A stretch of DNA of 64,000 bases, from positions 6,817 through 70,816 of the forward strand of contig JAVKIH010000011.1 in NCBI GenBank assembly GCA_031459625.1. Reading direction: 5' to 3'. Numbering within the stretch: position 1 is the first letter of the stretch; every line of letters starts with the position of its first letter. Made by a program: the position numbers and the translations under genes. The DNA is from Candidatus Geohabitans tengchongensis (lineage in GTDB: Bacteria; Sysuimicrobiota; Sysuimicrobiia; Sysuimicrobiales; Humicultoraceae). Under the pieces are notes generated by a model. The model made no database searches, had not been told where the DNA came from, and saw only the letters and a list, made by a program, of their open reading frames with translations. Shown piece by piece: positions 1-64,000 of this stretch.

Positions 1-1
1 C

Positions 2-172
2 GGGACGATCCTGGGGACCGTCCTCGGCGCCGTCACGATGGCGGCCATCCGGGTAGGGCTCGTCATGGTGGGTGCTCCGTCGTACTGGTATACCGCCTTC
101 CTGGGCGTCGTCGTCGTGCTCGCCGTCATCCTGAACGTCACGTTCGAGGAGCTGGTCAGATGGCGGCGGTAA
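2..172 (+). CDS. sugar ABC transporter permease, C-terminal fragment (gene begins upstream of window)
   Basis: Frame is open from the window edge to TAA 170-172. The translation GTILGTVLGAVTMAAIRVGLVMVGAPSYWYTAFLGVVVVLAVILN resembles the hydrophobic C-terminus of RbsC/AraH-type permeases. Its stop overlaps the ATG of the next ABC ATPase gene. Confidence 0.7.
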   Translation, partial: GTILGTVLGAVTMAAIRVGLVMVGAPSYWYTAFLGVVVVLAVILNVTFEELVRWRR

Positions 173-939
173 CCTCTCCCCCGCATCCCCTGCTGGAAGC
201 CCGCGGGATTGCCAAGGCCTTTGGCCACATCCAGGCCCTGGCGGGGGTCGACTTCCACGTGGGCTACCGGGAGGTCGTGGGATTGGTCGGCGACAACGGC
301 GCGGGGAAGTCGACGCTGATCAAGATCCTCACCGGCGTGTACCCGCCGGATGCGGGGCAGCTGTTCTTCGAGGGGCGGCCGATCACGCTGGCGTCCCCCC
401 AGGACGCCCGGGCACTGGGGATCGAGACCGTCTACCAGGACCTCGCCCTGGTGGAGCAGATGAGCATCGCCCGCAACTTCTTCCTCGGCCGTGAGCCCGT
501 GCACCGGATCGGGCCCCTCACCGTGCTGGACACCGGCACGATGCACCGGGTGACCGAGCGGGTGTTGCGGGAGATCGGCATCACCACCCTGCGGTCGTCC
601 GCGCAGGACGTGGGCGTGCTCTCGGGCGGTGAACGCCAGGCCATCGCCATCGGCCGAACGATGCACTTTGGGGCCAGGCTCATCATCCTGGACGAGCCCA
701 CCTCCGCGCTGTCCGTGAAGGAGACCCAGAAGGTGCTGGACTACATCGAGGAGGCCCGGCGGCGCGGCCTCTCGGTGATCTTCATCACCCACAACCTCTA
801 CCACGTCTATCCGGTGTCCGACCGGATCGTGGTGCTGGACCACGGGCGCAAGGTGGGAGATTTCCGACGCCAGGAGGTCTCCATCGAGGACCTGGTCGCG
901 TTGATTACCCTCCCAGGCGCGGCGTCCGCCCGTGCGTGA
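160..939 (+). CDS. ABC transporter ATP-binding protein (single-NBD sugar type, FrcA-like)
   Basis: Walker A GDNGAGKST, ABC signature LSGGERQ, Walker B LIILDEPT. Start overlaps the stop of the upstream permease. Confidence 0.9.
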   Translation: MAAVTSPPHPLLEARGIAKAFGHIQALAGVDFHVGYREVVGLVGDNGAGKSTLIKILTGVYPPDAGQLFFEGRPITLASPQDARALGIETVYQDLALVEQMSIARNFFLGREPVHRIGPLTVLDTGTMHRVTERVLREIGITTLRSSAQDVGVLSGGERQAIAIGRTMHFGARLIILDEPTSALSVKETQKVLDYIEEARRRGLSVIFITHNLYHVYPVSDRIVVLDHGRKVGDFRRQEVSIEDLVALITLPGAASARA

Positions 940-1744
940 CCGCCCCGCGGGGGCGCTCTGCCCGTGCCTGGACGCCCTGTGTGCCGGCCTGCCCGCCGAG
1001 TCGGCGCTGGCCTTTCTGGCGGAGGAGGGGTTCCGCGCCGTGGAGTTCTGGGACTGGCGCGGGCGGGACATCGACCGGCTGGCCCGCCAGGCCGGTGCGC
1101 TCGGGCTGGAGGTGGTGGCCATCAGCGGCACGACCTTCGAGGAGCCCCTGCTCGACCCCGCCGGCCACGAGGCGGCCCTGGCCCACCTGCGCCGGTCGCT
1201 GGAGGTGGCGGAGCGCCTGGGGACGCGGCTGCTGGTGGTGCACGTGGGGTACGCTCAGTCCCACCGGTCTCGCGCCTCCCAGTGGGAGGCGGCGGTGACG
1301 GGCTTGCGGCGGGCCGCCGAGCTGGCCCGGGCGGCCGGGGTCACGCTCCTCGTGGAGCCGCTGAACTCCCTCGTGGACCATCCGGCCTACTTCCTGGACA
1401 CGCTCCCCGATGCCCTGGCGATGCTGGAGGCCGTCGACCACCCGGCGGTCGGGCTGCTGCTCGATGTCTACCACATGTGGATCATGCACGACGACCTGCT
1501 GCACCGGCTGGAGGGGGTAGTTCGTCGGACGGCACACGTGCACGTCGCCGATGTGCCCGGGCGGGGCGAGCCGGGCAGCGGGGTGATCCCCTGGCGCGAG
1601 ATGCTCCGGCGTCTGGAGGACGGCGGCTACCGCGGGGCCCTGGGCCTGGAGTGCTGGCCCACGGGCTCGCTGGTCGCGGCGCTGCGCCGGGCCCGTCAGG
1701 TGCTCGAACCGCGCGACGGCCGGGCCATGGGGGCGTGGCGGTGA
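932..1744 (+). CDS. xylose isomerase-like TIM-barrel protein (sugar phosphate isomerase/epimerase family)
   Basis: Family-typical strand motifs FRAVEFWDW, LLVVHVG, TLLVEPLN and HVHVADVPGRGEPGSG. Start overlaps the upstream stop. Confidence 0.8.
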   Translation: MRDRPAGALCPCLDALCAGLPAESALAFLAEEGFRAVEFWDWRGRDIDRLARQAGALGLEVVAISGTTFEEPLLDPAGHEAALAHLRRSLEVAERLGTRLLVVHVGYAQSHRSRASQWEAAVTGLRRAAELARAAGVTLLVEPLNSLVDHPAYFLDTLPDALAMLEAVDHPAVGLLLDVYHMWIMHDDLLHRLEGVVRRTAHVHVADVPGRGEPGSGVIPWREMLRRLEDGGYRGALGLECWPTGSLVAALRRARQVLEPRDGRAMGAWR

Positions 1745-2613
1745 ACCGCTTCGCCCTGAACAGCGCCACCACCGGGCCCGCCGACCTCCTCACCGACCTG
1801 CGCGTGGCGGCCGCGGCCGGCTTTGGTGCGCTGGAGCTGCGCGACACCAAGCTCGAGGCCTACCTGGCCGGAGGCGGCACCCTGGACGCCCTGGCGGAGG
1901 CCTTCCGCGCGGCCGGCGTGCGGCCGCTCAGCGTGAACGCGCTCGAGCGGGCCACCCTCGTCACCGGGGCGGCCCGTCGCGCCGTGCTGGGGCGGTGCGC
2001 CACGCTGTGCGCCTGGGCCGCCGCGCTGGGAGCGCCCTACGTCGTGGCCGTGCCCGGCCCGCGGGCCGAGGCGGCCGGGGTGGGCGAGGTGGCCCCGCTG
2101 ACCGTGGAGATGCTGCGGGCGCTCGCGGCCGTGGCCGCCGAGCACGGCGTGCAGCTGGCCTTCGAGTTCCTCGGCCCGGCCACGAGCTCGGTGCGCACGC
2201 TGGCGGAGGCGCGGACGGTGGTGGAGGCGGTGGGCGACCCGCCGGTGGGGCTGGTGCTGGACGCCTTCCACTTCCACGTCGGCGGCTCCACCCTGGAGAT
2301 GCTGGACGGCCTCGACCCGGGGCGCCTGGCCATCGTCCACCTGGACGACGCCGAGGATCGGCCGCGCGAGCGGCTGGAGGACGCGCACCGGCTCCTGCCG
2401 GGAGAGGGGGTGATCCCCCTGCGGCCGCTGGTGGCGCGCCTGGAGGCGCTGGGCTACCGCGGCGCCTACTCGGTCGAACTCTTCCGGCCGGCATACTGGA
2501 CCTGGGACCCGCTGCGCCTGGCGCGCGCGGCGCGCGCCTCGCTGGAGGCGCTCTTCGCCGGACGGGAGCCCGGCGTGGCGGGGCATCCGCAGAGAGGTGC
2601 GCCGTCGCCGTGA
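1741..2613 (+). CDS. xylose isomerase-like TIM-barrel protein (sugar phosphate isomerase/epimerase family)
   Basis: GTG 1741 overlaps the upstream TGA. Motifs GFGALELRD, YVVAVPG, LAFEFLG, IVHLDD. The part of track ORF 964..2613 upstream of 1741 is Arg/Gly/Pro-rich read-through of the preceding gene in another frame. Confidence 0.75.
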   Translation: MNRFALNSATTGPADLLTDLRVAAAAGFGALELRDTKLEAYLAGGGTLDALAEAFRAAGVRPLSVNALERATLVTGAARRAVLGRCATLCAWAAALGAPYVVAVPGPRAEAAGVGEVAPLTVEMLRALAAVAAEHGVQLAFEFLGPATSSVRTLAEARTVVEAVGDPPVGLVLDAFHFHVGGSTLEMLDGLDPGRLAIVHLDDAEDRPRERLEDAHRLLPGEGVIPLRPLVARLEALGYRGAYSVELFRPAYWTWDPLRLARAARASLEALFAGREPGVAGHPQRGAPSP

Positions 2614-2641
2614 ACCGACGGCAGGGAGGTGGGGCGTCGAC

Positions 2642-3688
2642 GTGAGCGTGCGGGTGGGCATCCTGGGTGCGGGGTTCATCGGGCGCATCCACGCCCTCGA
2701 CCTCAGGCGCGATCCGCGCGTCACGCTGGTGGGGGTGGCGGACGTCGTCCCGCAGGCCGCCACCCGGCTGGCCGCGGAGGTGGAGACCGCCGCCTGCGCC
2801 TCGCTGGCCGAGCTGCTGGACCGCGGCGCCGAGGCGGTCTACGTCTGCACGCCCAACGTCCAGCACGTCGAGCCCGTGGTGACGGCCCTTCGCGCCGGGG
2901 TGCACGTCTTCAGCGAGAAGCCCATGGCCACGTCCCTGGCCGACGCCTGGACGATCCGCGAGGCGGCGCGCCGCTCCCGGGCGGTCTACCAGCTCGGCTT
3001 CAACCGCCGCTTCGCCCGCGTCTACCGCTTCGTGCGCCGCCTCATCGACGAGGGGCGCCTCCACCCGGTGCTGGGACAGCTCAAGCACAACCGCGGGGAG
3101 CTGCAGCAGCCGCCCTGGACGGGCGACCCGGCGGTGACCGGCGGCTACCTGTACGAGACGCCGGTGCACCTCTTCGACATGGCCCGCTTCCTCCTGGGCG
3201 ACGTCGCCGACGTCCAGGGGGTGGCCCGCCAGACCGTCTACCGGGAGCTGGACGGCTTCGTCCTGCTCTTCCGCTTCCGCAACGGGGCCGCCGCCAGCGT
3301 GACCTCGGTGGCGCACACCTCCTGGTTCTTCCCCTACGAGCGGGTGGAGCTGTACGGTCCGCACCAGACGGCGGTCACGGAGGAGCTGGAGCGCGCCTGG
3401 TTCAGCCCGGGGGTCCGCGAACAGGTCGAGGGCATCGACTGCTTCCAGATGCCCTTCGAGGAGAAGTGGGGCTACGTGGAGGAAGACCGCTGCTTCATCG
3501 ACGCGGTGCTGGGCGAGGCTCCGCCGCCCGTCACCGCGGAGGACGGCTACCGGGCCACCGAGCTGGTGGAGGCCGTCTACCGGGCGGTGCGCACGGGACA
3601 GCCCGTCACGCTGCCGCTCCCCGAGCCCGGTGGCTCCCCTGCACCGGCAGAACCCGGCGAGACGGGCTCGGGCCGCCGACCGGTGTGA
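2642..3688 (+). CDS. Gfo/Idh/MocA family NAD(P)-dependent oxidoreductase
   Basis: N-terminal Rossmann motif VGILGAGFIGRIH and the family EKP motif in VFSEKPMA. GTG 2642 chosen over 2597 because it places the start just before the Rossmann motif. Confidence 0.85.
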   Translation: MSVRVGILGAGFIGRIHALDLRRDPRVTLVGVADVVPQAATRLAAEVETAACASLAELLDRGAEAVYVCTPNVQHVEPVVTALRAGVHVFSEKPMATSLADAWTIREAARRSRAVYQLGFNRRFARVYRFVRRLIDEGRLHPVLGQLKHNRGELQQPPWTGDPAVTGGYLYETPVHLFDMARFLLGDVADVQGVARQTVYRELDGFVLLFRFRNGAAASVTSVAHTSWFFPYERVELYGPHQTAVTEELERAWFSPGVREQVEGIDCFQMPFEEKWGYVEEDRCFIDAVLGEAPPPVTAEDGYRATELVEAVYRAVRTGQPVTLPLPEPGGSPAPAEPGETGSGRRPV

Positions 3689-3698
3689 CCGCGCGCCC

Positions 3699-4523
3699 AT
3701 GACCACCCCCGGCCCGATCCGCCTCATTGTCACCGACATCGACGGGACGCTCACGACGACGGCGCAGGAGATCACGCCCCGCGTGCGGCAGGCGGTGGCG
3801 GCGGCACGGGCGCGCGGCGTGCCCACCTGTGTGGCCACCGGCCGGGCCTGGCGCTCCGGTCGCCGCTACATCGAGGCCCTCCCTGCCGACCCCCCGGCCA
3901 TCCTCTTCAACGGCGGGATGGTCTACGACTTCAGCCGGGACCGCGTGCTCTTCCGGCAGGGGATGGACCCCGAGCTGGCGCTGGTGGTGGTCGAGGCCCT
4001 CGACGCCCACCCCGACCTGGCCGCCCACCTCTACGTGGGCGACCGGATCTACGTGCGTCGGTGGACGCCGCTCGTGGCCGCCACCGCCCTCCACGACCAC
4101 CTCGACCCCGAAGCGGTGGGCGACCTGCGCACCGTCCTCCCCCGCGACCGCGCCGCGCCGATCATGAAGTTCCGCATCCTGGGCCCGCGGGAGGAGCTGG
4201 AGGCCCTGGCCGAGGCGCTCGGACGGACAGACCCCGTGAACTACGTCTTCTCCGAGACCACGTCCCTGGAAGTGCTCCCGCCGGGCGTCTCCAAGGGGAC
4301 GGCGCTGCGGGTGGTGGCGGAGCACCTGGGGGTGGACCTGGAGGCGGTGATGGCGGTGGGGGACGAATGGAACGACCTGACGATGCTCCAGGCGGCCGGA
4401 TGGGGCGTGGCCATGGCGGACGCGCCCGAGCCGGTGCGCCGGGCTGCCCGCGTGGTGGCGCCGACGAGCGACGCCGACGGACTGGCAGTGGTGATCGAGC
4501 GGTACGTCCTGGACGGCCGCTGA
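3699..4523 (+). CDS. Cof-type HAD-IIB sugar phosphatase
   Basis: HAD motif I VTDIDGTL and motif IV VGDEWNDLTML, with a Cof-like cap region. ATG 3699 lies within track ORF 3630..4523. Confidence 0.85.
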   Translation: MTTPGPIRLIVTDIDGTLTTTAQEITPRVRQAVAAARARGVPTCVATGRAWRSGRRYIEALPADPPAILFNGGMVYDFSRDRVLFRQGMDPELALVVVEALDAHPDLAAHLYVGDRIYVRRWTPLVAATALHDHLDPEAVGDLRTVLPRDRAAPIMKFRILGPREELEALAEALGRTDPVNYVFSETTSLEVLPPGVSKGTALRVVAEHLGVDLEAVMAVGDEWNDLTMLQAAGWGVAMADAPEPVRRAARVVAPTSDADGLAVVIERYVLDGR

Positions 4524-4560
4524 GCGGGACAGACGTGTGCACACCAGGGAGGGGAGAGGG

Positions 4561-5589
4561 ATGGGCAGGACGGCTGTGATCGGCCTGATCGTGATGCTGG
4601 CGGCGCTCGCGCTCCCGGGACTCCCCGGCGCGAGCGCCCAGGGCGGGCGCATCGTGGTCTACTCGGCGCTGCCGGACCTGGAGACCTCGCTGATCAACCG
4701 GGAGTTCACCCGCCGCACCGGGATCCAGGTGGAGGCGCTCAGCGTCGCCGCGGCGGGGACCCTCCAGGCGCGCATCCGGGCGGAGAAGGACCGGCCGCGC
4801 GCCGACATCTTCGTGGGCGGGTCGGCCGACTTCCACGCCCCGCTGGCGCGGGAGGGGCTCCTGCTGGCCTACCGGTCGCCGGTCTTCACCGAGGCGCGCA
4901 TCAGCCCCACCTACCGCGACCCCAACGGGTACTGGCACGGCTGGTACCTGGGGGCGCTGGCCATCATCATCAACACCGACCGCTGGGAGCGGGAGATGGC
5001 CCCGCGGCGCATCCCCAAGCCGGCCACCTGGGACGACCTGGCCCGGCCGGAGTTCCGGGGTCAGTTCATCATGCCGAGCCCCATCACCACCGGGGGCGGC
5101 TACATCTTCGTGGCGGCGCAGATCTTCCGCCTGGGGGAGGAGCGGGCCTGGGCCTTCCTGCGCACCCTCAACGGCAACGTGGCCCAGTACACGCCCACGG
5201 CCCCCGGGACGATCACCCTGCTGGAGCGCGGTGAGGCCGTCGTGGGGATGATGTGGGCGCACGAGGGAATCGGCGCGCGCATCCTGCGCAGCGCCCCGCT
5301 GGAGGTGACGGTGCCGCCGGACACCGCCTTCGAGATCGGTGCCGTCTCCATCCTGCGCGGCGGGCCCAACCCGGCCGGCGCCCGCGCGTACGTGGACTTC
5401 CTGCTGACGCGCCTGCCGCAGGACATCAACGCCAAGTTCGGCTTCCGCTACCCCGTGCGCGGCGACGTGCCGGTGCCGCTGGGCGCCACGCCCTTCGAGC
5501 AGCTGAAGTTCGTCCGCTACGACCGCGACTGGGCGGTGGAGCACCAGGCGCGCATCCGCGAGCGGTGGACCCGCGAGATCGGTCGCTGA
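4561..5589 (+). CDS. ABC transporter substrate-binding protein (Fe3+/AfuA/PotD-like SBP family)
   Basis: Signal peptide MGRTAVIGLIVMLAALALPGLPGASAQ preceded by the GGGAGGGGAGAGGG RBS. Paralog of the SBP at 10423. Followed by a matching permease and ATPase. Confidence 0.8.
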   Translation: MGRTAVIGLIVMLAALALPGLPGASAQGGRIVVYSALPDLETSLINREFTRRTGIQVEALSVAAAGTLQARIRAEKDRPRADIFVGGSADFHAPLAREGLLLAYRSPVFTEARISPTYRDPNGYWHGWYLGALAIIINTDRWEREMAPRRIPKPATWDDLARPEFRGQFIMPSPITTGGGYIFVAAQIFRLGEERAWAFLRTLNGNVAQYTPTAPGTITLLERGEAVVGMMWAHEGIGARILRSAPLEVTVPPDTAFEIGAVSILRGGPNPAGARAYVDFLLTRLPQDINAKFGFRYPVRGDVPVPLGATPFEQLKFVRYDRDWAVEHQARIRERWTREIGR

Positions 5590-5599
5590 GCAGGAACCG

Positions 5600-7237
5600 G
5601 TGAGGGCCGGGGCGGTCGCGCTGGAGTGGCGGAGGCTCCGCCGGCACGCCGACCCCGGCCTGCTGGCCGTCTACACGGGGGCGCTGCTCCTCCTGGCCCT
5701 GGCCGTCCTCTACCCGGCCTACCGGGTGCTGGTCTACCCGTCGTGGGCGGACTACCTGGCCATCCCCCGCAGCCTGCGCTGGCTGCAGGCCGCCCGCAAC
5801 AGCCTGGTGATGATGGTCCTCTCCACGGCCAGCGCCACGCTGGTGGGGGTGCTCTTCGCCTTCGCCACCACCCGCCATGACCTGCCGGGCCGGCGCCTCT
5901 TCCGGGCCGCGGCGATGCTGCCGCTCTTCGCGCCGCCCTTCATGGTGGCGTTCGCCTACATCCTCATGTTCGGCCGGCAGGGGCTGGTCACGCGCACGCT
6001 GCTCGGGCTCGACGCCAACATTTTCGGCTGGCACGGCCTGTGGCTGGTGCAGACGGTGGCCTTCTTCCCGCTGGCGATGCTCATCATCGCCGGCGTGCTC
6101 GAGGCCATCAACCCGAGCCTGGAGCACGCGGCGCGGAACCTGGGCGCCCCCGAAGGGGCGGTCCTGCGCACGGTCACCCTGGCCCTGGCCCGCCCGGGGA
6201 TCGCCGGGGCGATGCTGGTGGTGGCCATCTCGGTGCTGGCCGACTTCGGCAACGCGGTGATCATCGCCGGCAACTTCCCCCTGCTGGCCACCGAGGCGTG
6301 GTTCCGCATGGAGGGGATGGGGGACCTGACCGGGGCGGCGCTGGTCGTGGGGATGCTGCTCGTGCCCACCGTCCTCCTCTTCCTCCTGGAGCGCTTCTGG
6401 GTGAGCCGCCGCGTCTACGTGACGGTCACGGGCCGGGGCTCGCGCATCGAGCGGCCGCCCACCCCGCCGGCCGTCCGCTGGGCGGTCCTCCTGGCCTGCC
6501 TGCTGGTGACGGTGCTCGTGGCGCTCGTCTACCTGGGGGTGCTGGCCGGCGCCTTCACGGCGGTGTGGGGGCGCGACTGGTCCCTCACCCTGGAGCACTG
6601 GCACCTGGCCCGCGACCGGGCGGGGACGCTGTGGGCCAGCGTACGCGTGGGGACGCTCGCCGGCGTCGTCACCGCCGTGACCGGGGTGCTGGTGGCCTTC
6701 CTGGCCACGCGCCCGCTGCCGCTGCGCGGGGTCCTCGACTTCCTGGCGGTCCTGCCCGGGGCGCTCCCCGGCGTCTTCGTCGGCGTGGGCTACGTCCTGG
6801 CCTTCAACCCCACGCCGCTCGGCGGCACGGTCTGGGCGGTGGCGCTGGCGCTGGGGATGTGGCACCTGCCCATGGGCTACCAGGCCGCCGCAGCGCGGCT
6901 GCGCCAGGTGGAGCGGGCCATCGAGGAGGCGGCGGTGAACCTGGGGGCCACGGGGCTGCGCGTGCTGCGGGACATCTACCTGCCCATGCTCCTGCGCGCG
7001 CTGGCGGAGGCGTTCGCCGTCTCCTTCGTGCGGGGGGTGACCAACGTGAGCATCGTGGTCTTCCTCATCGCCCCGGGGCAGGTTGTGGCCACCTTCGCCA
7101 TCCTCAACATGATCCAGAACAACATCTGGGGCGCGGCGGCGGCGCTCACCACCATGCTCCTCCTCCTCACCGTCGTGGCCGTGGGGGCGAGTTGGCTCCT
7201 GCTGGGGCGGGCCGTGCGCACCGCGCCGGTGGGATGA
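5600..7237 (+). CDS. ABC transporter permease, two fused transmembrane domains (FbpB/AfuB-like)
   Basis: 545-aa polytopic protein with two repeats of the binding-protein-dependent permease domain. The EAA-like loops are SLEHAARNLGA and AIEEAAVNLGA. Confidence 0.85.
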   Translation: MRAGAVALEWRRLRRHADPGLLAVYTGALLLLALAVLYPAYRVLVYPSWADYLAIPRSLRWLQAARNSLVMMVLSTASATLVGVLFAFATTRHDLPGRRLFRAAAMLPLFAPPFMVAFAYILMFGRQGLVTRTLLGLDANIFGWHGLWLVQTVAFFPLAMLIIAGVLEAINPSLEHAARNLGAPEGAVLRTVTLALARPGIAGAMLVVAISVLADFGNAVIIAGNFPLLATEAWFRMEGMGDLTGAALVVGMLLVPTVLLFLLERFWVSRRVYVTVTGRGSRIERPPTPPAVRWAVLLACLLVTVLVALVYLGVLAGAFTAVWGRDWSLTLEHWHLARDRAGTLWASVRVGTLAGVVTAVTGVLVAFLATRPLPLRGVLDFLAVLPGALPGVFVGVGYVLAFNPTPLGGTVWAVALALGMWHLPMGYQAAAARLRQVERAIEEAAVNLGATGLRVLRDIYLPMLLRALAEAFAVSFVRGVTNVSIVVFLIAPGQVVATFAILNMIQNNIWGAAAALTTMLLLLTVVAVGASWLLLGRAVRTAPVG

Positions 7238-8433
7238 GGGTGCCCGAGCCGACCGTGACCGGGCGCACGCCGGCGACCGACCCGGGCTCGTTGACCGACC
7301 GGACCGCGGGGCCCCCGCACCTCCGGCTGGTGGAGGTGACGAAGCGCTTCGGGGCGCACGTGGCGGTGGACCGGGTCTCCCTGGCGCTGCCCGAGGGCGC
7401 CTTCACCACGCTCCTGGGCCCGTCCGGCTGCGGCAAGACCACCGTCCTGCGCCTGGTGGCGGGGTTCTACCGACCGGACAGCGGGGAGATCCTGCTGCGT
7501 GAGCGCCCCATCACCGACGTGCCGCCGCACCGCCGCCACATGGCGATGGTCTTCCAGGAGTACGCCCTCTTCCCCCACCTGACGGTCGGGGAGAACGTCG
7601 CCTACGGCCTGCGTATGCGCCGGGTGCCGCCGCGGGAGACGGCGCGGCGGGTGGCGGAGGCGCTGCGCCTGGTGGGGCTGGAGGGGCAGGAGCGGCGCTT
7701 CCCCCACCAGCTCTCGGGCGGGCAGCAGCAGCGGGTGGCGCTGGCGCGCGCGCTGGTCGTGGAGCCGGAGGTGCTGCTGCTGGACGAGCCGCTCAGCAAC
7801 CTGGACGCCAAGCTGCGCGTGCGGGTGCGCACGGAGATCCGCCAGCTGCAGGAGCGGCTGGGCAAGACCACGCTGTACGTCACCCACGACCAGGAGGAGG
7901 CGCTGGCCATCTCCGACCAGATCGCCGTGATGCACGCGGGGCGGATCCTGCAGGTGGGCACCCCCACGGAGATTTACTTCCGGCCGCAGAACCGCATCGT
8001 GGCCGACTTCGTGGGACTGGCCACCTTCGTGGAGGCCGAGGTCGCGGGGTCGGGACGGGTGCGCGTGCACGGCGTCGTCGTCCCTGTGACCGGCCCGCTG
8101 CCGCCGACGGGACGGGTGACCCTGGTGGTCCGGCCCGAGGCGGTCCGGCTGACGCCCGCTCGTAGCGGGGGCGAAGACGGCGGCGGGCTGCGGGGCCGCG
8201 TCGTGGCCCGGGCCTTCCTCGGCGGAGTGGTGCGCTGCTGGGTGGACGTGCACGGCGCGGAGTGGGTGGTGGACGTGCCGGTGGACCAGGAGGTGCCCGT
8301 CGATGGGGTGGTGGCGCTGCGGTTGGGGGAGCGCGTCCACGCCCTCCCGGAGGGGCCGGCGGGGAGCGCCGCGGAAGGTCCGGCGGGGAGCGGCGAGGGG
8401 CCGGCGCGGGACCGTGCAGGCCCCACAATGTAA
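7234..8433 (+). CDS. ABC transporter ATP-binding protein (FbpC/PotA-like with C-terminal regulatory domain)
   Basis: Walker A GPSGCGKTT, signature LSGGQQQRVALARAL, Walker B LLLDEPLSNLD. ATG 7234 overlaps the permease stop. The upstream part of track ORF 6040..8433 is a shadow frame. Confidence 0.9.
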   Translation: MRVPEPTVTGRTPATDPGSLTDRTAGPPHLRLVEVTKRFGAHVAVDRVSLALPEGAFTTLLGPSGCGKTTVLRLVAGFYRPDSGEILLRERPITDVPPHRRHMAMVFQEYALFPHLTVGENVAYGLRMRRVPPRETARRVAEALRLVGLEGQERRFPHQLSGGQQQRVALARALVVEPEVLLLDEPLSNLDAKLRVRVRTEIRQLQERLGKTTLYVTHDQEEALAISDQIAVMHAGRILQVGTPTEIYFRPQNRIVADFVGLATFVEAEVAGSGRVRVHGVVVPVTGPLPPTGRVTLVVRPEAVRLTPARSGGEDGGGLRGRVVARAFLGGVVRCWVDVHGAEWVVDVPVDQEVPVDGVVALRLGERVHALPEGPAGSAAEGPAGSGEGPARDRAGPTM

Positions 8434-8526
8434 GCCGCGAGACGGCGTCTACACCGTCAGCCGCAAGACGCCGTCAGCCGCAAGGCGCCGTCGGTCGCGA
8501 GACGGCGTCAGCCGCGCGACGGCGTA
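8433..8526. repeat. five degenerate 17-nt tandem units (AGCCGCRAGRCGSCGTC) in the intergenic leader of the creatininase-family gene
   Basis: Units at 8433-8449, 8459-8475, 8476-8492, 8493-8509 and 8510-8526. The cores alternate between GACGGCGTC and its reverse complement GACGCCGTC, so mutually exclusive hairpins are possible. Confidence 0.8.
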
Positions 8527-8561
8527 CTCGGGCAATCGGACGGGCGAGAAGGAGGAGGCAC

Positions 8562-9527
8562 ATGGGCAAGTGGGACCTGCCGCCCCGAGGCGGCCACATG
8601 GACAAGCGCACCGGGATCTACCTGCAGACCATGACCCAGCGCGACATCGAGGAGCGCCTGGCCACCAACGACGTCCTCATCGTGCCGCTGGGCGCCACCG
8701 AGGCGCACGGCCCCAACGCGCCCATCGGCGAGGACATCTTCCTCGTCTGCCGCATGGCCGAGGTGGTGGCGGAGCGCACCGGGTGCACCGTCTCCGAGCC
8801 GCTGTGGTTCGGTTCTCACCCCTACCACCACCTGGGCATGCCCGGGACCGTGCCCATCCCCGAGGACGTCTTCACCGCCTTCGTGCGGGCGATGATCGCC
8901 GGCTTCTGGAACATGGGCTTCCGCAAGCAGATCCTGCTCAACGGCCACGGGCAGGAGTACGTCATCCCCACGGCGATCCACCAGTTTGGCAAGCGCTACC
9001 GGGTCCCGGCGCTGATCGTGAACGTGAACTGGTACCATGCCATCCCGGACCACTTTCGCCTCAAGCAGGACGGAGGGCCCTACGAGACCCCCTTCATCCA
9101 CGCCGACGAGGTGGAGACCTCCTGGTGCCTGGCGCTCTTCCCCGAGCTGATGAAGCAGGAGTGGGTCGTGGACAACGAACCCTTCGGCTTCCTCCCGGAA
9201 GGCCACGTGGACAAGGCCGGGAACCTCCTGCGCCGGCCGATCAACTGGTACGGGCACGTGGGGGCGGGCCCCATCGAGGTGAAGGCCTACATCGAGGGCG
9301 TCGTGGGGAAGCCCTCCCTGGCGGCGGCGGAGAAGGCGCTGCCGGGCGTGGAGGCGCTGCTCGACTACCTGGAACGCCTCGTCACCGACATCCTGGCCCG
9401 CTTCCCGCCCGGGGAGCTGCCCCCCATCGACCTGGTGACCGAGCGCGACCGGGAGGAACTGGAGGCGGTGCTGCGCGGGCCGGCCCGCGGGGGCAAGTCC
9501 ATTTACGCGCTGGGCTGGCCGCCGTGA
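8562..9527 (+). CDS. creatininase (creatinine amidohydrolase) family protein
   Basis: N-terminal LIVPLGATEAHGPNAPIGED, NGHGQE and HADEVETS resemble the family metal-binding motifs. ATG 8562 is preceded by a GAAGGAGGAGG RBS. Confidence 0.75.
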   Translation: MGKWDLPPRGGHMDKRTGIYLQTMTQRDIEERLATNDVLIVPLGATEAHGPNAPIGEDIFLVCRMAEVVAERTGCTVSEPLWFGSHPYHHLGMPGTVPIPEDVFTAFVRAMIAGFWNMGFRKQILLNGHGQEYVIPTAIHQFGKRYRVPALIVNVNWYHAIPDHFRLKQDGGPYETPFIHADEVETSWCLALFPELMKQEWVVDNEPFGFLPEGHVDKAGNLLRRPINWYGHVGAGPIEVKAYIEGVVGKPSLAAAEKALPGVEALLDYLERLVTDILARFPPGELPPIDLVTERDREELEAVLRGPARGGKSIYALGWPP

Positions 9528-9540
9528 CGCCCCGGCCGCC

Positions 9541-10374
9541 GTGCGCGTGAGCCTGGTCGTCTCCCTGGAGGCCACCGCGTTCGATGCGGTGGCGATGCGC
9601 CAGGGGCTGGGGGCCCTGGAGGCGGTGGCGGCGCTGGGCTACGACGGGGCGGAGCTGGCCGTGCGCGACCCGCAGGCGGTCGACGGCGGGTGGCTGCGCG
9701 ACCGCTGCGCGCAGTTGGGGCTGGCCGTCCCCGCACTCGGCACCGGGCAGGCCTACCTGCGCGACGGCCTGGCGCTGGCCCACCCGGAGGCAGGCATCCG
9801 CCGGGCGGCCATCGAACGCATGCGGCACCACGTCGCCCTGGCCCGGCAGCTGAGCGCGCTCCCGGGGACGCCGGCCGCGGGCGTCCAGGTGATCGTCGGG
9901 CTGATCCGAGGCCCGGCGGGCCAGGACCGGCCAGGGGCCGAGCGGCGCCTCACCGAGGCGCTCCGGCCCTGCCTGGACGCGGCGGCCGAGGCCGGGGTGG
10001 GGCTGGTGATCGAGGCGATCAACCGCTACGAGAGCGACTGGCTGCACACCCTGGAGGAGGTGGCGGCGCTGGTGGAGCGCGTCGGCCACCCGCGGCTGGG
10101 CGTGCTGGCCGACACCTTCCACATGAACATCGAGGAGCGGTCGATGGACGAGGCCCTGCGCGCCGCCGCGCCCCATCTGCGCCACGTGCACGTGGCCGAC
10201 AGCAACCGCCGCGCGCCGGGGCAGGGGCACCTCGACTTCGCGCGGCTGGTGGGCGTCCTGCGCGAGGCCGGCTACGACGGGTTCCTCTCGGCGGAGATCC
10301 TGCCGTGGCCCGACCCGGATGAAGCCGGGCGGCTGGCCATCACCCACCTGCGCGCGGTGCTGGGGCGGCCCTGA
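9541..10374 (+). CDS. xylose isomerase-like TIM-barrel protein (sugar phosphate isomerase/epimerase family)
   Basis: Motifs GYDGAELAV, GLVIEAINRYE and HVHVADSNRRAPGQGHLDF. Confidence 0.8.
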   Translation: MRVSLVVSLEATAFDAVAMRQGLGALEAVAALGYDGAELAVRDPQAVDGGWLRDRCAQLGLAVPALGTGQAYLRDGLALAHPEAGIRRAAIERMRHHVALARQLSALPGTPAAGVQVIVGLIRGPAGQDRPGAERRLTEALRPCLDAAAEAGVGLVIEAINRYESDWLHTLEEVAALVERVGHPRLGVLADTFHMNIEERSMDEALRAAAPHLRHVHVADSNRRAPGQGHLDFARLVGVLREAGYDGFLSAEILPWPDPDEAGRLAITHLRAVLGRP

Positions 10375-10422
10375 GGCGCGGGGCGCGGGCGGCGACGCAC
10401 GACATCGTCAGGGAGGGAGAGG

Positions 10423-11457
10423 ATGCCCATGGGAATGCGGAGCGCTCTGCTGGTCCTGCTGGCCGTGCTGGTGCTGGCTCCGCTCGGAGCGGTGCGCGCC
10501 GCGCCGGGCGGACAGGTGAACGTGCTGTGCAGCCCCAACCCGGCCTGGTGCGACGCCATCAAGGTGGAGTTCCCCAAGGCCACGGGGATCGCGCTCAACT
10601 ACGTCCGCCTGAGCTCCGGCGAGGCGCTGGCCCGCCTGCGCGCCGAGGGGGAGAACCCCTCCTTCGACGTCTGGTTCGGCGGGACGGGCGACCCGCACAT
10701 CGTGGCCAACGAGACGGGGTTGACGGAGTTCTACCGCCCCAAGGCCTGGGCCGATCTGCGGCCCGAGCTGCGCGAGGCCGTGGCGAACAAGTACATCCCC
10801 CTCTACGCCGGCATCCTGGGGTGGGCGATCAACGGCGGCCTGCTGCGTGAGAAGGGCATCCCGGTGCCGCGCACCTGGCAGGACCTCGGGCACCCGCGCC
10901 TGCGCGGGCTCGTGGCCATGCCCAACCCCAACACCAGCGGCACCGGCTACACCATGCTGGCCACCGTCGTCCAGATCTACGGTGAGCGCGAGGCCTTCGA
11001 GCTGCTCAAGCGCATCCACCGCAACGTCGCCCAGTACACCCGCGGCGGAGCCGACCCCGGCGTGCTCACCGGGCGCGGTGAGGTGGCCGTGGGGGTCACC
11101 TTCATCCACGACGCCGTGGACAACGTCCTCAAGGGCTTCCCCATCACCTACGGGGCGCCGTCGGACGGCACCGGGTACGAGATCGGCGGTCTCAGCCTGG
11201 TGCGACGGACGCGTAACCGCGAGGCGGCCATCACCTTCATCGACTGGGCCCTGACGCCGGAGGCGCAGATGATCGCGGCCACCCAAGGACAGTCCTACCA
11301 GATCCCGTCCAACAGCAAGACGCCCGTCCCCCGGGTGGCGCCGCGCTTCCAGGACTTCAAGGTGATCAAGTACGACTTCCTCAAGTACGGGTCCGCCGCC
11401 GTCCGGGACGCCCTCGTGCGCCGGTGGACGACGGAGGTCTTCCCGCTGCCGAAGTAG
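10423..11457 (+). CDS. ABC transporter substrate-binding protein (Fe3+/AfuA/PotD-like SBP family)
   Basis: Signal peptide MPMGMRSALLVLLAVLVLAPLGAVRA. Paralogous to the 4561 SBP. The start could equally be ATG 10429 or 10435. Confidence 0.8.
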   Translation: MPMGMRSALLVLLAVLVLAPLGAVRAAPGGQVNVLCSPNPAWCDAIKVEFPKATGIALNYVRLSSGEALARLRAEGENPSFDVWFGGTGDPHIVANETGLTEFYRPKAWADLRPELREAVANKYIPLYAGILGWAINGGLLREKGIPVPRTWQDLGHPRLRGLVAMPNPNTSGTGYTMLATVVQIYGEREAFELLKRIHRNVAQYTRGGADPGVLTGRGEVAVGVTFIHDAVDNVLKGFPITYGAPSDGTGYEIGGLSLVRRTRNREAAITFIDWALTPEAQMIAATQGQSYQIPSNSKTPVPRVAPRFQDFKVIKYDFLKYGSAAVRDALVRRWTTEVFPLPK

Positions 11458-11460
11458 CGC

Positions 11461-13697
11461 TTGGCCAGGCCCCTCCTCCCCTCGGGCGCGCCGCCGCTCG
11501 CCCTGCGGACCGTCCCCGTGCAGTGGACGGCCATGGGGTGGGGGGCGGCCGCGCTCGTCGTGGGGTTGCTCCTCCCCTGGACCCGGGAGGAGCGGGCGGT
11601 GTGGGCGTATGCCGCCGACGCCACGGGTGCGGCGCTGCTCCGCACCACGCCCGGGGTGGGGCTGGCCCTGCTGGCCGCGGCGCTGGCGGTGCTGGTCGGC
11701 GTGGCGCCGCTGCCGCCGGTGCGCCGGGGGCAGTGGCTGTGGCCGCTCGGGCTGGCCGGAGCGGTCACCATCCTGGTCACCGCGCTGGTGCTGGGGCGGC
11801 CCGTGGGCCTGGGCGCCATCCTCCTCTTCCTCGCCCACCTCACGCTGGCGGGGACGGGGCTCGCGCTCAGCGGCGCGCTGCGCACCGACCCCTTCACGGC
11901 CGCCGCGGTGCTGTGGGCGGCCGTCTTCGTGCTGCTCTTCATCCTCCTGCCGCTGGCGGAGGTGCTGGCGGCGGCGGTCGTGGTCTCGGGCCGGTTCACC
12001 CTGGACGCGGTGCGGGAGACGATCCGCTCACCGGCCTTCTTCCTCCTCGACCGGCCGGCCACGCCGCTGGACGAGGGGCGGGCGGTGCTGGCCGTGGGCG
12101 CGGGTGGAGCGGCGGTGGGGGCCGCCTGGAGCCTCCTGGCCCGCCACCCCCTGCGGGCGGTGGTCGTCCGGACCCTCGCCGCGGGCCTTGGCGCCGGCGG
12201 GCTGGCGGCACTGGTGCTCGGCTTCGGTGCCGTGCGCAACAGCGTGCTGCTGGCGCTGGCCGTGGGCGGGCTCTCCACGGGAGTCGGATTCCTCTTCGCC
12301 CTGCTGGGGGAGCGGTCGCGCCTCCCCACGCGGCGCCTGCTCGGGCCCCTCTCCATCCTGCCCATCATCACCCCGCCCTTCGTCCTGGGGCTGGCGATGA
12401 TCTTCATGTTCGGCCGGCGCGGGTTCATCACGCACCAGCTCCTGGGACAGTCGACCACCCTCTTCTTCGGGCCGCTCGGGGTGGGCGCGGCGCAGGTGCT
12501 GGCCTTCACCCCCATCGCCTACCTGGTGCTGGTGGGTGTGGTGCGTGCCCTCGACGTGGCCATGGAGGAGGCGGCCGAGACGCTGGGCGCGTCACGCTGG
12601 CAGGTGCTGCGGACCGTCATCTGGCCGCTGGCGCGGCCGGGGCTGGCCAACGCCTTCCTGCTGGTGGCCATCGAGAGCCTGGCCGACTTCGGCAACCCCT
12701 TCGTCGTCGGCGGCGGCGCGCCGTTTCTGGCCACGCAGGTCTTCGACGCCATCAGTGGCCGCTTCAACCCGCACGAGGCCGCGGTCTACGGGGTGACGCT
12801 GCTGGGGATGACCCTCACCGTCTTCCTGGTGCAGCGGCTGTGGCTGGGGCGGCGGGGCTACGTCACCGTCACCGGCCGCCCCGGCGCGGGGCTGGCCCGC
12901 CCCCTCCCGCGCTGGCTCGACCTGGGTGGCACCGCCCTCTTCCTGGGGTGGGTGGCCCTCACCGTGCTGCTCTACGGCTCCGTCTTCGTGGGGGCGGTGA
13001 CGCGGCTGTGGGGGTTCGACGACACCGTCACCCTCGCCCACCTCCAGGGGCTCACCCCGCAGGGGTGGGCGGTGCTGTGGAATTCCGTGCGCCTCTCCGC
13101 GCTGGCGGCGGTGCCCTCGACGTTGCTCGGTTTCCTCATCGCCTACCTGGTGACGCGCGTGGCCTTCCCGGGCCGGTCGGCGCTGGAGTTCAGCGCCATG
13201 CTCTCCTTCGCCGTCCCCGGCACGGTGATGGGGATCGGCTACATCCTGGCCTTCAACCAGGGGGTGCTGCTCCTCACCGGCACGGAGGTCATCCTCGTCC
13301 TGGCGTTCGTCTTCCGCAATATGCCGGTGGGGATCCGCGCCGGGGTCGCCGCCCTGCACCAGCTCGACCGCGCCATCGAGGAGGCCTCCACGCTGCTGGG
13401 CGCGGGGACCGCCTCCACGCTGCGGCGCATCGTCATGCCGCTCGTGCGGCCGGCGCTGCTCTCGGGGCTGGTCTTCGCCTTCGTGCGCGCCGTCACGGCG
13501 GTGAGCCAGGTGATCTTCCTCATCTCGCCGCAGCACAACCTGGCCACGACGCAGATCCTCTCCTACGTCCAGTACGGGACGCTGGGGCGCGGGGCGGCGC
13601 TGGCCTCGGTGGTGATCGTGCTGCTGGCCGCGGTGGTGCTGGCCCTCTACCTGGTGACGAACCGCCTCGACCCGCGCCTGGTCCGGGAGGTGGGCGC

Positions 13698-13701
<4 letters not shown>
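11461..13701 (+). CDS. ABC transporter permease, two fused domains plus extra N-terminal transmembrane region
   Basis: TTG start. At 746 aa it is about 200 aa longer than its paralog at 5600. EAA-like loops are AMEEAAETLGA and AIEEASTLLGA. The extra hydrophobic segments precede the first conserved domain. Confidence 0.8.
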
Positions 13702-14801
<1,100 letters not shown>

Positions 14802-14807
14802 CCGATC

Positions 14808-16271
14808 ATGGCCCCATCGCCCACGATCCTGACCCTCGACCTGGGGACGACCGCGCTCAAGGCCGCCCTCTTCGACCTCGATGGCGACGTGCTGGCGGCG
14901 GCGCAGTCCACCTTTCCCACGCGCCGGCCCCGCCCTGGGTGGGCGGAGCAGGACGCGCAGGCGTGGTGGCAGGCGACGGTGACCGCCACCCGCCAGGTGG
15001 TGCGAGACGCCGAAGCCTCTATCCGTGCCCTGGCAGGGGTCGGGCTCACCTCCCAGCGCGAGGGCGTGGTGCCGGTCGACGACCGGGGCGAGCCGGTGGC
15101 AGCGTGCATCACCTGGATGGACCGGCGCGCCCAGCCCGAGGCGGAAGCGCTCGGGCGCGAGTTCCCCGACCTCCACCGGCGCACCGGGATGCGGCCGGAG
15201 GCCACCTTCACCGCCGCCAAGGTGCGCTGGCTGGCCCGCCACAAGCCCGAGACGCTCCGCCGCGCCCGCTGGCTCCTCCAGCCGCGGGACTTCCTCTATT
15301 ACCGGCTGACCGGCGTGGTCCTGACCGACCCCTCGCTGGCCTCGCGCACGATGCTCTTCGACCTGCGTACCCGCGCCTGGGCCCCCGACCTGGTGGCCGC
15401 GGCGGGAGCCTCACCAGACCAGCTCCCTCCCGTGCTGCCCTCCCTGTGGGCACCCGGGCGGCTGACCGCCGAGGCGGCGCGCGCGCTGGGCCTGACCGAG
15501 AGGACACCGGTCCTCGTCGGCGGCGGAGACCGGGCCTGCGAGGCGCTGGGTACCGGGGCCCGCCCGGGCCGGGCGATGGAGTCCACCGGCACCACCACCA
15601 ACCTCTCCCTGCCTGCCGAGGGCCTGCCTGAGGTCCCCGACGGAATCCTCGTCTCCCTGCACGTCGTGCCGGGGCAGGTTCTGCTGGAGCAGGGGCTCAG
15701 CGCCTCCGGGGCGGTCCTGGCGTGGGTGCGGGCGCTCACGGGGCTGACCGACGCGGACCTGGACGAGGTGGTAGCGCACAGTCCTGCCGGCGCCCGCGGG
15801 TTGCGACTGCTCCCCCACTTCCACGGGGCGCGGGCCCCCTGGTGGGATCCTGCGGCGCGCGCGGTGTGGTCGGGCTTCACGCTGGCGCACGACCGCCCCG
15901 ACCTGGTGCGCAGCGTGCTGGAGGCGGTGGCCTGCGAGGTGCGCGGCTGCCTCGAGGTGCTGCGCGCGAGCGGCCAGCGGGTGGAGGAGGTCGTGCTGGC
16001 GGGGGGTGGCGCCCGCAGCCGGGTCTGGGCGGCGATCAAGGCGCACACCTGGCGCCTCCCGGTGCTCCTGCCCCGGGTGACGGAGGCGGCCTCGCTGGGG
16101 GCCATGGTCCTGGCCGCGGCGGGGTTGGGGCTGCGCCCGCTGGAGGAAGCTACCACCCTCAACCCGCCGGTGGGGCGGATCGACCCGGATCCGGCGCTGG
16201 CGGCGCAGTACGACCGCGTCTACGCCGAGCACCGTGCCCTCTACCAGCGGATGCGTGACGTGCGGGCGTGA
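14808..16271 (+). CDS. FGGY-family carbohydrate kinase (xylulokinase-like)
   Basis: N-terminal LTLDLGTTALKAALFD phosphate-1 motif, C-terminal GGGARS motif, 487 aa. Confidence 0.85.
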   Translation: MAPSPTILTLDLGTTALKAALFDLDGDVLAAAQSTFPTRRPRPGWAEQDAQAWWQATVTATRQVVRDAEASIRALAGVGLTSQREGVVPVDDRGEPVAACITWMDRRAQPEAEALGREFPDLHRRTGMRPEATFTAAKVRWLARHKPETLRRARWLLQPRDFLYYRLTGVVLTDPSLASRTMLFDLRTRAWAPDLVAAAGASPDQLPPVLPSLWAPGRLTAEAARALGLTERTPVLVGGGDRACEALGTGARPGRAMESTGTTTNLSLPAEGLPEVPDGILVSLHVVPGQVLLEQGLSASGAVLAWVRALTGLTDADLDEVVAHSPAGARGLRLLPHFHGARAPWWDPAARAVWSGFTLAHDRPDLVRSVLEAVACEVRGCLEVLRASGQRVEEVVLAGGGARSRVWAAIKAHTWRLPVLLPRVTEAASLGAMVLAAAGLGLRPLEEATTLNPPVGRIDPDPALAAQYDRVYAEHRALYQRMRDVRA

Positions 16272-17257
16272 CACCTGACCCCATGGCCCAGCACGCCCTG
16301 AGCCTCCCACCCGACGTCGTCGCCCGCCTGGTGGACCTGCGCGTCCACCAACCCCAGCGGGTCCTGGACGCCGCCCGCACCCGCCAGCGTCGGAGCCGCC
16401 TGGCCGGGCCGAACGGCCGGCTGGTCCTGCTGGCGGCCGACCACCCCGCCCGCATGGTCACCGCCGCCGGCGGCGACCCCCTGGCCCTGGCCGACCGGTG
16501 GGGCCTGCTCGCCCGCATCGCCGCCGTGCTGGAAGAGCCGGGGGTGGACGGCGTGATGGGCACCGCGGACCTCCTCGATGACCTCCTGTTGCTCGACGAG
16601 GTGCGCATGGAGCGGGGGGAAGCGCCGCTGCTGCGGGAGCGCGTGCTCGTGGGCTCGATGAACCGCGGTGGCCTGGCCGGCAGCCGCTTCGAGCTGGACG
16701 ACCGCTTCACCGGGTACACGGCCCGGGGCATCGCGGCGATGGGGCTGGACGGGGGCAAACTGCTCGTGCGCGTCGACCCCGACGACCCCGGCACCGTGGC
16801 CACGCTCGAGGCCGCCGCCCGGGCCGTGGACGCCCTGGCCGACCTGGGCCTGGCCGCCTTCGTCGAAGTTCTCCCGGTGCGGAAGGTGGAGGGACGGCTC
16901 GCGGTGACGGTCGAGGCGGAAGCCCTTGCCGCAGTGGTCGGGGTGGCGACCGGGCTGGGGAGCTCCTCGCGCCATGTCTGGCTGAAGCTGCCCGCCTGCC
17001 CAGGCTACGACCGGGTGGCCCGGGCCACCACCTGCCCCATCCTGTTGCTGGGAGGGGATGTGGCGCCGGCGGAAGCGGTCCTGCGGGAGACGGCCGAGGC
17101 CCTGGCCGCCGGGCCAACGGTGCGCGGGGTGCTGATGGGCCGCAACGTGCTGTTTCCCTCGGCGGGCACCCCGCGAACGATGGCCCGGGCCGTCGCCGCC
17201 CTGGTCCACGAGGGGGTCGGCTTCACCGAAGCCCGGCGACTCCTGGAGGTGGGATGA
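16268..17257 (+). CDS. putative class I aldolase-fold (beta/alpha)8 protein
   Basis: 329 aa. The segment GRLVLLAADHPARMV and the overall alternating pattern resemble DhnA/LacD/Cgl0159-type TIM barrels. Start and stop overlap the kinase and hyi genes. The family call is tentative. Confidence 0.5.
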   Translation: MTPDPMAQHALSLPPDVVARLVDLRVHQPQRVLDAARTRQRRSRLAGPNGRLVLLAADHPARMVTAAGGDPLALADRWGLLARIAAVLEEPGVDGVMGTADLLDDLLLLDEVRMERGEAPLLRERVLVGSMNRGGLAGSRFELDDRFTGYTARGIAAMGLDGGKLLVRVDPDDPGTVATLEAAARAVDALADLGLAAFVEVLPVRKVEGRLAVTVEAEALAAVVGVATGLGSSSRHVWLKLPACPGYDRVARATTCPILLLGGDVAPAEAVLRETAEALAAGPTVRGVLMGRNVLFPSAGTPRTMARAVAALVHEGVGFTEARRLLEVG

Positions 17258-18060
17258 TGCCCCGCTTCTCCGCGAGCCTGAGCTTCCTCTTCACCGAGGT
17301 GCCGTTCATGGAGCGGTTCCAGGCGGCCTACACGGCCGGCTTTGCGGCGGTGGAGTACATGTTCCCCTACGAGCACAACCTGGAGGCCATCGCCGCCGAG
17401 CTGTCGCGGCTCCAGCTCCGGCAGGTCCTCTTCAACCTGCCGGCGGGCGACTGGAGCCGTGGGGAGCGCGGGATTGCCGCCCTCCCCGACCGCCGGGAGG
17501 AGTTCCGCCGGGGCGTGGTCCAGGCCCTGGAGGCGGCGCGGCGCCTGGACTGCCCTCGCCTGAACTGCCTCGTGGGGTTGCGGGACGAGCGTTACACTCT
17601 GGCGCAGCAATGGGCGACTCTGGTGGAGAACCTGCGGTGGGCGGCGGAGGAGCTGGGCCGGGAGGGACGCACCCTTCTGGTGGAGGCGGTCAACACGTAC
17701 GACGTCCCCGGGTTCCTCCTGTCGCGCACGGGAGAGGTCCTGCGCCTCCTGGACGATGTGGGCGCTCCCAACACCGCCCTCCAGGTGGACATCTACCACC
17801 TCCAGCGCATGGAGGGGAACATCGTGCCCACCCTGCGGGCGCTGCTGCCACGCATCGGGCACATCCAGATCGCCGACCCCCCGGAGCGCCACCAGCCCGG
17901 GACGGGGGAGCTGCGCTTCGAGTACATCCTGAGGCAGCTCGACGCCATGGGGTATGAGGGCTACGTGGGGCTCGAATATGCTCCCCTGGGGACGACGGCG
18001 GACTCGCTGGGGTGGATCGAGGCCATGGGGTACAGCCTGACCCAGCCGGCGGGGCGCTGA
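17254..18060 (+). CDS. hyi: hydroxypyruvate isomerase (Hyi/OtnI family)
   Basis: Near end-to-end resemblance to recalled E. coli Hyi: RFSASLSFLF, FPYEHN, NLPAGDW..GERGIA, NCLVG, TLVENLR, DIYHLQRMEG, HIQIAD, EPGTGE. Confidence 0.85.
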   Translation: MMPRFSASLSFLFTEVPFMERFQAAYTAGFAAVEYMFPYEHNLEAIAAELSRLQLRQVLFNLPAGDWSRGERGIAALPDRREEFRRGVVQALEAARRLDCPRLNCLVGLRDERYTLAQQWATLVENLRWAAEELGREGRTLLVEAVNTYDVPGFLLSRTGEVLRLLDDVGAPNTALQVDIYHLQRMEGNIVPTLRALLPRIGHIQIADPPERHQPGTGELRFEYILRQLDAMGYEGYVGLEYAPLGTTADSLGWIEAMGYSLTQPAGR

Positions 18061-18187
18061 GGCCGCGGCCGCGAACCTCTCGACCGCGAACCCTGTAGTC
18101 CGGGCTCGCTGTGCTCCGGAGTCAGCGGCCGGGCCATCCCGGCGCTTCCCGGGCTAAGGCACTTCCCGGGCCAAGGAGGAGGCACAA

Positions 18188-19093
18188 ATGCCACAGACCG
18201 TCGGGTTCATCGGGTTGGGGATCATGGGGAGGCCCATGGCCCGCAACCTCCTCCGGGCGGGCTTCCGGCTCGTGGTGCACAACCGCAGCCGGGGACCGGT
18301 CGAGGAGCTGGTGACCCAGGGAGCGCTGGACGGCCGGTCGGCCTGCGGGGTGGCCGAGGCGGCCGAGGTCGTGATCACCATGCTGCCGGACACCCCTGAC
18401 GTCCGGGCCGTGGTCCTGGGGCCCGACGGGGTGCTGGAGGGGTTGCGCCGCGGGGCCATCTACGTCGATATGAGTACCATCTCGCCTGTGGCCACCCGGG
18501 AGCTGGCCGAAGCGGTGCGGGCCCAGGGGGCTGTCATGCTGGACGCCCCCGTGAGCGGCGGTGAGAAGGGGGCGATCGAGGGGACGCTTTCCATTATGGT
18601 CGGAGGTCCCGAGGAGGCCTTCAGGGAGGTCCTGCCGGTCTTCCAGGCCATGGGCAAGAATATTGTGCGCATCGGGGAGGTGGGGGCCGGCCAGGTGGCC
18701 AAGGCCTGCAACCAGATCGTCGTGGCCGTGACCATCCAGGCGGTCAGCGAGGCGCTGACCCTGGCCCGCAAGGCGGGGGTGGACCCGGGCAGGGTGCGCG
18801 AGGCGCTGCTGGGGGGCTTCGCCCAGAGCCGCATCCTCGACCTGCACGGGCAGCGCATCCTGGAGCGCAACTTCCAGCCCGGCTTCCGAGCCCGGCTCCA
18901 CCACAAGGACCTGGGGATCGCCCTGGAGACGGGGAAGGCCACAGGGACGCCGCTGTGGGCCACCGCGCTCGTCCACGAGATCTTCGGCGCGCTCCGGACC
19001 CGCGGCATGGGCGATTTGGACCACTCTGCCGTCGCCCGGCTCGTGGAAGAGCTGGCGGGGCTGGGGGACGCGGGGCCGCAGGGCGTCCACTGA
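18188..19093 (+). CDS. glxR: 2-hydroxy-3-oxopropionate (tartronate semialdehyde) reductase, beta-hydroxyacid dehydrogenase family
   Basis: GFIGLGIMGRPMARNL Rossmann motif, DAPVSGGEKGAIEGTLSIMVGG, KACNQIVVA, LHHKDL. Adjacent to hyi, as in gcl-hyi-glxR type loci. An LtnD/GarR-type specificity cannot be excluded. Confidence 0.8.
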   Translation: MPQTVGFIGLGIMGRPMARNLLRAGFRLVVHNRSRGPVEELVTQGALDGRSACGVAEAAEVVITMLPDTPDVRAVVLGPDGVLEGLRRGAIYVDMSTISPVATRELAEAVRAQGAVMLDAPVSGGEKGAIEGTLSIMVGGPEEAFREVLPVFQAMGKNIVRIGEVGAGQVAKACNQIVVAVTIQAVSEALTLARKAGVDPGRVREALLGGFAQSRILDLHGQRILERNFQPGFRARLHHKDLGIALETGKATGTPLWATALVHEIFGALRTRGMGDLDHSAVARLVEELAGLGDAGPQGVH

Positions 19094-19110
19094 ACAGGGC
19101 CTCTGACGTC

Positions 19111-19136
19111 GTTGTGGCCCGGTGTTGTGGCCCGGT
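19111..19136. repeat. perfect 13-nt tandem duplication GTTGTGGCCCGGT x2
   Basis: Read directly: 19111-19123 and 19124-19136, in the spacer between glxR and the tRNA promoter. Confidence 0.9.
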
Positions 19137-19227
19137 GAAGAGGCTTCCAGGAGGATCGAAGGGCCGTCGGCGCAACGGACGGTCTGTGGGCAACTTTGAG
19201 TAAAGTTCGGGGTGGCGCAATGCCGGT

Positions 19228-19257
19228 TTGACCCCCGCTCGATGGCGCCCCTATAAT
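19228..19257 (+). promoter_or_regulatory. near-consensus housekeeping sigma promoter for tRNA-Asp
   Basis: TTGACC (19228-19233), 18-nt spacer, TATAAT (19252-19257), about 55 nt upstream of the mature tRNA 5' end. An 8-bp inverted repeat (GCCCTCGG...CCGAGGGC) sits in the leader. Confidence 0.65.
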
Positions 19258-19311
19258 GCCCTCGGCGGGAGTGGCTCCGAGGGCGTCAGCCGAGCCTGAG
19301 CCCTGCTGCTC

Positions 19312-19390
19312 GGGGGCGTGGTGTAGCCTGGACGAACACACCTCCCTGTCACGGAGGAGATCGCGGGTTCAAATCCCGTCGCTCCCGCCA
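19312..19390 (+). tRNA. tRNA-Asp (anticodon GTC), CCA encoded
   Basis: Manual cloverleaf. Acceptor GGGGGCG/CGCTCCC (one G-U pair). D stem GTGT/ACAC. Anticodon stem CCTCC/GGAGG with loop CTGTCAC. T arm GCGGG-TTCAAAT-CCCGT. Discriminator G followed by CCA. Confidence 0.9.
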
Positions 19391-19697
19391 ATCGGCGTAG
19401 GTCGGTGTTCTCGCCATCGGCGTAGGCGGGGATGAGCTCCGGCCCTCTGTCGATCAAGGAATCTCCCCTCCGTCTATCGAAGTAAGAATCCCTCCGTCGC
19501 TCGGCAGAGGAACGGGCCTAGTCCTCGCTCGATTTGGGCACAGGATAGGCGGCGTGCCAGCGCAGGGAGGCGTGCCGGAGGCGCCTAACAGAGAAAGCAG
19601 TGCTGGGACGCGGGCCCGTCCTGGATGGCCGTGGTGACGGCGGTCCGGCGGCGGCAACATCCCCTCCCCAATCGGGAAGAGCAGGAGCGAGTCGGAC

Positions 19698-20357
19698 GTG
19701 GATCTCTCTCCCGTGCGTGTCCTCATCGTGGACGACCTCACCCTGGTGCGCCAGGGGATCCGTGCGCTGCTCAGCAGCGCCGAGGGCGTGGAGATCGTCG
19801 GCGAGGGTGGTGACGCTTCCGAGGCGCTGGAGCTGGCGCTCGCCACCTCGCCGGACGTCGTCCTGATGGACCAGGACATGCCCGGTAACCCTCTCGAGGT
19901 CACCCGCACGCTCAAGGAGCGGCTGCCGGGTGTGGAGATCATCGTCATGACCGACCGGCTCGACGAAACCAAGGCCCTGGAGGCCATCGAAGCCGGTGCC
20001 ACGGGGTACATCCTCAAAGACATCCCGCTGACGAACCTGCTGGCCGCGCTCCGGTCGGTGTGCAACGGTCGGGCCTTCTTCCACCCCGAGATCACCCGCA
20101 AGCTGATGCAGCGGCTGGCCCACCTGGCCAAGGACCAGCGCTCCCGGATGCGCTGGGAGTCAGAGGGGCTCACCGCCCGGGAACTGGACATCCTCATCGA
20201 GCTGGCCAAGGGCAGCACTGACCGGGAGATTGCCGCCAAGCTGGTGGTGGCCGAAGGGACGGTGAAGACCCACATTCGCCACATCCTGCACAAGCTGGGG
20301 GTCCGCAACCGCACCCAGGCCGTCGCCTACGTCCTCCGCAAAGGCCTGATCCGCTAG
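19698..20357 (+). CDS. two-component response regulator, NarL/FixJ (LuxR-type HTH) family
   Basis: Receiver residues are present: VLIVDD, VLMDQDMPG (phospho-acceptor Asp), VMTD, ILKD. C-terminal LuxR HTH is LTARELDILIELAKGSTDREIAAKLVVAEGTVKTHIRHILHKLGV. No cognate histidine kinase occurs in the window. Confidence 0.9.
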   Translation: MDLSPVRVLIVDDLTLVRQGIRALLSSAEGVEIVGEGGDASEALELALATSPDVVLMDQDMPGNPLEVTRTLKERLPGVEIIVMTDRLDETKALEAIEAGATGYILKDIPLTNLLAALRSVCNGRAFFHPEITRKLMQRLAHLAKDQRSRMRWESEGLTARELDILIELAKGSTDREIAAKLVVAEGTVKTHIRHILHKLGVRNRTQAVAYVLRKGLIR

Positions 20358-20377
20358 CCCCGCCGCAAGGGAGCCTG

Positions 20378-20401
20378 GACCGCTCTCTCGGGAGGGCGGT
20401 C
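20378..20401 (+). terminator. GC-rich stem-loop after the response regulator gene (possible intrinsic terminator without U-tract)
   Basis: GACCGCTCTC-TCGG-GAGGGCGGTC forms a 10-bp stem (one G-U pair) with a 4-nt loop, 21 nt after the stop codon. There is no downstream T-run, so function is uncertain. Confidence 0.45.
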
Positions 20402-20637
20402 ACCCCGAAACCCCGCCCCGGGTGGCTCGTCCGGCCCCCGGCGCGTCTCGGTCCACCGCCTCCTCGGAGCCCCGGCACCCTCCAGGAGATTTCAGGCGAA
20501 TCTATCGTCCAGTCGGTCAATTTCGGTCTCTTGAGATATCGACACCGTCCACGCCCTCGGCCTAGACTGCGGTCGATCCAGGGGACCAACCGGGCGGATC
20601 GACTCCACGCGCGCCAGGCGCTGATCCGAGGGATGGT

Positions 20638-20871
20638 ATGCCTGAGCCCGTGTACCTCAATGCGCGCGCCGAGCAGTGCTCCATTGCCGGGATCGAGCAG
20701 GGCCGCCGGCTGATCAGGTACGCAGGGGCGCACTACCTCCTCGTCGGGCTGTACTTCGCGCGCTCCCAGGACGGGCAGCGCGACCTCTTCTACATCTTGC
20801 GGGCGCTCTCGACCAATGGGGCTGGAACGCGCGCCCCGGTCTCGATGGGTGGACCTCCCGGAGGTCGGTGA
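20638..20871 (+). CDS. hypothetical small protein (77 aa) in the leader of the glycan locus
   Basis: Third-codon positions are strongly G/C over the first ~60 codons. Composition is not the Arg/Pro/Gly-rich shadow type (contains Y, F, I, N, Q). GAGGGA lies upstream of the ATG. I recognise no family. Confidence 0.4.
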   Translation: MPEPVYLNARAEQCSIAGIEQGRRLIRYAGAHYLLVGLYFARSQDGQRDLFYILRALSTNGAGTRAPVSMGGPPGGR

Positions 20872-20922
20872 GACCACCGGAGGGCACGGCGATGGAGAAC
20901 GGCAGCCGGAGGTGACGGGATC

Positions 20923-21855
20923 GTGAAGGGACCGCTGTGGAAGGTGGCCGTGATGGCTGTCGTCATCGCCCTCCCGCTGGCGCAGGCCCTGCCGGTGCTG
21001 GGCCAGCAACCGGCCGTGCCGTCGGACTACCGCCTCCGCCCCGGTGATGTGATCGAGATCCTGGTGATGGGCGAGGCGGACCTCACCCGCACGGTGACCA
21101 TCCGGCCGGACGGGAAGATCAGTTACCCGCTGCTGGGCGACGTCCCCGTGGCGGGGATGACCGCCGCGGAAGTGGCCGACTCTCTGGCCGCGCTCCTGCG
21201 CAAGTACCTCCGGAACCCGGTCGTCACCGTTACGGTGACGCAGATCCGACAGGATCGCGCCTTCGTCTACCTCCTGGGTCCGGGGGTGGCCCGTCCGGGA
21301 TCCTACGAGATCCAGCCCGGCTGGACGGTCATGGAGGCCATCGCCAGCGCCGGGGGGCTGGCCCCCCGTGCCAACCTGCGCCGCGCCGTCCTCATCCGGC
21401 GAGGGAAGGCCGACCCCGTGCCGCTCGACCTGGAGCGCCTGGTCCTGCGCGGCGACCAGAGCGCGAACATGGCGGTCGAGCCCGGCGACATCATCCTCGT
21501 CCCCAGCCAGCAGAACCGGGTGCTGGTCCTGGGCGCGGTGCGCTCCCCGGGTGCCTATGACGTCGACGACGGCGCCCGCCTGGTGGACGCCATCTCGCTG
21601 GCCGGCGGGCCGGCCGACCGGGCCGGCATTCGGCAGATCGGGATCATCCGGCAAGGTGCCGACGGGAAGATGGCCGTGACGACGGTGAACTTCGAGCGCG
21701 TCCTGCGCCAGGGTGATGCCACCCAGAACCCGCTCCTGCAGCACGGGGACATCGTCTACATCCCGCCGGACACGCGGGTGAACTGGCTCGACGTACTCTC
21801 CTGGCTGACCGGCCTCCGGCTCATCCAGGCGGTCTTCGGGATCCCCGGCCCCTGA
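20923..21855 (+). CDS. polysaccharide export protein (Wza-like; Poly_export plus SLBB domains)
   Basis: Signal peptide, then PGDVIEILVMGEADLTRTVTIRPDGKISYPLLGDVPVAGMTAAEVADSL (Poly_export motif) and two SLBB-like repeats (GAVRSPGAYDV...). Amphipathic C-terminal tail NWLDVLSWLTGLRLIQAVFG. Confidence 0.85.
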   Translation: MKGPLWKVAVMAVVIALPLAQALPVLGQQPAVPSDYRLRPGDVIEILVMGEADLTRTVTIRPDGKISYPLLGDVPVAGMTAAEVADSLAALLRKYLRNPVVTVTVTQIRQDRAFVYLLGPGVARPGSYEIQPGWTVMEAIASAGGLAPRANLRRAVLIRRGKADPVPLDLERLVLRGDQSANMAVEPGDIILVPSQQNRVLVLGAVRSPGAYDVDDGARLVDAISLAGGPADRAGIRQIGIIRQGADGKMAVTTVNFERVLRQGDATQNPLLQHGDIVYIPPDTRVNWLDVLSWLTGLRLIQAVFGIPGP

Positions 21856-21901
21856 GGGCGGGGTGAGCAGGGCATCGCATCCGCCGTGGGGGAGAGGCGA
21901 C

Positions 21902-23524
21902 ATGGGTGAGCAGAGCGCAACGGGACAGTACCTGAAGGCGATCAAGCGCCGGTGGTGGATCCCCGTGTTGCTGGCGGCCGTCGCCGTCGTGGGCGTCTAC
22001 TACCGGATGGGGGCGGTGCCTCCAGTTTATCAGGCCAGCACGGTCCTCCTCGTGACGGCGCCACCCCTGATGCCGCCGGAGGTGCCCGGCGCGGAAGCGG
22101 GAGCGGCGGCGGGCGCGTTCCGGGCGACCCGCATCGACGCGGTGGAGGCGGACGTTCGGGAGCTCCTCCGTACCCGCGTCCTGGCCGAGCGCGTGGGACG
22201 CCGGGCTGGTCGGGCGGACATCGCCGAGGTGCAGCGCAGCCTCACCGTGACGAACCCGCGGGATACCAACCTGATTCGCATTCAGGCACGGGCCAGTACG
22301 CCGGCAGCGGCCGCCGGGTTGGCCAACGCGGCCGCCCGTGAACTGATCGGGTACTTCCGCCAGGCCAACTCCCATGATGCCCGGGAGGCCCGACGGTTCA
22401 TCGAGACCCAGCGGGGTGAGGTGCTGGAGCGCCTCCAGGCGGTGGAGCGGCGCCTGTTGCGGCTGCAGGGCCTGGCGACGATCGAGGGCGCCCCAGGGGC
22501 GATTGTGGGACGCTACTACGAGGCGCTGGGTGAGCTCGACAACACGCGGCGGACGATTCGGGAGCTGGATGCCCGCCTGGCCGCGGCGAGCCGCCGTCTG
22601 GGTCGGGAGAGCTCGACCCGAGTCTCGGAGACGGCGCGGCTGGACAACCCGGTCTTCCGTCAGATCCAGTCGCGGCTGGTCGAGTTGGAGATGCAGCGCA
22701 TCGAGCTGTCGCAGCAGTACACCGACGCTCACCCGCGAATGCAGCAGCTGGCGGCCCAGATCGATGAGATGCGTCGTCGGCTGGCTACGGAGACGGAGAC
22801 GCTGGTCGGTCGCCAGGTCCTCGCTCCCAACCCCATCCACGAGCGGCTGGTTGGTGATCTGGTCAACCTGCAGGTGGAGCGGGCGGGGGCGGTGGCGCGC
22901 GCCCAGGCCCTCGAGGCGGACGTCCAGCGGCGCCGGGCAGCGGTGCAGGCTCTCCCCGGCATCCAGGCCCGGCTGGGGGCGCTCATGCGCGAGCACGAGA
23001 TCCTGCAGAACAACTACCGGCTCCTCTCGGAGCGCCTCCAGGAGGCGGTGCTGCGCGAGAACGTGGCGGCGTACTTCCCCACGGGCCTGCAGGTGGTCGA
23101 CCCGGCGGTGGCGCCGCGGCGGCCGCAGCCGACCTCACTGCCCCGAACGGCCGCCGCTGGCGCGCTGGCGGGCGTCCTGCTCGGGTTGCTCGCCGCCCTC
23201 ACCCTGGAGACGGGCGACGACAAGATCCGCACCCGCGACGACGCCGAGCGGGCGCTGGGAGTGCCGGTGCTCGCCGAGATTCCCCACGCGGCGCCCCCGC
23301 GGCTCAGTCCGGCAGTCTGGGGCCTGGCCGTCCTGCTGGTCGTCGGTCTGCTCGGCGGCGGGCTGGGCCTGAGCGCCTATGCCGATGCCCGCCTCGGCCC
23401 CGGCCACCCGGCCGGAGCGCTCGCCCGGCTGCCGCTGGTCCGTCCGGCGGCCGATCGGGTGGCCCAGGCCGCGGGGTGGTTTGACGTCCAGCCGGTCCGC
23501 ACGACCGTCGAGACCGGCCGGTGA
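21902..23524 (+). CDS. polysaccharide co-polymerase (Wzz/GumC-type chain-length determinant, PCP family)
   Basis: N-terminal YLKAIKRRWWIPVLLAAVAVVGVYY (Wzz motif plus TM1), a long coiled-coil-like periplasmic region, and a second TM near the C-terminus. ATG 21902 has a better RBS than GTG 21863. Confidence 0.8.
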   Translation: MGEQSATGQYLKAIKRRWWIPVLLAAVAVVGVYYRMGAVPPVYQASTVLLVTAPPLMPPEVPGAEAGAAAGAFRATRIDAVEADVRELLRTRVLAERVGRRAGRADIAEVQRSLTVTNPRDTNLIRIQARASTPAAAAGLANAAARELIGYFRQANSHDAREARRFIETQRGEVLERLQAVERRLLRLQGLATIEGAPGAIVGRYYEALGELDNTRRTIRELDARLAAASRRLGRESSTRVSETARLDNPVFRQIQSRLVELEMQRIELSQQYTDAHPRMQQLAAQIDEMRRRLATETETLVGRQVLAPNPIHERLVGDLVNLQVERAGAVARAQALEADVQRRRAAVQALPGIQARLGALMREHEILQNNYRLLSERLQEAVLRENVAAYFPTGLQVVDPAVAPRRPQPTSLPRTAAAGALAGVLLGLLAALTLETGDDKIRTRDDAERALGVPVLAEIPHAAPPRLSPAVWGLAVLLVVGLLGGGLGLSAYADARLGPGHPAGALARLPLVRPAADRVAQAAGWFDVQPVRTTVETGR

Positions 23525-23534
23525 GGAGGCACGG

Positions 23535-24197
23535 ATGAGCAGGAACGGGTTCTACACCGTTACGGGGATGAAGCAGGGGTCCTCGTTCGTCGAAGCCTAC
23601 GGCTTGCTGGTGGTCAACCTGATCCTGGGGCACAACGGCACCCCGGTTCACTGCCTGGCCGTCACGGCGGCACGTGAGGGAGACGGGGCCACCACCACGG
23701 CGGTGAACATCGGGCTCACCCTGGCGCAGATCGGCCGTGCCACACTCCTGGTGGAGGCCAACCTGCGCACGCCAGCCTTTGAGAAAGTCTTCAAGCTGAA
23801 GGACGGTCCGGGCCTGGTTGACGTGCTGACCGGGGCGAAGCCGGTGAAGGAGGCCGTCCGGCCGACCGGAACCGCCAACCTGTCCGTGCTGACGGCCGGC
23901 AAGCCCAAGGGCTCTCCGCACGCACTGCTCGACCCCCGGCGGATCGAGACCCTGGTGCAGCAGCTGCGACAGGGATACGACTTCGTGGTCTTCGATACCG
24001 CGGCACTGTTGAAGTACCCGGACACCCTCAACCTGGTGAGGGCGGTGGATGGCATTCTCCTGGTGGTCCCGGTGCATGACGCCTCGGGACGGACTCAGCA
24101 GGAGATGCGCCGGCGGCTGGAGCGGGTTGAAGCCAAGGTGCTCGGGGCGGTGCTGAACCGCGTGCCACCGGCTCAGGTGGCGGCGGTCATGGGCTGA
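23535..24197 (+). CDS. BY-kinase-like P-loop ATPase domain protein (CpsD/EpsB-like) with degenerate Walker A
   Basis: Collinear with BY-kinase catalytic domains: LLVEANLR (Walker A'), FVVFDTAA (Walker B), DGILLVVP, LGAVLNRV. Walker A reads REGDGATT (Ala52 where Lys is expected, codon 23688-23690). There is no C-terminal Tyr cluster. Confidence 0.75.
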   Translation: MSRNGFYTVTGMKQGSSFVEAYGLLVVNLILGHNGTPVHCLAVTAAREGDGATTTAVNIGLTLAQIGRATLLVEANLRTPAFEKVFKLKDGPGLVDVLTGAKPVKEAVRPTGTANLSVLTAGKPKGSPHALLDPRRIETLVQQLRQGYDFVVFDTAALLKYPDTLNLVRAVDGILLVVPVHDASGRTQQEMRRRLERVEAKVLGAVLNRVPPAQVAAVMG

Positions 24198-24225
24198 GAC
24201 GGGACTGGAGGCCAGCGTCGCGACC

Positions 24226-24732
24226 GTGAGCTGCGCCTGGTATGCCGTTCAGACCAAGCCCCGGGCCGAGGAGCGCGTCTCGCGCTGGCTGCGCGAGCGT
24301 CACCACATTCGGGTCTTCCTGCCCAAGCTCGCCGTGCCCAAGTGGCGGCGCCAGCGACGCGTCACGGTCATCGAGACGCTCTTCCCGTCGTACCTGTTCG
24401 TGTGGATGTCGCTGGATCCGGGACCCTGGTACGCCGTGAAGTGGACGCCGGGGGTCCGGGCCATCGTCACCACCGGTGAGGTGCCGGTGCCTGTCCCCGA
24501 CGAAGCCATCCATTTCCTGATGGATCGGTCGGTGGACGGCGGCGTGATCCCCTGGCAGCCGCGGTACCCGGCCGGGTCCACTGTGCGCGTGCTGCGCGGA
24601 CCGTTTGCCGGCCTGGTGGGCATCCTGGAACGCCCCACCACCAGGCAGGAACGCGTCCGGGTGCTGCTGAGCCTCCTGGGCCGGCCGACGCCGGTGGAGG
24701 TGGACATCCTGGATCTCGAGGAGGTCTCCTGA
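24226..24732 (+). CDS. NusG paralog (RfaH/LoaP/UpxY-like specialised transcription antiterminator)
   Basis: NGN start WYAVQTKPRAEERVSRWL..FLPK, and KOW motif GSTVRVLRGPFAGLVGILE. 168 aa. Embedded in a polysaccharide locus. Confidence 0.8.
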   Translation: MSCAWYAVQTKPRAEERVSRWLRERHHIRVFLPKLAVPKWRRQRRVTVIETLFPSYLFVWMSLDPGPWYAVKWTPGVRAIVTTGEVPVPVPDEAIHFLMDRSVDGGVIPWQPRYPAGSTVRVLRGPFAGLVGILERPTTRQERVRVLLSLLGRPTPVEVDILDLEEVS

Positions 24733-24844
24733 CCGCTCCCGCCTCGGGAGTGTGGTCGGCACCGCGTAGACCACAACCTCCTCGCCACGTCGGGTGGAGA
24801 GTCCGACCACCCAACGGCGGAGCCATGCCCCTGACACCATCGCC

Positions 24845-26179
24845 ATGGCCACGCTGACCCGCGCGACCCACCGACCGATCCGCTCCTTCGACGAGCGGGT
24901 ACGGGCCCGCCAGGCCACGGTGGCGGTGGTCGGACTCGGGTATGTCGGCCTGCCGCTGGCCGTGGCGTATGCCGAGGCCGGCTTCCCCGTGGTAGGCGTC
25001 GACATCGACCCCGACAAGGTGGCCACGGTGAATGCCGGGCGCTCGCCCATCGGTGAAGTCTCCGACGCCACCATGGCTCAGGTCGTGGCCCACGGTCGCC
25101 TGCGAGCCACCGGCACCGCTGAAGCCCTGGCCGGGGCGGACGTGATCTTCATCTGCGTGCCCACGCCCTGCACGCGCAACAAGGAGCCGGACACGACCTT
25201 CATCCGCCAGGCGGCCGAGGGAATCGCTGCGCATGCTCGTCCCGACCAGCTCGTCATCCTCCGCAGTACGAGCTACCCCGGGACGACCGAGGAGCTGGTG
25301 CGGCCGGCACTGGAGCAGCGGGGGTGGCGGGTGGGTCGCGACCTCTTCCTGGCCTTCGCCCCCGAACGAGTGGACCCGGGACGTCGCGACTACGGGATCC
25401 GCAACACGCCCGTGCTCGTGGGCGGGTGCGACCCCGAGAGCACCCGGCGGGCCAGGCTGGTGCTCAGCCAGGTGACGGACCGCGTCGTCTCGATGTCCTC
25501 GCCGGCGGCGGCCGAGATGGCCAAGCTGCTGGAGAACGTCTTCCGCAATGTGAACATCGCGCTGGTGAACCAGCTGGCCGTGCTCTGCGACCGGATGGGG
25601 CTGAACATCTGGGAGATCGTCGACGCCGCGGCCACCAAGCCCTACGGCTTCCTGGCCTTCCGCCCCGGGCCGGGCGTGGGGGGGCACTGCATTCCGGTCG
25701 ACCCGTACTACCTGGCCTGGAAGGCCCGGGAGTACGACTTCCACATGGACTTCATCGAGCTGGCGGCCCGCATCAACGACGACATGCCCTATTACGTCGC
25801 CAACAAACTCATCCTCGCCCTCAATGGTGCACGCCCAGGTCGCCGGCGCCGGGTGCTGGTGCTGGGGGTGACGTTCAAGCGGGACGTCGACGACTACCGG
25901 GACTCCCCGGCGCTGAAGGTCATCGAGCTGCTCACGAAAGCGGGCGTGCAGGTGGACTACTACGACCCCTATGTGGCCGTCCTGCCGCTGAACGGGAGGA
26001 CGCTGCGGCGGCGGCCACTCACCCCGCAGCTCCTGCGGGCGGTGGACTGCGTGGCCATCCTCACGGACCACTCCACCGTCGACTACGCTCGGGTCGTCCG
26101 CCACGCCCGCAGGGTCTTTGACGCCCGGAATGCCACTGCCCACGTCCGCCGGGAGCGCGACAAGATCATCACCCTCTGA
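24845..26179 (+). CDS. nucleotide-sugar dehydrogenase (UDP-ManNAc/UDP-GlcNAc dehydrogenase-like, WecC/Cap5O type)
   Basis: VAVVGLGYVGLPLAVAYA Rossmann motif, GPGVGGHCIPVDP catalytic Cys motif, C-terminal UDPG_MGDH domain. The start could instead be GTG 24794. Confidence 0.85.
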   Translation: MATLTRATHRPIRSFDERVRARQATVAVVGLGYVGLPLAVAYAEAGFPVVGVDIDPDKVATVNAGRSPIGEVSDATMAQVVAHGRLRATGTAEALAGADVIFICVPTPCTRNKEPDTTFIRQAAEGIAAHARPDQLVILRSTSYPGTTEELVRPALEQRGWRVGRDLFLAFAPERVDPGRRDYGIRNTPVLVGGCDPESTRRARLVLSQVTDRVVSMSSPAAAEMAKLLENVFRNVNIALVNQLAVLCDRMGLNIWEIVDAAATKPYGFLAFRPGPGVGGHCIPVDPYYLAWKAREYDFHMDFIELAARINDDMPYYVANKLILALNGARPGRRRRVLVLGVTFKRDVDDYRDSPALKVIELLTKAGVQVDYYDPYVAVLPLNGRTLRRRPLTPQLLRAVDCVAILTDHSTVDYARVVRHARRVFDARNATAHVRRERDKIITL

Positions 26180-27377
26180 CCCCCGCCAGGCCCCGGCGCC
26201 GCTCGGGGCCGGGCCGGCCGTCCTGCAGGTCATCCAGGAGGGGACGCTGCGCGGGGCTGAGGTCTTCGCCCTGGACCTGTCGGCCGCGCTGCGCCGGGCG
26301 GGCTGGTCGGTGGTGCTGCTGAGTCTCTTCCGGGTCGAGGCGAGTTTCGCCGAGGCGGCTGCCGCGGCAGAGGTGCCGCTCGTGACGGTGGCGGCGGGAG
26401 GCCGGGCGGCCGGCTTCGACCCTCGGGTGCTGGTCGGAGTGCGCAGGCACATCGTGCGCGGGCGGTTCGGCGTGGTCCAGGCCAACGGTGCGGCGACCCT
26501 GAAATACCTGGCTGCGGCCCGGCTGACGGGCCGCGAGCCCTGGACGCTCGTCTACCGGGCCATCGGGATAGGCTCGTTCTGGCGCCGGGGGTGGCGCGGC
26601 CGCCTCTACCGTCCGTTGCTGCAGCGGCCCCACCGGATCGTCGCGGTCTCCGGGGCGGTGCGGGACGACCTGACGGCCTCGGGGGTTTCGCCGCAGCGGG
26701 TCGTGGTGATTCCGAACGCGGTGGACCCCGCCCGCCTGGCCGGCCACCCGCTAGAGCGGGCTGCCGTCCGCTCCCGCCTGGGCATCGGGGAGGAGGAGCG
26801 CGTCCTGGTCTACGCAGGGAGCTTTTCGCCCGAAAAACAGGTCCCCGCTGTCCTCGAAGTGGTTCGGCGGTGCCGTGCCAGCGGCCTCCCGGTGCGTGCG
26901 ATCCTCGTCGGGGACGGCCCCGAGCGCGGTGTCCTGGCAGAGGCGCTGGGCCACGACGGTCTGCGGCAGGCTGTCGCGCTCCTGCCACCCCACCCGCGCG
27001 TGGCGCCGTTCCTGCGCGCAGCCGACCTCTGCCTGCTGCCCAGCCGGACAGAGGGCATGCCCGCGCTGCTCATCGAGGCCGGCCTCCTCGGCGTCCCCGC
27101 CGTCGCCTACCGCGTGGGCGGGGTGGGGGAGGTGGTCGAGAACGGCGTCACCGGCACCCTGGTCCCGCCGGGAGACCTCTCCGGGCTGGCGGCCGCCGTC
27201 ATGGCCCTCCTGCGCGATGACGCCCGCCGTCAGGCCATGGGGCGGGCCGCGGTCGCCCGCTGCCGGCGGTTTACGATCGACGCGGTGGCCAGCACCTATG
27301 CGGCGCTCTACCAGGGCCTGATGCCCCATGGGGTCGGGCGCCCATCTACAGGCGATGGAGCGGGGCGATGGGCGTGA
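26118..27377 (+). CDS. glycosyltransferase family 4 (GT-B)
   Basis: C-terminal LLPSRTEGMPALLIEAGLLGVPAVAYRVGGVGEVV (E-x7-E-like region). The N-terminus is uncertain: ATG 26118 overlaps the upstream gene by 62 nt, and the conserved domain begins near 26220. Confidence 0.75.
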   Translation: MTPGMPLPTSAGSATRSSPSDPRQAPAPLGAGPAVLQVIQEGTLRGAEVFALDLSAALRRAGWSVVLLSLFRVEASFAEAAAAAEVPLVTVAAGGRAAGFDPRVLVGVRRHIVRGRFGVVQANGAATLKYLAAARLTGREPWTLVYRAIGIGSFWRRGWRGRLYRPLLQRPHRIVAVSGAVRDDLTASGVSPQRVVVIPNAVDPARLAGHPLERAAVRSRLGIGEEERVLVYAGSFSPEKQVPAVLEVVRRCRASGLPVRAILVGDGPERGVLAEALGHDGLRQAVALLPPHPRVAPFLRAADLCLLPSRTEGMPALLIEAGLLGVPAVAYRVGGVGEVVENGVTGTLVPPGDLSGLAAAVMALLRDDARRQAMGRAAVARCRRFTIDAVASTYAALYQGLMPHGVGRPSTGDGAGRWA

Positions 27378-28495
27378 CACCGCACCGCCTGCGGGTGCTG
27401 CTGGTGATCAAAGGGCTGGGCGTGGGAGGTGCGGAGCGGCTCCTCGAGCGGGCCATCCCCTACCTGGACCGGGAAACCTTCGAGTACCAGGTGGCCTATC
27501 TGCTGCCCTGGAAGGATGCCCTCGTCCCGCCGTTCCGGGCCGCCGGCATCCCGGTGCACTGCCTGGAGTACCGCGCTCCGCTGGACCTGCGCGTGATCCG
27601 TCGGTTCCGTGCCCTCGTTCGGCGTGAGCGGTTCGCCCTGGTCCACGCTCACCTCCCTGTGGCCGGGCTGCTGGCACGGCTGGGCCGGCGCCTGGGAGAT
27701 GTCCCGCGGGTGATCTACACCGAGCACGGCCTGCCGTCCCACTATCGCTGGCCCACCCGGTGGGCCAACGTCCTCACCTACCGGTGGGCTGACGCCGTGA
27801 TCGCGGTCTCCGAGGCGGTGGCCGCGGGCGTGCGTCCCTACATCAAGGGGGACCGTCCGCGCCTGGTGACGATCGTGAACGCGGTCGACGCCGACGGGAT
27901 GACGACCACCCCGGAAAGCCGTGAGGCGGTACGCAGGGAATTCGGGATCCCGGCGGACGCACCGCTCGTCGTAACGGTCGGCAATCTCCGTCCGGTCAAG
28001 GGCCACGCCGTGCTGCTGACGGCGGCGCGGCGGGTGCTGGCGGCCGAGCCCCGGGCGCGTTTCCTCATCGTGGGGGTGGGCCCATTGGCTGAGCACCTGC
28101 CGCGGGAGGCCCGGCGCCTCGGGCTGGATGGCCAGGTGATCTTCACGGGCTTCCGCGCCGATGCGACCTCGATTATCGCGGCGTCGGACGTCTACGTCCT
28201 GCCATCGCTCGACGAGGGGCTCCCCGTCAGCCTGCTAGAGGCGATGGCCCTGGGGCGGGCGGTCGTGGCTACGCGCGTCGGCGGGATTCCCGAGGTCGTC
28301 CTCCCGGACCGCACCGGGATTCTGGTGGAGCCCAACGACCCGGAGCGCCTGGCCTGGGAAGTGCTGGGACTGCTGCAGACCCCCGAGCGTCGTCGGCAAC
28401 TGGGCGAGGCCGCACAGGCGGCGGCCCGACAGCGGTACGGTATGGGGCCCATGGTGACGGCCATCGAGCAGCTCTACCGGGAGGTGGTCGCGTAA
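27368..28495 (+). CDS. glycosyltransferase family 4 (GT-B)
   Basis: LRVLLVIKGLGVGGAERL N-terminus, and VLPSLDEGLPVSLLEAMALGRAVVATRVGGIPEVV C-terminal motif. Confidence 0.85.
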   Translation: MGVTPHRLRVLLVIKGLGVGGAERLLERAIPYLDRETFEYQVAYLLPWKDALVPPFRAAGIPVHCLEYRAPLDLRVIRRFRALVRRERFALVHAHLPVAGLLARLGRRLGDVPRVIYTEHGLPSHYRWPTRWANVLTYRWADAVIAVSEAVAAGVRPYIKGDRPRLVTIVNAVDADGMTTTPESREAVRREFGIPADAPLVVTVGNLRPVKGHAVLLTAARRVLAAEPRARFLIVGVGPLAEHLPREARRLGLDGQVIFTGFRADATSIIAASDVYVLPSLDEGLPVSLLEAMALGRAVVATRVGGIPEVVLPDRTGILVEPNDPERLAWEVLGLLQTPERRRQLGEAAQAAARQRYGMGPMVTAIEQLYREVVA

Positions 28496-29493
28496 TGCCG
28501 CGGCCGGCCTTCCTGGTCACGATCGACACCGAGGCCGACGACCTCTGGGCCCGGCCGCGGCACCTCACGACGCGCAACACGGCGGCGCTGCCGCGCTTCC
28601 AGGCGCTCTGTGAGCGCTACGGGATCCGCCCGACCTACCTGGCGACCTACGAGGTGGCTGTGGACCCGGTCTTCCGCGACTTCGGGCTCGACCTGCTGCG
28701 CCGCGGGGCAGGGGAGATCGGCATGCACCTCCACGCCTGGACCACTCCGCCGATCGTCCCGCTGACGGACGACGACCTGACCGCGCAGCCGTACTTGATC
28801 GAGCACGACACCGAGGTCATGCGGCTGAAGATCGGCACGCTGACCCGGCTGCTCGAAGAGACATTCGGCCGCCGCCCCGTGAGCCACCGCGCCGGCCGCT
28901 GGGCTCTGGACGCCCGCTATGCCCGTCTCCTGGTGGAGTTCGGCTACCGGGTCGACGCCACGGTCACGCCCCACGTCTCCTGGCAGGACCACCGGGGGGC
29001 TCACGGGGGCGGGCCAGATTACCGGGGCTTCCTCTCGACGCCGTACTTCGTCGACCTCGAGGACATCCGCCGGCCCGGGGCCTCGCCGCTCCTCGAAGTC
29101 CCGGTGACCGTGCTCCCGCGCTCACGCCCGCGCCCGGCGGCCCTGGAGCGGCTTTTCGCCCGCAGCCGTACGGGCCGCCGCCTGCTGGACCGGTACCTGC
29201 CTGCGGTCTGGTGGCTGCGCCCCAACGGACGGAACGGGGGGCGGCTGCTCGAGATCGTCCAGCGGGGCATCGACCGCGGCGTGGCGCACCTGACGATGGT
29301 CCTGCACTCCTCGGAACTGGCGGTCGGCCAGAGCCGGGTGTCGCGCACCCGCAAGGCCCTGGAAGACCTCTACCGCGACCTGGAGCGCCTCTTCGCCGCA
29401 GCATCCCGGTCTTGCTGGCCGGCCACGCTGGCGGAATTCTCCGCCGCCTGGGCGGGGCGGATGGCGCCGGTCGGCGCGGCCGCAGTGGGATGA
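28495..29493 (+). CDS. polysaccharide deacetylase-fold protein (WalW-like, glycoside hydrolase/deacetylase beta/alpha-barrel superfamily)
   Basis: N-terminal FLVTIDTEADDLW, GEIGMHLHAW and HRAGRWAL resemble the divergent deacetylase-like family common in EPS loci. TAATG overlap with the upstream gene. Confidence 0.6.
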   Translation: MPRPAFLVTIDTEADDLWARPRHLTTRNTAALPRFQALCERYGIRPTYLATYEVAVDPVFRDFGLDLLRRGAGEIGMHLHAWTTPPIVPLTDDDLTAQPYLIEHDTEVMRLKIGTLTRLLEETFGRRPVSHRAGRWALDARYARLLVEFGYRVDATVTPHVSWQDHRGAHGGGPDYRGFLSTPYFVDLEDIRRPGASPLLEVPVTVLPRSRPRPAALERLFARSRTGRRLLDRYLPAVWWLRPNGRNGGRLLEIVQRGIDRGVAHLTMVLHSSELAVGQSRVSRTRKALEDLYRDLERLFAAASRSCWPATLAEFSAAWAGRMAPVGAAAVG

Positions 29494-30554
29494 GTACCGG
29501 GTTCGCCCTGCGTGCCTACCAGCCCGGGGATGAGGCGGCGGTCCTGGCGCTGCTCCGGCAGGTCCTGGGCGAGGGCGGCCGGGCATTCGAGCGCACGGAG
29601 GCCTTCTGGCACTGGAAGCACGAGGCCAACGTCTTCGGCCGGTCCATCCTCATGCTCGCCACACAGGACGAAGTCGTCGGGGTGCGGGCCTTCATGCGGT
29701 GGCGCTTCCGGTCGGCCCACGGCCCGCTCGGCGCCGTGCGCGCCGTGGACACGGCCACCCACCCGCGGGCGCGCCGTCGGGGCGTCTTCTCCACCCTGAC
29801 GCGCGCCGCCGTGGCGCAGGCGGAAGCGGCGGGGGTGGACCTGATCTTCAACACTCCCAACCGCCTTAGCCTCCCCGGGTACCTGAAGCTCGGCTGGACG
29901 CGGGTAGGGCGTCCCCTCTTGCTCGTCCGGCTCGTCCGCCCCCTGCGCGTGCTCGCCGCAGTACGCGCCCGCCGGACCCCGGCCCGGCCGCATGCCTACA
30001 CCCCCGGGCACGAGGTCGTCGGCCGGAACGGCGCCACCCCGGACGCGCCCGGCGACCTGCCGCAGGTGCGCGAGTGGCTGCAGGCCTTCGACGTCGAGAG
30101 GCTGCTGGCCGAGGCAGACCGCCTGGAGGGGGAGGGGATCCGCACCGACCGGTCCGTCGCCTGGCTGCGCTGGCGCTACGCGGAGGCGCCGACGCTTCCC
30201 TACCAGGCCGTCTGGACGACCGATCCGGGACCTGCGGTGCTCGTGGTGCGGATGGGCGCGCGGGGAGGCCTGCGGGAAGCGATGCTGAGCGAGGTCCTGG
30301 CCTCGCCGCGCGGGGTCTCCGCGCTGGGGAAGCTGGTGCGCTGGGTGGTGGCGGCGGCCGCGCCAGACTACCTGGTGGCGCACGCACCCTGGGGCTCCGT
30401 GCGCTGCCGTGCACTGCTGCGCGCCGGGTTCGTGCCGCTGCCGTGGGTCGGTCCCGTCCTCACGGTGCGGCCGCTCAGCGCCACGGCGCGGGCCGCCGGG
30501 CTCAACCGACCCGGCGCCTGGCAGCTCTCCCTGGGAGACCTGGAGATCTTTTGA
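29490..30554 (+). CDS. GNAT family N-acetyltransferase with C-terminal extension
   Basis: The acetyl-CoA binding core is VDTATHPRARRRGVFSTLTRAAV (Q/RxxGxG/A-like). 355 aa. ATGA overlap with the upstream gene. Confidence 0.7.
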   Translation: MSTGFALRAYQPGDEAAVLALLRQVLGEGGRAFERTEAFWHWKHEANVFGRSILMLATQDEVVGVRAFMRWRFRSAHGPLGAVRAVDTATHPRARRRGVFSTLTRAAVAQAEAAGVDLIFNTPNRLSLPGYLKLGWTRVGRPLLLVRLVRPLRVLAAVRARRTPARPHAYTPGHEVVGRNGATPDAPGDLPQVREWLQAFDVERLLAEADRLEGEGIRTDRSVAWLRWRYAEAPTLPYQAVWTTDPGPAVLVVRMGARGGLREAMLSEVLASPRGVSALGKLVRWVVAAAAPDYLVAHAPWGSVRCRALLRAGFVPLPWVGPVLTVRPLSATARAAGLNRPGAWQLSLGDLEIF

Positions 30555-30582
30555 GGCCTACAGCCGGCCGAGGAGGGTGCTC

Positions 30583-31923
30583 ATGAGCTCCGTCGTCTTC
30601 TCCCGCTCCACGGTGCGCACGGTCCTGGCACTGCCGCTCTTCGCGGCCGCGGCGCTGGGGGTAGGGCTGCTGCTGGGGTCCAAGGACCTGGAGGCCACGC
30701 GCGCCGCCACCATCCTCACCGTGCTGGTGGCGACCTCCCTCGTCCTCTTCACCCGTGTGGCGTCCCGGGACCCGCTGGGACGGGCGCTCCTGGTCGTGCT
30801 GTGGCTGAGCTTCGCGCTGAAGCTGGGGGCGATGACCTACCGCTTCCTGGGCGGCCTGCTGGCCGATGCCTTCGCCTACAACAACGCCGGCCAGCGGATC
30901 GCCGAAGAGCTGGCCCGCGGAGAGTGGCCGCAGCTGGGCGAGTACGGGACGGCCTACATCCGGCTCCTGGCCGGCCTGGTCTACTACGCCTTCGGCGTGA
31001 GCTTCTCCGGCATCTCCATCCTCTGGACCTGGCTCGGCATGGTGGGGCTGCTCTTCTTCTACCTGGCGTTCCGCATGGCGTTCCCGCTCGGGCACCACCG
31101 GCTGTACATGCTGCTGATCTTCCTCTTCCCGTCGATGCTGCTCTGGACCAGCAGCCTGGGGAAAGACGCCCTCATGGTCCTCTTCCTCGGCATGGCGGCA
31201 TACGGTGCCGCCCGCCTGCGCCACGGTCTCGGCCTCCCGGCGGTCGGATGGCTGGCGCTGGGCCTGTTGGGCATGCTGCCGATCCGCCCGCACCTCGCGG
31301 CTGTCTTCGCGGTGGCGCTGGCGGCCTCATCCCTCATCCTGCCCATCCGGGCGGGGCTCCTCACCCCGATCCTCCGGGTGGCCGGGATCGGCGTGGTGGC
31401 GGCGGTCTCGGTGTTGATCGTGAGCACGGCCCGCGGGTACGTGGGGCTGGAGGAGCTGGGGACGGAGGAGGTCTTCGCCTTCATCGAGCGGCAGCAGGAG
31501 TTCACCGCCAGATTCGGCGAGTCGGGGTTCCAGCAGGTGAACCCCCGCTCGCCGGTGGGGGTCGCCCTGGCCATCCCCACAGTGCTCTTCCGGCCCTTCC
31601 CCTGGGAGGCGCACAACGCCAACGCCCGCCTGGCGGCCGCGGAAGGCTTCGCGCTGCTGCTCCTGACCCTCTACCGCCTGCGGAGCGTCCGGGCCGCGCT
31701 GGGGGCGGTCTTCCGCCACAGCTACGTGCTTATGGTTGTCGTCTACGCCCTGCTCTTCATCTTCTTCTTCACGGCCATCGGCAACTTCGGGATCATCGCC
31801 CGGCAACGGGCGCAGCTCTTCCCGTTCTTCTTCATGCTCCTGGCCTACCTGCCCCCGACGCCGCGTCGCCCGGCGGCAGCCCGCCTCCAGCACCGGCCGC
31901 CCGCGACCAGGACTGCGCCATGA
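30583..31923 (+). CDS. polytopic membrane protein, putative repeat-unit polymerase (Wzy-like)
   Basis: 447 aa with roughly 10 hydrophobic segments and no recognised enzymatic motif. It sits immediately upstream of the Wzx flippase gene in a Wzx/Wzy-type locus. Confidence 0.45.
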   Translation: MSSVVFSRSTVRTVLALPLFAAAALGVGLLLGSKDLEATRAATILTVLVATSLVLFTRVASRDPLGRALLVVLWLSFALKLGAMTYRFLGGLLADAFAYNNAGQRIAEELARGEWPQLGEYGTAYIRLLAGLVYYAFGVSFSGISILWTWLGMVGLLFFYLAFRMAFPLGHHRLYMLLIFLFPSMLLWTSSLGKDALMVLFLGMAAYGAARLRHGLGLPAVGWLALGLLGMLPIRPHLAAVFAVALAASSLILPIRAGLLTPILRVAGIGVVAAVSVLIVSTARGYVGLEELGTEEVFAFIERQQEFTARFGESGFQQVNPRSPVGVALAIPTVLFRPFPWEAHNANARLAAAEGFALLLLTLYRLRSVRAALGAVFRHSYVLMVVVYALLFIFFFTAIGNFGIIARQRAQLFPFFFMLLAYLPPTPRRPAAARLQHRPPATRTAP

Positions 31924-33437
31924 GGGTTCCTGCACCTGCAGCGGGACCGCGCCGTGTGGATATCGCGGCGGTGCGGGGGGCGGGATGGCTGGCCATCGAC
32001 CAGCTGGGCAGCCGCGTCGTCGACCTGGCGGCGTCCGTGGTCCTGGCCCGCCTCCTCTTCCCGGACGACTACGGGCTGCTGGCCATGGCCGCCACCTCCA
32101 CCGCCTTCTTCCGGATCTTCGCCAACCTGGGGCTGGGGGCGGCCATCGTGCAGCGTCGGGAGGTGGACGACGAGTACCTCTCCACGGCGTTCTGGGCCAA
32201 CCTGGCGTCCGGGGCGCTCCTCACCGCCCTCGTGGCCCTCTCGGGGGAGCTCCTGGGGGCCCTGCTGCGCGAGCCGCGCGTGGGCCTCGTCATCCTCTTC
32301 CTGTCGTTCCGCTTCGTGATCGCCGCGGGATCCGCGACGCAGGTGGCGATGATCACCCGCCGCATGGACTTCCGGGCGCTCAGCCTGCGGTCCATCGCCG
32401 CCTCGGTCGTGGCCGGGCTGGCCGGTGTGTTGCTGGCGTGGCACCACCTAGGCGTGTGGGCACTGGTCGGGCGGGAGATCGCCCGGACCGTCACCAGCAC
32501 CCTCCTGCTCTACCGGGCGACGGGCTGGGCACCGCGGTTGCGCTTCTCGTGGGCCAAGTTCCTGGACCTGTGGTCGTTTGGCGGGCCGCTGCTGCTGTCG
32601 CGCCTCTTTCGCTACCTCACCGGCAACATGGACAACATCCTGATCGGCCGCTACCTGGGCTCGGCCGCGCTGGGGCTGTACGCGTTTGCCTACACCATGT
32701 TCGCCATCCCTCTCAACGACTTCAGCGCGGTCGCGCACCGTGTGCTCTTCGCGGCGCTCTCCCGACTCCACACCGACGGAGAGCGGTTCAAGCGCGGCTT
32801 CCTGCTGGCGACCCGCTACGTGACGATGGTGCAGGTGCCCGTCATGACCGGACTGGCCCTCGTCGCGCCGGTGGCCATCCAGGTGGTCTTCGGGCGGCGC
32901 TGGGCGCCGGCTGCACCGGTGGTCACCGTGCTGGCGCTCACCAGCATCGTGGGGATGATGACGGCCATCGCGCCGAGCGGCCTCCAGGCGGGCGGGCGGG
33001 CCGACCTGCAGCTGCGCCGGAGCTTCCTGGGGGTGCTGCTCTACCTGCCCGCATTCGCCCTGGGGTTGCGCTGGGGCATCCTGGGCGTGGCGATCGGGTC
33101 GCTCGCGGCCGGCCTGGTCCTCCTCCCCGTGGACCTGCGCTACGTCCACGAAACCACAGGGGCCACCGCGCGCGAGCTGCTCGATGCCAGCATGCCCGGC
33201 CTGGCGGCGTCCCTCATCATGGCCGTCATCGTGCTGGCGGGACGCTGGCTGCTGGCCGGACACGGCCTGCCGGGCGTCGTGGTCCTGGCGGTGCTGATCG
33301 GGGCCGGCGCCCTGGCCTACGGCGCCGCGCTGTGGGTCTTCCACCGGGATGCCGTGCGGAGCCTGGCCGCCGTGCTGCGGGACGCCCTGCCGCCGGTGGC
33401 CGGCCGGATCCTCGGCTCCATCGTGCCCGCATCGTGA
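31920..33437 (+). CDS. Wzx-type flippase (polysaccharide biosynthesis protein, MOP/PST family)
   Basis: LGSRVVDLAASVVLARLLFPDDYGLLAMA...IFANLGLGAAIVQ is the typical PST N-terminus. About 12-14 TM segments. ATGA overlap with the upstream gene. Confidence 0.8.
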   Translation: MRVPAPAAGPRRVDIAAVRGAGWLAIDQLGSRVVDLAASVVLARLLFPDDYGLLAMAATSTAFFRIFANLGLGAAIVQRREVDDEYLSTAFWANLASGALLTALVALSGELLGALLREPRVGLVILFLSFRFVIAAGSATQVAMITRRMDFRALSLRSIAASVVAGLAGVLLAWHHLGVWALVGREIARTVTSTLLLYRATGWAPRLRFSWAKFLDLWSFGGPLLLSRLFRYLTGNMDNILIGRYLGSAALGLYAFAYTMFAIPLNDFSAVAHRVLFAALSRLHTDGERFKRGFLLATRYVTMVQVPVMTGLALVAPVAIQVVFGRRWAPAAPVVTVLALTSIVGMMTAIAPSGLQAGGRADLQLRRSFLGVLLYLPAFALGLRWGILGVAIGSLAAGLVLLPVDLRYVHETTGATARELLDASMPGLAASLIMAVIVLAGRWLLAGHGLPGVVVLAVLIGAGALAYGAALWVFHRDAVRSLAAVLRDALPPVAGRILGSIVPAS

Positions 33438-34273
33438 ACCTGACCCTCAGTGCCGTCAAGCTCGCCGTGTTGCCCTACGGCCTGGCGTTCGGCGAACGGC
33501 GACCGGGGATCGTCATCCTGGTCTACCACCGGGTGGGCGGGGGGACGCGACGGGAGATCGACCTCCCCGTCGAGACCTTTGCGCGTCAGGTGGCCTACCT
33601 GGCGGCCCGCTGCCGTGTGGTCAGCCTGGAGGAGGCCCTGGCACTGGGACGCAACGGCGCCACCCCGCCGGGCGACGTCCTCGTGCTGACCTTCGACGAC
33701 GGCTACCGGGAGACGTACGACCACGTCTTCCCGATCCTGCACCGGTACCGCCTCCCGGCCACGGTCTACGTGGCGACGGCGTACGTCGAGCAGGGACGAC
33801 CCTTCGACTTCGGCGTGCAGCGCTGGGCGGACGCGCCGGGACGCCCGCTGACCTGGTCGCAGCTCCGTGAGATGACATCCTCGGGGCTCATCACCGTCGG
33901 CTCTCACACCCACACCCATGCCGACCTGTCGGTGGTGCCCCTGCCGGCGGTCCGCGAGGAACTGCGGCGCAGCCAGGAGCTGATCGAGGAGCGGCTGGGA
34001 CAGCCGGTCAGGCATTTCGCCTATCCCTGGGGACGGTGGCGCCCCGAGGTCCGGGGGGTGGTGGGCGAGCGGTTCCAGAGCGCCGTCCGCGGGGGGTGTG
34101 GCAAGAACCCCTATGGAGCCCTGGACCCGCTGGCTCTCTGGCGCCAGCCCGTCCAACGCAGTGACGGGCTCTGGTTCTTCCGCGCGCGGCTCCGGTCGTA
34201 CCTGGATGGCGAGGAGGTCTTCCGCTCCCGGTTGGCGGCCCTCCGCGCGGCCCCCCCGACCCTCGATGGCTAA
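33434..34273 (+). CDS. polysaccharide deacetylase (CE4/NodB domain)
   Basis: VLTFDDGYRETYDHVFPIL (motif 1), VGSHTHTHADL (motif 2), FAYPWG. GTGA overlap with wzx. Confidence 0.85.
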   Translation: MNLTLSAVKLAVLPYGLAFGERRPGIVILVYHRVGGGTRREIDLPVETFARQVAYLAARCRVVSLEEALALGRNGATPPGDVLVLTFDDGYRETYDHVFPILHRYRLPATVYVATAYVEQGRPFDFGVQRWADAPGRPLTWSQLREMTSSGLITVGSHTHTHADLSVVPLPAVREELRRSQELIEERLGQPVRHFAYPWGRWRPEVRGVVGERFQSAVRGGCGKNPYGALDPLALWRQPVQRSDGLWFFRARLRSYLDGEEVFRSRLAALRAAPPTLDG

Positions 34274-35423
34274 GCCCGTCACGGTCCTGCATCTCATCGA
34301 GGGGCTGGGCACCGGTGGGTCGGAGCAGCACCTGGCCCACCTGGTGCTCCGGTCCGACAGGAGACGCTTCCGCCACCACGTCTGCGGGCTGGGCACGGCG
34401 GGTCGGTTCGCGCAGACCCTGGAGGCGGCAGGCATCCCGGTGTACACCCTGGGGTATCCTGCGGAACGCGACTTCCTGCGTCCGCTCGTGCCGCTTCGCC
34501 GTCTGGTGCAGCGCGTCTACCCCGACGTGCTCCACGCCTGCCTGTACCGGCCCGGCGTCCTGGCCCGCCTGATCGGCCGCTGGAGTGGCCTGCCGGTGGT
34601 GACGACCCTGGTGAACACGGCCTACGAGCCGGAGTGGCGGCTGGACAACCCCCGGCTCTCGCCCCTCAAGGTCTCCCTGGCCCGGACGCTGGATGCGGCC
34701 ACCGCCCGGTGGCGCGGCGCCTGGTTCGTGGCGGTGAGCGAGACGGTGCGCGACTCGGCGGTGCGCCAGCTGGGGATTCCAGCCGGGCGGGTTCGGGTCA
34801 TTCGCCGTCCGCTGCTGCTGAGCCCCAACGGCCAGCGCCCTTCCGCCCAAGCGGTGCGCGCGGCGCTGGGGCTTCCGGACGCCGACCCGCTGCTGCTCAA
34901 CGTCGGCCGCCTGGTGCCCCAGAAGGGACAGCAGTACGCCGTGCGCGCCATGCCGGGCATCCTGGCGTCCCGCCCGGGAGCCCACCTGGTGATCGTGGGC
35001 GAGGGGCCGCTGCGGCCCTCCCTGACCGCGCTGGCCGAGGCGCTGGGAGTGGCGGATCATGTCACGTTGCTGGGCGAACGGCACGACGTGCCCGACCTGC
35101 TGGCCGCCGCCGACTGCTTCCTCTTCCCCTCGCTCTTCGAGGGTGCGGCCAATGCGCTGATGGAGGCGCTGGCGGCAGGGACGCCGGTGGTGGCTTCGGA
35201 CATCCCGTCGCTGCGGGAGCTCACCGACGACGGCCGCGTGGCGGCGTTGGTCCCGCTGCGCGCGCCGGAGGCGCTGGCAGAGGCGGCCCTCGGCCTGCTG
35301 GCGGACGACGCGCGGCGACGCCGGCTCTGCGACGCTGGCCAAGCCTGGGTGCGTCGCTGGGGGGACGGCGACGCCGTCCTGGCCTGGGAGGAGTTCGTTG
35401 CTCACATCGCGGCCAGGGACTGA
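34266..35423 (+). CDS. glycosyltransferase family 4 (GT-B)
   Basis: VTVLHLIEGLGTGGSEQHL N-terminus, and FLFPSLFEGAANALMEALAAGTPVVASDIPSLRELT motif. Confidence 0.85.
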   Translation: MAKPVTVLHLIEGLGTGGSEQHLAHLVLRSDRRRFRHHVCGLGTAGRFAQTLEAAGIPVYTLGYPAERDFLRPLVPLRRLVQRVYPDVLHACLYRPGVLARLIGRWSGLPVVTTLVNTAYEPEWRLDNPRLSPLKVSLARTLDAATARWRGAWFVAVSETVRDSAVRQLGIPAGRVRVIRRPLLLSPNGQRPSAQAVRAALGLPDADPLLLNVGRLVPQKGQQYAVRAMPGILASRPGAHLVIVGEGPLRPSLTALAEALGVADHVTLLGERHDVPDLLAAADCFLFPSLFEGAANALMEALAAGTPVVASDIPSLRELTDDGRVAALVPLRAPEALAEAALGLLADDARRRRLCDAGQAWVRRWGDGDAVLAWEEFVAHIAARD

Positions 35424-36516
35424 CCGGAGTGCGAGGCGGAGCGCCCTGCCAGGGGAGCCCCTCCTGGACTTCGTCCAGTTTGGGACGTTCTCCGGCTCGG
35501 CGGTCTCCCTGCGCCGGGCGATGGCGCACCGGGTGCCGCTGGCCGTCCTGAACGTGCTCCCGCTGGCACGCGATGTCACGCTCCTGCCGGCCCGGCTCCG
35601 TGCCCTGGCCGAGGCGCGGCGGTCGGGTCGGGGAGTGTCCTGGGTGCGCACGCGGGCCTGGTCGGTGGCGGTGGAGCGCCGGTTGCGCCAGGCCGGCGTG
35701 GGGCGGGGACGCCCGGCGCTCTTCGTCCAGGCGATGACCCCGGTGATCCTCCCCGAGGGCGTCCGGTACGCCGTGTACACCGACCGGGTCGCACGGGAAG
35801 GGGCGGCCATGGGCGGTCATCTGGCCTCCCGCTTCTCCGCGGGATGGCTCGCCCGCGAGGAGAGCTTCCTGCGTAACGCCGCGCGCGTCTACACGATGGG
35901 GCCGACGACGGCCCAGTGGCTGCAGCGCGCCTATGGGATACCGCGCGATCGCATCCGCGTGGTGGGAGCGGGGCCCAACGCCCCCCTGACCGACCCCATC
36001 GCCTCGCGGACCTGCCGCCGACTGCTCTTCGTGGGTCTGGAGTGGGAACGGAAGGGCGGTCCGCAGCTGCTGGAAGCCTTCGCGCAGGTCCGTCGCTGCC
36101 ACCCGCACCTCGAGCTGCTGGTAGTGGGAGCGACGCCACGCGGTCCGCTGCCGCCCGGTGTGCGGGTGTGCGGTCGGACGGTCCACCGCGCCATGGACGA
36201 CTTCTACTCGCAGGCGGATGCCCTGGTGCTGCCCACGCACCGGGACGCAGTCCCGATCTGCCTGATCGAGGCGATGTGGAAGGCCCTGCCCTGCATCGTC
36301 ACCACGGTGGGCAACCAGCGCTGGATCGTGCAGGAGGCGGGGCTGGTGGTGGAGCCCGGCGACGTCCCCGGCCTGGTTGCCGCCCTCGACCGGCTGGTGC
36401 GAGAGTACCCGACGTTTGCCGCCCGGGCCGCCCGCCGGAGCGAGGTCGCGCGCCAGACCTTCCGCTGGGACCGGGTCGCCGACCAGATCCTCGGCGACCT
36501 CCTCCAGCCCGACTGA
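35398..36516 (+). CDS. glycosyltransferase (GT-B, GT4-like); paralog of 60489..61628
   Basis: LLFVGLEWERKGGPQLLEAF...LELLVVG and VLPTHRDAVPICLIEAMWKALPCIVT. Collinear along its whole length with the protein at 60489. TTG start. Confidence 0.75.
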   Translation: MLTSRPGTDRSARRSALPGEPLLDFVQFGTFSGSAVSLRRAMAHRVPLAVLNVLPLARDVTLLPARLRALAEARRSGRGVSWVRTRAWSVAVERRLRQAGVGRGRPALFVQAMTPVILPEGVRYAVYTDRVAREGAAMGGHLASRFSAGWLAREESFLRNAARVYTMGPTTAQWLQRAYGIPRDRIRVVGAGPNAPLTDPIASRTCRRLLFVGLEWERKGGPQLLEAFAQVRRCHPHLELLVVGATPRGPLPPGVRVCGRTVHRAMDDFYSQADALVLPTHRDAVPICLIEAMWKALPCIVTTVGNQRWIVQEAGLVVEPGDVPGLVAALDRLVREYPTFAARAARRSEVARQTFRWDRVADQILGDLLQPD

Positions 36517-36526
36517 TCCGGTGCCC

Positions 36527-37564
36527 ATGCTGCGACGTGCCGTCGAGAACCTGCTCGGCCGGATGCCGGTGTACCTCCTGCGGGTGGCGGACGGGCGCGA
36601 CGGCGTGCTGCGCGTCGTGGTCTATCACCGCCTCCTCGCCCCGGGGCAGCCCTTCGCCGGGGACCCGCACCTGCTCTCGGCCACAGTGGCGGAGTTCGAC
36701 CGCCAGATCGCCTACATGCGTCGCCACTACACCCCGGTGAGCGCCGCGCAGGTGGTGGCCGCCCTGGGGAAGGAGGCCTCCCTTCCGCGCGGCGCGGTGC
36801 TGGTCACTTTCGACGACGCCTACCGGGACGTCCTGACCCACGCCTGGCCGGTGCTGCAGCGTTACCGGGTCCCGGCGTTGCTCTTCGTCCCCACGGCCTT
36901 CCCGGGGACGGATCGGCTCTTCTGGTGGGACGAGGTGTACGAGGCGTTGCGGCAGACCGACCGGCCGCAGGTCCGTGTGACGAACCACGCCTTCGCCCTC
37001 GACACACCAGCCGCCCGTCACCGCGCTGCGCGGGCTCTCATCCGTCTGTGGCGGCCACTGGCGCCGGCCGCACTGGAGGACCGGCGGCAGGCCCTGCTCG
37101 AACAGGTCGGGCACCCGCGGATCGACCGAGCCGCGTGCGCAGTCCTCAGCTGGGCCGAGGTGGCGGCGCTGGCCACGGCGGGGGTGGCCATCGGGCTCCA
37201 CACCCGGACCCACCCGGCGCTGCCCGCCGTCGACCCGGCGACCCTGGAGGCGGAACTGGAGACGGGCGATGTCGACCTGCGCGCACACGTGCCCTCCGGA
37301 CGCGTGCCGTGCTTCGCCTTCCCCTACGGGTTCGTGGACGACCGTGCCAAACCGGTGCTCCGACGCCTGGGCTATGTGGCCGCCTTCACGACCCTGGCCG
37401 GCGTGAACCGGCTCGGTCGACGCGACCCCTACCGTCTCTGCCGTCACGCCGTGGGCATCGACCACCCGCGGGGGCGTCTGCCCCTCAACCTGACGGCGGC
37501 CTACGCCGGCCTCCGCGAACGGACCCAGACCCTGCGCCCGCGGACCCGGCCGACACTCCCGTGA
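36527..37564 (+). CDS. polysaccharide deacetylase (CE4/NodB domain)
   Basis: VLVTFDDAYRDVLTHAWPVL, IGLHTRTHPAL, FAFPYG. Confidence 0.85.
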   Translation: MLRRAVENLLGRMPVYLLRVADGRDGVLRVVVYHRLLAPGQPFAGDPHLLSATVAEFDRQIAYMRRHYTPVSAAQVVAALGKEASLPRGAVLVTFDDAYRDVLTHAWPVLQRYRVPALLFVPTAFPGTDRLFWWDEVYEALRQTDRPQVRVTNHAFALDTPAARHRAARALIRLWRPLAPAALEDRRQALLEQVGHPRIDRAACAVLSWAEVAALATAGVAIGLHTRTHPALPAVDPATLEAELETGDVDLRAHVPSGRVPCFAFPYGFVDDRAKPVLRRLGYVAAFTTLAGVNRLGRRDPYRLCRHAVGIDHPRGRLPLNLTAAYAGLRERTQTLRPRTRPTLP

Positions 37565-38394
37565 GCGATGCCCGGCACTTCCTGTTCACCGTGGACGCGG
37601 ACTGGGTCCCGGGTTCGGGCCCCGGCTTGCTGGCGCTGCTCGACCTCTGTCATGCCCTGGGGCTGCGGGCCACGATTTTCACGACGGGGATGTTCGCCCT
37701 GCACCACCCGGAGGCCATCGGCCGGGCCCACGCCGAGGGGCACGAGATCGGCGTCCACGGCTGGGAGCACCCGATGCCGGTCTTCATGGCCGAGAACTAC
37801 CGGTTCACGCCGGTGGACCGCCGCCGGACTTGGCTCCGGCAGGCCACGGATGCTGTGGCCGGAATCATCGGTGCTCTTCCGCGGGCCTTCCGGGCGCCGT
37901 ACCTGTGGATCGACGGCGCCACGTTGCACCTGCTGGAGGAGATCGGGTACGTGGTGGACTCGTCGGTCCCGACGCGCCGGTTCGACGGGCTCCTGGGAAT
38001 GATCAACCACCTCGACTACTTCCTCGCCCCGCTGGCGCCGTACCGGCCAGACCCGCACCGGCCCGGGCGCCGCGGCAGGGGGAGGGTGCTGGAGGTTCCT
38101 CCCTCGGCCTGGCTGCTGCCGCTCAACATGAGCACTGTCCGTTTCCTGGGATGGCGGGCAACCCTGGCCGTGGCCGACCTGATCGGGCGGGCGTCACCCG
38201 TCCTGAACTTCTACTGCCACCCCTGGGAGTTCGTGGCCTCCGACGCGCTGACGTTCCCCCCCGGCACGCCCGTGCGGCACACGCGTGCCACCGGACCTCA
38301 CCTGCTGCCCGGCGTTGCGGCCTTTGCGGATGGGGTCCTACGGAGAGGATACCGACCGGCAACGGTCGCTGAGGTGGCCCGGTGCGTCTCGTGA
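37561..38394 (+). CDS. polysaccharide deacetylase-like protein (divergent CE4)
   Basis: FTVDADW (motif 1 variant), IGVHGWEHP (motif 2), FRAPYL (motif 3). GTGA overlap with the upstream gene. Confidence 0.75.
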   Translation: MSDARHFLFTVDADWVPGSGPGLLALLDLCHALGLRATIFTTGMFALHHPEAIGRAHAEGHEIGVHGWEHPMPVFMAENYRFTPVDRRRTWLRQATDAVAGIIGALPRAFRAPYLWIDGATLHLLEEIGYVVDSSVPTRRFDGLLGMINHLDYFLAPLAPYRPDPHRPGRRGRGRVLEVPPSAWLLPLNMSTVRFLGWRATLAVADLIGRASPVLNFYCHPWEFVASDALTFPPGTPVRHTRATGPHLLPGVAAFADGVLRRGYRPATVAEVARCVS

Positions 38395-39176
38395 TCGCCA
38401 CTACCGCGGACGATCCGCTCGCCCCGGTGTTCTGGGAGGCCTACCGGACAGCCGGGGGGCCCTCGGCGATCGCGGTCTTCTTCCTGCGCCCACGCCGCCG
38501 CGTGTCGGCCGTGCGGCGGGTTGCGGAGGGGCTGCTGCTCTTCGGTCCCAGCGGCGCCGTGTACTGGTGGCAGCAGAGGCGTCGCCTCCGCCGACCCGCC
38601 GACTCGCTCCTGCCCCTCTCGGACGCCACGCGGGGACAGCACGTGGGCAGCCTCAACCGGGGAGAAGGCCACCAGGCCCTCCGCGACGCGCAGGCGGACG
38701 TCCTGGTCTCGGTGGGATCGCCGGAGATCTTCAAGCCGTCCACACTCGCGCTGGCGCGGTGGGGAGCCCTCAACGTCCACCACGGGCGGCTTCCCACCTA
38801 TCGGGGGCTCTTCGGCACCTTTTGGGAGGCGCTGCACGGCGAGCCGTGGGGATACACGACGGTCCACCGGATGGACGCGGGGATCGACACGGGCGCGGTC
38901 GTGGCGGAGGCGCGGGTGCCCCTGGGACGGCGCCGCCTCCTCGACGTCCTCATCGAGAAGCGGCAGGTGGGCGGTCGGCTCCTCGCAGAGGTCCTGGCCC
39001 GCGCGGCGGTCTCCGGGGCCCTTCCGCCAGCGGCGCCCCGCCGCGACGGGGTGGTCGGCTACTACGGCTGGCCCTCGCTGGCCGACCTGCTCCGGTTCCG
39101 GCTGGGCACGCGGCGAGGTGTAATGGCCGGCCCCGTGCGCGCCGGCGATGCCTTGGGCGAGGGCGGCGGCCGATGA
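38382..39176 (+). CDS. formyltransferase-domain protein (Fmt/ArnA N-domain-like)
   Basis: LNVHHGRLPTYRGLFGTFWEAL and HRMDAGIDTGAVV match the formyl_trans_N catalytic His and Asp regions. Confidence 0.75.
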   Translation: MRLVIATTADDPLAPVFWEAYRTAGGPSAIAVFFLRPRRRVSAVRRVAEGLLLFGPSGAVYWWQQRRRLRRPADSLLPLSDATRGQHVGSLNRGEGHQALRDAQADVLVSVGSPEIFKPSTLALARWGALNVHHGRLPTYRGLFGTFWEALHGEPWGYTTVHRMDAGIDTGAVVAEARVPLGRRRLLDVLIEKRQVGGRLLAEVLARAAVSGALPPAAPRRDGVVGYYGWPSLADLLRFRLGTRRGVMAGPVRAGDALGEGGGR

Positions 39177-40393
39177 CCACCCACGCCACGGTGGAGGTGT
39201 CCAGGCCTCCGGCGCAGCGGCTGGCCCTCCTGCGGCTCGCCCATATCACCACCGCCGACCTGAGCCTGCGCTTCCTGCTGCTGGACCAGTTACGGGCCTT
39301 TCAGGATGCCGGCTTCGACGTCCTGGCGGTCAGCGCCCCGGGACCCTGGTCCGACGACCTCGCACGGGCGGGCATCCCCCACGCGGCGGTCCCGGGCCTG
39401 GAGCGTCGGTGGGCGCCCCTCGGGGACCTCAGGGCATTGTGGGGACTCGTCCGGGTGTTGGCCCGTCACCGTCCGCACATCGTCCACACCCATACCCCCA
39501 AGGGCCGCATGCTCGGGCGGCTGGCGGCCCGGCTGGTCGGTGTGCCGGTCGTGGTAAACACCTTTCACGGTCTGTATGGCCTGGACGGCTCATGGCTGCG
39601 GCGTCGCGCCTTCGTCGTGCTCGAACGGGCCGGGGCGCGGCTGGGGGACTTCGACCTGTGCCAGAGCCGTGAGGACCTGGCCACCCTCCTCCGGGAGCGC
39701 ATTACCACCCCGGAGCGCTCCGCCTGGCTGGGCAACGGCGTGGACCTCTCGCGCTTCGATCCCGCCCGCGTGGACCGCCGCGCGGTGCGCCGCCGCCTGG
39801 AGATCGCCGACGGGGCGCTGGTCGTGGGCACGGTTGGCCGCCTGGTCTGGGAGAAGGGGTTCAGGGAGTTCTTCGCCATGGCTGCGGCCCTCACCGCTGA
39901 AGACGCCCGCGTCGTGCCCCTGGTCGTGGGCCCGGTCGAGGCCGGCAAGCCCGATGGGATCCCGTCCCCGGTGCTCGAGGACGTCGCCCGCCGCTGCCGG
40001 GTGCGTTTCCTCGGTCTGCGGACGGACATGCCCGACCTCTACGCGGCGATGGACGTCTTCGTCCTCCCCTCCTACCGCGAGGGGTTTCCCCGCTCGGCGG
40101 TGGAAGCGGCGGCCATGGGGCGGGCCATGGTCCTGACCGACATCCGCGGGTGCCGCGAGGTCGTCGAGGACGGCCACAACGGCTTCCTCGTGCCGCCCCG
40201 TGACTCCGGCGCCCTGACTGAGCGGGTGCGCCGGCTACTGGGCGACCCTGCGCTGCGCGAGCGATTCGGCGCGCGCAGCCGCGCGAAGGCGCTGGCCGAG
40301 TTCGACGAGCGCCGGGTGGTCGCGACCACCCTGAGGGTCTACGAGCGCCTGTGGGAGGTCCGGAGGGTCGCCGGTGCGGTTGCACCTCGCTGA
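39173..40393 (+). CDS. glycosyltransferase family 4 (GT-B)
   Basis: LAHITTADLSLRFLLLDQL N-domain, and VLPSYREGFPRSAVEAAAMGRAMVLTDIRGCREVV motif. ATGA overlap with the upstream gene. Confidence 0.85.
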   Translation: MTTHATVEVSRPPAQRLALLRLAHITTADLSLRFLLLDQLRAFQDAGFDVLAVSAPGPWSDDLARAGIPHAAVPGLERRWAPLGDLRALWGLVRVLARHRPHIVHTHTPKGRMLGRLAARLVGVPVVVNTFHGLYGLDGSWLRRRAFVVLERAGARLGDFDLCQSREDLATLLRERITTPERSAWLGNGVDLSRFDPARVDRRAVRRRLEIADGALVVGTVGRLVWEKGFREFFAMAAALTAEDARVVPLVVGPVEAGKPDGIPSPVLEDVARRCRVRFLGLRTDMPDLYAAMDVFVLPSYREGFPRSAVEAAAMGRAMVLTDIRGCREVVEDGHNGFLVPPRDSGALTERVRRLLGDPALRERFGARSRAKALAEFDERRVVATTLRVYERLWEVRRVAGAVAPR

Positions 40394-40985
40394 CGCCGCC
40401 GACATCGGAGTCATCGCCGCGTTGCACCGGAGCCAGATCCCTTGGGGGCTGCTCAGTGATCTGGGCGAGGCGGCTGTGACGCGCTTCTACCGGGTGCTGA
40501 TCACGTCTGGCGTCGGGTTCGTCGTGCTGGCGGAGGACGGCGAGGGGCCGGTGGGCTTCGCCAGCGCGGTGACCGACTGGCCGCGGTTCTACCGGGCTTT
40601 CGTGCGCCCCGCGCCCTGGTCGGCGGTCCCGCTGCTGGTGCGGGCGTGGTCGGGCCGTCGGTGGCGCCGCCTGCTCGAGACCCGGCGGTACGTCACCGCG
40701 AGCCAGCTCCCCCGGGCCGAGCTCGCCTCGATCGCCCTAGCGCCCTCCGCCCGCGGCCGGGGAATCGGGCGGGCGCTGGTGGCCGCCGTGCTGGCTGAGC
40801 TCGGCCGGCGCGGCGTGACCACCGTCCGCGTGACTACGGCCGCGGACAACGGGGAGGCGCGCCGCCTGTACGAGGGTGCGGGCTTCCGGCTGCACGGAGA
40901 GCTCGAGATCCACCCGCATGAGCGCGCCGCCGTCTACGTTCGGGACGTTCCGGCCGTCGCCGCGGGGGTCCCCGGGCGCTCATGA
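40374..40985 (+). CDS. GNAT family N-acetyltransferase
   Basis: LASIALAPSARGRGIGRALVAAVLAEL (R-G-x-G-I-G acetyl-CoA loop) and NGEARRLYEGAGF. Confidence 0.8.
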   Translation: MRLHLADAADIGVIAALHRSQIPWGLLSDLGEAAVTRFYRVLITSGVGFVVLAEDGEGPVGFASAVTDWPRFYRAFVRPAPWSAVPLLVRAWSGRRWRRLLETRRYVTASQLPRAELASIALAPSARGRGIGRALVAAVLAELGRRGVTTVRVTTAADNGEARRLYEGAGFRLHGELEIHPHERAAVYVRDVPAVAAGVPGRS

Positions 40986-42202
40986 GGCCGCCGCGGGCAC
41001 GCGACATCCCGGTGCTGATCCTCGAGCCGGGCTACGGCGGGCTGGGGGCCGCGCGCAGCCTGGGACGGCTCGGCATCCCCGTGTACGCGGTTCGCCAGAC
41101 ACCGAGCCCGGTGCTGCGCTCCCGGTACTGGCGTGGGTGTCTCCGCTGGCGGTGCGGTCCCGGGCTGGCCGACGACGCCGTGCTCTTCCTGCAGACGGTG
41201 CAGCGGCGTCTGGGGGCTCCGGTGGTGCTCCTGCCCACCACGGACCAGACGGCGCTGCTCCTCGCCGAGTACGCGGAGACCCTCGGTCCGGAGTTCCTCT
41301 TTCCCCGCGTTCCGGCGGACCTCGTGCGGGCCCTGGTCGACAAGCGCCGCCTCCACGCGCTAGCCCGGGCTGCGGGGGTGGCGGTGCCGCGGACGGCGAC
41401 GGTCCGCTCTCGCCGGGAGGCGGCTGCCTTCCTCGCCGAGGCCGGATTGCCCGTCATCGCCAAGGCTGCCCACCCGAGCGGACCGATGGGCACGACGCGG
41501 CGGGTCTTCCGGCGCGCGCGGGCGCTGCTGGACTACGTCGAGCGCCTCGGACCCGCCGAGCGGAGCAACCTGCTCCTCCAGGAGTTCCTGGGTGGCGAGG
41601 GAGTCTGGATGGTGGATGCCTACCTGGGAGGCGACGGCCGGCAGGTCCGCGTCGCGGTGGGGATGAAGCTGCGGCAGCATCCCGACCCGGCCGGCGTGGC
41701 CTCCCTGGCCGTGGTGCGGCCGCAGGACCGGCTGGCCGAGGTGACGGTGACGTTCCTGCGCGGCTGCGGGTACCGCGGGCTGGTGGACGTCGACTACGCG
41801 GTCGACCCGCGCGACGGCACTTACCGGCTGCTCGACGTGAACCCCCGGCTCGGCGCGACCTTCCGTCTCTTCACCGGGCCGGACGGTATGGATCTCGCCC
41901 GGGCGTACTACCTGGACCTCACGGACCAGTCCGTCCCGGAGCTCCGGCCCGTCCCCGGGCGCCGCTGGTGGCTGGAGGACGATGTGGCATACCTGCTGGC
42001 GGCCCGGCGGCCGGGGGAAGTCTGGCGATGGGCGAGGGCGCTGCGGGGGGTGCGCGAGGCGGCCTGGGCCGCCCTCGACGACCCGTTCCCGCTGCTTGCC
42101 CGCGTGAGCGGCGCGCTCTGGAGGGGGATGCGCCACGGATGGCGCCGGTCCACCCCCGGCGTGCCTGCGCCGCTACGGGAGGTCCCGGTCAAGCGCACGT
42201 GA
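40982..42202 (+). CDS. ATP-grasp domain protein (carboxylate-amine ligase-like)
   Basis: PVLILEPGYGGLGAARSLGRLGIPVYAV pre-ATP-grasp region, LPVIAKAAHPSGP, LLLQEFLGG, and DVDYAVDPRDGTYRLLDVNPRLGATF (Mg/ATP loop). Confidence 0.75.
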   Translation: MRPPRARDIPVLILEPGYGGLGAARSLGRLGIPVYAVRQTPSPVLRSRYWRGCLRWRCGPGLADDAVLFLQTVQRRLGAPVVLLPTTDQTALLLAEYAETLGPEFLFPRVPADLVRALVDKRRLHALARAAGVAVPRTATVRSRREAAAFLAEAGLPVIAKAAHPSGPMGTTRRVFRRARALLDYVERLGPAERSNLLLQEFLGGEGVWMVDAYLGGDGRQVRVAVGMKLRQHPDPAGVASLAVVRPQDRLAEVTVTFLRGCGYRGLVDVDYAVDPRDGTYRLLDVNPRLGATFRLFTGPDGMDLARAYYLDLTDQSVPELRPVPGRRWWLEDDVAYLLAARRPGEVWRWARALRGVREAAWAALDDPFPLLARVSGALWRGMRHGWRRSTPGVPAPLREVPVKRT

Positions 42203-42245
42203 CTGCCGGGGTCCCCGGCGGACCCCCAGGCGTCTCTGACCCCAC

Positions 42246-42959
42246 ATGGACCGTCGCCGCCTGCTCGACACGATGCTGGCCGCCGTCCTCCTGGTGCTGG
42301 CCGCTCCGGTGATGCTCCTGCTCGCGCTGGCCAACCGCTCCCTGTCGGGGCGCGCCTTCTTCGTCCAGGAGCGGTTGGGCCAGGACCTGCGGCCGTTCCG
42401 GCTGTTCAAGTACCAGACGATGGTCGACGGCGCGGACCAAGGCTCCACGGTCACGGTGGCCCGGGACGCGCGCGTGACCCGGTTCGGCGGGGTGCTGCGG
42501 ACGCTCAAGCTCGACGAGCTGCCCCAGCTCATCAACGTCCTGCGCGGGGAGATGACCTTCGTCGGCCCCCGCCCGTTGACGCCCAATGAGATCGCCGCCA
42601 TTCCACGCCCGCTGGCCGCCCTGGTCTACCGCCAGCCACCGGGACTCACCGGGATCGCCAGCCTGGCCTTCCATGACGAAGAGCGCCTGCTGGCGCAGGC
42701 CGCCGACCCATTGCGGACATACTTCAACGAGATCCTGCCCCGGAAGATCGCCGTCGAGCTGGCCTACGTACAGCGCCGGACGTGGGCGACCGACCTGCTG
42801 ATCCTGGCCTTCACGCCCTTCGCGCCGTTGTGGCCGCGCCTTCGCCGCGCGCTGGTGGCGTGGCTGGTCCCCGACGCCGCCGCCTGGTGGCCGGCGAAGG
42901 GCCGTGCCGCCGACAGGACCGACGCGCAGGAACTGCCGGTCCGGGTGTCGTTCAAGTGA
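42246..42959 (+). CDS. undecaprenyl-phosphate sugar phosphotransferase (small monotopic PGT, PglC/WbaP C-domain-like)
   Basis: Re-entrant helix LDTMLAAVLLVLAAPVMLLLALA, then FFVQERLG, FRLFKYQTM and LDELPQLINVLRGEMTFVGPRP. Confidence 0.9.
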   Translation: MDRRRLLDTMLAAVLLVLAAPVMLLLALANRSLSGRAFFVQERLGQDLRPFRLFKYQTMVDGADQGSTVTVARDARVTRFGGVLRTLKLDELPQLINVLRGEMTFVGPRPLTPNEIAAIPRPLAALVYRQPPGLTGIASLAFHDEERLLAQAADPLRTYFNEILPRKIAVELAYVQRRTWATDLLILAFTPFAPLWPRLRRALVAWLVPDAAAWWPAKGRAADRTDAQELPVRVSFK

Positions 42960-44134
42960 GCGCGCCGACGGTCAGCGTGATCATCCCCGCCTACAACGCC
43001 GAGGCCTACGTAGGCGAGGCCATCCGGAGTGTCCTTGCTCAGTCCTTCCGCGACGTGGAGCTCCTGGTGGTGGACGACGGGTCCACCGACGGCACAGCGG
43101 CGGTGGTGCAGGGCTTCGGCCCCGGGGTGCGCTATCTGTACCAGCCCAATGCCGGACTCCCTGCGGCCCGGAATGCGGGTATCCGGCTCGCGCGTGGCGC
43201 CATCATCGCGTTCCTCGATGCCGATGACCTCTGGCTACCGGACTTCCTCGACGCGGTCGTCGGAGCGTTGCTCGCCGATTGGGGGGTCGACGGAGCTTAC
43301 GCCTGGGCCCGGTACATCGAGCCGCACGGACGGGTCCTCCCCGGAGGCATGGGCCCCACTCCGGCGGGGGACACCCTGGAGCGGGTGTTCCTGATGGGCG
43401 GGTCCCTGCAGTTCTCCATGGTGGCGTTGCGCCGCGAGGTGTTCGGGAGGGTGGGGCTCTTCGACGAGACGCTGCGCCAGGCGCAGGACTGGGACTTCCT
43501 GCTCCGGGCAGCGGCGGTCGGCATCCGTTTCGCTTGCGTGCCACGGATCCTGGTATACCGACGAGTCCATGGGGAGAGCCTGGCCGCCGACCCGGAACGC
43601 CACCTGGCCTGGGAGCGGCGCGTCCTGGCCAAGGCGCTGGCCACGCTGCCGCTCCCCCACCGCCTCCGGGCGCTGGCACCCGTCGCCGAGTACCGCATGG
43701 TCGTCCGGGCGGCCATGACGCACTGGCGGCAGGGCCATCACCAGGCCGCGGTCGACCGCCTGGCGGAGGCGCTGGCGTCGTGGCCGGAGGCGGCGGAGCG
43801 CCCGCAGACTTACCTGGGCCTGCTCCACCGGCTCCTGCCGGTGGGCGTGCGGTGTGCGCAGACCGTGGGGCGAGAGTTGCCCCGACTGGTGCAGGAAGGC
43901 CATCGCCTCCTCGATCTGGTCCTCGCCCATCCCCTCATTACGGCGACCGCGGCCATCCGTCCGCGACGGGCCCGGGCGGCCTTCCACACGGGGGTCGCCT
44001 ATCTGGCCCTGCGCTCGCTGCGGCTGGGGCTGGCGGCCCAGGCGGGACTGCAGGTGGTGGCCGCCGATCCGACGCTGCCCCTACGTCCGACCTGGCGGCG
44101 GTGGCGGAGCGCACCGGTCGGGGAATCGAGGTGA
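42956..44134 (+). CDS. glycosyltransferase family 2 with C-terminal helical extension
   Basis: VSVIIPAYNAEAYVGEAIRSVLAQSF, LLVVDDGSTDGT, FLDADD. Confidence 0.85.
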   Translation: MSAPTVSVIIPAYNAEAYVGEAIRSVLAQSFRDVELLVVDDGSTDGTAAVVQGFGPGVRYLYQPNAGLPAARNAGIRLARGAIIAFLDADDLWLPDFLDAVVGALLADWGVDGAYAWARYIEPHGRVLPGGMGPTPAGDTLERVFLMGGSLQFSMVALRREVFGRVGLFDETLRQAQDWDFLLRAAAVGIRFACVPRILVYRRVHGESLAADPERHLAWERRVLAKALATLPLPHRLRALAPVAEYRMVVRAAMTHWRQGHHQAAVDRLAEALASWPEAAERPQTYLGLLHRLLPVGVRCAQTVGRELPRLVQEGHRLLDLVLAHPLITATAAIRPRRARAAFHTGVAYLALRSLRLGLAAQAGLQVVAADPTLPLRPTWRRWRSAPVGESR

Positions 44135-44150
44135 CATCGAGGTGACGGCG

Positions 44151-45341
44151 ATGGAGCCTTTGAGGATCCCGCTCTCTCGCCCCGACATCGGAGACGAGGA
44201 GCGCAAAGAGGTCCTCGCGGTGCTGGACACCCCATGGCTGAGCATGGGGCCGAAAGTGGGAGCGTTCGAGCGGCAGTTTGCCGCTGCGGTGGGCAGCCGG
44301 TACGCCATCGCCGTGAGCAGTGGGACCGCAGGGCTCCACCTGGCCCTGCGCGCAGTGGGAGTGGGGAGCGGAGACGACGTCATCACCACCCCCTTTACCT
44401 TCGTCGCCACCGCCAATGTCGTCCTGATGGAGCGGGCCCGGCCGGTCTTCGTCGACGTGGACCCGCAGACGCTCAACCTCGACCCCGCCACCGTGGAGGC
44501 GCACATTGAGCGTACTTACGCGGGCCGGGGCGGGACGCTGGTCCACCGGGTCACCGGGGCGCCGTTGCGCGCGCTCCTGCCCGTGGCCGTCTTCGGCCAC
44601 CCGGTGGACATGGACGGCTTCGTCCGTTTGCGTGACCGCTTCGGCCTGCCCGTCGTGCACGACGCGTGTGAGGCGCTGGGGGCGCGCTACTGGTCCGCCG
44701 CCCGCGAGGCGTGGGTCTGCGAGGCCGCCCTCGCCGATGCCGCCGTATACGCCTTCTACCCCAACAAGCAGATCACCACCGGCGAGGGCGGTATGGTCGT
44801 GACCTCGGACGACGGGATCGCGCGGGCCTGCCGCGTCGGCCGGAACCAGGGGCGCGATCCGGACGCCGAGTGGCTGGCGCACGAGGCGCTGGGCTTCAAC
44901 TACCGGCTGGACGAGCTCTCCGCGGCGCTCGGGCTGGCGCAGTTGCGACGGCTGCCCACCCTCCTGGCCCGACGGCGCCAGGTCGCCGAGTGGTACGACG
45001 TCCTGCTGGCCGACGTGCCCGAGGTCGTCCGCCCCACTGCCGCCCCCTGGGCGGACGTGAGTTGGTTCGTCTACGTCGTGCGGCTCCCTTCGCCCGAGGT
45101 GCGCGATGCCGTCCAGCGTCACCTCCTCGCCCGCGGGATCGGCGCGCGCCCCTACTTCCCTGCCGTCCACCTGTTTCGTCACCTGCGGGTCCTGGGGTAC
45201 GCCCCCGGGGACTTCCCGGTGGCGGAGGCGGCCGCCCTGCGCGGGCTGGCCCTGCCCTTCTTCGCGGGCCTGACGCGGGAGGAGGTCGAGGATGTTGTCC
45301 GCACCCTCAAGGAGGCACTGGCCATCCGTGCCCCTGCCTAG
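44151..45341 (+). CDS. DegT/DnrJ/EryC1/StrS-family PLP-dependent sugar aminotransferase (PglE-like)
   Basis: IPLSRPDIGDEERKEVLAVLDTPWLSMGPKVGAFE, AVSSGTAGLHLAL, and the FYPNKQITTGEGG Schiff-base Lys motif. Confidence 0.9.
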   Translation: MEPLRIPLSRPDIGDEERKEVLAVLDTPWLSMGPKVGAFERQFAAAVGSRYAIAVSSGTAGLHLALRAVGVGSGDDVITTPFTFVATANVVLMERARPVFVDVDPQTLNLDPATVEAHIERTYAGRGGTLVHRVTGAPLRALLPVAVFGHPVDMDGFVRLRDRFGLPVVHDACEALGARYWSAAREAWVCEAALADAAVYAFYPNKQITTGEGGMVVTSDDGIARACRVGRNQGRDPDAEWLAHEALGFNYRLDELSAALGLAQLRRLPTLLARRRQVAEWYDVLLADVPEVVRPTAAPWADVSWFVYVVRLPSPEVRDAVQRHLLARGIGARPYFPAVHLFRHLRVLGYAPGDFPVAEAAALRGLALPFFAGLTREEVEDVVRTLKEALAIRAPA

Positions 45342-47289
45342 GCTCCACCCCACCACGACCTGGCGCGCCCTGATCTTCCTGGTCGGGGACCTGCTCATCT
45401 GGAGCCTGTCGGTCTGGGCGGCCTTCCTGATCCGCTTCGACGGGGAGATCCCGCCGAGCTACCTCCGGGACATCCCTTACCTGCTGGCCCTGGTGGTGCC
45501 GGTACGGCTGGGCTGGCACGCGGCCTACCGGCTCTACCACCTGACCTGGCGGACCGTGGGGTTGACCGACCTCCTCAACATCCTGAAGGCCAACACCCTG
45601 GCCTCCCTCATGATCCTGGGCGCAGCCCTGATGCTGCGCACGGTCGACGCCTACGGCGACCTGCCCCGGTCGGTGCTGATCCTGGACTACGTGCTCAGCA
45701 GCGGGGGCGTGGCCCTCTTCCGCATCAGCCGGCGCGGCTGGGCCCTCCACCGCCACGCGCTGCGCATGCGGGGTCGCGGGGGCACCCGGCTGCTCATCGT
45801 CGGAGCGGGGGCGGCCGGCAACCGGATCCTCCAGACCATCGAGGAGTCCGGCCGGGAGCTCTACCAGGTGGTGGGGTTCGTCGACGACGATCCCGGGAAG
45901 CGGGGCGCCTTCATCCGGGGCGTGCGCGTCCTGGGGGGGACGGACGCGCTGGCCCGCCTGATCCGCGAGCAGGCGGTGGAGGAGGTCCTCATCGCCATGC
46001 CGTCGGTCCCCGCGCCGCGGCTCCGGGAGATCGTGGCCCAGGCCCGGGCCACGGGGATCCAGCGCATCAAGGTGCTGCCCGGCGTCGACGAGTGGCTGGC
46101 GGGGCGCGCCACCCTGAAGGACATCCGCGACGTCAACCTGCACGACCTGCTGCGACGCGCCCCGGTGCGCATCCAGTACGACGCGCTGCGGACCTACTTC
46201 ACGGGCAAGCGCGTCCTGGTCACCGGGGCCGCCGGGTCGATCGGGGCGGAGGTGGTGCGCCAGCTCACCCGCTTCCGGCCGGCTCTGGTGATCGCCGCCG
46301 ACATCAACGAGAGCGCGCTCTTTGAGCTCGAGCAGGAGCTGTTGCAGGCCCGACCCGAGGCGCCGGTGCAGGTCATGCTGGCGGACATCCGGGACGCCCG
46401 GAAGATCGACTGGGCCATGGCCACGGGCCGTCCCGAGGTCGTCGTCCACGCGGCCGCCTACAAGCACGTCCCGATGATGGAGCGCGAAGTGGAGGAGGCG
46501 GTGAAGACCAACGTCTTCGGCACCCTCACGGTGGCCGAGGCCGCTCTGCGCCACGACGTGGAGACGTTCGTCTTCATCTCCAGCGACAAGGCGGTCCACC
46601 CGGGGAACGTCCTGGGAGCGACGAAGCGGGTGGGCGAGCTGATCGTCCAGGCCTTTGGCGCCCGGCAGCGCACCCGTTTCCTGGCCGTGCGCTTCGGCAA
46701 CGTGCTGGGCAGCCGGGGTAGCCTGATCCCCCTCATGCTGGAGCAGATCCGGAACGGGGGTCCGGTGACCATCACCCACCCGGACATGACGCGCTACTTC
46801 ATGACGATCTCCGAGGCGGTGCTGCTCGTCCTGCAGACGCCGCTGATGACCGCCCCGGGCAGCGTCTTCATGCTCGAGATGGGCAGCCCCATCCGCATCG
46901 TCGACCTGGTGCGGGACCTCATCCGGCTGGCGGGGCTGGAGGACGATCGGGACATCCCCATCGTCTTCAGCGGCATCCGTGCCGGCGAGAAACTCCAGGA
47001 GCAGCTCGTGGGGACGGACGAGGAGTTCGTCCCCACCGCCTTCGATGGGATCGGCGAGGTGCGGTCGTCTCGGACCGTAGACGAGGTCACCCTGCGCCTG
47101 GCGCTGCGTGAGCTGCAGGCGCGGGTGGAGGCCATGGACGCCGACGGGGTGCGCTCGCTGCTCCGCCGTATCTGCGAGGCCACATCTGTCCCAGCGACCC
47201 TCGAATGGGCGGGAGCTGGCGCCGGTCTGGCACAGGGGTCGTGGACAGGCGGGCAGGACGTCAGCGCGTTGGGGGGGACGCCATCATGA
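45292..47289 (+). CDS. membrane-anchored nucleotide-sugar 4,6-dehydratase (CapD/PglF/WbpM family)
   Basis: Four N-terminal TM helices. Rossmann motifs LIVGAGAAG and VLVTGAAGSIG. AAYKHVP catalytic YxxxK. RFGNVLGSRGS. Confidence 0.9.
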   Translation: MLSAPSRRHWPSVPLPRLHPTTTWRALIFLVGDLLIWSLSVWAAFLIRFDGEIPPSYLRDIPYLLALVVPVRLGWHAAYRLYHLTWRTVGLTDLLNILKANTLASLMILGAALMLRTVDAYGDLPRSVLILDYVLSSGGVALFRISRRGWALHRHALRMRGRGGTRLLIVGAGAAGNRILQTIEESGRELYQVVGFVDDDPGKRGAFIRGVRVLGGTDALARLIREQAVEEVLIAMPSVPAPRLREIVAQARATGIQRIKVLPGVDEWLAGRATLKDIRDVNLHDLLRRAPVRIQYDALRTYFTGKRVLVTGAAGSIGAEVVRQLTRFRPALVIAADINESALFELEQELLQARPEAPVQVMLADIRDARKIDWAMATGRPEVVVHAAAYKHVPMMEREVEEAVKTNVFGTLTVAEAALRHDVETFVFISSDKAVHPGNVLGATKRVGELIVQAFGARQRTRFLAVRFGNVLGSRGSLIPLMLEQIRNGGPVTITHPDMTRYFMTISEAVLLVLQTPLMTAPGSVFMLEMGSPIRIVDLVRDLIRLAGLEDDRDIPIVFSGIRAGEKLQEQLVGTDEEFVPTAFDGIGEVRSSRTVDEVTLRLALRELQARVEAMDADGVRSLLRRICEATSVPATLEWAGAGAGLAQGSWTGGQDVSALGGTPS

Positions 47290-47822
47290 CGCTCGTACAC
47301 CGAGGCCATCACCCGGACATCCGGGGGCTGCACCGGGGGCTGCGGGAGCTGGAGACCCGGTTCCTGGACCTGCAGGAAGTGATGGGCGCGACCGGCCTGA
47401 CGGACGAGAACGCCCTGGAGGCGGTGGACATCATCGTCCGCATCCAGCAGGTCCACCGGGCCGTAGAGGAGGAGCGGGGCCGACGCGACCTGGCCTTTGC
47501 CACCGAGCGGCGCCTGCTGCACCTCAGCGCGTGGGGCCGGTGGCTGCTCCGCAAGGTGGTGGACGAGTACGTTCTCCACGCCCGCGTGGCGTTGGAGCAG
47601 CGGATCCGCAGCGCCCTGCCGGAGCATGCCGCGGAGTACTACCGGCGGGTGGCCGACCTGGTCGACCTGGCCAAGGAGATCGCCGGCATGCCGGACGAGG
47701 TGCTCTCGGAACAACTCTGGCAGGGCGACCTGGCGCAGATGGTCGTCGAGCAGATCCACGTGCTCCCCCGCGACATCAGCCCGCGGGGGGAGGCCATCTC
47801 GACAGAGGCGGTGAGGAGCTGA
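47286..47822 (+). CDS. hypothetical helical protein (178 aa)
   Basis: ATGA overlap with the dehydratase stop, and its own stop lies 1 nt before the next GTG. Coding-like composition. I recognise no motif. Confidence 0.55.
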   Translation: MTLVHRGHHPDIRGLHRGLRELETRFLDLQEVMGATGLTDENALEAVDIIVRIQQVHRAVEEERGRRDLAFATERRLLHLSAWGRWLLRKVVDEYVLHARVALEQRIRSALPEHAAEYYRRVADLVDLAKEIAGMPDEVLSEQLWQGDLAQMVVEQIHVLPRDISPRGEAISTEAVRS

Positions 47823-47823
47823 C

Positions 47824-49482
47824 GTGACCATTGCAGACCTCATGAGCACCCCGCGGCTGCTGCGCAGCCTGGGCGAGTTCTTCGCCACTCCCCTGACCCC
47901 GGCGCGGGCGGCGGCTCTCGTCCGTCAGCGCCTGGAGCAGCGCGAGGAGCGCTTCCTGGCCCACGTGGACCGGGTCATCTTCGGTGTGCCCCACAGTCCG
48001 TACCGCGCGCTGCTGCAGTCTGTCGGGTGCGACCGGCCGGCCCTGGCACAGGCCGTCCGCGCCCACGGTCTCGAGGGAGCGCTGGCCCAGCTGCGTGACG
48101 CCGGCGTCTACCTCTCCTACGAGGAGTTCAACGGGCGTCGCGAGGTCGTGCGCGGCGGGCGGACCTTCCGGTTCACCCGGGCCGATTTCGACAACCCCCT
48201 CCGCGACGTGGATCTGGAGGTCCGCAGCGGGGGGACCCGCAGCCGCGGCACGCCGGTGGTGGTCGCCCTCAGGACCATCGCCGAGAACCGGGCCGTGGCC
48301 TTCCAGCTGATGTTCCAGGCCGCCGGGGTGGACGCCCCGCCTGTGGTCTGGCTGCCGGGCTTCCCCTCCGGATCGGGGGTCTTCTTCTGGCTCGCCCTGG
48401 CCCACATCGGCCGACCGGCGGTCCGATGGTTCACCGTCACCGATCCGCGCGGCCCCTCCGTCGCGCCGCGCCACCGCTGGCTGATCACGCTGGCCCGCCT
48501 GGTGGCCCGCCGGCGGGGGTGGCAACTGCCCGTCCCGGAGCACGCGCCCCTGTCGGCCCCGGAGCCTGTCCTGGAGGCGGTCCTCCGTACGCGCGACCGT
48601 TTCGGCCGATGCGCCGTGATCTCCACGCCCAGCGGAGCGGTGCGGGTGGCCACGCTGGCGCGGCGCCGCGGGGAGCGGCTGGAGGGGGTGGACTTCTTCG
48701 TGGGGTCCGAGCCGCTCACAGAGGGCAAGGCGGAGGAGATTCGCCGCAGCGGCGCCCGGGTCTGGCCGCGCTATGTCTTCACCGAGGGGGGCGCGGTAGG
48801 AGTCGGGTGTGGCCGTCCTGGGAGCGTCGACGACATGCACCTGATGGCCGACAGCTTTGCGCTCATCCTCAACCGCCGGCCCATGCCGGGGATCGGGGAA
48901 CGCGATGCGTACATGTTCACCTCGCTGCTGCAGTTTGCGCCCAAGGTCATGCTGAACGTCGAGAGCGACGACTTCGGCACGGTAACGTCGCGCCGCTGCG
49001 GGTGTCCGCTGGACAGCCTCGGGCTCGACCGGCACCTGGCCCAGGTGCGCTCCTTCACCAAGCTCACCGGCGAGGGGGCGACGGTGCTGGGGACGGAAGC
49101 CGTGCGCATCGTCGAGGAGGTCCTCCCGCGGACATTCGGGGGGAGCAGTCTGGACTACCAGCTCCTCGAGACGGAGGATGAAGACCACCTCACCCGCCTC
49201 TTCCTGGTGGTCAGCCCGGAAGTCGGGGCGCTGGACGAAGAGGCGGTGCGACGCACCTTCATCGACGAGTTGTGGCGCGCCGGCGTCGGGCTCTCCGAGG
49301 TCTGGTTCCCCGGCCAGGGGGAGACGGTCCGCGTTCTGCGGCGGGAGCCCGTCCAGACGCCGGGGGGGAAACTGCTGCCGTTCTACTCGACCATCCGTCG
49401 CGACGGGGACGCCTCTGCAGCCAGCGTCTCCGCCCCCGCTGCGGGCAGCCGGTCGGCGGTGGGAAGAGGGGTGACCCGATGA
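47824..49482 (+). CDS. adenylate-forming enzyme (ANL superfamily; PaaK/CapK/F390-synthetase- or GH3-like)
   Basis: 552 aa. P-loop-like RSGGTRSRGTP (compare SSGTTGKP), YVFTEGG (compare YGxTE), C-terminal PGGKLLPF (catalytic Lys motif). The family call is tentative. Confidence 0.55.
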   Translation: MTIADLMSTPRLLRSLGEFFATPLTPARAAALVRQRLEQREERFLAHVDRVIFGVPHSPYRALLQSVGCDRPALAQAVRAHGLEGALAQLRDAGVYLSYEEFNGRREVVRGGRTFRFTRADFDNPLRDVDLEVRSGGTRSRGTPVVVALRTIAENRAVAFQLMFQAAGVDAPPVVWLPGFPSGSGVFFWLALAHIGRPAVRWFTVTDPRGPSVAPRHRWLITLARLVARRRGWQLPVPEHAPLSAPEPVLEAVLRTRDRFGRCAVISTPSGAVRVATLARRRGERLEGVDFFVGSEPLTEGKAEEIRRSGARVWPRYVFTEGGAVGVGCGRPGSVDDMHLMADSFALILNRRPMPGIGERDAYMFTSLLQFAPKVMLNVESDDFGTVTSRRCGCPLDSLGLDRHLAQVRSFTKLTGEGATVLGTEAVRIVEEVLPRTFGGSSLDYQLLETEDEDHLTRLFLVVSPEVGALDEEAVRRTFIDELWRAGVGLSEVWFPGQGETVRVLRREPVQTPGGKLLPFYSTIRRDGDASAASVSAPAAGSRSAVGRGVTR

Positions 49483-49922
49483 CCGGTCTGAGCCTGGCTC
49501 AGGCCTTGGCTGCCGTGGAGGCCGCGCGGGCGGAAGCGGTGCGGCTCGGGGTGGCCCTGGGGATCGCCGTGGTCGACGCGGCGGGCCATCCCGTCGTCGT
49601 CGTCCGCATGGACGGGGCCATCTTCCTGGCCCCCGAGCTGGCCCTGAAGAAGGCCTTCACCGCGGCCGCCTTCCGCCGCCCCACCAGCGCCATCGCGCCG
49701 CGCCTGACCACCAGTGACTTCTGGATGCAGGCCCCCGCCGTGGCGCAGGGGCGCATCCTGGCCAGCGGCGGGGGTGTGCCGCTCCTCGTCGACGGGACCC
49801 TCGTCGGGGCGGTGGGGACGAGCGGGGGCACCAGTGAGCAGGACGACCTCTGCGCGCAGGCGGCCGCCGCCGCGGTGGCCGGGGGGGACGGGCGAGCGGC
49901 GGCCGGGGGGGACGGGCGATGA
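49479..49922 (+). CDS. GlcG/HbpS-like (DUF336) haem-binding-fold protein
   Basis: AIAVVDAAGHPVVVVRMDGA, ALKKAFTAAAF, GGVPL..DGTLVGAVGTSGGTSEQDD. The C-terminus carries the direct repeat AGGDGRAA-AGGDGR. Confidence 0.8.
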   Translation: MTGLSLAQALAAVEAARAEAVRLGVALGIAVVDAAGHPVVVVRMDGAIFLAPELALKKAFTAAAFRRPTSAIAPRLTTSDFWMQAPAVAQGRILASGGGVPLLVDGTLVGAVGTSGGTSEQDDLCAQAAAAAVAGGDGRAAAGGDGR

Positions 49923-51148
49923 GCACCGACCGACCGGAGCGCCCACCGGCGGCGGGGCCGCTCGCCGGGGTGCGCGTCGTGGAGCTCGGCCACATGATCG
50001 CCGGGCCCTTCGCCACCCTGCTGCTGAGCTACTTCGGCGCCGAGGTCATCAAGGTGGAGTCCCGGCACCGCATGGACGGCTTTCGGCGGCGCGAGGCGGC
50101 GACGAACTACCTGACCCGGGCCTTCGGCGACTTCAACCGCAACAAGCGCTCCCTCACCCTGAACCTGCAGCAGCCGCGGGGGCGCGAGCTGCTGGGGCGG
50201 CTGTTGGCCCGCAGCGACGCGCTCCTGGAGAACTTCAGCGCCCGCGTCCTGCCCCAGTGGGGGCTCGACTGGCCGACGCTGCACCGCCGCTACCCGCGGC
50301 TCGTCGTCGTGCGCATGCAGGGGCTCGGAGCCACGGGCCCGCACCGCGACTTCGTCACCTTCGGCCCGTCCATCCTGGCGCTCACCGGCTTCACCTACCT
50401 GTGGAACGCGCCGGGCGCCGACGAGGTGGTCGGCTCCCAGACCGCCCACGCCGACTACATCGCCGGCGTCCACGCTGCGGTGGCGGTCATGGCGGGCCTG
50501 CACCACCGCGCCCGCACCGGCGAGGGCCTCTACGTCGACGTCTCCCAGGCCGAGGCCACGGCCGCCCTGCTCGGCCCGGCGTACCTGGAATGGCTGCTGC
50601 TGGGCCGCGAGGCCCGACCGGTAGGCAACACCCGCCGGGAGTACGCCCCGGGCGGGTGCTACCGCTGCGCCGGCGAGGACGAGTGGTGCGTCATCACCGT
50701 CCGCACCGAGGCGGAGTGGGAGGCGCTGGTGCGGGCCACCGGGTGCACCGAATGGGCGCTCGATCCGCGCTTCCGCGACCGCACCCAGCGCACGCTCCAC
50801 CGCCAGGCCCTCGACGCCGCGCTGGAGACCTGGACGCGCCGGCGCCCGGCCGCCGAGGTCGTCCGGTTGCTGCGGGCCGCGGGCGTGCCGGCAGGGCAGG
50901 TCAAGAAGGGCAGCGACCTGCTGGCCGACCCGCACCTGCGGGCGCGCGGCTTCATCCACCACGTCGACCACCCCGCCTTCCGGCCGATCAGCTACCCGGG
51001 GGCTCCCGTGCGCCTGGTCGGCCACGAAGCCGCGACGCGCCGTCCGGCACCGACGCTGGGCCAGGACACCGAGGCGGTGCTGCGCGAGGTCCTGGAGTTG
51101 AACGCCGAGGAGATCGAGCGCTACCGGGCCGAGGAGGTGCTGGTGTGA
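49919..51148 (+). CDS. family III CoA-transferase (CaiB/BaiF/Frc family)
   Basis: PLAGVRVVELGHMIAGPFATLLLSYFGAEVIKVE and the NRNKRSLTLNL motif. ATGA overlap with the GlcG gene. Confidence 0.9.
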   Translation: MSTDRPERPPAAGPLAGVRVVELGHMIAGPFATLLLSYFGAEVIKVESRHRMDGFRRREAATNYLTRAFGDFNRNKRSLTLNLQQPRGRELLGRLLARSDALLENFSARVLPQWGLDWPTLHRRYPRLVVVRMQGLGATGPHRDFVTFGPSILALTGFTYLWNAPGADEVVGSQTAHADYIAGVHAAVAVMAGLHHRARTGEGLYVDVSQAEATAALLGPAYLEWLLLGREARPVGNTRREYAPGGCYRCAGEDEWCVITVRTEAEWEALVRATGCTEWALDPRFRDRTQRTLHRQALDAALETWTRRRPAAEVVRLLRAAGVPAGQVKKGSDLLADPHLRARGFIHHVDHPAFRPISYPGAPVRLVGHEAATRRPAPTLGQDTEAVLREVLELNAEEIERYRAEEVLV

Positions 51149-51176
51149 GCGTGCGGGGCGTCGGGGAGGGACCGGG

Positions 51177-52391
51177 ATGAGTGTGCGGCGGCCGGAGACC
51201 GCGGCCCTCCCCGAGGCGGTCCCACGCCTGCCGCTACCGCAGCCGCTCCGCGGGGTGCGGGTGCTGGAGGTGGCGGACCGGCGCGTGGCCTATGCCGGAC
51301 GCCTGCTGGCCGGGCTGGGAGCCGAGGTGATCCTCATCGAACCGCCGGAGCGGCGCCGCGACGCGCCCACGCCCGCGGACCTCTACTTCCGGACCGGGAA
51401 GAAGGCGGTCACGCTGGACCTCGCCGTCGCCGCCGGGCGCCACACCCTGTTCCGCCTGGCCGCGTATGCCGACGTCCTGCTGGTGGCCGGCCCGCCGGGG
51501 GAGCGGCGGCGGCTGGGGCTGACCTTCGAGGACCTCCACCCGGCGTTTCCCCGCCTGGTGGTGGGGAGCATCGCCGACTTCGGCCTGAGCGGCCCGGACG
51601 CCGACCGCCCGGCCAACGAGCTCGTGGCCTTCGCCGAGAGCGGGCTGATGTACATCAGTGGCAGGCCGGGCGAGCCGCCGGTGGCCGCCCCGCCCCACCA
51701 CGCCGCCGACCTGGCCGGCGCCTACCTGGCCTTCGGAGTGCTGGTGGCCCTGTGGGAGCGCGCGCACACGCGGCGCGGCCGGGAGGTGGAGGTGTCCGTC
51801 CAGGAGGCCCTGGCCGTCGAGGAGCACACCATCTCCACTGCCTCGGACGAGGGGCGCGACCTGGTGCGCGTGGGCAGCCAGCACATGGTGGCGGTCCCGG
51901 GGTCGGTCTTCCGGGTGAAGGACGGCTACGTCCACGCCTACGTGGCCGACACCATGCCGGGGTCGTGGGAGCGGCTGCTGGAGTGGATGGGCCACCCGCC
52001 GGAGCTGGCCGACGAGCGCTACCGCCAGGGCCTCTACCGCCGCGCCCACGTCGAGGAGATCACTCCGGTGGTGGCCCGCTTCTTCGCCCGCTTCACCCGC
52101 CAGGAGCTTTACCTGGAAGGGCAGCGCCGGCGGTTGTGCATCACCCCGGTGAACACGCCGCGCGAGTACCTGGAGGACGTCCAGACCCGCGCGCGCGGGT
52201 TCGTCGTGCAGGCGCACGTACCGGGGCACGGATGGGTCGGCGTGCCGGGCGGCCCCTTCCTGCTGAACGGGCACCGCGTGCCCTTGCCCCCGGTGCCGCG
52301 CGTGGGCGAGCACAACCGTGAGGTCTACCTGGGCCTGGTGGGCTACGGCGAAGAGGAGCTGGCGGTCCTGACCCAGGGCGGCGTCATCTGA
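51177..52391 (+). CDS. family III CoA-transferase (CaiB/BaiF/Frc family), second copy
   Basis: PLRGVRVLEVADRRVAYAGRLLAGLGAEVILIE, RTGKKAVTLDL. About 400 aa, collinear with the previous gene product. Confidence 0.85.
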   Translation: MSVRRPETAALPEAVPRLPLPQPLRGVRVLEVADRRVAYAGRLLAGLGAEVILIEPPERRRDAPTPADLYFRTGKKAVTLDLAVAAGRHTLFRLAAYADVLLVAGPPGERRRLGLTFEDLHPAFPRLVVGSIADFGLSGPDADRPANELVAFAESGLMYISGRPGEPPVAAPPHHAADLAGAYLAFGVLVALWERAHTRRGREVEVSVQEALAVEEHTISTASDEGRDLVRVGSQHMVAVPGSVFRVKDGYVHAYVADTMPGSWERLLEWMGHPPELADERYRQGLYRRAHVEEITPVVARFFARFTRQELYLEGQRRRLCITPVNTPREYLEDVQTRARGFVVQAHVPGHGWVGVPGGPFLLNGHRVPLPPVPRVGEHNREVYLGLVGYGEEELAVLTQGGVI

Positions 52392-52456
52392 CCCGATCCA
52401 GCGCGGCGTCCGACCCGACCCAGCGCGGCGTCCGACCCGACCCAGCGCGCGCACGA
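52392..52456. repeat. three tandem ~22-nt units (CCCGAYCCAGCGCGGCGTCCGA) in the spacer before the acyl-CoA dehydrogenase gene
   Basis: Units at 52392-52413, 52414-52435 and 52436-52456 (the third is degenerate, 21 nt). The array starts immediately after the TGA of the CoA-transferase gene. Confidence 0.85.
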
Positions 52457-52496
52457 CCGCGACGCTGCGCGACACGAACACGCAGGAGGCACAGCC

Positions 52497-53666
52497 GTGG
52501 AGTTCACCGTCCCCGAGGAGTACCAGGCGCTGCGGCGGCGTGTCCGCGCCTTCGTGGAGCGGGAGCTGCTGCCCCTCGAGCGCACCCTGCCGGAGGCGCC
52601 CGACCTCCCCGACGACCTGCGCCGCCAGCTGCAGGAGAAGGCCAAGGCAGAAGGGCTGTGGGCGCTCGACGTGCGCCGGGAGTTCGGCGGGCAGGGACTC
52701 CCCAACCTCGGCATGGTGATGGTGTGGGAGGAACTCGGCCGCTCCACCGTGCCGCCGCTGCGGGCCCCGTCGGTGCTCACGCCCCGCATCGGCGCGCTCT
52801 ACCACTGCACCCCCGAGCAGCGCGAGCGCTTCCTCGACCCCATCGTGCGGGGGGAGAAGCGCACCGCCTTCGCGCTCACCGAACCCTGGGGCGGCTCGGA
52901 CGCCGCCGGCAACATGCGCACCCGTGCCGTGCGCGACGGGGATCACTGGGTGCTCACCGGCCGCAAGGTCTTCGTCGGTGGAGCGGACAAGGCCGACGTC
53001 GTCCAGGTCTTCGCCCTCACCGACCCGGAGAAGCGGGCGCGCGGCGGGATCACCTGCTTCCTGGTCGAGCGCGGCACCCCGGGCTTCCGCCTGGGGCGGC
53101 AGTTCCAGCTGATGGTGGCGGACAGCCCCTGGGAGCTGATCTTCGAGGAGTGCCGCGTGCCGCACGCCAACGTGCTGGGGCCGGTGGGCGAAGGCTTCCG
53201 CCTGGCGCAGCAGCACCTGACCCGTGACCGCATCTTCCACGGGGCGAAGGCGGTGGGGATGGCGGAGCGGGCCCTGGAGCTGGCCATCGACTACGCCCGC
53301 GACCGCGTCACCTTCGGGGCGCCCATTGCGGAGCGGCAGGCCGTCCAGTGGATGTTCGCCGAGTCGGCGATGGAGATCCACGCCACACGCCTCATGACCT
53401 ACCACGCCGCCTGGAAGCTCGACCAGGGCCTGGACGTCCGCCAGGAGGCCTCCATCGTCAAGGCCTTCGGGACGGAGATGCTGGGCCGCGTCACCGACCG
53501 GGCCCTGCAGGTCTTCGGGGCCATCGGGCTCTCCAAGGACCTGCCCATCGAGCGCATGTTCCGTGACGCCCGCAGCCGGCGCATTGGGGAGGGCACCTCG
53601 GAGATCCAGCGCATGGTCATCGCCCGGACGCTCTTGCGCGATCCGCGCCGGGTGCGGCTGGTGTGA
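52497..53666 (+). CDS. acyl-CoA dehydrogenase
   Basis: FALTEPWGGSD, the typical ACAD middle beta-domain, and C-terminal RIGEGTSEIQRMVIAR (catalytic Glu region). Confidence 0.9.
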   Translation: MEFTVPEEYQALRRRVRAFVERELLPLERTLPEAPDLPDDLRRQLQEKAKAEGLWALDVRREFGGQGLPNLGMVMVWEELGRSTVPPLRAPSVLTPRIGALYHCTPEQRERFLDPIVRGEKRTAFALTEPWGGSDAAGNMRTRAVRDGDHWVLTGRKVFVGGADKADVVQVFALTDPEKRARGGITCFLVERGTPGFRLGRQFQLMVADSPWELIFEECRVPHANVLGPVGEGFRLAQQHLTRDRIFHGAKAVGMAERALELAIDYARDRVTFGAPIAERQAVQWMFAESAMEIHATRLMTYHAAWKLDQGLDVRQEASIVKAFGTEMLGRVTDRALQVFGAIGLSKDLPIERMFRDARSRRIGEGTSEIQRMVIARTLLRDPRRVRLV

Positions 53667-53724
53667 CCGGAAAGCCCCATCCCCCCTGCGGGATGCACCC
53701 GACACCGTGAGGAGCGTGAGTCCC

Positions 53725-54711
53725 ATGACCCTGATCCGCCTGACCCTCCTGGCCGCCGTGCTGGTCCTCCTGGCTGGCCTCCTCGGAGGCTCCGCTCTCG
53801 CGAAGCAGTCGCGGCTGCCCGTGGGCTTCTCGGGCGTGCGGCAGCTCACCTACGCCGCCACCCTCATCGCCCTGGAGCGGATGCGCGACCGGGGCTACGA
53901 GGCCCCGCCCGTCTTCTTCCCCCGCCCCGAGCTGGCGCTGCAGGCCTTGCTGCGCGGCGAGGTGGACCTGGTGCGGGCCGAGCCCACCACCCCGGCCAAC
54001 GCGGTCGCCCGCGGGGCGCGGGTGGCCATGGTGGCCGCTCCCGGGCTGAACCAGTGGGTGCTGGTGACGCCCCGGACCATCACCGCCCCCCGCCAGCTCG
54101 ACCGCAAGCGCATCGCCGTGCACAGCCTTTCGTCCATGTCCAACACCGTGGTGCAGTTTGCCGTCCGCCGGCACCGCATCGCCGCCCCCCAGATCCTGGT
54201 CATCCCGGGCTCCCCGGCGCGGGCGCAGGCCCTGCTGCGGGGCGAGGTGGACGCCACGAGCCTCTTCCTCACCGACGCCATCCGCCTCGACCTGACCGCC
54301 CCGGGCCGCTTCCACGTCCTGCTCGACTTCAAGGACCTGCCGGTGCTGGACTCGGTGCTGGTGGCCCGCCGCGAGTGGCTGGCCGCCCGGCCGCAGGAGA
54401 TCCGGGACGTCCTGCGGGTGCTGCTGGACACCCACCGGCGCATCGCCGCCGGGCCGGAGTGGGCGGTGGTGCGGACGCTGCAGCTCTTCCCCGACGAGGA
54501 CCGCGCGTTTGCCGAGGCGACCGTGCGCGCCTTCGTCGCCCGCGGCATCTGGGACGTGAACGGGGGGATCCCTGGATACGACGTCGTGCGGGAGATGATC
54601 GCCTTCCTGAAGAGCATCGAGGCGCTGCCGCCGGGTGCCCCTGACGACCCCGAGGCGTACGCCGACCTGAGCCCGCTCCAGGATGTCCTCCGCGTCTTGG
54701 GGCGTCGGTGA
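53725..54711 (+). CDS. ABC transporter substrate-binding protein (NMT1/SsuA/TauA-like)
   Basis: Signal peptide MTLIRLTLLAAVLVLLAGLLGGSALA. Repeated ALLRGEVD motifs are typical of the NitT/TauT SBP fold. Followed by matching permease and ATPase genes. Confidence 0.7.
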   Translation: MTLIRLTLLAAVLVLLAGLLGGSALAKQSRLPVGFSGVRQLTYAATLIALERMRDRGYEAPPVFFPRPELALQALLRGEVDLVRAEPTTPANAVARGARVAMVAAPGLNQWVLVTPRTITAPRQLDRKRIAVHSLSSMSNTVVQFAVRRHRIAAPQILVIPGSPARAQALLRGEVDATSLFLTDAIRLDLTAPGRFHVLLDFKDLPVLDSVLVARREWLAARPQEIRDVLRVLLDTHRRIAAGPEWAVVRTLQLFPDEDRAFAEATVRAFVARGIWDVNGGIPGYDVVREMIAFLKSIEALPPGAPDDPEAYADLSPLQDVLRVLGRR

Positions 54712-54750
54712 GGACGTCGGGCGAGACTGAGCGGCCGTCGTGCGAGTGGA

Positions 54751-55575
54751 GTGCACGCTGAGGACATGAGCGTGTTCGTGGCTTCACGGGAGTGGGCGGC
54801 GCGGATGCGGATGCGCCTGCCGGCCGGGATACGCCCGGACCGCTACCGCCTGGCCCGGTGGGGCTCGCTGCTGCTCTGCCTGGTCGGGTGGGAGGCGCTG
54901 GGACGGCGCGCCGCCGGGACGCTGACCCTCCCGCCGGCCTCGGCGGTGCTGCAGGCCCTGGCCCGGCAACTGACGGACGCGCGGTTCTGGGCGGCGTGCG
55001 CCACGACGCTGGAGGCGCTGGCGGTGGGGCTGGTCCTGCTGGTCGCCCTCGGCATCCCGCTGGGCCTCGCCTGCGGCCGCTACCCGCTGGCGGGGCGGAT
55101 CGCCGAGCCGTACCTGGGCTTCCTGCTGGCGGTGCCGGCTTCGCCCATGGTTCCGGTCTTCGTCATCGCCTTCGGCATCGGGCTGGCCGCGCGCGTGGCC
55201 ACCATCGTCGCCTTCGCCCTGCCGCTGCTCATCCTGAACACCGCCGCCGGGGTGCGGCTGGCGCCGGTCCGGCTGGTGGAGATGGCCCGGTCCTTCGGCG
55301 CCGGGGAGGGGATGGTCTTCCGGCGGGTGATTCTGCCGGCGGCGATGCCGGCCATCGGCGCCGGGCTGCGGCTGGCCTCCGCCCGGGCGGTGGTGGGGAT
55401 GGTCGTCTCGGAGCTGATCATCATCGCGGTGGGGCTGGGGCGGCTCATCAGCACCTACAGCGCCACCTTCGACAACGCCAACCTCTTCGCCGTGGTCCTG
55501 GCCGTCCTGGGCATCGGGCTGGGCGTGGCGCGGCTGATGACGTGGGTGGAACGGAGGCTGGCCCCGTGGAGCTGA
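54751..55575 (+). CDS. ABC transporter permease (NitT/TauT family)
   Basis: Six-TM BPD_transp_1 type with EAA-like loop LVEMARSFGAGEGMVFRRVILP. The start may be ATG 54766. Confidence 0.85.
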   Translation: MHAEDMSVFVASREWAARMRMRLPAGIRPDRYRLARWGSLLLCLVGWEALGRRAAGTLTLPPASAVLQALARQLTDARFWAACATTLEALAVGLVLLVALGIPLGLACGRYPLAGRIAEPYLGFLLAVPASPMVPVFVIAFGIGLAARVATIVAFALPLLILNTAAGVRLAPVRLVEMARSFGAGEGMVFRRVILPAAMPAIGAGLRLASARAVVGMVVSELIIIAVGLGRLISTYSATFDNANLFAVVLAVLGIGLGVARLMTWVERRLAPWS

Positions 55576-56345
55576 TCGTCCCCGCCATCGAGGTGCGAGA
55601 GGTGGTGAAGGCCTTCCGCGGCCCGGAGGGCGAGCCGCTGCCGGTGCTGGAGCGCCTGAGCTTCGTCGTCCCGCCGCGGCAGTTCGTCGCCGTCATCGGC
55701 CCGAGCGGCTGCGGGAAGACGACGCTGCTGCGCGTGCTGGACGGGCTGACCCCGGCCGACGGCGGCGAGGTGCGGGTCTTCGGCCGCCGCGTCACCGGTC
55801 CGGGCCCGGATCGGGCGGTGGTCTTCCAGGACTTCGCCCTGCTGCCCTGGGCCACCGTGCTGGAGAACGTCGCCTTCCCGCTGGAGATCCGGCGCATCCC
55901 CTCGCCGGAGCGCGAGCGCCGCGCGCGCGCCGCCATCGCGCTGGTGGGGCTGGACGGTTTCGAGGGCTACTACCCCCAGGCGCTGTCGGGCGGGATGCAG
56001 CAGCGGGTGGGACTGGCCCGGGCCCTGGTGGTGGACCCGCAGGTGCTCCTGCTGGACGAGCCCTTCGGGGCGCTGGACGCGCAGACCCGGATGCTGCTGC
56101 AAGACGAGCTGCTGGCCCTGTGGCAGCGGCGCCCGACCACCGTCGTGCTCGTCACCCATGACATGGCCGAGGCGGTCTACCTGGCCGACCGGGTGCTGGT
56201 GATGAGTCCGCGCCCGGGGCGGATCATCGAGGAGGTGCCGATTCCCCTGCCGCGGCCGCGGGACCAGAGCGTGCGCCGTTCGGCGCGCTTCGCCGAGCTC
56301 GTGGAGGAGGTGTGGGCGTGCCTGCGGGGCTTCGTGCGCCTGTGA
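55566..56345 (+). CDS. ABC transporter ATP-binding protein (NitT/TauT family)
   Basis: Walker A GPSGCGKTT, signature LSGGMQQRVGLARAL, Walker B LLLDEPFGALD. GTG 55566 overlaps the permease end. Confidence 0.9.
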   Translation: MELIVPAIEVREVVKAFRGPEGEPLPVLERLSFVVPPRQFVAVIGPSGCGKTTLLRVLDGLTPADGGEVRVFGRRVTGPGPDRAVVFQDFALLPWATVLENVAFPLEIRRIPSPERERRARAAIALVGLDGFEGYYPQALSGGMQQRVGLARALVVDPQVLLLDEPFGALDAQTRMLLQDELLALWQRRPTTVVLVTHDMAEAVYLADRVLVMSPRPGRIIEEVPIPLPRPRDQSVRRSARFAELVEEVWACLRGFVRL

Positions 56346-57112
56346 GGCGCCCCTGGCCGGACCGGCAGCGTCGGGCGGCCGAACGCACCCCCTGGGTCCT
56401 GACGCTGGTCCCGCTCGCCGCGGGCTGGGAGGTGGTGGGCCGCTCGGGGCGCTTCCCCTTCGTCCCACCGCTCTCCCGGGTGGCGGACGCGGCCGTGCTG
56501 CTGGCCGCGCGCGGGGAGCTGTGGCGGCACGGCCTGCGCACCCTGGCCGCGGTGCTGGCGGGGTTCGCCCTGGCCGCCCTGGTGGGGACGGTGCTGGGCG
56601 TCCTCATGGGGCGCTCCCGCTGGGTGGACGCCGTGGCGGGCCTGTACGTCGACCTCTTCCAGGTCACCCCCGCCGCCGCCAAGGTGCCGGTGCTCATCCT
56701 CCTCTTCGGCCTGGGGCCGGAGAGCATCCTGGCCACGGTGGTGCTCTTCAGCGTCTTCGTGGTAACGGTGAACGTCCGCGCCGGCGTGCGGGCCGTGCCG
56801 CCGGGGCTGGTGGAGATGGCGCGTGCCTTCGGCGCCGGGGAGGCGGTGCTGCTGCGGCGGGTCGTCCTCCCCGCTGCGCTGCCGCTCGTCCTGACCGGGT
56901 TGCGCGCGGGGATCGGCCGGGCCGTGAACGGCGCGGTCCTCGGCGAGATGCTCATCTCCATCGTGGGGATCGGCGGGCTGCTCATGTACTACGGGGGCGC
57001 CTTCCGCATGGACGTGCTCTGTGCGTTGATCCTGGGGATCGCCCTGCTGGCCACCGCCCTCATGGGGGCGGTGCGGGCGGTGGAGCGGCGGGTCCTGCGC
57101 TGGACCCTCTGA
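56342..57112 (+). CDS. ABC transporter permease (NitT/TauT family), second subunit
   Basis: EAA-like loop LVEMARAFGAGEAVLLRRVVLP. Paralog of 54751. GTGA overlap with the ATPase gene. Confidence 0.85.
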   Translation: MRRPWPDRQRRAAERTPWVLTLVPLAAGWEVVGRSGRFPFVPPLSRVADAAVLLAARGELWRHGLRTLAAVLAGFALAALVGTVLGVLMGRSRWVDAVAGLYVDLFQVTPAAAKVPVLILLFGLGPESILATVVLFSVFVVTVNVRAGVRAVPPGLVEMARAFGAGEAVLLRRVVLPAALPLVLTGLRAGIGRAVNGAVLGEMLISIVGIGGLLMYYGGAFRMDVLCALILGIALLATALMGAVRAVERRVLRWTL

Positions 57113-57140
57113 GCGGCGCCCCGTCGAGGAGGCAGACCTG

Positions 57141-58037
57141 ATGGAGGGGCGGTACGAGACCATCCTGGTGAGGGACGACGACGGGATCGTGACGGTCACC
57201 TTCAACCGGCCCGAGAAGAAGAACGCCATGAACCCCACGCTGCACCGGGAGATGCACGCGGCGCTCACGGCCCTGGCCGCGGACGACCGGGTGCGCGTGC
57301 TGGTCATCACCGGAGCGGGGGACGCCTTCAGCGCCGGAATGGACCTGAAGGAGTACTTCTACGACCTCAAGGACCGGCCCCGGGAGGTGGACCGCAACCG
57401 CGTCATCTCCCAGGAGTGGCGCGACCGCAAGCTGCGGCTCTTCCCCGCGCCCACCATCGCCATGGTGAACGGGTACTGCTTCGGCGGGGCGCTGCCGGTG
57501 GTGGCGGCCTGCGACCTGGCCCTGGCCGCCGAGGAGGCGCTCTTCGGCCTCTCCGAGGTGAACTTCAAGGGCATCCCGGCCGGGCCGGTGGCCATGGCCA
57601 TGGGGCGCGTCCTCCACCCGCGCGACGCCCTGTGGCACATGCTGCTGGGCGAGCCGTTCGACGGCCGCCGGGCGGCGGAGCTGAAGCTGGTGAACCGGGC
57701 GGTGCCGCGGGCGCAGCTGGCCGCGGAGACCTACGCCGTGGCCGCCGCCCTGCGGGCGAAAGACCCCCACGCGCTGCGCCTGACCAAGGAGCTCTTCCGC
57801 CACAGCCTGGGGATGGACCCCGACGCCGCGCTGGCCTTCGCCAACGCCAAGGTGCGGGAGCTGACCTACCTGCAGCAGGGGGGCTGGATCGAGGAAGGCA
57901 TCGGGGCGTTCCTGGCGGGGCGGTCGCGGCCGGGGTTGGGGGCGGAGGGCGTCGCGTCCGATCCGGACGCAATACCCTCCTCCACGACCGACCGCCCTGG
58001 TCGCCACGACGTGCCGCCGCCTCCAGGGGGGCGCTGA
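57141..58037 (+). CDS. crotonase-superfamily enoyl-CoA hydratase, hydroxycinnamoyl-CoA hydratase-lyase (HCHL)-like
   Basis: NRPEKKNAMNP, ITGAGDAFSAGMDLKEYF, PTIAMVNGYCFGG, ACDLALAAEEALFGLSEVNFKGIP. These segments match my recollection of Pseudomonas HCHL better than generic crotonases, but no alignment was run. Confidence 0.8.
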   Translation: MEGRYETILVRDDDGIVTVTFNRPEKKNAMNPTLHREMHAALTALAADDRVRVLVITGAGDAFSAGMDLKEYFYDLKDRPREVDRNRVISQEWRDRKLRLFPAPTIAMVNGYCFGGALPVVAACDLALAAEEALFGLSEVNFKGIPAGPVAMAMGRVLHPRDALWHMLLGEPFDGRRAAELKLVNRAVPRAQLAAETYAVAAALRAKDPHALRLTKELFRHSLGMDPDAALAFANAKVRELTYLQQGGWIEEGIGAFLAGRSRPGLGAEGVASDPDAIPSSTTDRPGRHDVPPPPGGR

Positions 58038-58064
58038 ACGCCCGTCGGCGGCGGGGAGGGATCC

Positions 58065-59639
58065 GTGACCACCGCAGCTCCCGTACCCTCTGCGCTGTCC
58101 TCGGGCTCCGTGCCGATCGAAGAGGAGCCCTACGTGCACCTGCGCCTGGAGGACGGTGGGGTGACGGTGCGGGGGAACCCGGCGGTGACGTTGGGTCACC
58201 GGGTTCCCCGGGGAGCGGGGGAGAAGCCGGACGGCGTCTTCGCAGCCTGGTCCTGGGACGGCCGTGTCCTGCGCGTGGAGAACGACCGCTACGGGTGCTA
58301 TCCGCTGTACTATGCCGCCGCTCCGGGCGAGCTCCGCCTCTCTCCCTCCATCCCGCGGCTTCTGCGCGCCGGGGTGTCGCGGGAAGTGGACGAGACGGCC
58401 CTCGGCGTCTTCCTGCGGCTGGGCTACTTTCTGGACGATGAAACACCGTTCCGGGCCATCCGGGCCGTGCCGCCCGACGCGACGTTCATCTGGCGCGACG
58501 GGCAGCTCGAGGTCAGCGGGCGCTACGCCGGCAGCCCGGAGCAGACCATCACCCGGAGGGCCGCCATCGACGCCTACGTCGAGCTGTTCCGGCAGGCGAT
58601 CCGCCGCCGTCCCCCGACGGAGGAGGCGGTGGTGACCCTGAGCGGCGGGCGGGATTCCCGGCACATCCTCCTGGAACTGTGCGCACAGGGCACCCCACCC
58701 CGGCGGTGCGTCACCACCTACCGGTCCTTTCCGTCCATGCTGGGCCGTCACGCGCCCAGCGAGGACGTGGAGCTCGCCCGGGCCCTGGCCGAAGCCGTCA
58801 GGGTGGAGCACGTGCTGGTCCCGCAGTCCCCTTCGGCGCTGCGCGCCGAGCGCCGCAAGAACCTGCTGACCGGCTTCTGCACAGACGAGCATGGGTGGTA
58901 CGTCGCGGTGGCCGACTACCTGAAGGGCCACGCCACGGCCGTGTACGACGGGATCGCCGGCGACGGGCTCTCCGAGGACCCGCTGCTCGACGCGGAGGGG
59001 CTGCGCCTCTACCGGGAGGGGCGGCTGGGCGAGCTGGCAGACCGCTGGCTCGACGAGCGGGAGGAGGCTCTCCTCCGCACGCTCATCCCGCCGATGTGGG
59101 CGGGGGCGGCCGACCGCGACCGGGTCCACGCGCGCCTGGTGGCGGAGCTGCGCGCCTTCGCGGGCGCGCCCAATCCGGTGGGGACCTTCCTCTTCTGGAG
59201 CCTCACCCGCCGCGAGACCGCCCTGGCCCCCTACGGCCTGCTGCGCGGGGTCGACCTCGTCTACAGTCCCTACCTGGACCACGATCTCTACGACTTCCTG
59301 ACGTCGCTGCCTGGGGAGATGCTGCTGGGCCACCGGTTCCACACGGAGACGATCGCGCGGGGGCATCCCCGCTACGCCGCCTTTCCCTACCCCTCGAAGG
59401 ATGCGGCGGCCCTGCGGCGGCCGGTGCGTCATCGGTCCTTCACCCTGGAGGTGCTCCGCGAGGTGCTCGCCCGGCCCACGGCGTTCCGGGCGACGCTGGT
59501 CCCCACACTCCTCGCCGCGCTGGCCCGGGGAGCCCCCCGCTGGGTGTTGCCGGTCGTCGTCTACCTCATGCAGCTCGAGGAGGTCTGCCGCGACCTGCCG
59601 GCGTGGTGGCGGGCCGGTGAGCCCGGCGAGGGGGCCTGA
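58065..59639 (+). CDS. asparagine synthetase-family amidoligase (AsnB/WbpS-like) lacking the N-terminal Cys nucleophile
   Basis: PP-loop VVTLSGGRDSRHILLEL in the synthetase domain. An N-terminal Ntn-like region is present, but the protein starts VTTAAP... with no Met-Cys-Gly start. Confidence 0.75.
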   Translation: MTTAAPVPSALSSGSVPIEEEPYVHLRLEDGGVTVRGNPAVTLGHRVPRGAGEKPDGVFAAWSWDGRVLRVENDRYGCYPLYYAAAPGELRLSPSIPRLLRAGVSREVDETALGVFLRLGYFLDDETPFRAIRAVPPDATFIWRDGQLEVSGRYAGSPEQTITRRAAIDAYVELFRQAIRRRPPTEEAVVTLSGGRDSRHILLELCAQGTPPRRCVTTYRSFPSMLGRHAPSEDVELARALAEAVRVEHVLVPQSPSALRAERRKNLLTGFCTDEHGWYVAVADYLKGHATAVYDGIAGDGLSEDPLLDAEGLRLYREGRLGELADRWLDEREEALLRTLIPPMWAGAADRDRVHARLVAELRAFAGAPNPVGTFLFWSLTRRETALAPYGLLRGVDLVYSPYLDHDLYDFLTSLPGEMLLGHRFHTETIARGHPRYAAFPYPSKDAAALRRPVRHRSFTLEVLREVLARPTAFRATLVPTLLAALARGAPRWVLPVVVYLMQLEEVCRDLPAWWRAGEPGEGA

Positions 59640-59644
59640 CGTCC

Positions 59645-60484
59645 GTGTACCACGTTACCCTCGACGGCTTCCGCGGGTACCGTTCGCGCTTCGACGACAT
59701 TCGGCTCGTCCAGGAAGTCCTGGAGGGACTGCCCGTGATCCTCGAGTTGCAGCCGACGATGCCGGCGTTCCTGCTCCCCTACTACAACGGCGTGGTCCCC
59801 GAGGACTGCGGCATCAGCGCGTTCGTGTTCCTGGAAGGCGGCCACTGCACCATCCACACCTTCTCCTTCCGTGAGACGTATTTTGCTGACGTCGTCTCGC
59901 CGCGGGCGTTCGATGCCGAGCGGCTGTATCGGCACTTGCAGGCCGCCTTCCCGTGCGCCATCACCGCTGTCAGTGCCCTGTCCCGTGACGGGACTCCGGT
60001 CGAGGCGCCCGAGGCGGACCCGGAGGCCGACTTCGGCCCGCACTACTTCCTGGACCTCATGGACTACGCCGGCCCGGCCCACCTGGACGAGGTGTTCGAC
60101 CTGTTCGACCGGCTGCCGGGGGTGATCGGGATGACACCGATCATGCGTCCGTACGTCCTGCGGGGCCGGACGGCGGACGGCCGGCAGCACGTTAGCGCGA
60201 TGACCATGATCGCGGAGAGTCACCTCGCCCTGCACGTCTTCCCCGGGGACCGTCGGGCGCACTTCGACCTGTTCTCGTGTCGCTTCTTCGACCACACCGC
60301 GGTCATCCCGCGGATCCGGCGGGAGTTGCCCGGGACGATCCGCGGGGAAGCGCTCATCGCCCGAGGGCGGCGCTATCGCTACCTGCGGATGGACGGGCCG
60401 GGACACACGGCCCAGGCCCGGGCGTGGGTCAGGGTCTTGCCGGCCTCGGCGGCCGCGGAGGAGGTCGGCGCATCCTCCGGGTGA
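59645..60484 (+). CDS. fused tandem-duplicated S-adenosylmethionine decarboxylase-fold (pyruvoyl-dependent decarboxylase) homolog
   Basis: The C-terminal half carries VSAMTMIAESHLALHVFPGDRRAHFDLFSC, matching the class 1 AdoMetDC self-processing motif (..ISESHLTIHTWPE...DLFTCG). The N-terminal half carries the degenerate ISAFVFLEGGHCTIHTFSFRETYFADVVS. The two halves align to each other. Confidence 0.7.
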   Translation: MYHVTLDGFRGYRSRFDDIRLVQEVLEGLPVILELQPTMPAFLLPYYNGVVPEDCGISAFVFLEGGHCTIHTFSFRETYFADVVSPRAFDAERLYRHLQAAFPCAITAVSALSRDGTPVEAPEADPEADFGPHYFLDLMDYAGPAHLDEVFDLFDRLPGVIGMTPIMRPYVLRGRTADGRQHVSAMTMIAESHLALHVFPGDRRAHFDLFSCRFFDHTAVIPRIRRELPGTIRGEALIARGRRYRYLRMDGPGHTAQARAWVRVLPASAAAEEVGASSG

Positions 60485-60488
60485 TCCG

Positions 60489-61628
60489 ATGACCGCCAGT
60501 CCGTCCATGAGGCTGCGACCATCCGTGGCCTTGGTCCACCACGGGCAGTTCTCCGGGTGCACGGCATCGCTGCGCGGCGCCCTGGCCGCGCGGATGTCGG
60601 TGGTCGACCTGGACCTGCTCCGCCTGGCGCGGCGCCCCGCGTTGCTGCGCGCCCGGGTGCGCGCGACGTGGGAAGCGCAGCGAACGGGCAGGGGGACGCC
60701 CTGGGTGAAGACGGGGGCCTGGTCCCGGGCCTGTCAGCAGTGGGCGGAGGAGCACGGGTTCCTTGCGCCACACCGTCCCGTCCTGTTCCTGCAGACCCTC
60801 TCAGCCTTCGTGCTGGACAGGGCGGGGCCACGGTACGCCGTCTACACCGATCGGGTCAGCGCCGAGGGGGCGACCCGGGACGGGGTCTACGCGTCGCGGT
60901 TCACACCGGCGTGGCGGGCCCGGGAGCGGGTGTTCCTCCAGCGGGCGGAACGGGTCTTCGTGATGGGTCCGGCAACACAAGACGTGCTGGAACGGGAGTA
61001 CGGCGTCCCGCGGTGGCGCGTCAGTGTGGTCGGCGGCGGGCCCAACGTCCCGCTCACCGGGCCCGTCCAAGCCGACCGGTGCCGTGCCCTGCTCTTCGTG
61101 GGGCGGGAGTGGGAGATGAAGGGCGGCCCGCTGGTGTTGCGCGCCTTCCAGCAGCTGCGCCGTCGGTTCCCCGACCTGGAACTCCTCATCGCGGGCTGCA
61201 GGCCGTTCGTCCGGCCCCCGGCGGGAGTGCGGATGTTGGGCTGGGTGCCTCGCGAGGCCATGGACGACGTCTACTCCGCGGCCCAGATCCTGGTGGTCCC
61301 CGGTTACAAGGAAGCATTTGGACACGCCTTCGTCGAGGGGCTCATCAAGGGCCTGCCCTGTGTGGCCTCGTGTGGAGGGAACCAGGCCGACCTGATCGCC
61401 GATGCCGGGCGCTGCGTCCCCCCCGGAGACGTGGGGGCGTTGCGCGTGGCGCTGGCCGAGGTCATCGCCCGCTACCCGGAGTACCGGCGTCGGGCCGTGC
61501 GACGGGGCCGGGAGCTGCGGGAACGCTTCGCCTGGGACCGCATTGCCGGCCGCATCCTGGGGGAGTTCCTGGAGGCGGCCCCGGTGTCCGGGGAGGACCC
61601 GGCGCGCCCGACACCAGCGCGGTCCTGA
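60489..61628 (+). CDS. glycosyltransferase (GT-B, GT4-like); paralog of 35398..36516
   Basis: LLFVGREWEMKGGPLVLRAF...LELLIAG and VVPGYKEAFGHAFVEGLIKGLPCVAS. Collinear with the 35398 product, including the N-terminal half. Confidence 0.75.
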   Translation: MTASPSMRLRPSVALVHHGQFSGCTASLRGALAARMSVVDLDLLRLARRPALLRARVRATWEAQRTGRGTPWVKTGAWSRACQQWAEEHGFLAPHRPVLFLQTLSAFVLDRAGPRYAVYTDRVSAEGATRDGVYASRFTPAWRARERVFLQRAERVFVMGPATQDVLEREYGVPRWRVSVVGGGPNVPLTGPVQADRCRALLFVGREWEMKGGPLVLRAFQQLRRRFPDLELLIAGCRPFVRPPAGVRMLGWVPREAMDDVYSAAQILVVPGYKEAFGHAFVEGLIKGLPCVASCGGNQADLIADAGRCVPPGDVGALRVALAEVIARYPEYRRRAVRRGRELRERFAWDRIAGRILGEFLEAAPVSGEDPARPTPARS

Positions 61629-61644
61629 CGATGGGAGGCCGATC

Positions 61645-62553
61645 ATGGACGTGGGGACCACGCGTCTCGTGAACCCCGAGCTGCGCGCCCGCCTCGATGG
61701 CGGGGCGCGCCCGCCGTGTCGCATCCGGCGCCCGGGCCATCTGGCCCTCGAGGTGGCGGACCTGGGCCGGGCGGTGGACTTCTACACCCGGATCCTCCGC
61801 CTGGTGCGTGTCGAAGAGGGGGAGGGCGTCGTCTACCTCCGGTCGCAGTTCGAGCACCACTGCCTGGAGCTGCATGGCACCGGCCGGTCGGGACTCCATC
61901 ACGCCGGATGGGAGACGGACAGCGACCAGGAGACCGAGGCTCTGCACGATGCCCTGGCCCGGCGGGGCGTCCCGGTGCGCGACGCCCCGCCCGAGCCGGG
62001 CCGGCGGGGCCGGGCCTTCCAGTTCCAGGACCCCATGGGGTTCTGGCACGAGGTCTACCGGGCCATGGACCGCCTCCCGGTGCTGGTGAGCAACGGTCCC
62101 TTCCCCGTCCTGCGCCAGGCCCACTTCGCCTTCAACTCCCCGGACGTGGATCGCGACCTGGAGTTCTTCCGGGCGGTAGGGTTTCGGGTCTCGGACTGGA
62201 GTCCGGGCCGGCAGGCCTCGCTCCGCTGCCTCCCGGAGCACCACAACATCTCGCTCTTTGCCCACGGGCGCGCACGCTTCCACCACCAGGGCTTTGACAT
62301 CGGCTCCTGGGAGCACCTGAAGGGGATCCTCGACTGGATCGCCCACCAGGAGTACCCGGTCGAGGTGGGCCCCGTGCGTCACGCTCTGGGCAATAACATC
62401 TCGGTCTACCTGCTCGACCCCGACCGTTTCCGCATCGAGCTGTTCTGCGAGATGGAGCAGATCCTCGACGACGAGGATCACGAGAACCGCCGCCAGCCGC
62501 CGCTCTTCGACCTCTGGCGCCGCCAGCCCGTCCCGGCGGACTTCAGGGAGTAG
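61645..62553 (+). CDS. two-domain VOC-superfamily protein, type I extradiol (catechol 2,3-) dioxygenase-like
   Basis: Two glyoxalase/VOC modules (HLALEVADLGRAVDFY... and AHFAFNSPDVDRDLEFF...). Candidate 2-His-1-carboxylate ligands lie in HFAF, HHQGF and RIELF. Confidence 0.7.
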   Translation: MDVGTTRLVNPELRARLDGGARPPCRIRRPGHLALEVADLGRAVDFYTRILRLVRVEEGEGVVYLRSQFEHHCLELHGTGRSGLHHAGWETDSDQETEALHDALARRGVPVRDAPPEPGRRGRAFQFQDPMGFWHEVYRAMDRLPVLVSNGPFPVLRQAHFAFNSPDVDRDLEFFRAVGFRVSDWSPGRQASLRCLPEHHNISLFAHGRARFHHQGFDIGSWEHLKGILDWIAHQEYPVEVGPVRHALGNNISVYLLDPDRFRIELFCEMEQILDDEDHENRRQPPLFDLWRRQPVPADFRE

Positions 62554-62555
62554 GC

Positions 62556-63506
62556 GTGAGCGCGGAGCCCGCCCCGGCCGTCAGCGTCGTCCTGCCCACC
62601 TACAACCGGGCCGCAGTGCTCCCGCGGGCCGTCGAGAGCACGTTGCGGCAGACGTTTCCGGATTGGGAGCTCGTCATCGTGGACGACGGCTCAGTGGACG
62701 CGACAGGTGCAGTCCTGCAGCAGTTCGTCGACGGACGGATCCGCTACGTCCGAGGGGAGCACAACCGCGGCGTGGCGGCGGCACGCCAGGTGGGCCTCAC
62801 ACTTGCCCGCGCTCCCTATGTCACCTTCCTGGATTCCGACGACGAGTACCGCCCGGAGAAACTGGCCGCGCAGGTCCGTGCGCTCCGGCAGCGAGGGGAG
62901 GCGGTGGAGTGCGGGATGCGGCTCGTCCTGCCCGACGGGCGTGAGCGGGACCTGGCCCCGGTGCTCTACCGCAAGTCGCCGGAACAGTTCGGGCTGGTCG
63001 CCCGCGGGATCAACCTGGCCACCCTGCTGATTCCCCGCGAGGCTGCGCTCGCGACCGGGTTCGATGAAGCGATCCGCTTCTCGATGTCGGACTGGGACTT
63101 CGTCCTCCGGCTCCTGCGTCGCTGCCGGGTGACCGCCGTCGTGCCGCAGCCGCTGGTCGTCCACTACAGCCACCGGGGGCCGCGCATGTCCACCGCCGCG
63201 AACCTGATGCGCGGGCTGGAATACGTGCTGGCCAAGTACGAGGGGACGGAGGTCCTGTCGCCGCGCGTGCGGGCGCGATTGCTCCATCGCCTGGCGGCGT
63301 ACTGCATCGGACGGGGAGACCTGCCGCGGGCACGGCAGCTCCTGCGGCGCTCGGTCGCGTCCTGGCCGTGGAGCGCTCCGCGCTGGCTCATGCTGGCGGC
63401 AGTCGCCCTCCAGCCGGTGGCCTTCGACCGATTCTACGCCGTCTACGGACGGGTGGCGCGAGTGCTGCAGCGCCTTCGCGTCCGGACGGGGGGCGTCCTG
63501 GCATGA
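62556..63506 (+). CDS. glycosyltransferase family 2
   Basis: VSVVLPTYNRAAVLPRAVESTLRQTF, LVIVDDGSVDAT, FLDSDDEY. Confidence 0.85.
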   Translation: MSAEPAPAVSVVLPTYNRAAVLPRAVESTLRQTFPDWELVIVDDGSVDATGAVLQQFVDGRIRYVRGEHNRGVAAARQVGLTLARAPYVTFLDSDDEYRPEKLAAQVRALRQRGEAVECGMRLVLPDGRERDLAPVLYRKSPEQFGLVARGINLATLLIPREAALATGFDEAIRFSMSDWDFVLRLLRRCRVTAVVPQPLVVHYSHRGPRMSTAANLMRGLEYVLAKYEGTEVLSPRVRARLLHRLAAYCIGRGDLPRARQLLRRSVASWPWSAPRWLMLAAVALQPVAFDRFYAVYGRVARVLQRLRVRTGGVLA

Positions 63507-64000
63507 GCCCATCCTCCCCGGCGAGGCCGCTGGTCAGCGTCATCCTGCCGACCTACAACCGGGCGAGCTTTTTGGACCGGGCCCTGCGGAGCGTCCTTAG
63601 CCAGACCCTCCCGGACTACGAAGTGCTCGTCGTGGACGACGGCTCCACCGACGACACCGCGGAGCGAGTCCGGGCCGCGGGGGACGCTCGGGTCCGCTAC
63701 ATCCGGCAGCCGCGCAACCGGGGCGTCTCCGCGGCCCGCAACCTGGGGTTGCGTTTGAGCCGCGGCCACTTCGTCACCTTCCTGGATTCCGACGACGAGT
63801 ACCTGCCGGTCAAGCTGGAGCGACAGGTGGCGGCGCTGGCGGCGGCTCCGGCAGAGGTGGGGGCGGTGGAGTGCGGGCTGCGCATCGTAGCCAACGGCGC
63901 CCACCGGGACCAGCCGCCCCAGCTGCGCGGACGAGACTACCTGACCTTCCTGCGCTCGCGGGAGGGAGTGAACATGGCCGCCCTCCTCGTGCGGGCAGAC
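63504..64000 (+). CDS. glycosyltransferase family 2, N-terminal fragment (runs off window end); tandem paralog of 62556
   Basis: Not in the ORF track because no stop is reached. ATG 63504 overlaps the upstream TGA. Translation: MSPSSPARPLVSVILPTYNRASFLDRALRSVLSQTLPDYEVLVVDDGSTDDT...FLDSDDEY. Confidence 0.85.

Follow-up and report, generated by a model that had tools for sequence, protein, structure and literature searches.

The open reading frame at positions 59645–60484 (forward strand) of the window, i.e. the whole 64-kb stretch of DNA analysed here, is complete, starting with GTG and ending with TGA, and encodes a 279-aa protein (31.2 kDa as a proenzyme) of the S-adenosylmethionine decarboxylase (AdoMetDC) fold. 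A protein identical to it was also called on 12 public contigs. The decarboxylase gene lies in a string of co-directional genes. The gene immediately upstream (58065–59639, forward strand) encodes a 524-aa AsnB-like adenylating enzyme, which keeps the PP-loop motif SGGRDS and has no N-terminal Cys nucleophile, and its stop codon lies 5 nt ahead of the decarboxylase start. The downstream region (60489–63506, forward strand) contains, according to Pfam and the gene list, genes for a GT4 glycosyltransferase (ending at 61628), a two-domain VOC/extradiol-dioxygenase-like protein (ending at 62553), and a GT2 glycosyltransferase (62556–63506). The spacers of this operon, which runs past the end of the window, are 5, 4 (40 with the called GT4 start), 16, and 2 nt. 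These are the same neighbours that were named in the original prediction, which had given spacers of 2–16 nt. No promoter-like or terminator-like sites were found between the operon genes in a scan of the region. The GC content is slightly lower in the N-terminal half of the gene (0.67 compared with ~0.72), and GC3 is similar to that of the neighbouring genes. A recent transfer of the decarboxylase gene is thus not clearly indicated.

The encoded protein consists of two tandem copies of the class 1b AdoMetDC fold, the N-terminal one dead and the C-terminal one intact. The entire protein matches Pfam PF02675 with 66.6 bits (gathering score 25), and each half exceeds the gathering score by itself: residues 1–128 with 32.5 bits (E 1.2e-7) and residues 129–279 with 37.9 bits (E 2.4e-9). 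Profile–profile comparison of the N-terminal halves with the C-terminal halves of 30 family members by hhalign gave a probability of 98.7% (E 1.7e-16) over 109 columns, in a register that pairs G65-G66-H67 with E191-S192-H193, H71 with H197, D82 with D208, and P86 with C212. The N-terminal repeat (residues 1–114; 59645–59986, forward strand), as delimited by the Pfam search with residues 1–128, the hhalign comparison, and conservation, contains the conserved motifs PYYNG (45–49), DCG (54–56), GGH (65–67), and HTFS (71–74). A poorly conserved linker (residues 115–128; 59987–60028, forward strand), in which the majority-residue frequency is 0.28 in A1 and the pLDDT of the predicted structure drops, connects it to the C-terminal repeat (residues 129–245; 60029–60379, forward strand). 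The latter is the live protomer, as recognized by Pfam, alignment to T. maritima AdoMetDC (PDB 1TLU), and invariant columns, and carries the motifs DFGPH, GMTPIMRP, IAESH, and FDLFSC as well as H197 and RG (240–241). The C-terminal tail (residues 246–279 and the stop codon; 60380–60484, forward strand) is weakly conserved except for W261 and is modelled with low confidence by AlphaFold2.

The AlphaFold2 model of the protein (pLDDT 87.3; pTM 0.84) consists of two beta-alpha-beta4-alpha-beta repeats. The best PDB matches of this model in Foldseek are the T. maritima AdoMetDC structures 1tmi, 1tlu, and 1vr7 (target TM 0.80–0.82; rmsd 1.8–2.1 Å), and in the predicted structure the alpha/beta sandwich fold of that enzyme is present. 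The original prediction of an internal duplication combining one dead and one live protomer is thus borne out by profile, with both halves passing PF02675 and aligning to each other, as well as by the modelled structure. The matches to the eukaryotic class 2 enzymes 1mhm, 9pbb, and 5tvf had TM values of 0.25–0.30 and rmsd values of 12–13 Å. These alignments are too poor (TM ~0.3) to support a claim that the two repeats pack against each other as in the eukaryotic class 2 enzymes.

In the family profile alignment, S192, H197, and C212 of the C-terminal repeat correspond to S63, H68, and C83 of T. maritima AdoMetDC. The codons for E191-S192-H193 (60215–60223, forward strand) contain the predicted autoprocessing site E191|S192, which was assigned by alignment to T. 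maritima S63 and by invariance; Ser192 is encoded by AGT at 60218–60220. C212, the counterpart of C83 (processing and proton donor) by the same two kinds of evidence, is encoded by TGT at 60278–60280 on the forward strand. S192, H193, and C212 are unchanged in 30 of the 30 family members. Both the AGT codon at this position and the retention of the processing and catalytic signature by the C-terminal repeat had been predicted originally, as had the loss of the processing Ser (EGGH) and of the Cys from the N-terminal repeat. In the hhalign register, G66 is located at the Ser position and P86 at the Cys position of the N-terminal half, and because G65-G66-H67 (59837–59845, forward strand) occupies the position of the Glu-Ser-His processing motif, this half has no pyruvoyl-forming Ser.

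The fused family is large and extends across many phyla: a threshold of E ≤ 1e-3 gives 408 clusters, and at the level of 50% identity there are 509 representatives. Databases wrongly give its members the generic name ‘S-adenosylmethionine decarboxylase’. The hosts of the family are bacteria from soil, groundwater, the gut, and the rumen, and include Rokubacteria/Methylomirabilota, Sorangium, Myxococcota, Aminicenantes, Bacillota, Armatimonadota, and Deinococcus. The closest relatives of the window protein, with 59–62% identity, are found in Rokubacteria/Methylomirabilota. The residues that are invariant in the family are AESH, H197, and C212 in the C-terminal half and GGH in the N-terminal half (G66 in 29 and H67 in 30 of the 30 members), and the window copy retains all family-invariant residues. 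The majority frequency is 0.71 in the N-terminal half and 0.66 in the C-terminal half, and the numbers of invariant columns are 32 and 25, respectively; across the fused family, the N-terminal half is held under constraint as strong as that on the C-terminal half.

Judging from the sequence, the C-terminal repeat would cleave itself at E191|S192, and S192 would be converted into a pyruvoyl cofactor at the N-terminus of the alpha chain. Such a cleavage is predicted to yield a 21.4-kDa beta chain, which would comprise the entire dead repeat and the first strands of the live repeat, and a 9.8-kDa alpha chain. By analogy with T. maritima AdoMetDC, H197 and C212 may act in both processing and protonation. 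Because the N-terminal repeat is conserved as much as the live repeat and yet cannot form a cofactor, it most likely replaces the partner subunit of the usual homodimer and contributes the trans half of one asymmetric active site per polypeptide. No stand-alone ‘GGH’ proteins resembling a prozyme were seen, and the single-domain proteins that match the N-terminal half all have a normal IAESH site.

The gene neighbourhoods of the family were compared at 160 loci (80 genomic and 80 metagenome loci) with genes called by a GC3-filtered ORF caller. In Rokubacteria/Methylomirabilota, a gene for a SpeY-like deoxyhypusine-synthase homolog (PF01916) is located ~6–60 nt downstream of the decarboxylase gene at 19–20 loci. 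In a more distant subfamily (28–45% identity), an agmatinase gene lies directly upstream on the same strand at 55–61 of the 80 metagenome loci, only 66 of which include at least 1 kb of upstream sequence, and the intergenic distances are mostly between −7 and +14 nt. The upstream arginase-family gene scores 201.7 against TIGR01230 (cutoff 174.3), passing the agmatinase cutoff and failing the arginase cutoff. The agmatinase-linked members form a single large subclade (50% single-linkage), and the link therefore represents one evolutionary association rather than many. A gene for agmatine deiminase (TIGR03380; 385.4 against a cutoff of 381.8) abuts the decarboxylase gene at one locus (L089) and is also found within the gene string of the decarboxylase at about five further loci. 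In many lineages (Sorangium, Armatimonadota, Aminicenantes, and Myxococcota), the decarboxylase gene is an orphan whose neighbours provide no functional clue. Genes for agmatinase, agmatine deiminase, and a SpeY homolog are absent from the 64-kb window and a 7-kb extension of it.

The speE gene was found within 8–10 kb of the decarboxylase gene at only two of the 160 loci. At one of them (L055), the decarboxylase gene is directly upstream of speE-speB, an arrangement that fits an AdoMetDC as well as an arginine decarboxylase, and at the other (L051), speE is 8.7 kb away. In the window, a tblastn search of the 64 kb with E. coli SpeE yielded no match, and the Pfam gene list for the ±10-kb region contains no aminopropyltransferase, in agreement with the original prediction that none lies nearby. 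That prediction had also associated an ordinary polyamine role with homologs that are routinely located beside spermidine synthase genes. The linkage to speE does not hold, but a linkage to polyamine genes does, with partners that use agmatine. Because the relatives couple to agmatinase, agmatine deiminase, or a SpeY-like gene, an ordinary polyamine role is indicated.

We lean towards the interpretation that the protein is a pyruvoyl-dependent, SpeDA-like arginine decarboxylase built as a dead-N/live-C pseudo-dimer, which would convert L-arginine to agmatine and thereby feed putrescine or homospermidine synthesis. Specificity for arginine and the corresponding physiological role are most likely in view of the gene neighbourhoods and by analogy with single-domain SpeDA. 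The published SpeD homologs that cluster with speY all proved to be arginine decarboxylases with no AdoMetDC activity (PMC10407285; PMC13625781). That the protein is instead a true S-adenosylmethionine decarboxylase (EC 4.1.1.50), whose product, decarboxylated S-adenosylmethionine, would be used by an aminopropyltransferase from another part of the genome, is unlikely, although the Pfam AdoMet_dc match and the database names agree with such a function, the catalytic residues Ser, His, and Cys match those of T. maritima AdoMetDC in the alignment, and the two speE-associated loci described above would be in keeping with it. The absence of speE within 8–10 kb at 158 of the 160 loci and from the whole window argues against this function, and the coupling of the relatives to agmatinase, agmatine deiminase, and SpeY is the pattern of neofunctionalised arginine decarboxylases (PMC10407285). 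The score against TIGR03330, the AdoMetDC equivalog, is 39.5 bits, about half of its cutoff (75.65). The Pro residue that follows the second His (HTWPE) is invariant in true AdoMetDCs (Li et al., PMC10407285) and is present in the window protein (P200), which speaks for an AdoMetDC, but it is not conserved family-wide, occurring in 20 of 25 close and 8 of 30 broad family members. The processing-site region of the window protein reads MTMIAESHLALHVF, and the family consensus is IAESHISxH. The earlier caution that S-adenosylmethionine should not be assumed as the substrate is supported. A different substrate (ornithine, lysine, or another amino acid) or a role other than decarboxylation appears still less probable. 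SpeD homologs have switched substrate several times (PMC10407285) and many family members are orphans with uninformative neighbours, both of which leave some room for this alternative, but the motif IAESHxxxH is unlike the QLIETSLxSGHF type of the ornithine-specific SpeDC (Fig. S5 of PMC10407285), and the diagnostic residues of SpeDC (Gln, Thr, Phe, and Tyr; QLIETSLxSGHF...Y) are not present in the window protein. In addition, the three conserved partner enzymes all use agmatine and not ornithine-derived putrescine precursors, and the arginase-family gene upstream of the decarboxylase gene in the agmatinase-linked subfamily lies above the agmatinase cutoff and below the arginase cutoff. Capsulimonas, which has a characterised SpeDA, is not represented in the 120 top-ranking relatives of the family member from Armatimonadota.

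The remaining alternatives concern the operon in which the gene resides. When all 17 neighbours in the window were compared with the 80 genomic loci by tblastn, only generic ABC and ECH matches and one GFO match were obtained, and homologs of the AsnB-like, GT4, VOC, GT2, and methyltransferase genes were absent from the ±10-kb flanks of all 80; a conserved glycan context was therefore ruled out. At the 80 metagenome loci, the neighbours also differ from those in the window. A family member is located 183 nt upstream of an EPS cluster in one Bacillota genome (L086), and a recurring linkage to EPS clusters in Bacillota was rejected because the arrangement is restricted to this genome. Next to the AsnB-like homologs of Massilia and Acidobacteria, no AdoMet_dc gene is present. 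In a sister lineage (L172 type), the region is colinear with the window (88–95% nucleotide identity) and all flanking genes are intact, and the decarboxylase gene is a 131-aa remnant that has lost both the GGH region and, with AESH, the pyruvoyl site through two in-frame deletions. According to the mapping of the deletions by blastn segments, the two ends of one of them (168 nt) lie at the two copies of a 12-nt direct repeat, TTCGACCTGTTC (encoding FDLF), at 60095–60106 and 60263–60274 on the forward strand of the window. The window gene differs from a 97%-identical copy by 15 nonsynonymous and 10 synonymous substitutions, giving an omega (dN/dS) of 0.51, which exceeds those of three neighbouring genes (0.07–0.23; Fisher p = 0.011, with small counts). 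None of the 15 substitutions hits an invariant position. Constraint on the decarboxylase gene seems to be relaxed in the window lineage.

It is possible, if improbable, that an amine (agmatine or another) is amide-linked by the Cys-less AsnB-like enzyme to a carboxylate of a glycan made by the adjoining glycosyltransferases. The co-directional arrangement with spacers of 5 and 4 nt and no promoter-like or terminator-like sites in between, which is shared with the 97%-identical relative, is consistent with such a function, as is the EPS cluster next to the single Bacillota member, and the AsnB-like enzyme might use an exogenous amine because it lacks the Cys nucleophile and keeps the SGGRDS PP-loop. 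However, the lack of the partner genes at 80 of 80 genomic loci, the restriction of EPS adjacency to one genome, the AsnB-like homologs without an AdoMet_dc neighbour, the intact operon of the sister lineage with the catalytic core of the decarboxylase deleted, and the elevated dN/dS of the decarboxylase gene relative to its neighbours all argue against it. A more specific form of this idea, in which the decarboxylase was recruited to the glycan operon, the AsnB-like enzyme, devoid of the glutaminase nucleophile, amide-links agmatine to the carboxylate of a sugar in a surface polymer, and the sister lineage has lost the decoration as a result of its two deletions, has only a slim chance of being correct; if true, a glycan carrying guanidinium groups would be a modification not described before and would put a SpeD-derived enzyme to a new physiological use. 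It is similarly doubtful that the gene is a decaying passenger in the window lineage, with an open frame but unneeded or inactive. The two deletions that wrecked the gene in the sister lineage while its neighbours all stayed intact and the omega value above those of three neighbours point in this direction, but the window copy has every family-invariant residue, all 15 substitutions fall elsewhere, and an omega of 0.51, small as the counts are, is still below 1. The originally proposed decoration of the glycan by the amine is thus not upheld, given the missing neighbours at the genomic loci, the gene remnant in the sister lineage, and the agmatine-linked relatives; the place of the decarboxylase gene inside the glycan operon appears to be incidental, and the window gene should not be taken as evidence for an amine-decorated glycan.

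If the fused proteins are arginine decarboxylases, they would supply the missing first steps of the polyamine pathway in many genomes, including those of gut Bacillota with the two-gene agmatinase–decarboxylase cassette, and a systematic annotation error would be corrected. They would also lend themselves, as naturally occurring examples, to studies of how a dead protomer contributes to an active site at the interface.

An earlier SpeD-derived arginine decarboxylase was reportedly described from Sulfolobus by Giles and Graham in 2008. The closest known counterpart of the window family is SpeDA (Li, Liang, Phillips and Michael, JBC 2023, PMC10407285), which likewise has the class 1b fold and keeps the counterparts of T. 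maritima S63, H68, and C83. As with SpeDA, the AdoMetDC-specific Pro is not conserved across the window family, although the window protein has it (P200), and relatives of the window gene have speY, speB, or aguA rather than speE as clustered partners; none of these partners lies in the window itself. However, the characterised SpeDA enzymes are described as single-domain homodimers, whereas members of the window family carry a fused N-terminal copy that is permanently dead. Neither a dead-N/live-C SpeD fusion nor a fused SpeDA was found described in CC-licensed PMC papers and bioRxiv.

Bacterial SpeD1-SpeD2 fusions have been reported from Desulfotignum phosphitoxidans and Ca. Omnitrophica OLB16, and from Victivallis vadensis with a degraded second domain (PMC10407285). 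These proteins resemble the window family in having two SpeD-homologous domains per chain (~270–320 aa), and the V. vadensis type also in having one domain without processing residues and a single cleavage. The order is reversed, with the live AdoMetDC at the N-terminus and an ODC or degraded domain at the C-terminus of the SpeD1-SpeD2 fusions, and the dead half of the window family is conserved like the live half rather than degraded. In addition, the SpeD1-SpeD2 gene is located upstream of speE, whereas the window gene has no adjoining speE and the partners of its relatives use agmatine. The eukaryotic class 2 AdoMetDCs (human and potato) also combine two class 1b-like halves into a single-chain pseudo-dimer that has one pyruvoyl site, but their pyruvoyl Ser is located in the N-terminal half, resulting in a small beta and a large alpha chain, in contrast to the 21.4- and 9.8-kDa chains predicted for the window family, and beyond the fold no sequence relationship to the window protein is detectable. 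In Trypanosoma brucei, a dead paralog (prozyme) and a live AdoMetDC form a heterodimer with a single functional active site (Velez et al., eLife 2016, PMC5201418). The prozyme is a separate class 2 polypeptide and an allosteric activator, whereas the window family consists of covalently fused class 1b-like units, and the similarity is one of analogy only. The bacterial fusions described to date all have the live AdoMetDC first and have served as a model for how the eukaryotic enzyme arose, and SpeD-derived arginine and ornithine decarboxylases have been recognised only recently. The window family shows that the AdoMetDC fold has also become fixed in one chain with the halves of the pseudo-dimer the other way round, and with the dead copy under equal constraint.

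The fused decarboxylase gene (59645–60484, forward strand) begins with a GTG start codon and encodes a 279-aa protein, two stretches of which matched PF02675 (AdoMet_dc; 66.6 bits) in a Pfam scan. When the two halves were scanned separately, residues 1–128 scored 32.5 bits over profile positions 1–106 of 107 and residues 129–279 scored 37.9 bits, both exceeding the gathering score of 25 bits. Profile–profile comparison of the N- and C-halves of 30 family members aligned 109 columns (98.7% probability; E = 1.7e-16), placing G65-G66-H67 opposite E191-S192-H193, H71 opposite H197, D82 opposite D208, and P86 opposite C212. In a comparison of the family profile with PDB sequences, S192, H197, and C212 aligned with S63, H68, and C83 of Thermotoga maritima AdoMetDC, the residues essential for processing and catalysis (Li et al., PMC10407285). 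An AlphaFold2 model based on 25 homologs (pLDDT 87.3, pTM 0.84) consists of two successive beta-alpha-beta4-alpha-beta units, and its top PDB matches in Foldseek were the AdoMetDC structures of T. maritima and Aquifex (target TM 0.73–0.82). The Ser192 codon (AGT, forward strand) was located by ORF translation at 60218–60220, exactly as predicted, and the gene and domain calls agreed with the neighbours and short spacers initially described. Thus, the original prediction of an internally duplicated AdoMetDC fold, with an intact signature in the C-terminal repeat and loss of the Ser and Cys (now G66 and P86) from the N-terminal repeat, was confirmed as a sequence observation in every particular.

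Among 5.8 billion clustered proteins, 408 relatives were identified, nearly all of which are 262–300 aa long and cover at least 94% of the query. Relatives from Rokubacteria/Methylomirabilota, Deinococcus, Armatimonadota, Sorangium and other Myxococcota, Aminicenantes, and Bacillota share 50–62% identity. Exhaustive HMMER searches of 1.84 billion representatives recovered full-length fused relatives down to ~28–30% identity, beyond which only ordinary single-domain SpeD homologs were found. In both the close (25 sequences) and broad (30 sequences) sets, the C-half retains A-E/Q-S-H, H197, and S-C212, and the N-half retains G-G-H and never contains the Cys, and residue 66 is a Ser in just one sequence out of 30. 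The dead half is conserved at least as well as the live half, both in majority-residue frequency (0.71 versus 0.66) and in the number of invariant columns in the 25-sequence set (32 versus 25), and its motifs include PYYNG, EDCG(I/V)S, and GGHxTxHTFS. Because the single-domain proteins matching the N-half all possess a normal IAESH site, the GGH form is seen only inside the fusion. The dead-N/live-C architecture is real, ancient, and widespread. Family members are labelled in their sources only as 'S-adenosylmethionine decarboxylase' or 'S-adenosylmethionine/arginine decarboxylase-like enzyme'; no family-specific NCBIfam model was found, and the fused protein scored half the cutoff of TIGR03330. 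Two members, P0190 (480 aa) and P0195 (571 aa), carry an additional N-terminal region of ~250–330 aa with no Pfam match, and P-I-G-H replaces G-G-H in their dead halves. Another member (L071, 10001–10786), with its domains ordered opposite to those of the eukaryotic enzyme, comes from a MAG contig provisionally binned as Alphaproteobacteria; Li et al. (2023, PMC10407285) found no SpeD fusion in alphaproteobacteria.

Gene calls in the retrieved loci were crude, but Pfam or NCBIfam matches backed the identity of the key neighbours. The window protein's nearest relatives (59–62% identity) are encoded in Rokubacteria/Methylomirabilota, where a deoxyhypusine-synthase homolog (PF01916) is located downstream on the same strand in 19–20 loci, at a distance of 5 nt in L088 and ~20–60 nt elsewhere. 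Bacterial homologs of this type (SpeY) condense two agmatines en route to homospermidine (PMC13625781), and every SpeD homolog encoded in a cluster with speY was an arginine decarboxylase devoid of AdoMetDC activity (Li et al. 2023, PMC10407285). P0258 (493 aa), recovered in the search of representatives, joins a PF01916 domain to a single-domain SpeD homolog whose IAESH site is normal; this Rosetta-stone fusion is independent evidence linking SpeD-type decarboxylases with SpeY-type enzymes. Among 80 metagenome loci sampling a distant subfamily (gut, rumen, termite, and bioreactor; GC 23–49%), only 66 of which include at least 1 kb of upstream sequence, the gene immediately preceding the fused one on the same strand belongs to the arginase family in 55 (by clustering) or 61 (by tblastn), mostly at intergenic distances of −7 to +14 nt. 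It scores above the cutoff of the agmatinase equivalog TIGR01230 (201.7 versus 174.3) but below that of the arginase model (99.7 versus 227.6). The agmatinase link is confined to a single large subclade and thus counts as one evolutionary association. In another subclade, the fused gene of L089 has its stop codon overlapped by an agmatine deiminase gene (TIGR03380, 385.4 versus a cutoff of 381.8), and the same enzyme is encoded within the gene string of ~5 further loci. In metagenome loci of this agmatine-deiminase-linked subclade (L089, L092, L094, L099, and L101–L106), genes −1 to −3 on the same strand encode conserved proteins of ~740, 297, and 630–660 aa, none of which matched Pfam.

The fused gene is an orphan in many lineages. 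In eight Bacillota loci (L046, L047, L052, L064, L069, L072, L080, and L082), a polysaccharide deacetylase gene (PF01522) follows it immediately, with a gene for a PAS-GGDEF-HD protein next in four of the eight, a pattern that may be plain synteny within one clade.

In the window, the fused gene starts 5 nt after an AsnB-like gene (58065–59639, forward strand; 524 aa), the product of which retains the PP-loop SGGRDS but not the Cys that serves glutamine amidotransferases as N-terminal nucleophile; it may activate a carboxylate by adenylation, with the attacking group being other than glutamine-derived ammonia. This protein is a member of a widespread 'asparagine synthase-related' family (729 matches; varied contexts, including Massilia and Acidobacteria). 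A GT4 gene follows the fused gene after 4–40 nt, and then come a two-domain VOC/extradiol-dioxygenase-like gene, two GT2 genes, a methyltransferase gene, and two GFO/epimerase fusion genes; a site scan found no promoter-like or terminator-like sites between the operon genes. The VOC protein (61645–62553), an unusual partner within a run of glycosyltransferases, matches extradiol ring-cleavage dioxygenases (HpaD, 1.2e-38; catechol 2,3-dioxygenase, 6e-33) far under both cutoffs, and its gene is strongly constrained. The two adjacent fusion genes of ~730 aa each (GFO/IDH/MocA oxidoreductase plus NAD-dependent epimerase/dehydratase) lie just past the 3' end of the window, at 15705–20110 of L001, downstream of the two GT2 genes and the methyltransferase gene. 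More polysaccharide genes are present elsewhere in the window: Wzz-like, UDP-glucose dehydrogenase-like, GT4-like, and Bac_transf-like matches were detected by tblastn at ~23500–28500 and 42246–42959, parted from the fused-gene operon by CoA-transferase, acyl-CoA dehydrogenase, and ABC-transporter genes (~49.9–57 kb).

Two metagenome contigs of a sister lineage, L172 and L173, are colinear with the window (88–95% nucleotide identity over 17.5 kb) with all flanking genes intact. The fused gene is represented there by a 131-aa remnant ORF (L172, 9584–9979; L173, 5055–5450), which equals the window gene minus two in-frame stretches: 276 nt at CCG microhomology (residues ~41–132) and 168 nt between copies of a 12-nt direct repeat, TTCGACCTGTTC, found in the window at 60095–60106 and 60263–60274 (residues ~155–210). 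Because PYYNG, GGH, GMTPIMRP, AESH, and H197 have been lost, the remnant cannot have enzymatic activity, and this lineage maintains its glycan operon with no working fused decarboxylase. Neither deletion shifts the frame or removes the stop codon of the original gene, which perhaps preserves translational coupling to the GT4 gene.

Since three agmatine-consuming enzymes accompany the family in three subclades and speE is nearly absent, arginine decarboxylation is the most economical function. We regard this function as likely for the family as a whole; for the window protein, we lean somewhat less firmly towards a pseudo-dimeric arginine decarboxylase of polyamine metabolism, a specificity read only from gene context and precedent. 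One main rival is that the protein is an AdoMetDC. In a tblastn search with E. coli SpeE (query validated by recovery of a TIGR00417-passing gene), an aminopropyltransferase was detected in only 2 of 160 loci; the ordinary polyamine role that would count against the original prediction is indicated by agmatine-using partner genes rather than by spermidine synthase genes. The original claim that no aminopropyltransferase gene lies near the window gene held, with no SpeE match in the 64 kb. In one of the two loci, speE is 8.7 kb from the fused gene (L051). The other, a Bacillota MAG (L055, 1868–4656), is the sole locus with an adjacent copy, the fused gene being followed by speE (TIGR00417, 361) and agmatinase speB (TIGR01230, 321), an arrangement that fits either role. 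A Pro shared by all true AdoMetDCs but not fixed in SpeDA (PMC10407285) is also variable in the family (8 of the 30 broad-set sequences) and is present in the window protein. Another substrate is a further rival; the residues surrounding the processing Ser of the fused protein do not show the SpeDC (ornithine) signature.

Two other main rivals concern the window copy itself: a locally recruited role in making a glycan amine, and a decaying passenger. The former, suggested by the operon and originally proposed as decoration of the glycan, was not borne out. No AsnB-like, GT4, VOC, GT2, or methyltransferase homologs were detected by tblastn within 10 kb on either side at the 80 genomic family loci; an EPS cluster 183 nt downstream of the ortholog in one Bacillota genome is unique to that genome, and the AsnB-like homologs of Massilia and Acidobacteria have unrelated neighbours. 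Comparison with L176, a 97%-identical copy of the locus, gave 15 nonsynonymous versus 10 synonymous differences in the fused gene (omega 0.51); omega values for its neighbours were lower, at 0.23 (AsnB-like), 0.17 (GT4), and 0.07 (VOC) (Fisher p = 0.011), and constraint on the fused gene appears relaxed in this clade. None of these differences hits an invariant residue, and the window copy therefore still looks functional. The neighbour survey, the sister-lineage remnant, and the omega comparison together argue that placement in a glycan operon says little about function, and the link is most likely incidental.

The 31.2-kDa proenzyme would, by homology, undergo serinolysis between E191 and S192, yielding a predicted 21.4-kDa beta chain that holds the entire dead repeat and a predicted 9.8-kDa alpha chain bearing the pyruvoyl group at its N-terminus. 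Toms et al. (2004) are said to have placed the two active sites of class 1b AdoMetDC homodimers at the protomer interface, with residues from both chains; given such sites, only one active site of a fused pair with a single Ser would be complete. That the N-half is so strongly conserved suggests a role in supplying trans residues of this site or in stabilizing it.

The family is probably a SpeD-derived pyruvoyl decarboxylase that is not categorically new and extends a recently described theme. A limited literature search found no paper describing a dead-N/live-C fused family, and in a limited search the characterized Capsulimonas SpeDA was absent among the best 120 relatives of the Armatimonadota member. 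The family matters for annotation, for reconstruction of polyamine pathways, and for understanding pseudo-dimers with a dead protomer. In published bacterial SpeD fusions, a live N-terminal AdoMetDC precedes an ODC or degraded domain and speE lies downstream (PMC10407285); in contrast, the present family has the opposite order, other partner genes, and a conserved rather than degraded dead half, and its domain order and the near absence of speE place it outside that group. Eukaryotic class 2 AdoMetDC likewise differs, carrying the pyruvoyl Ser in its N-terminal half rather than its C-terminal half. By analogy, the dead N-half, acting in cis, may resemble the dead paralog of T. brucei AdoMetDC, the prozyme, which acts in trans (PMC5201418).
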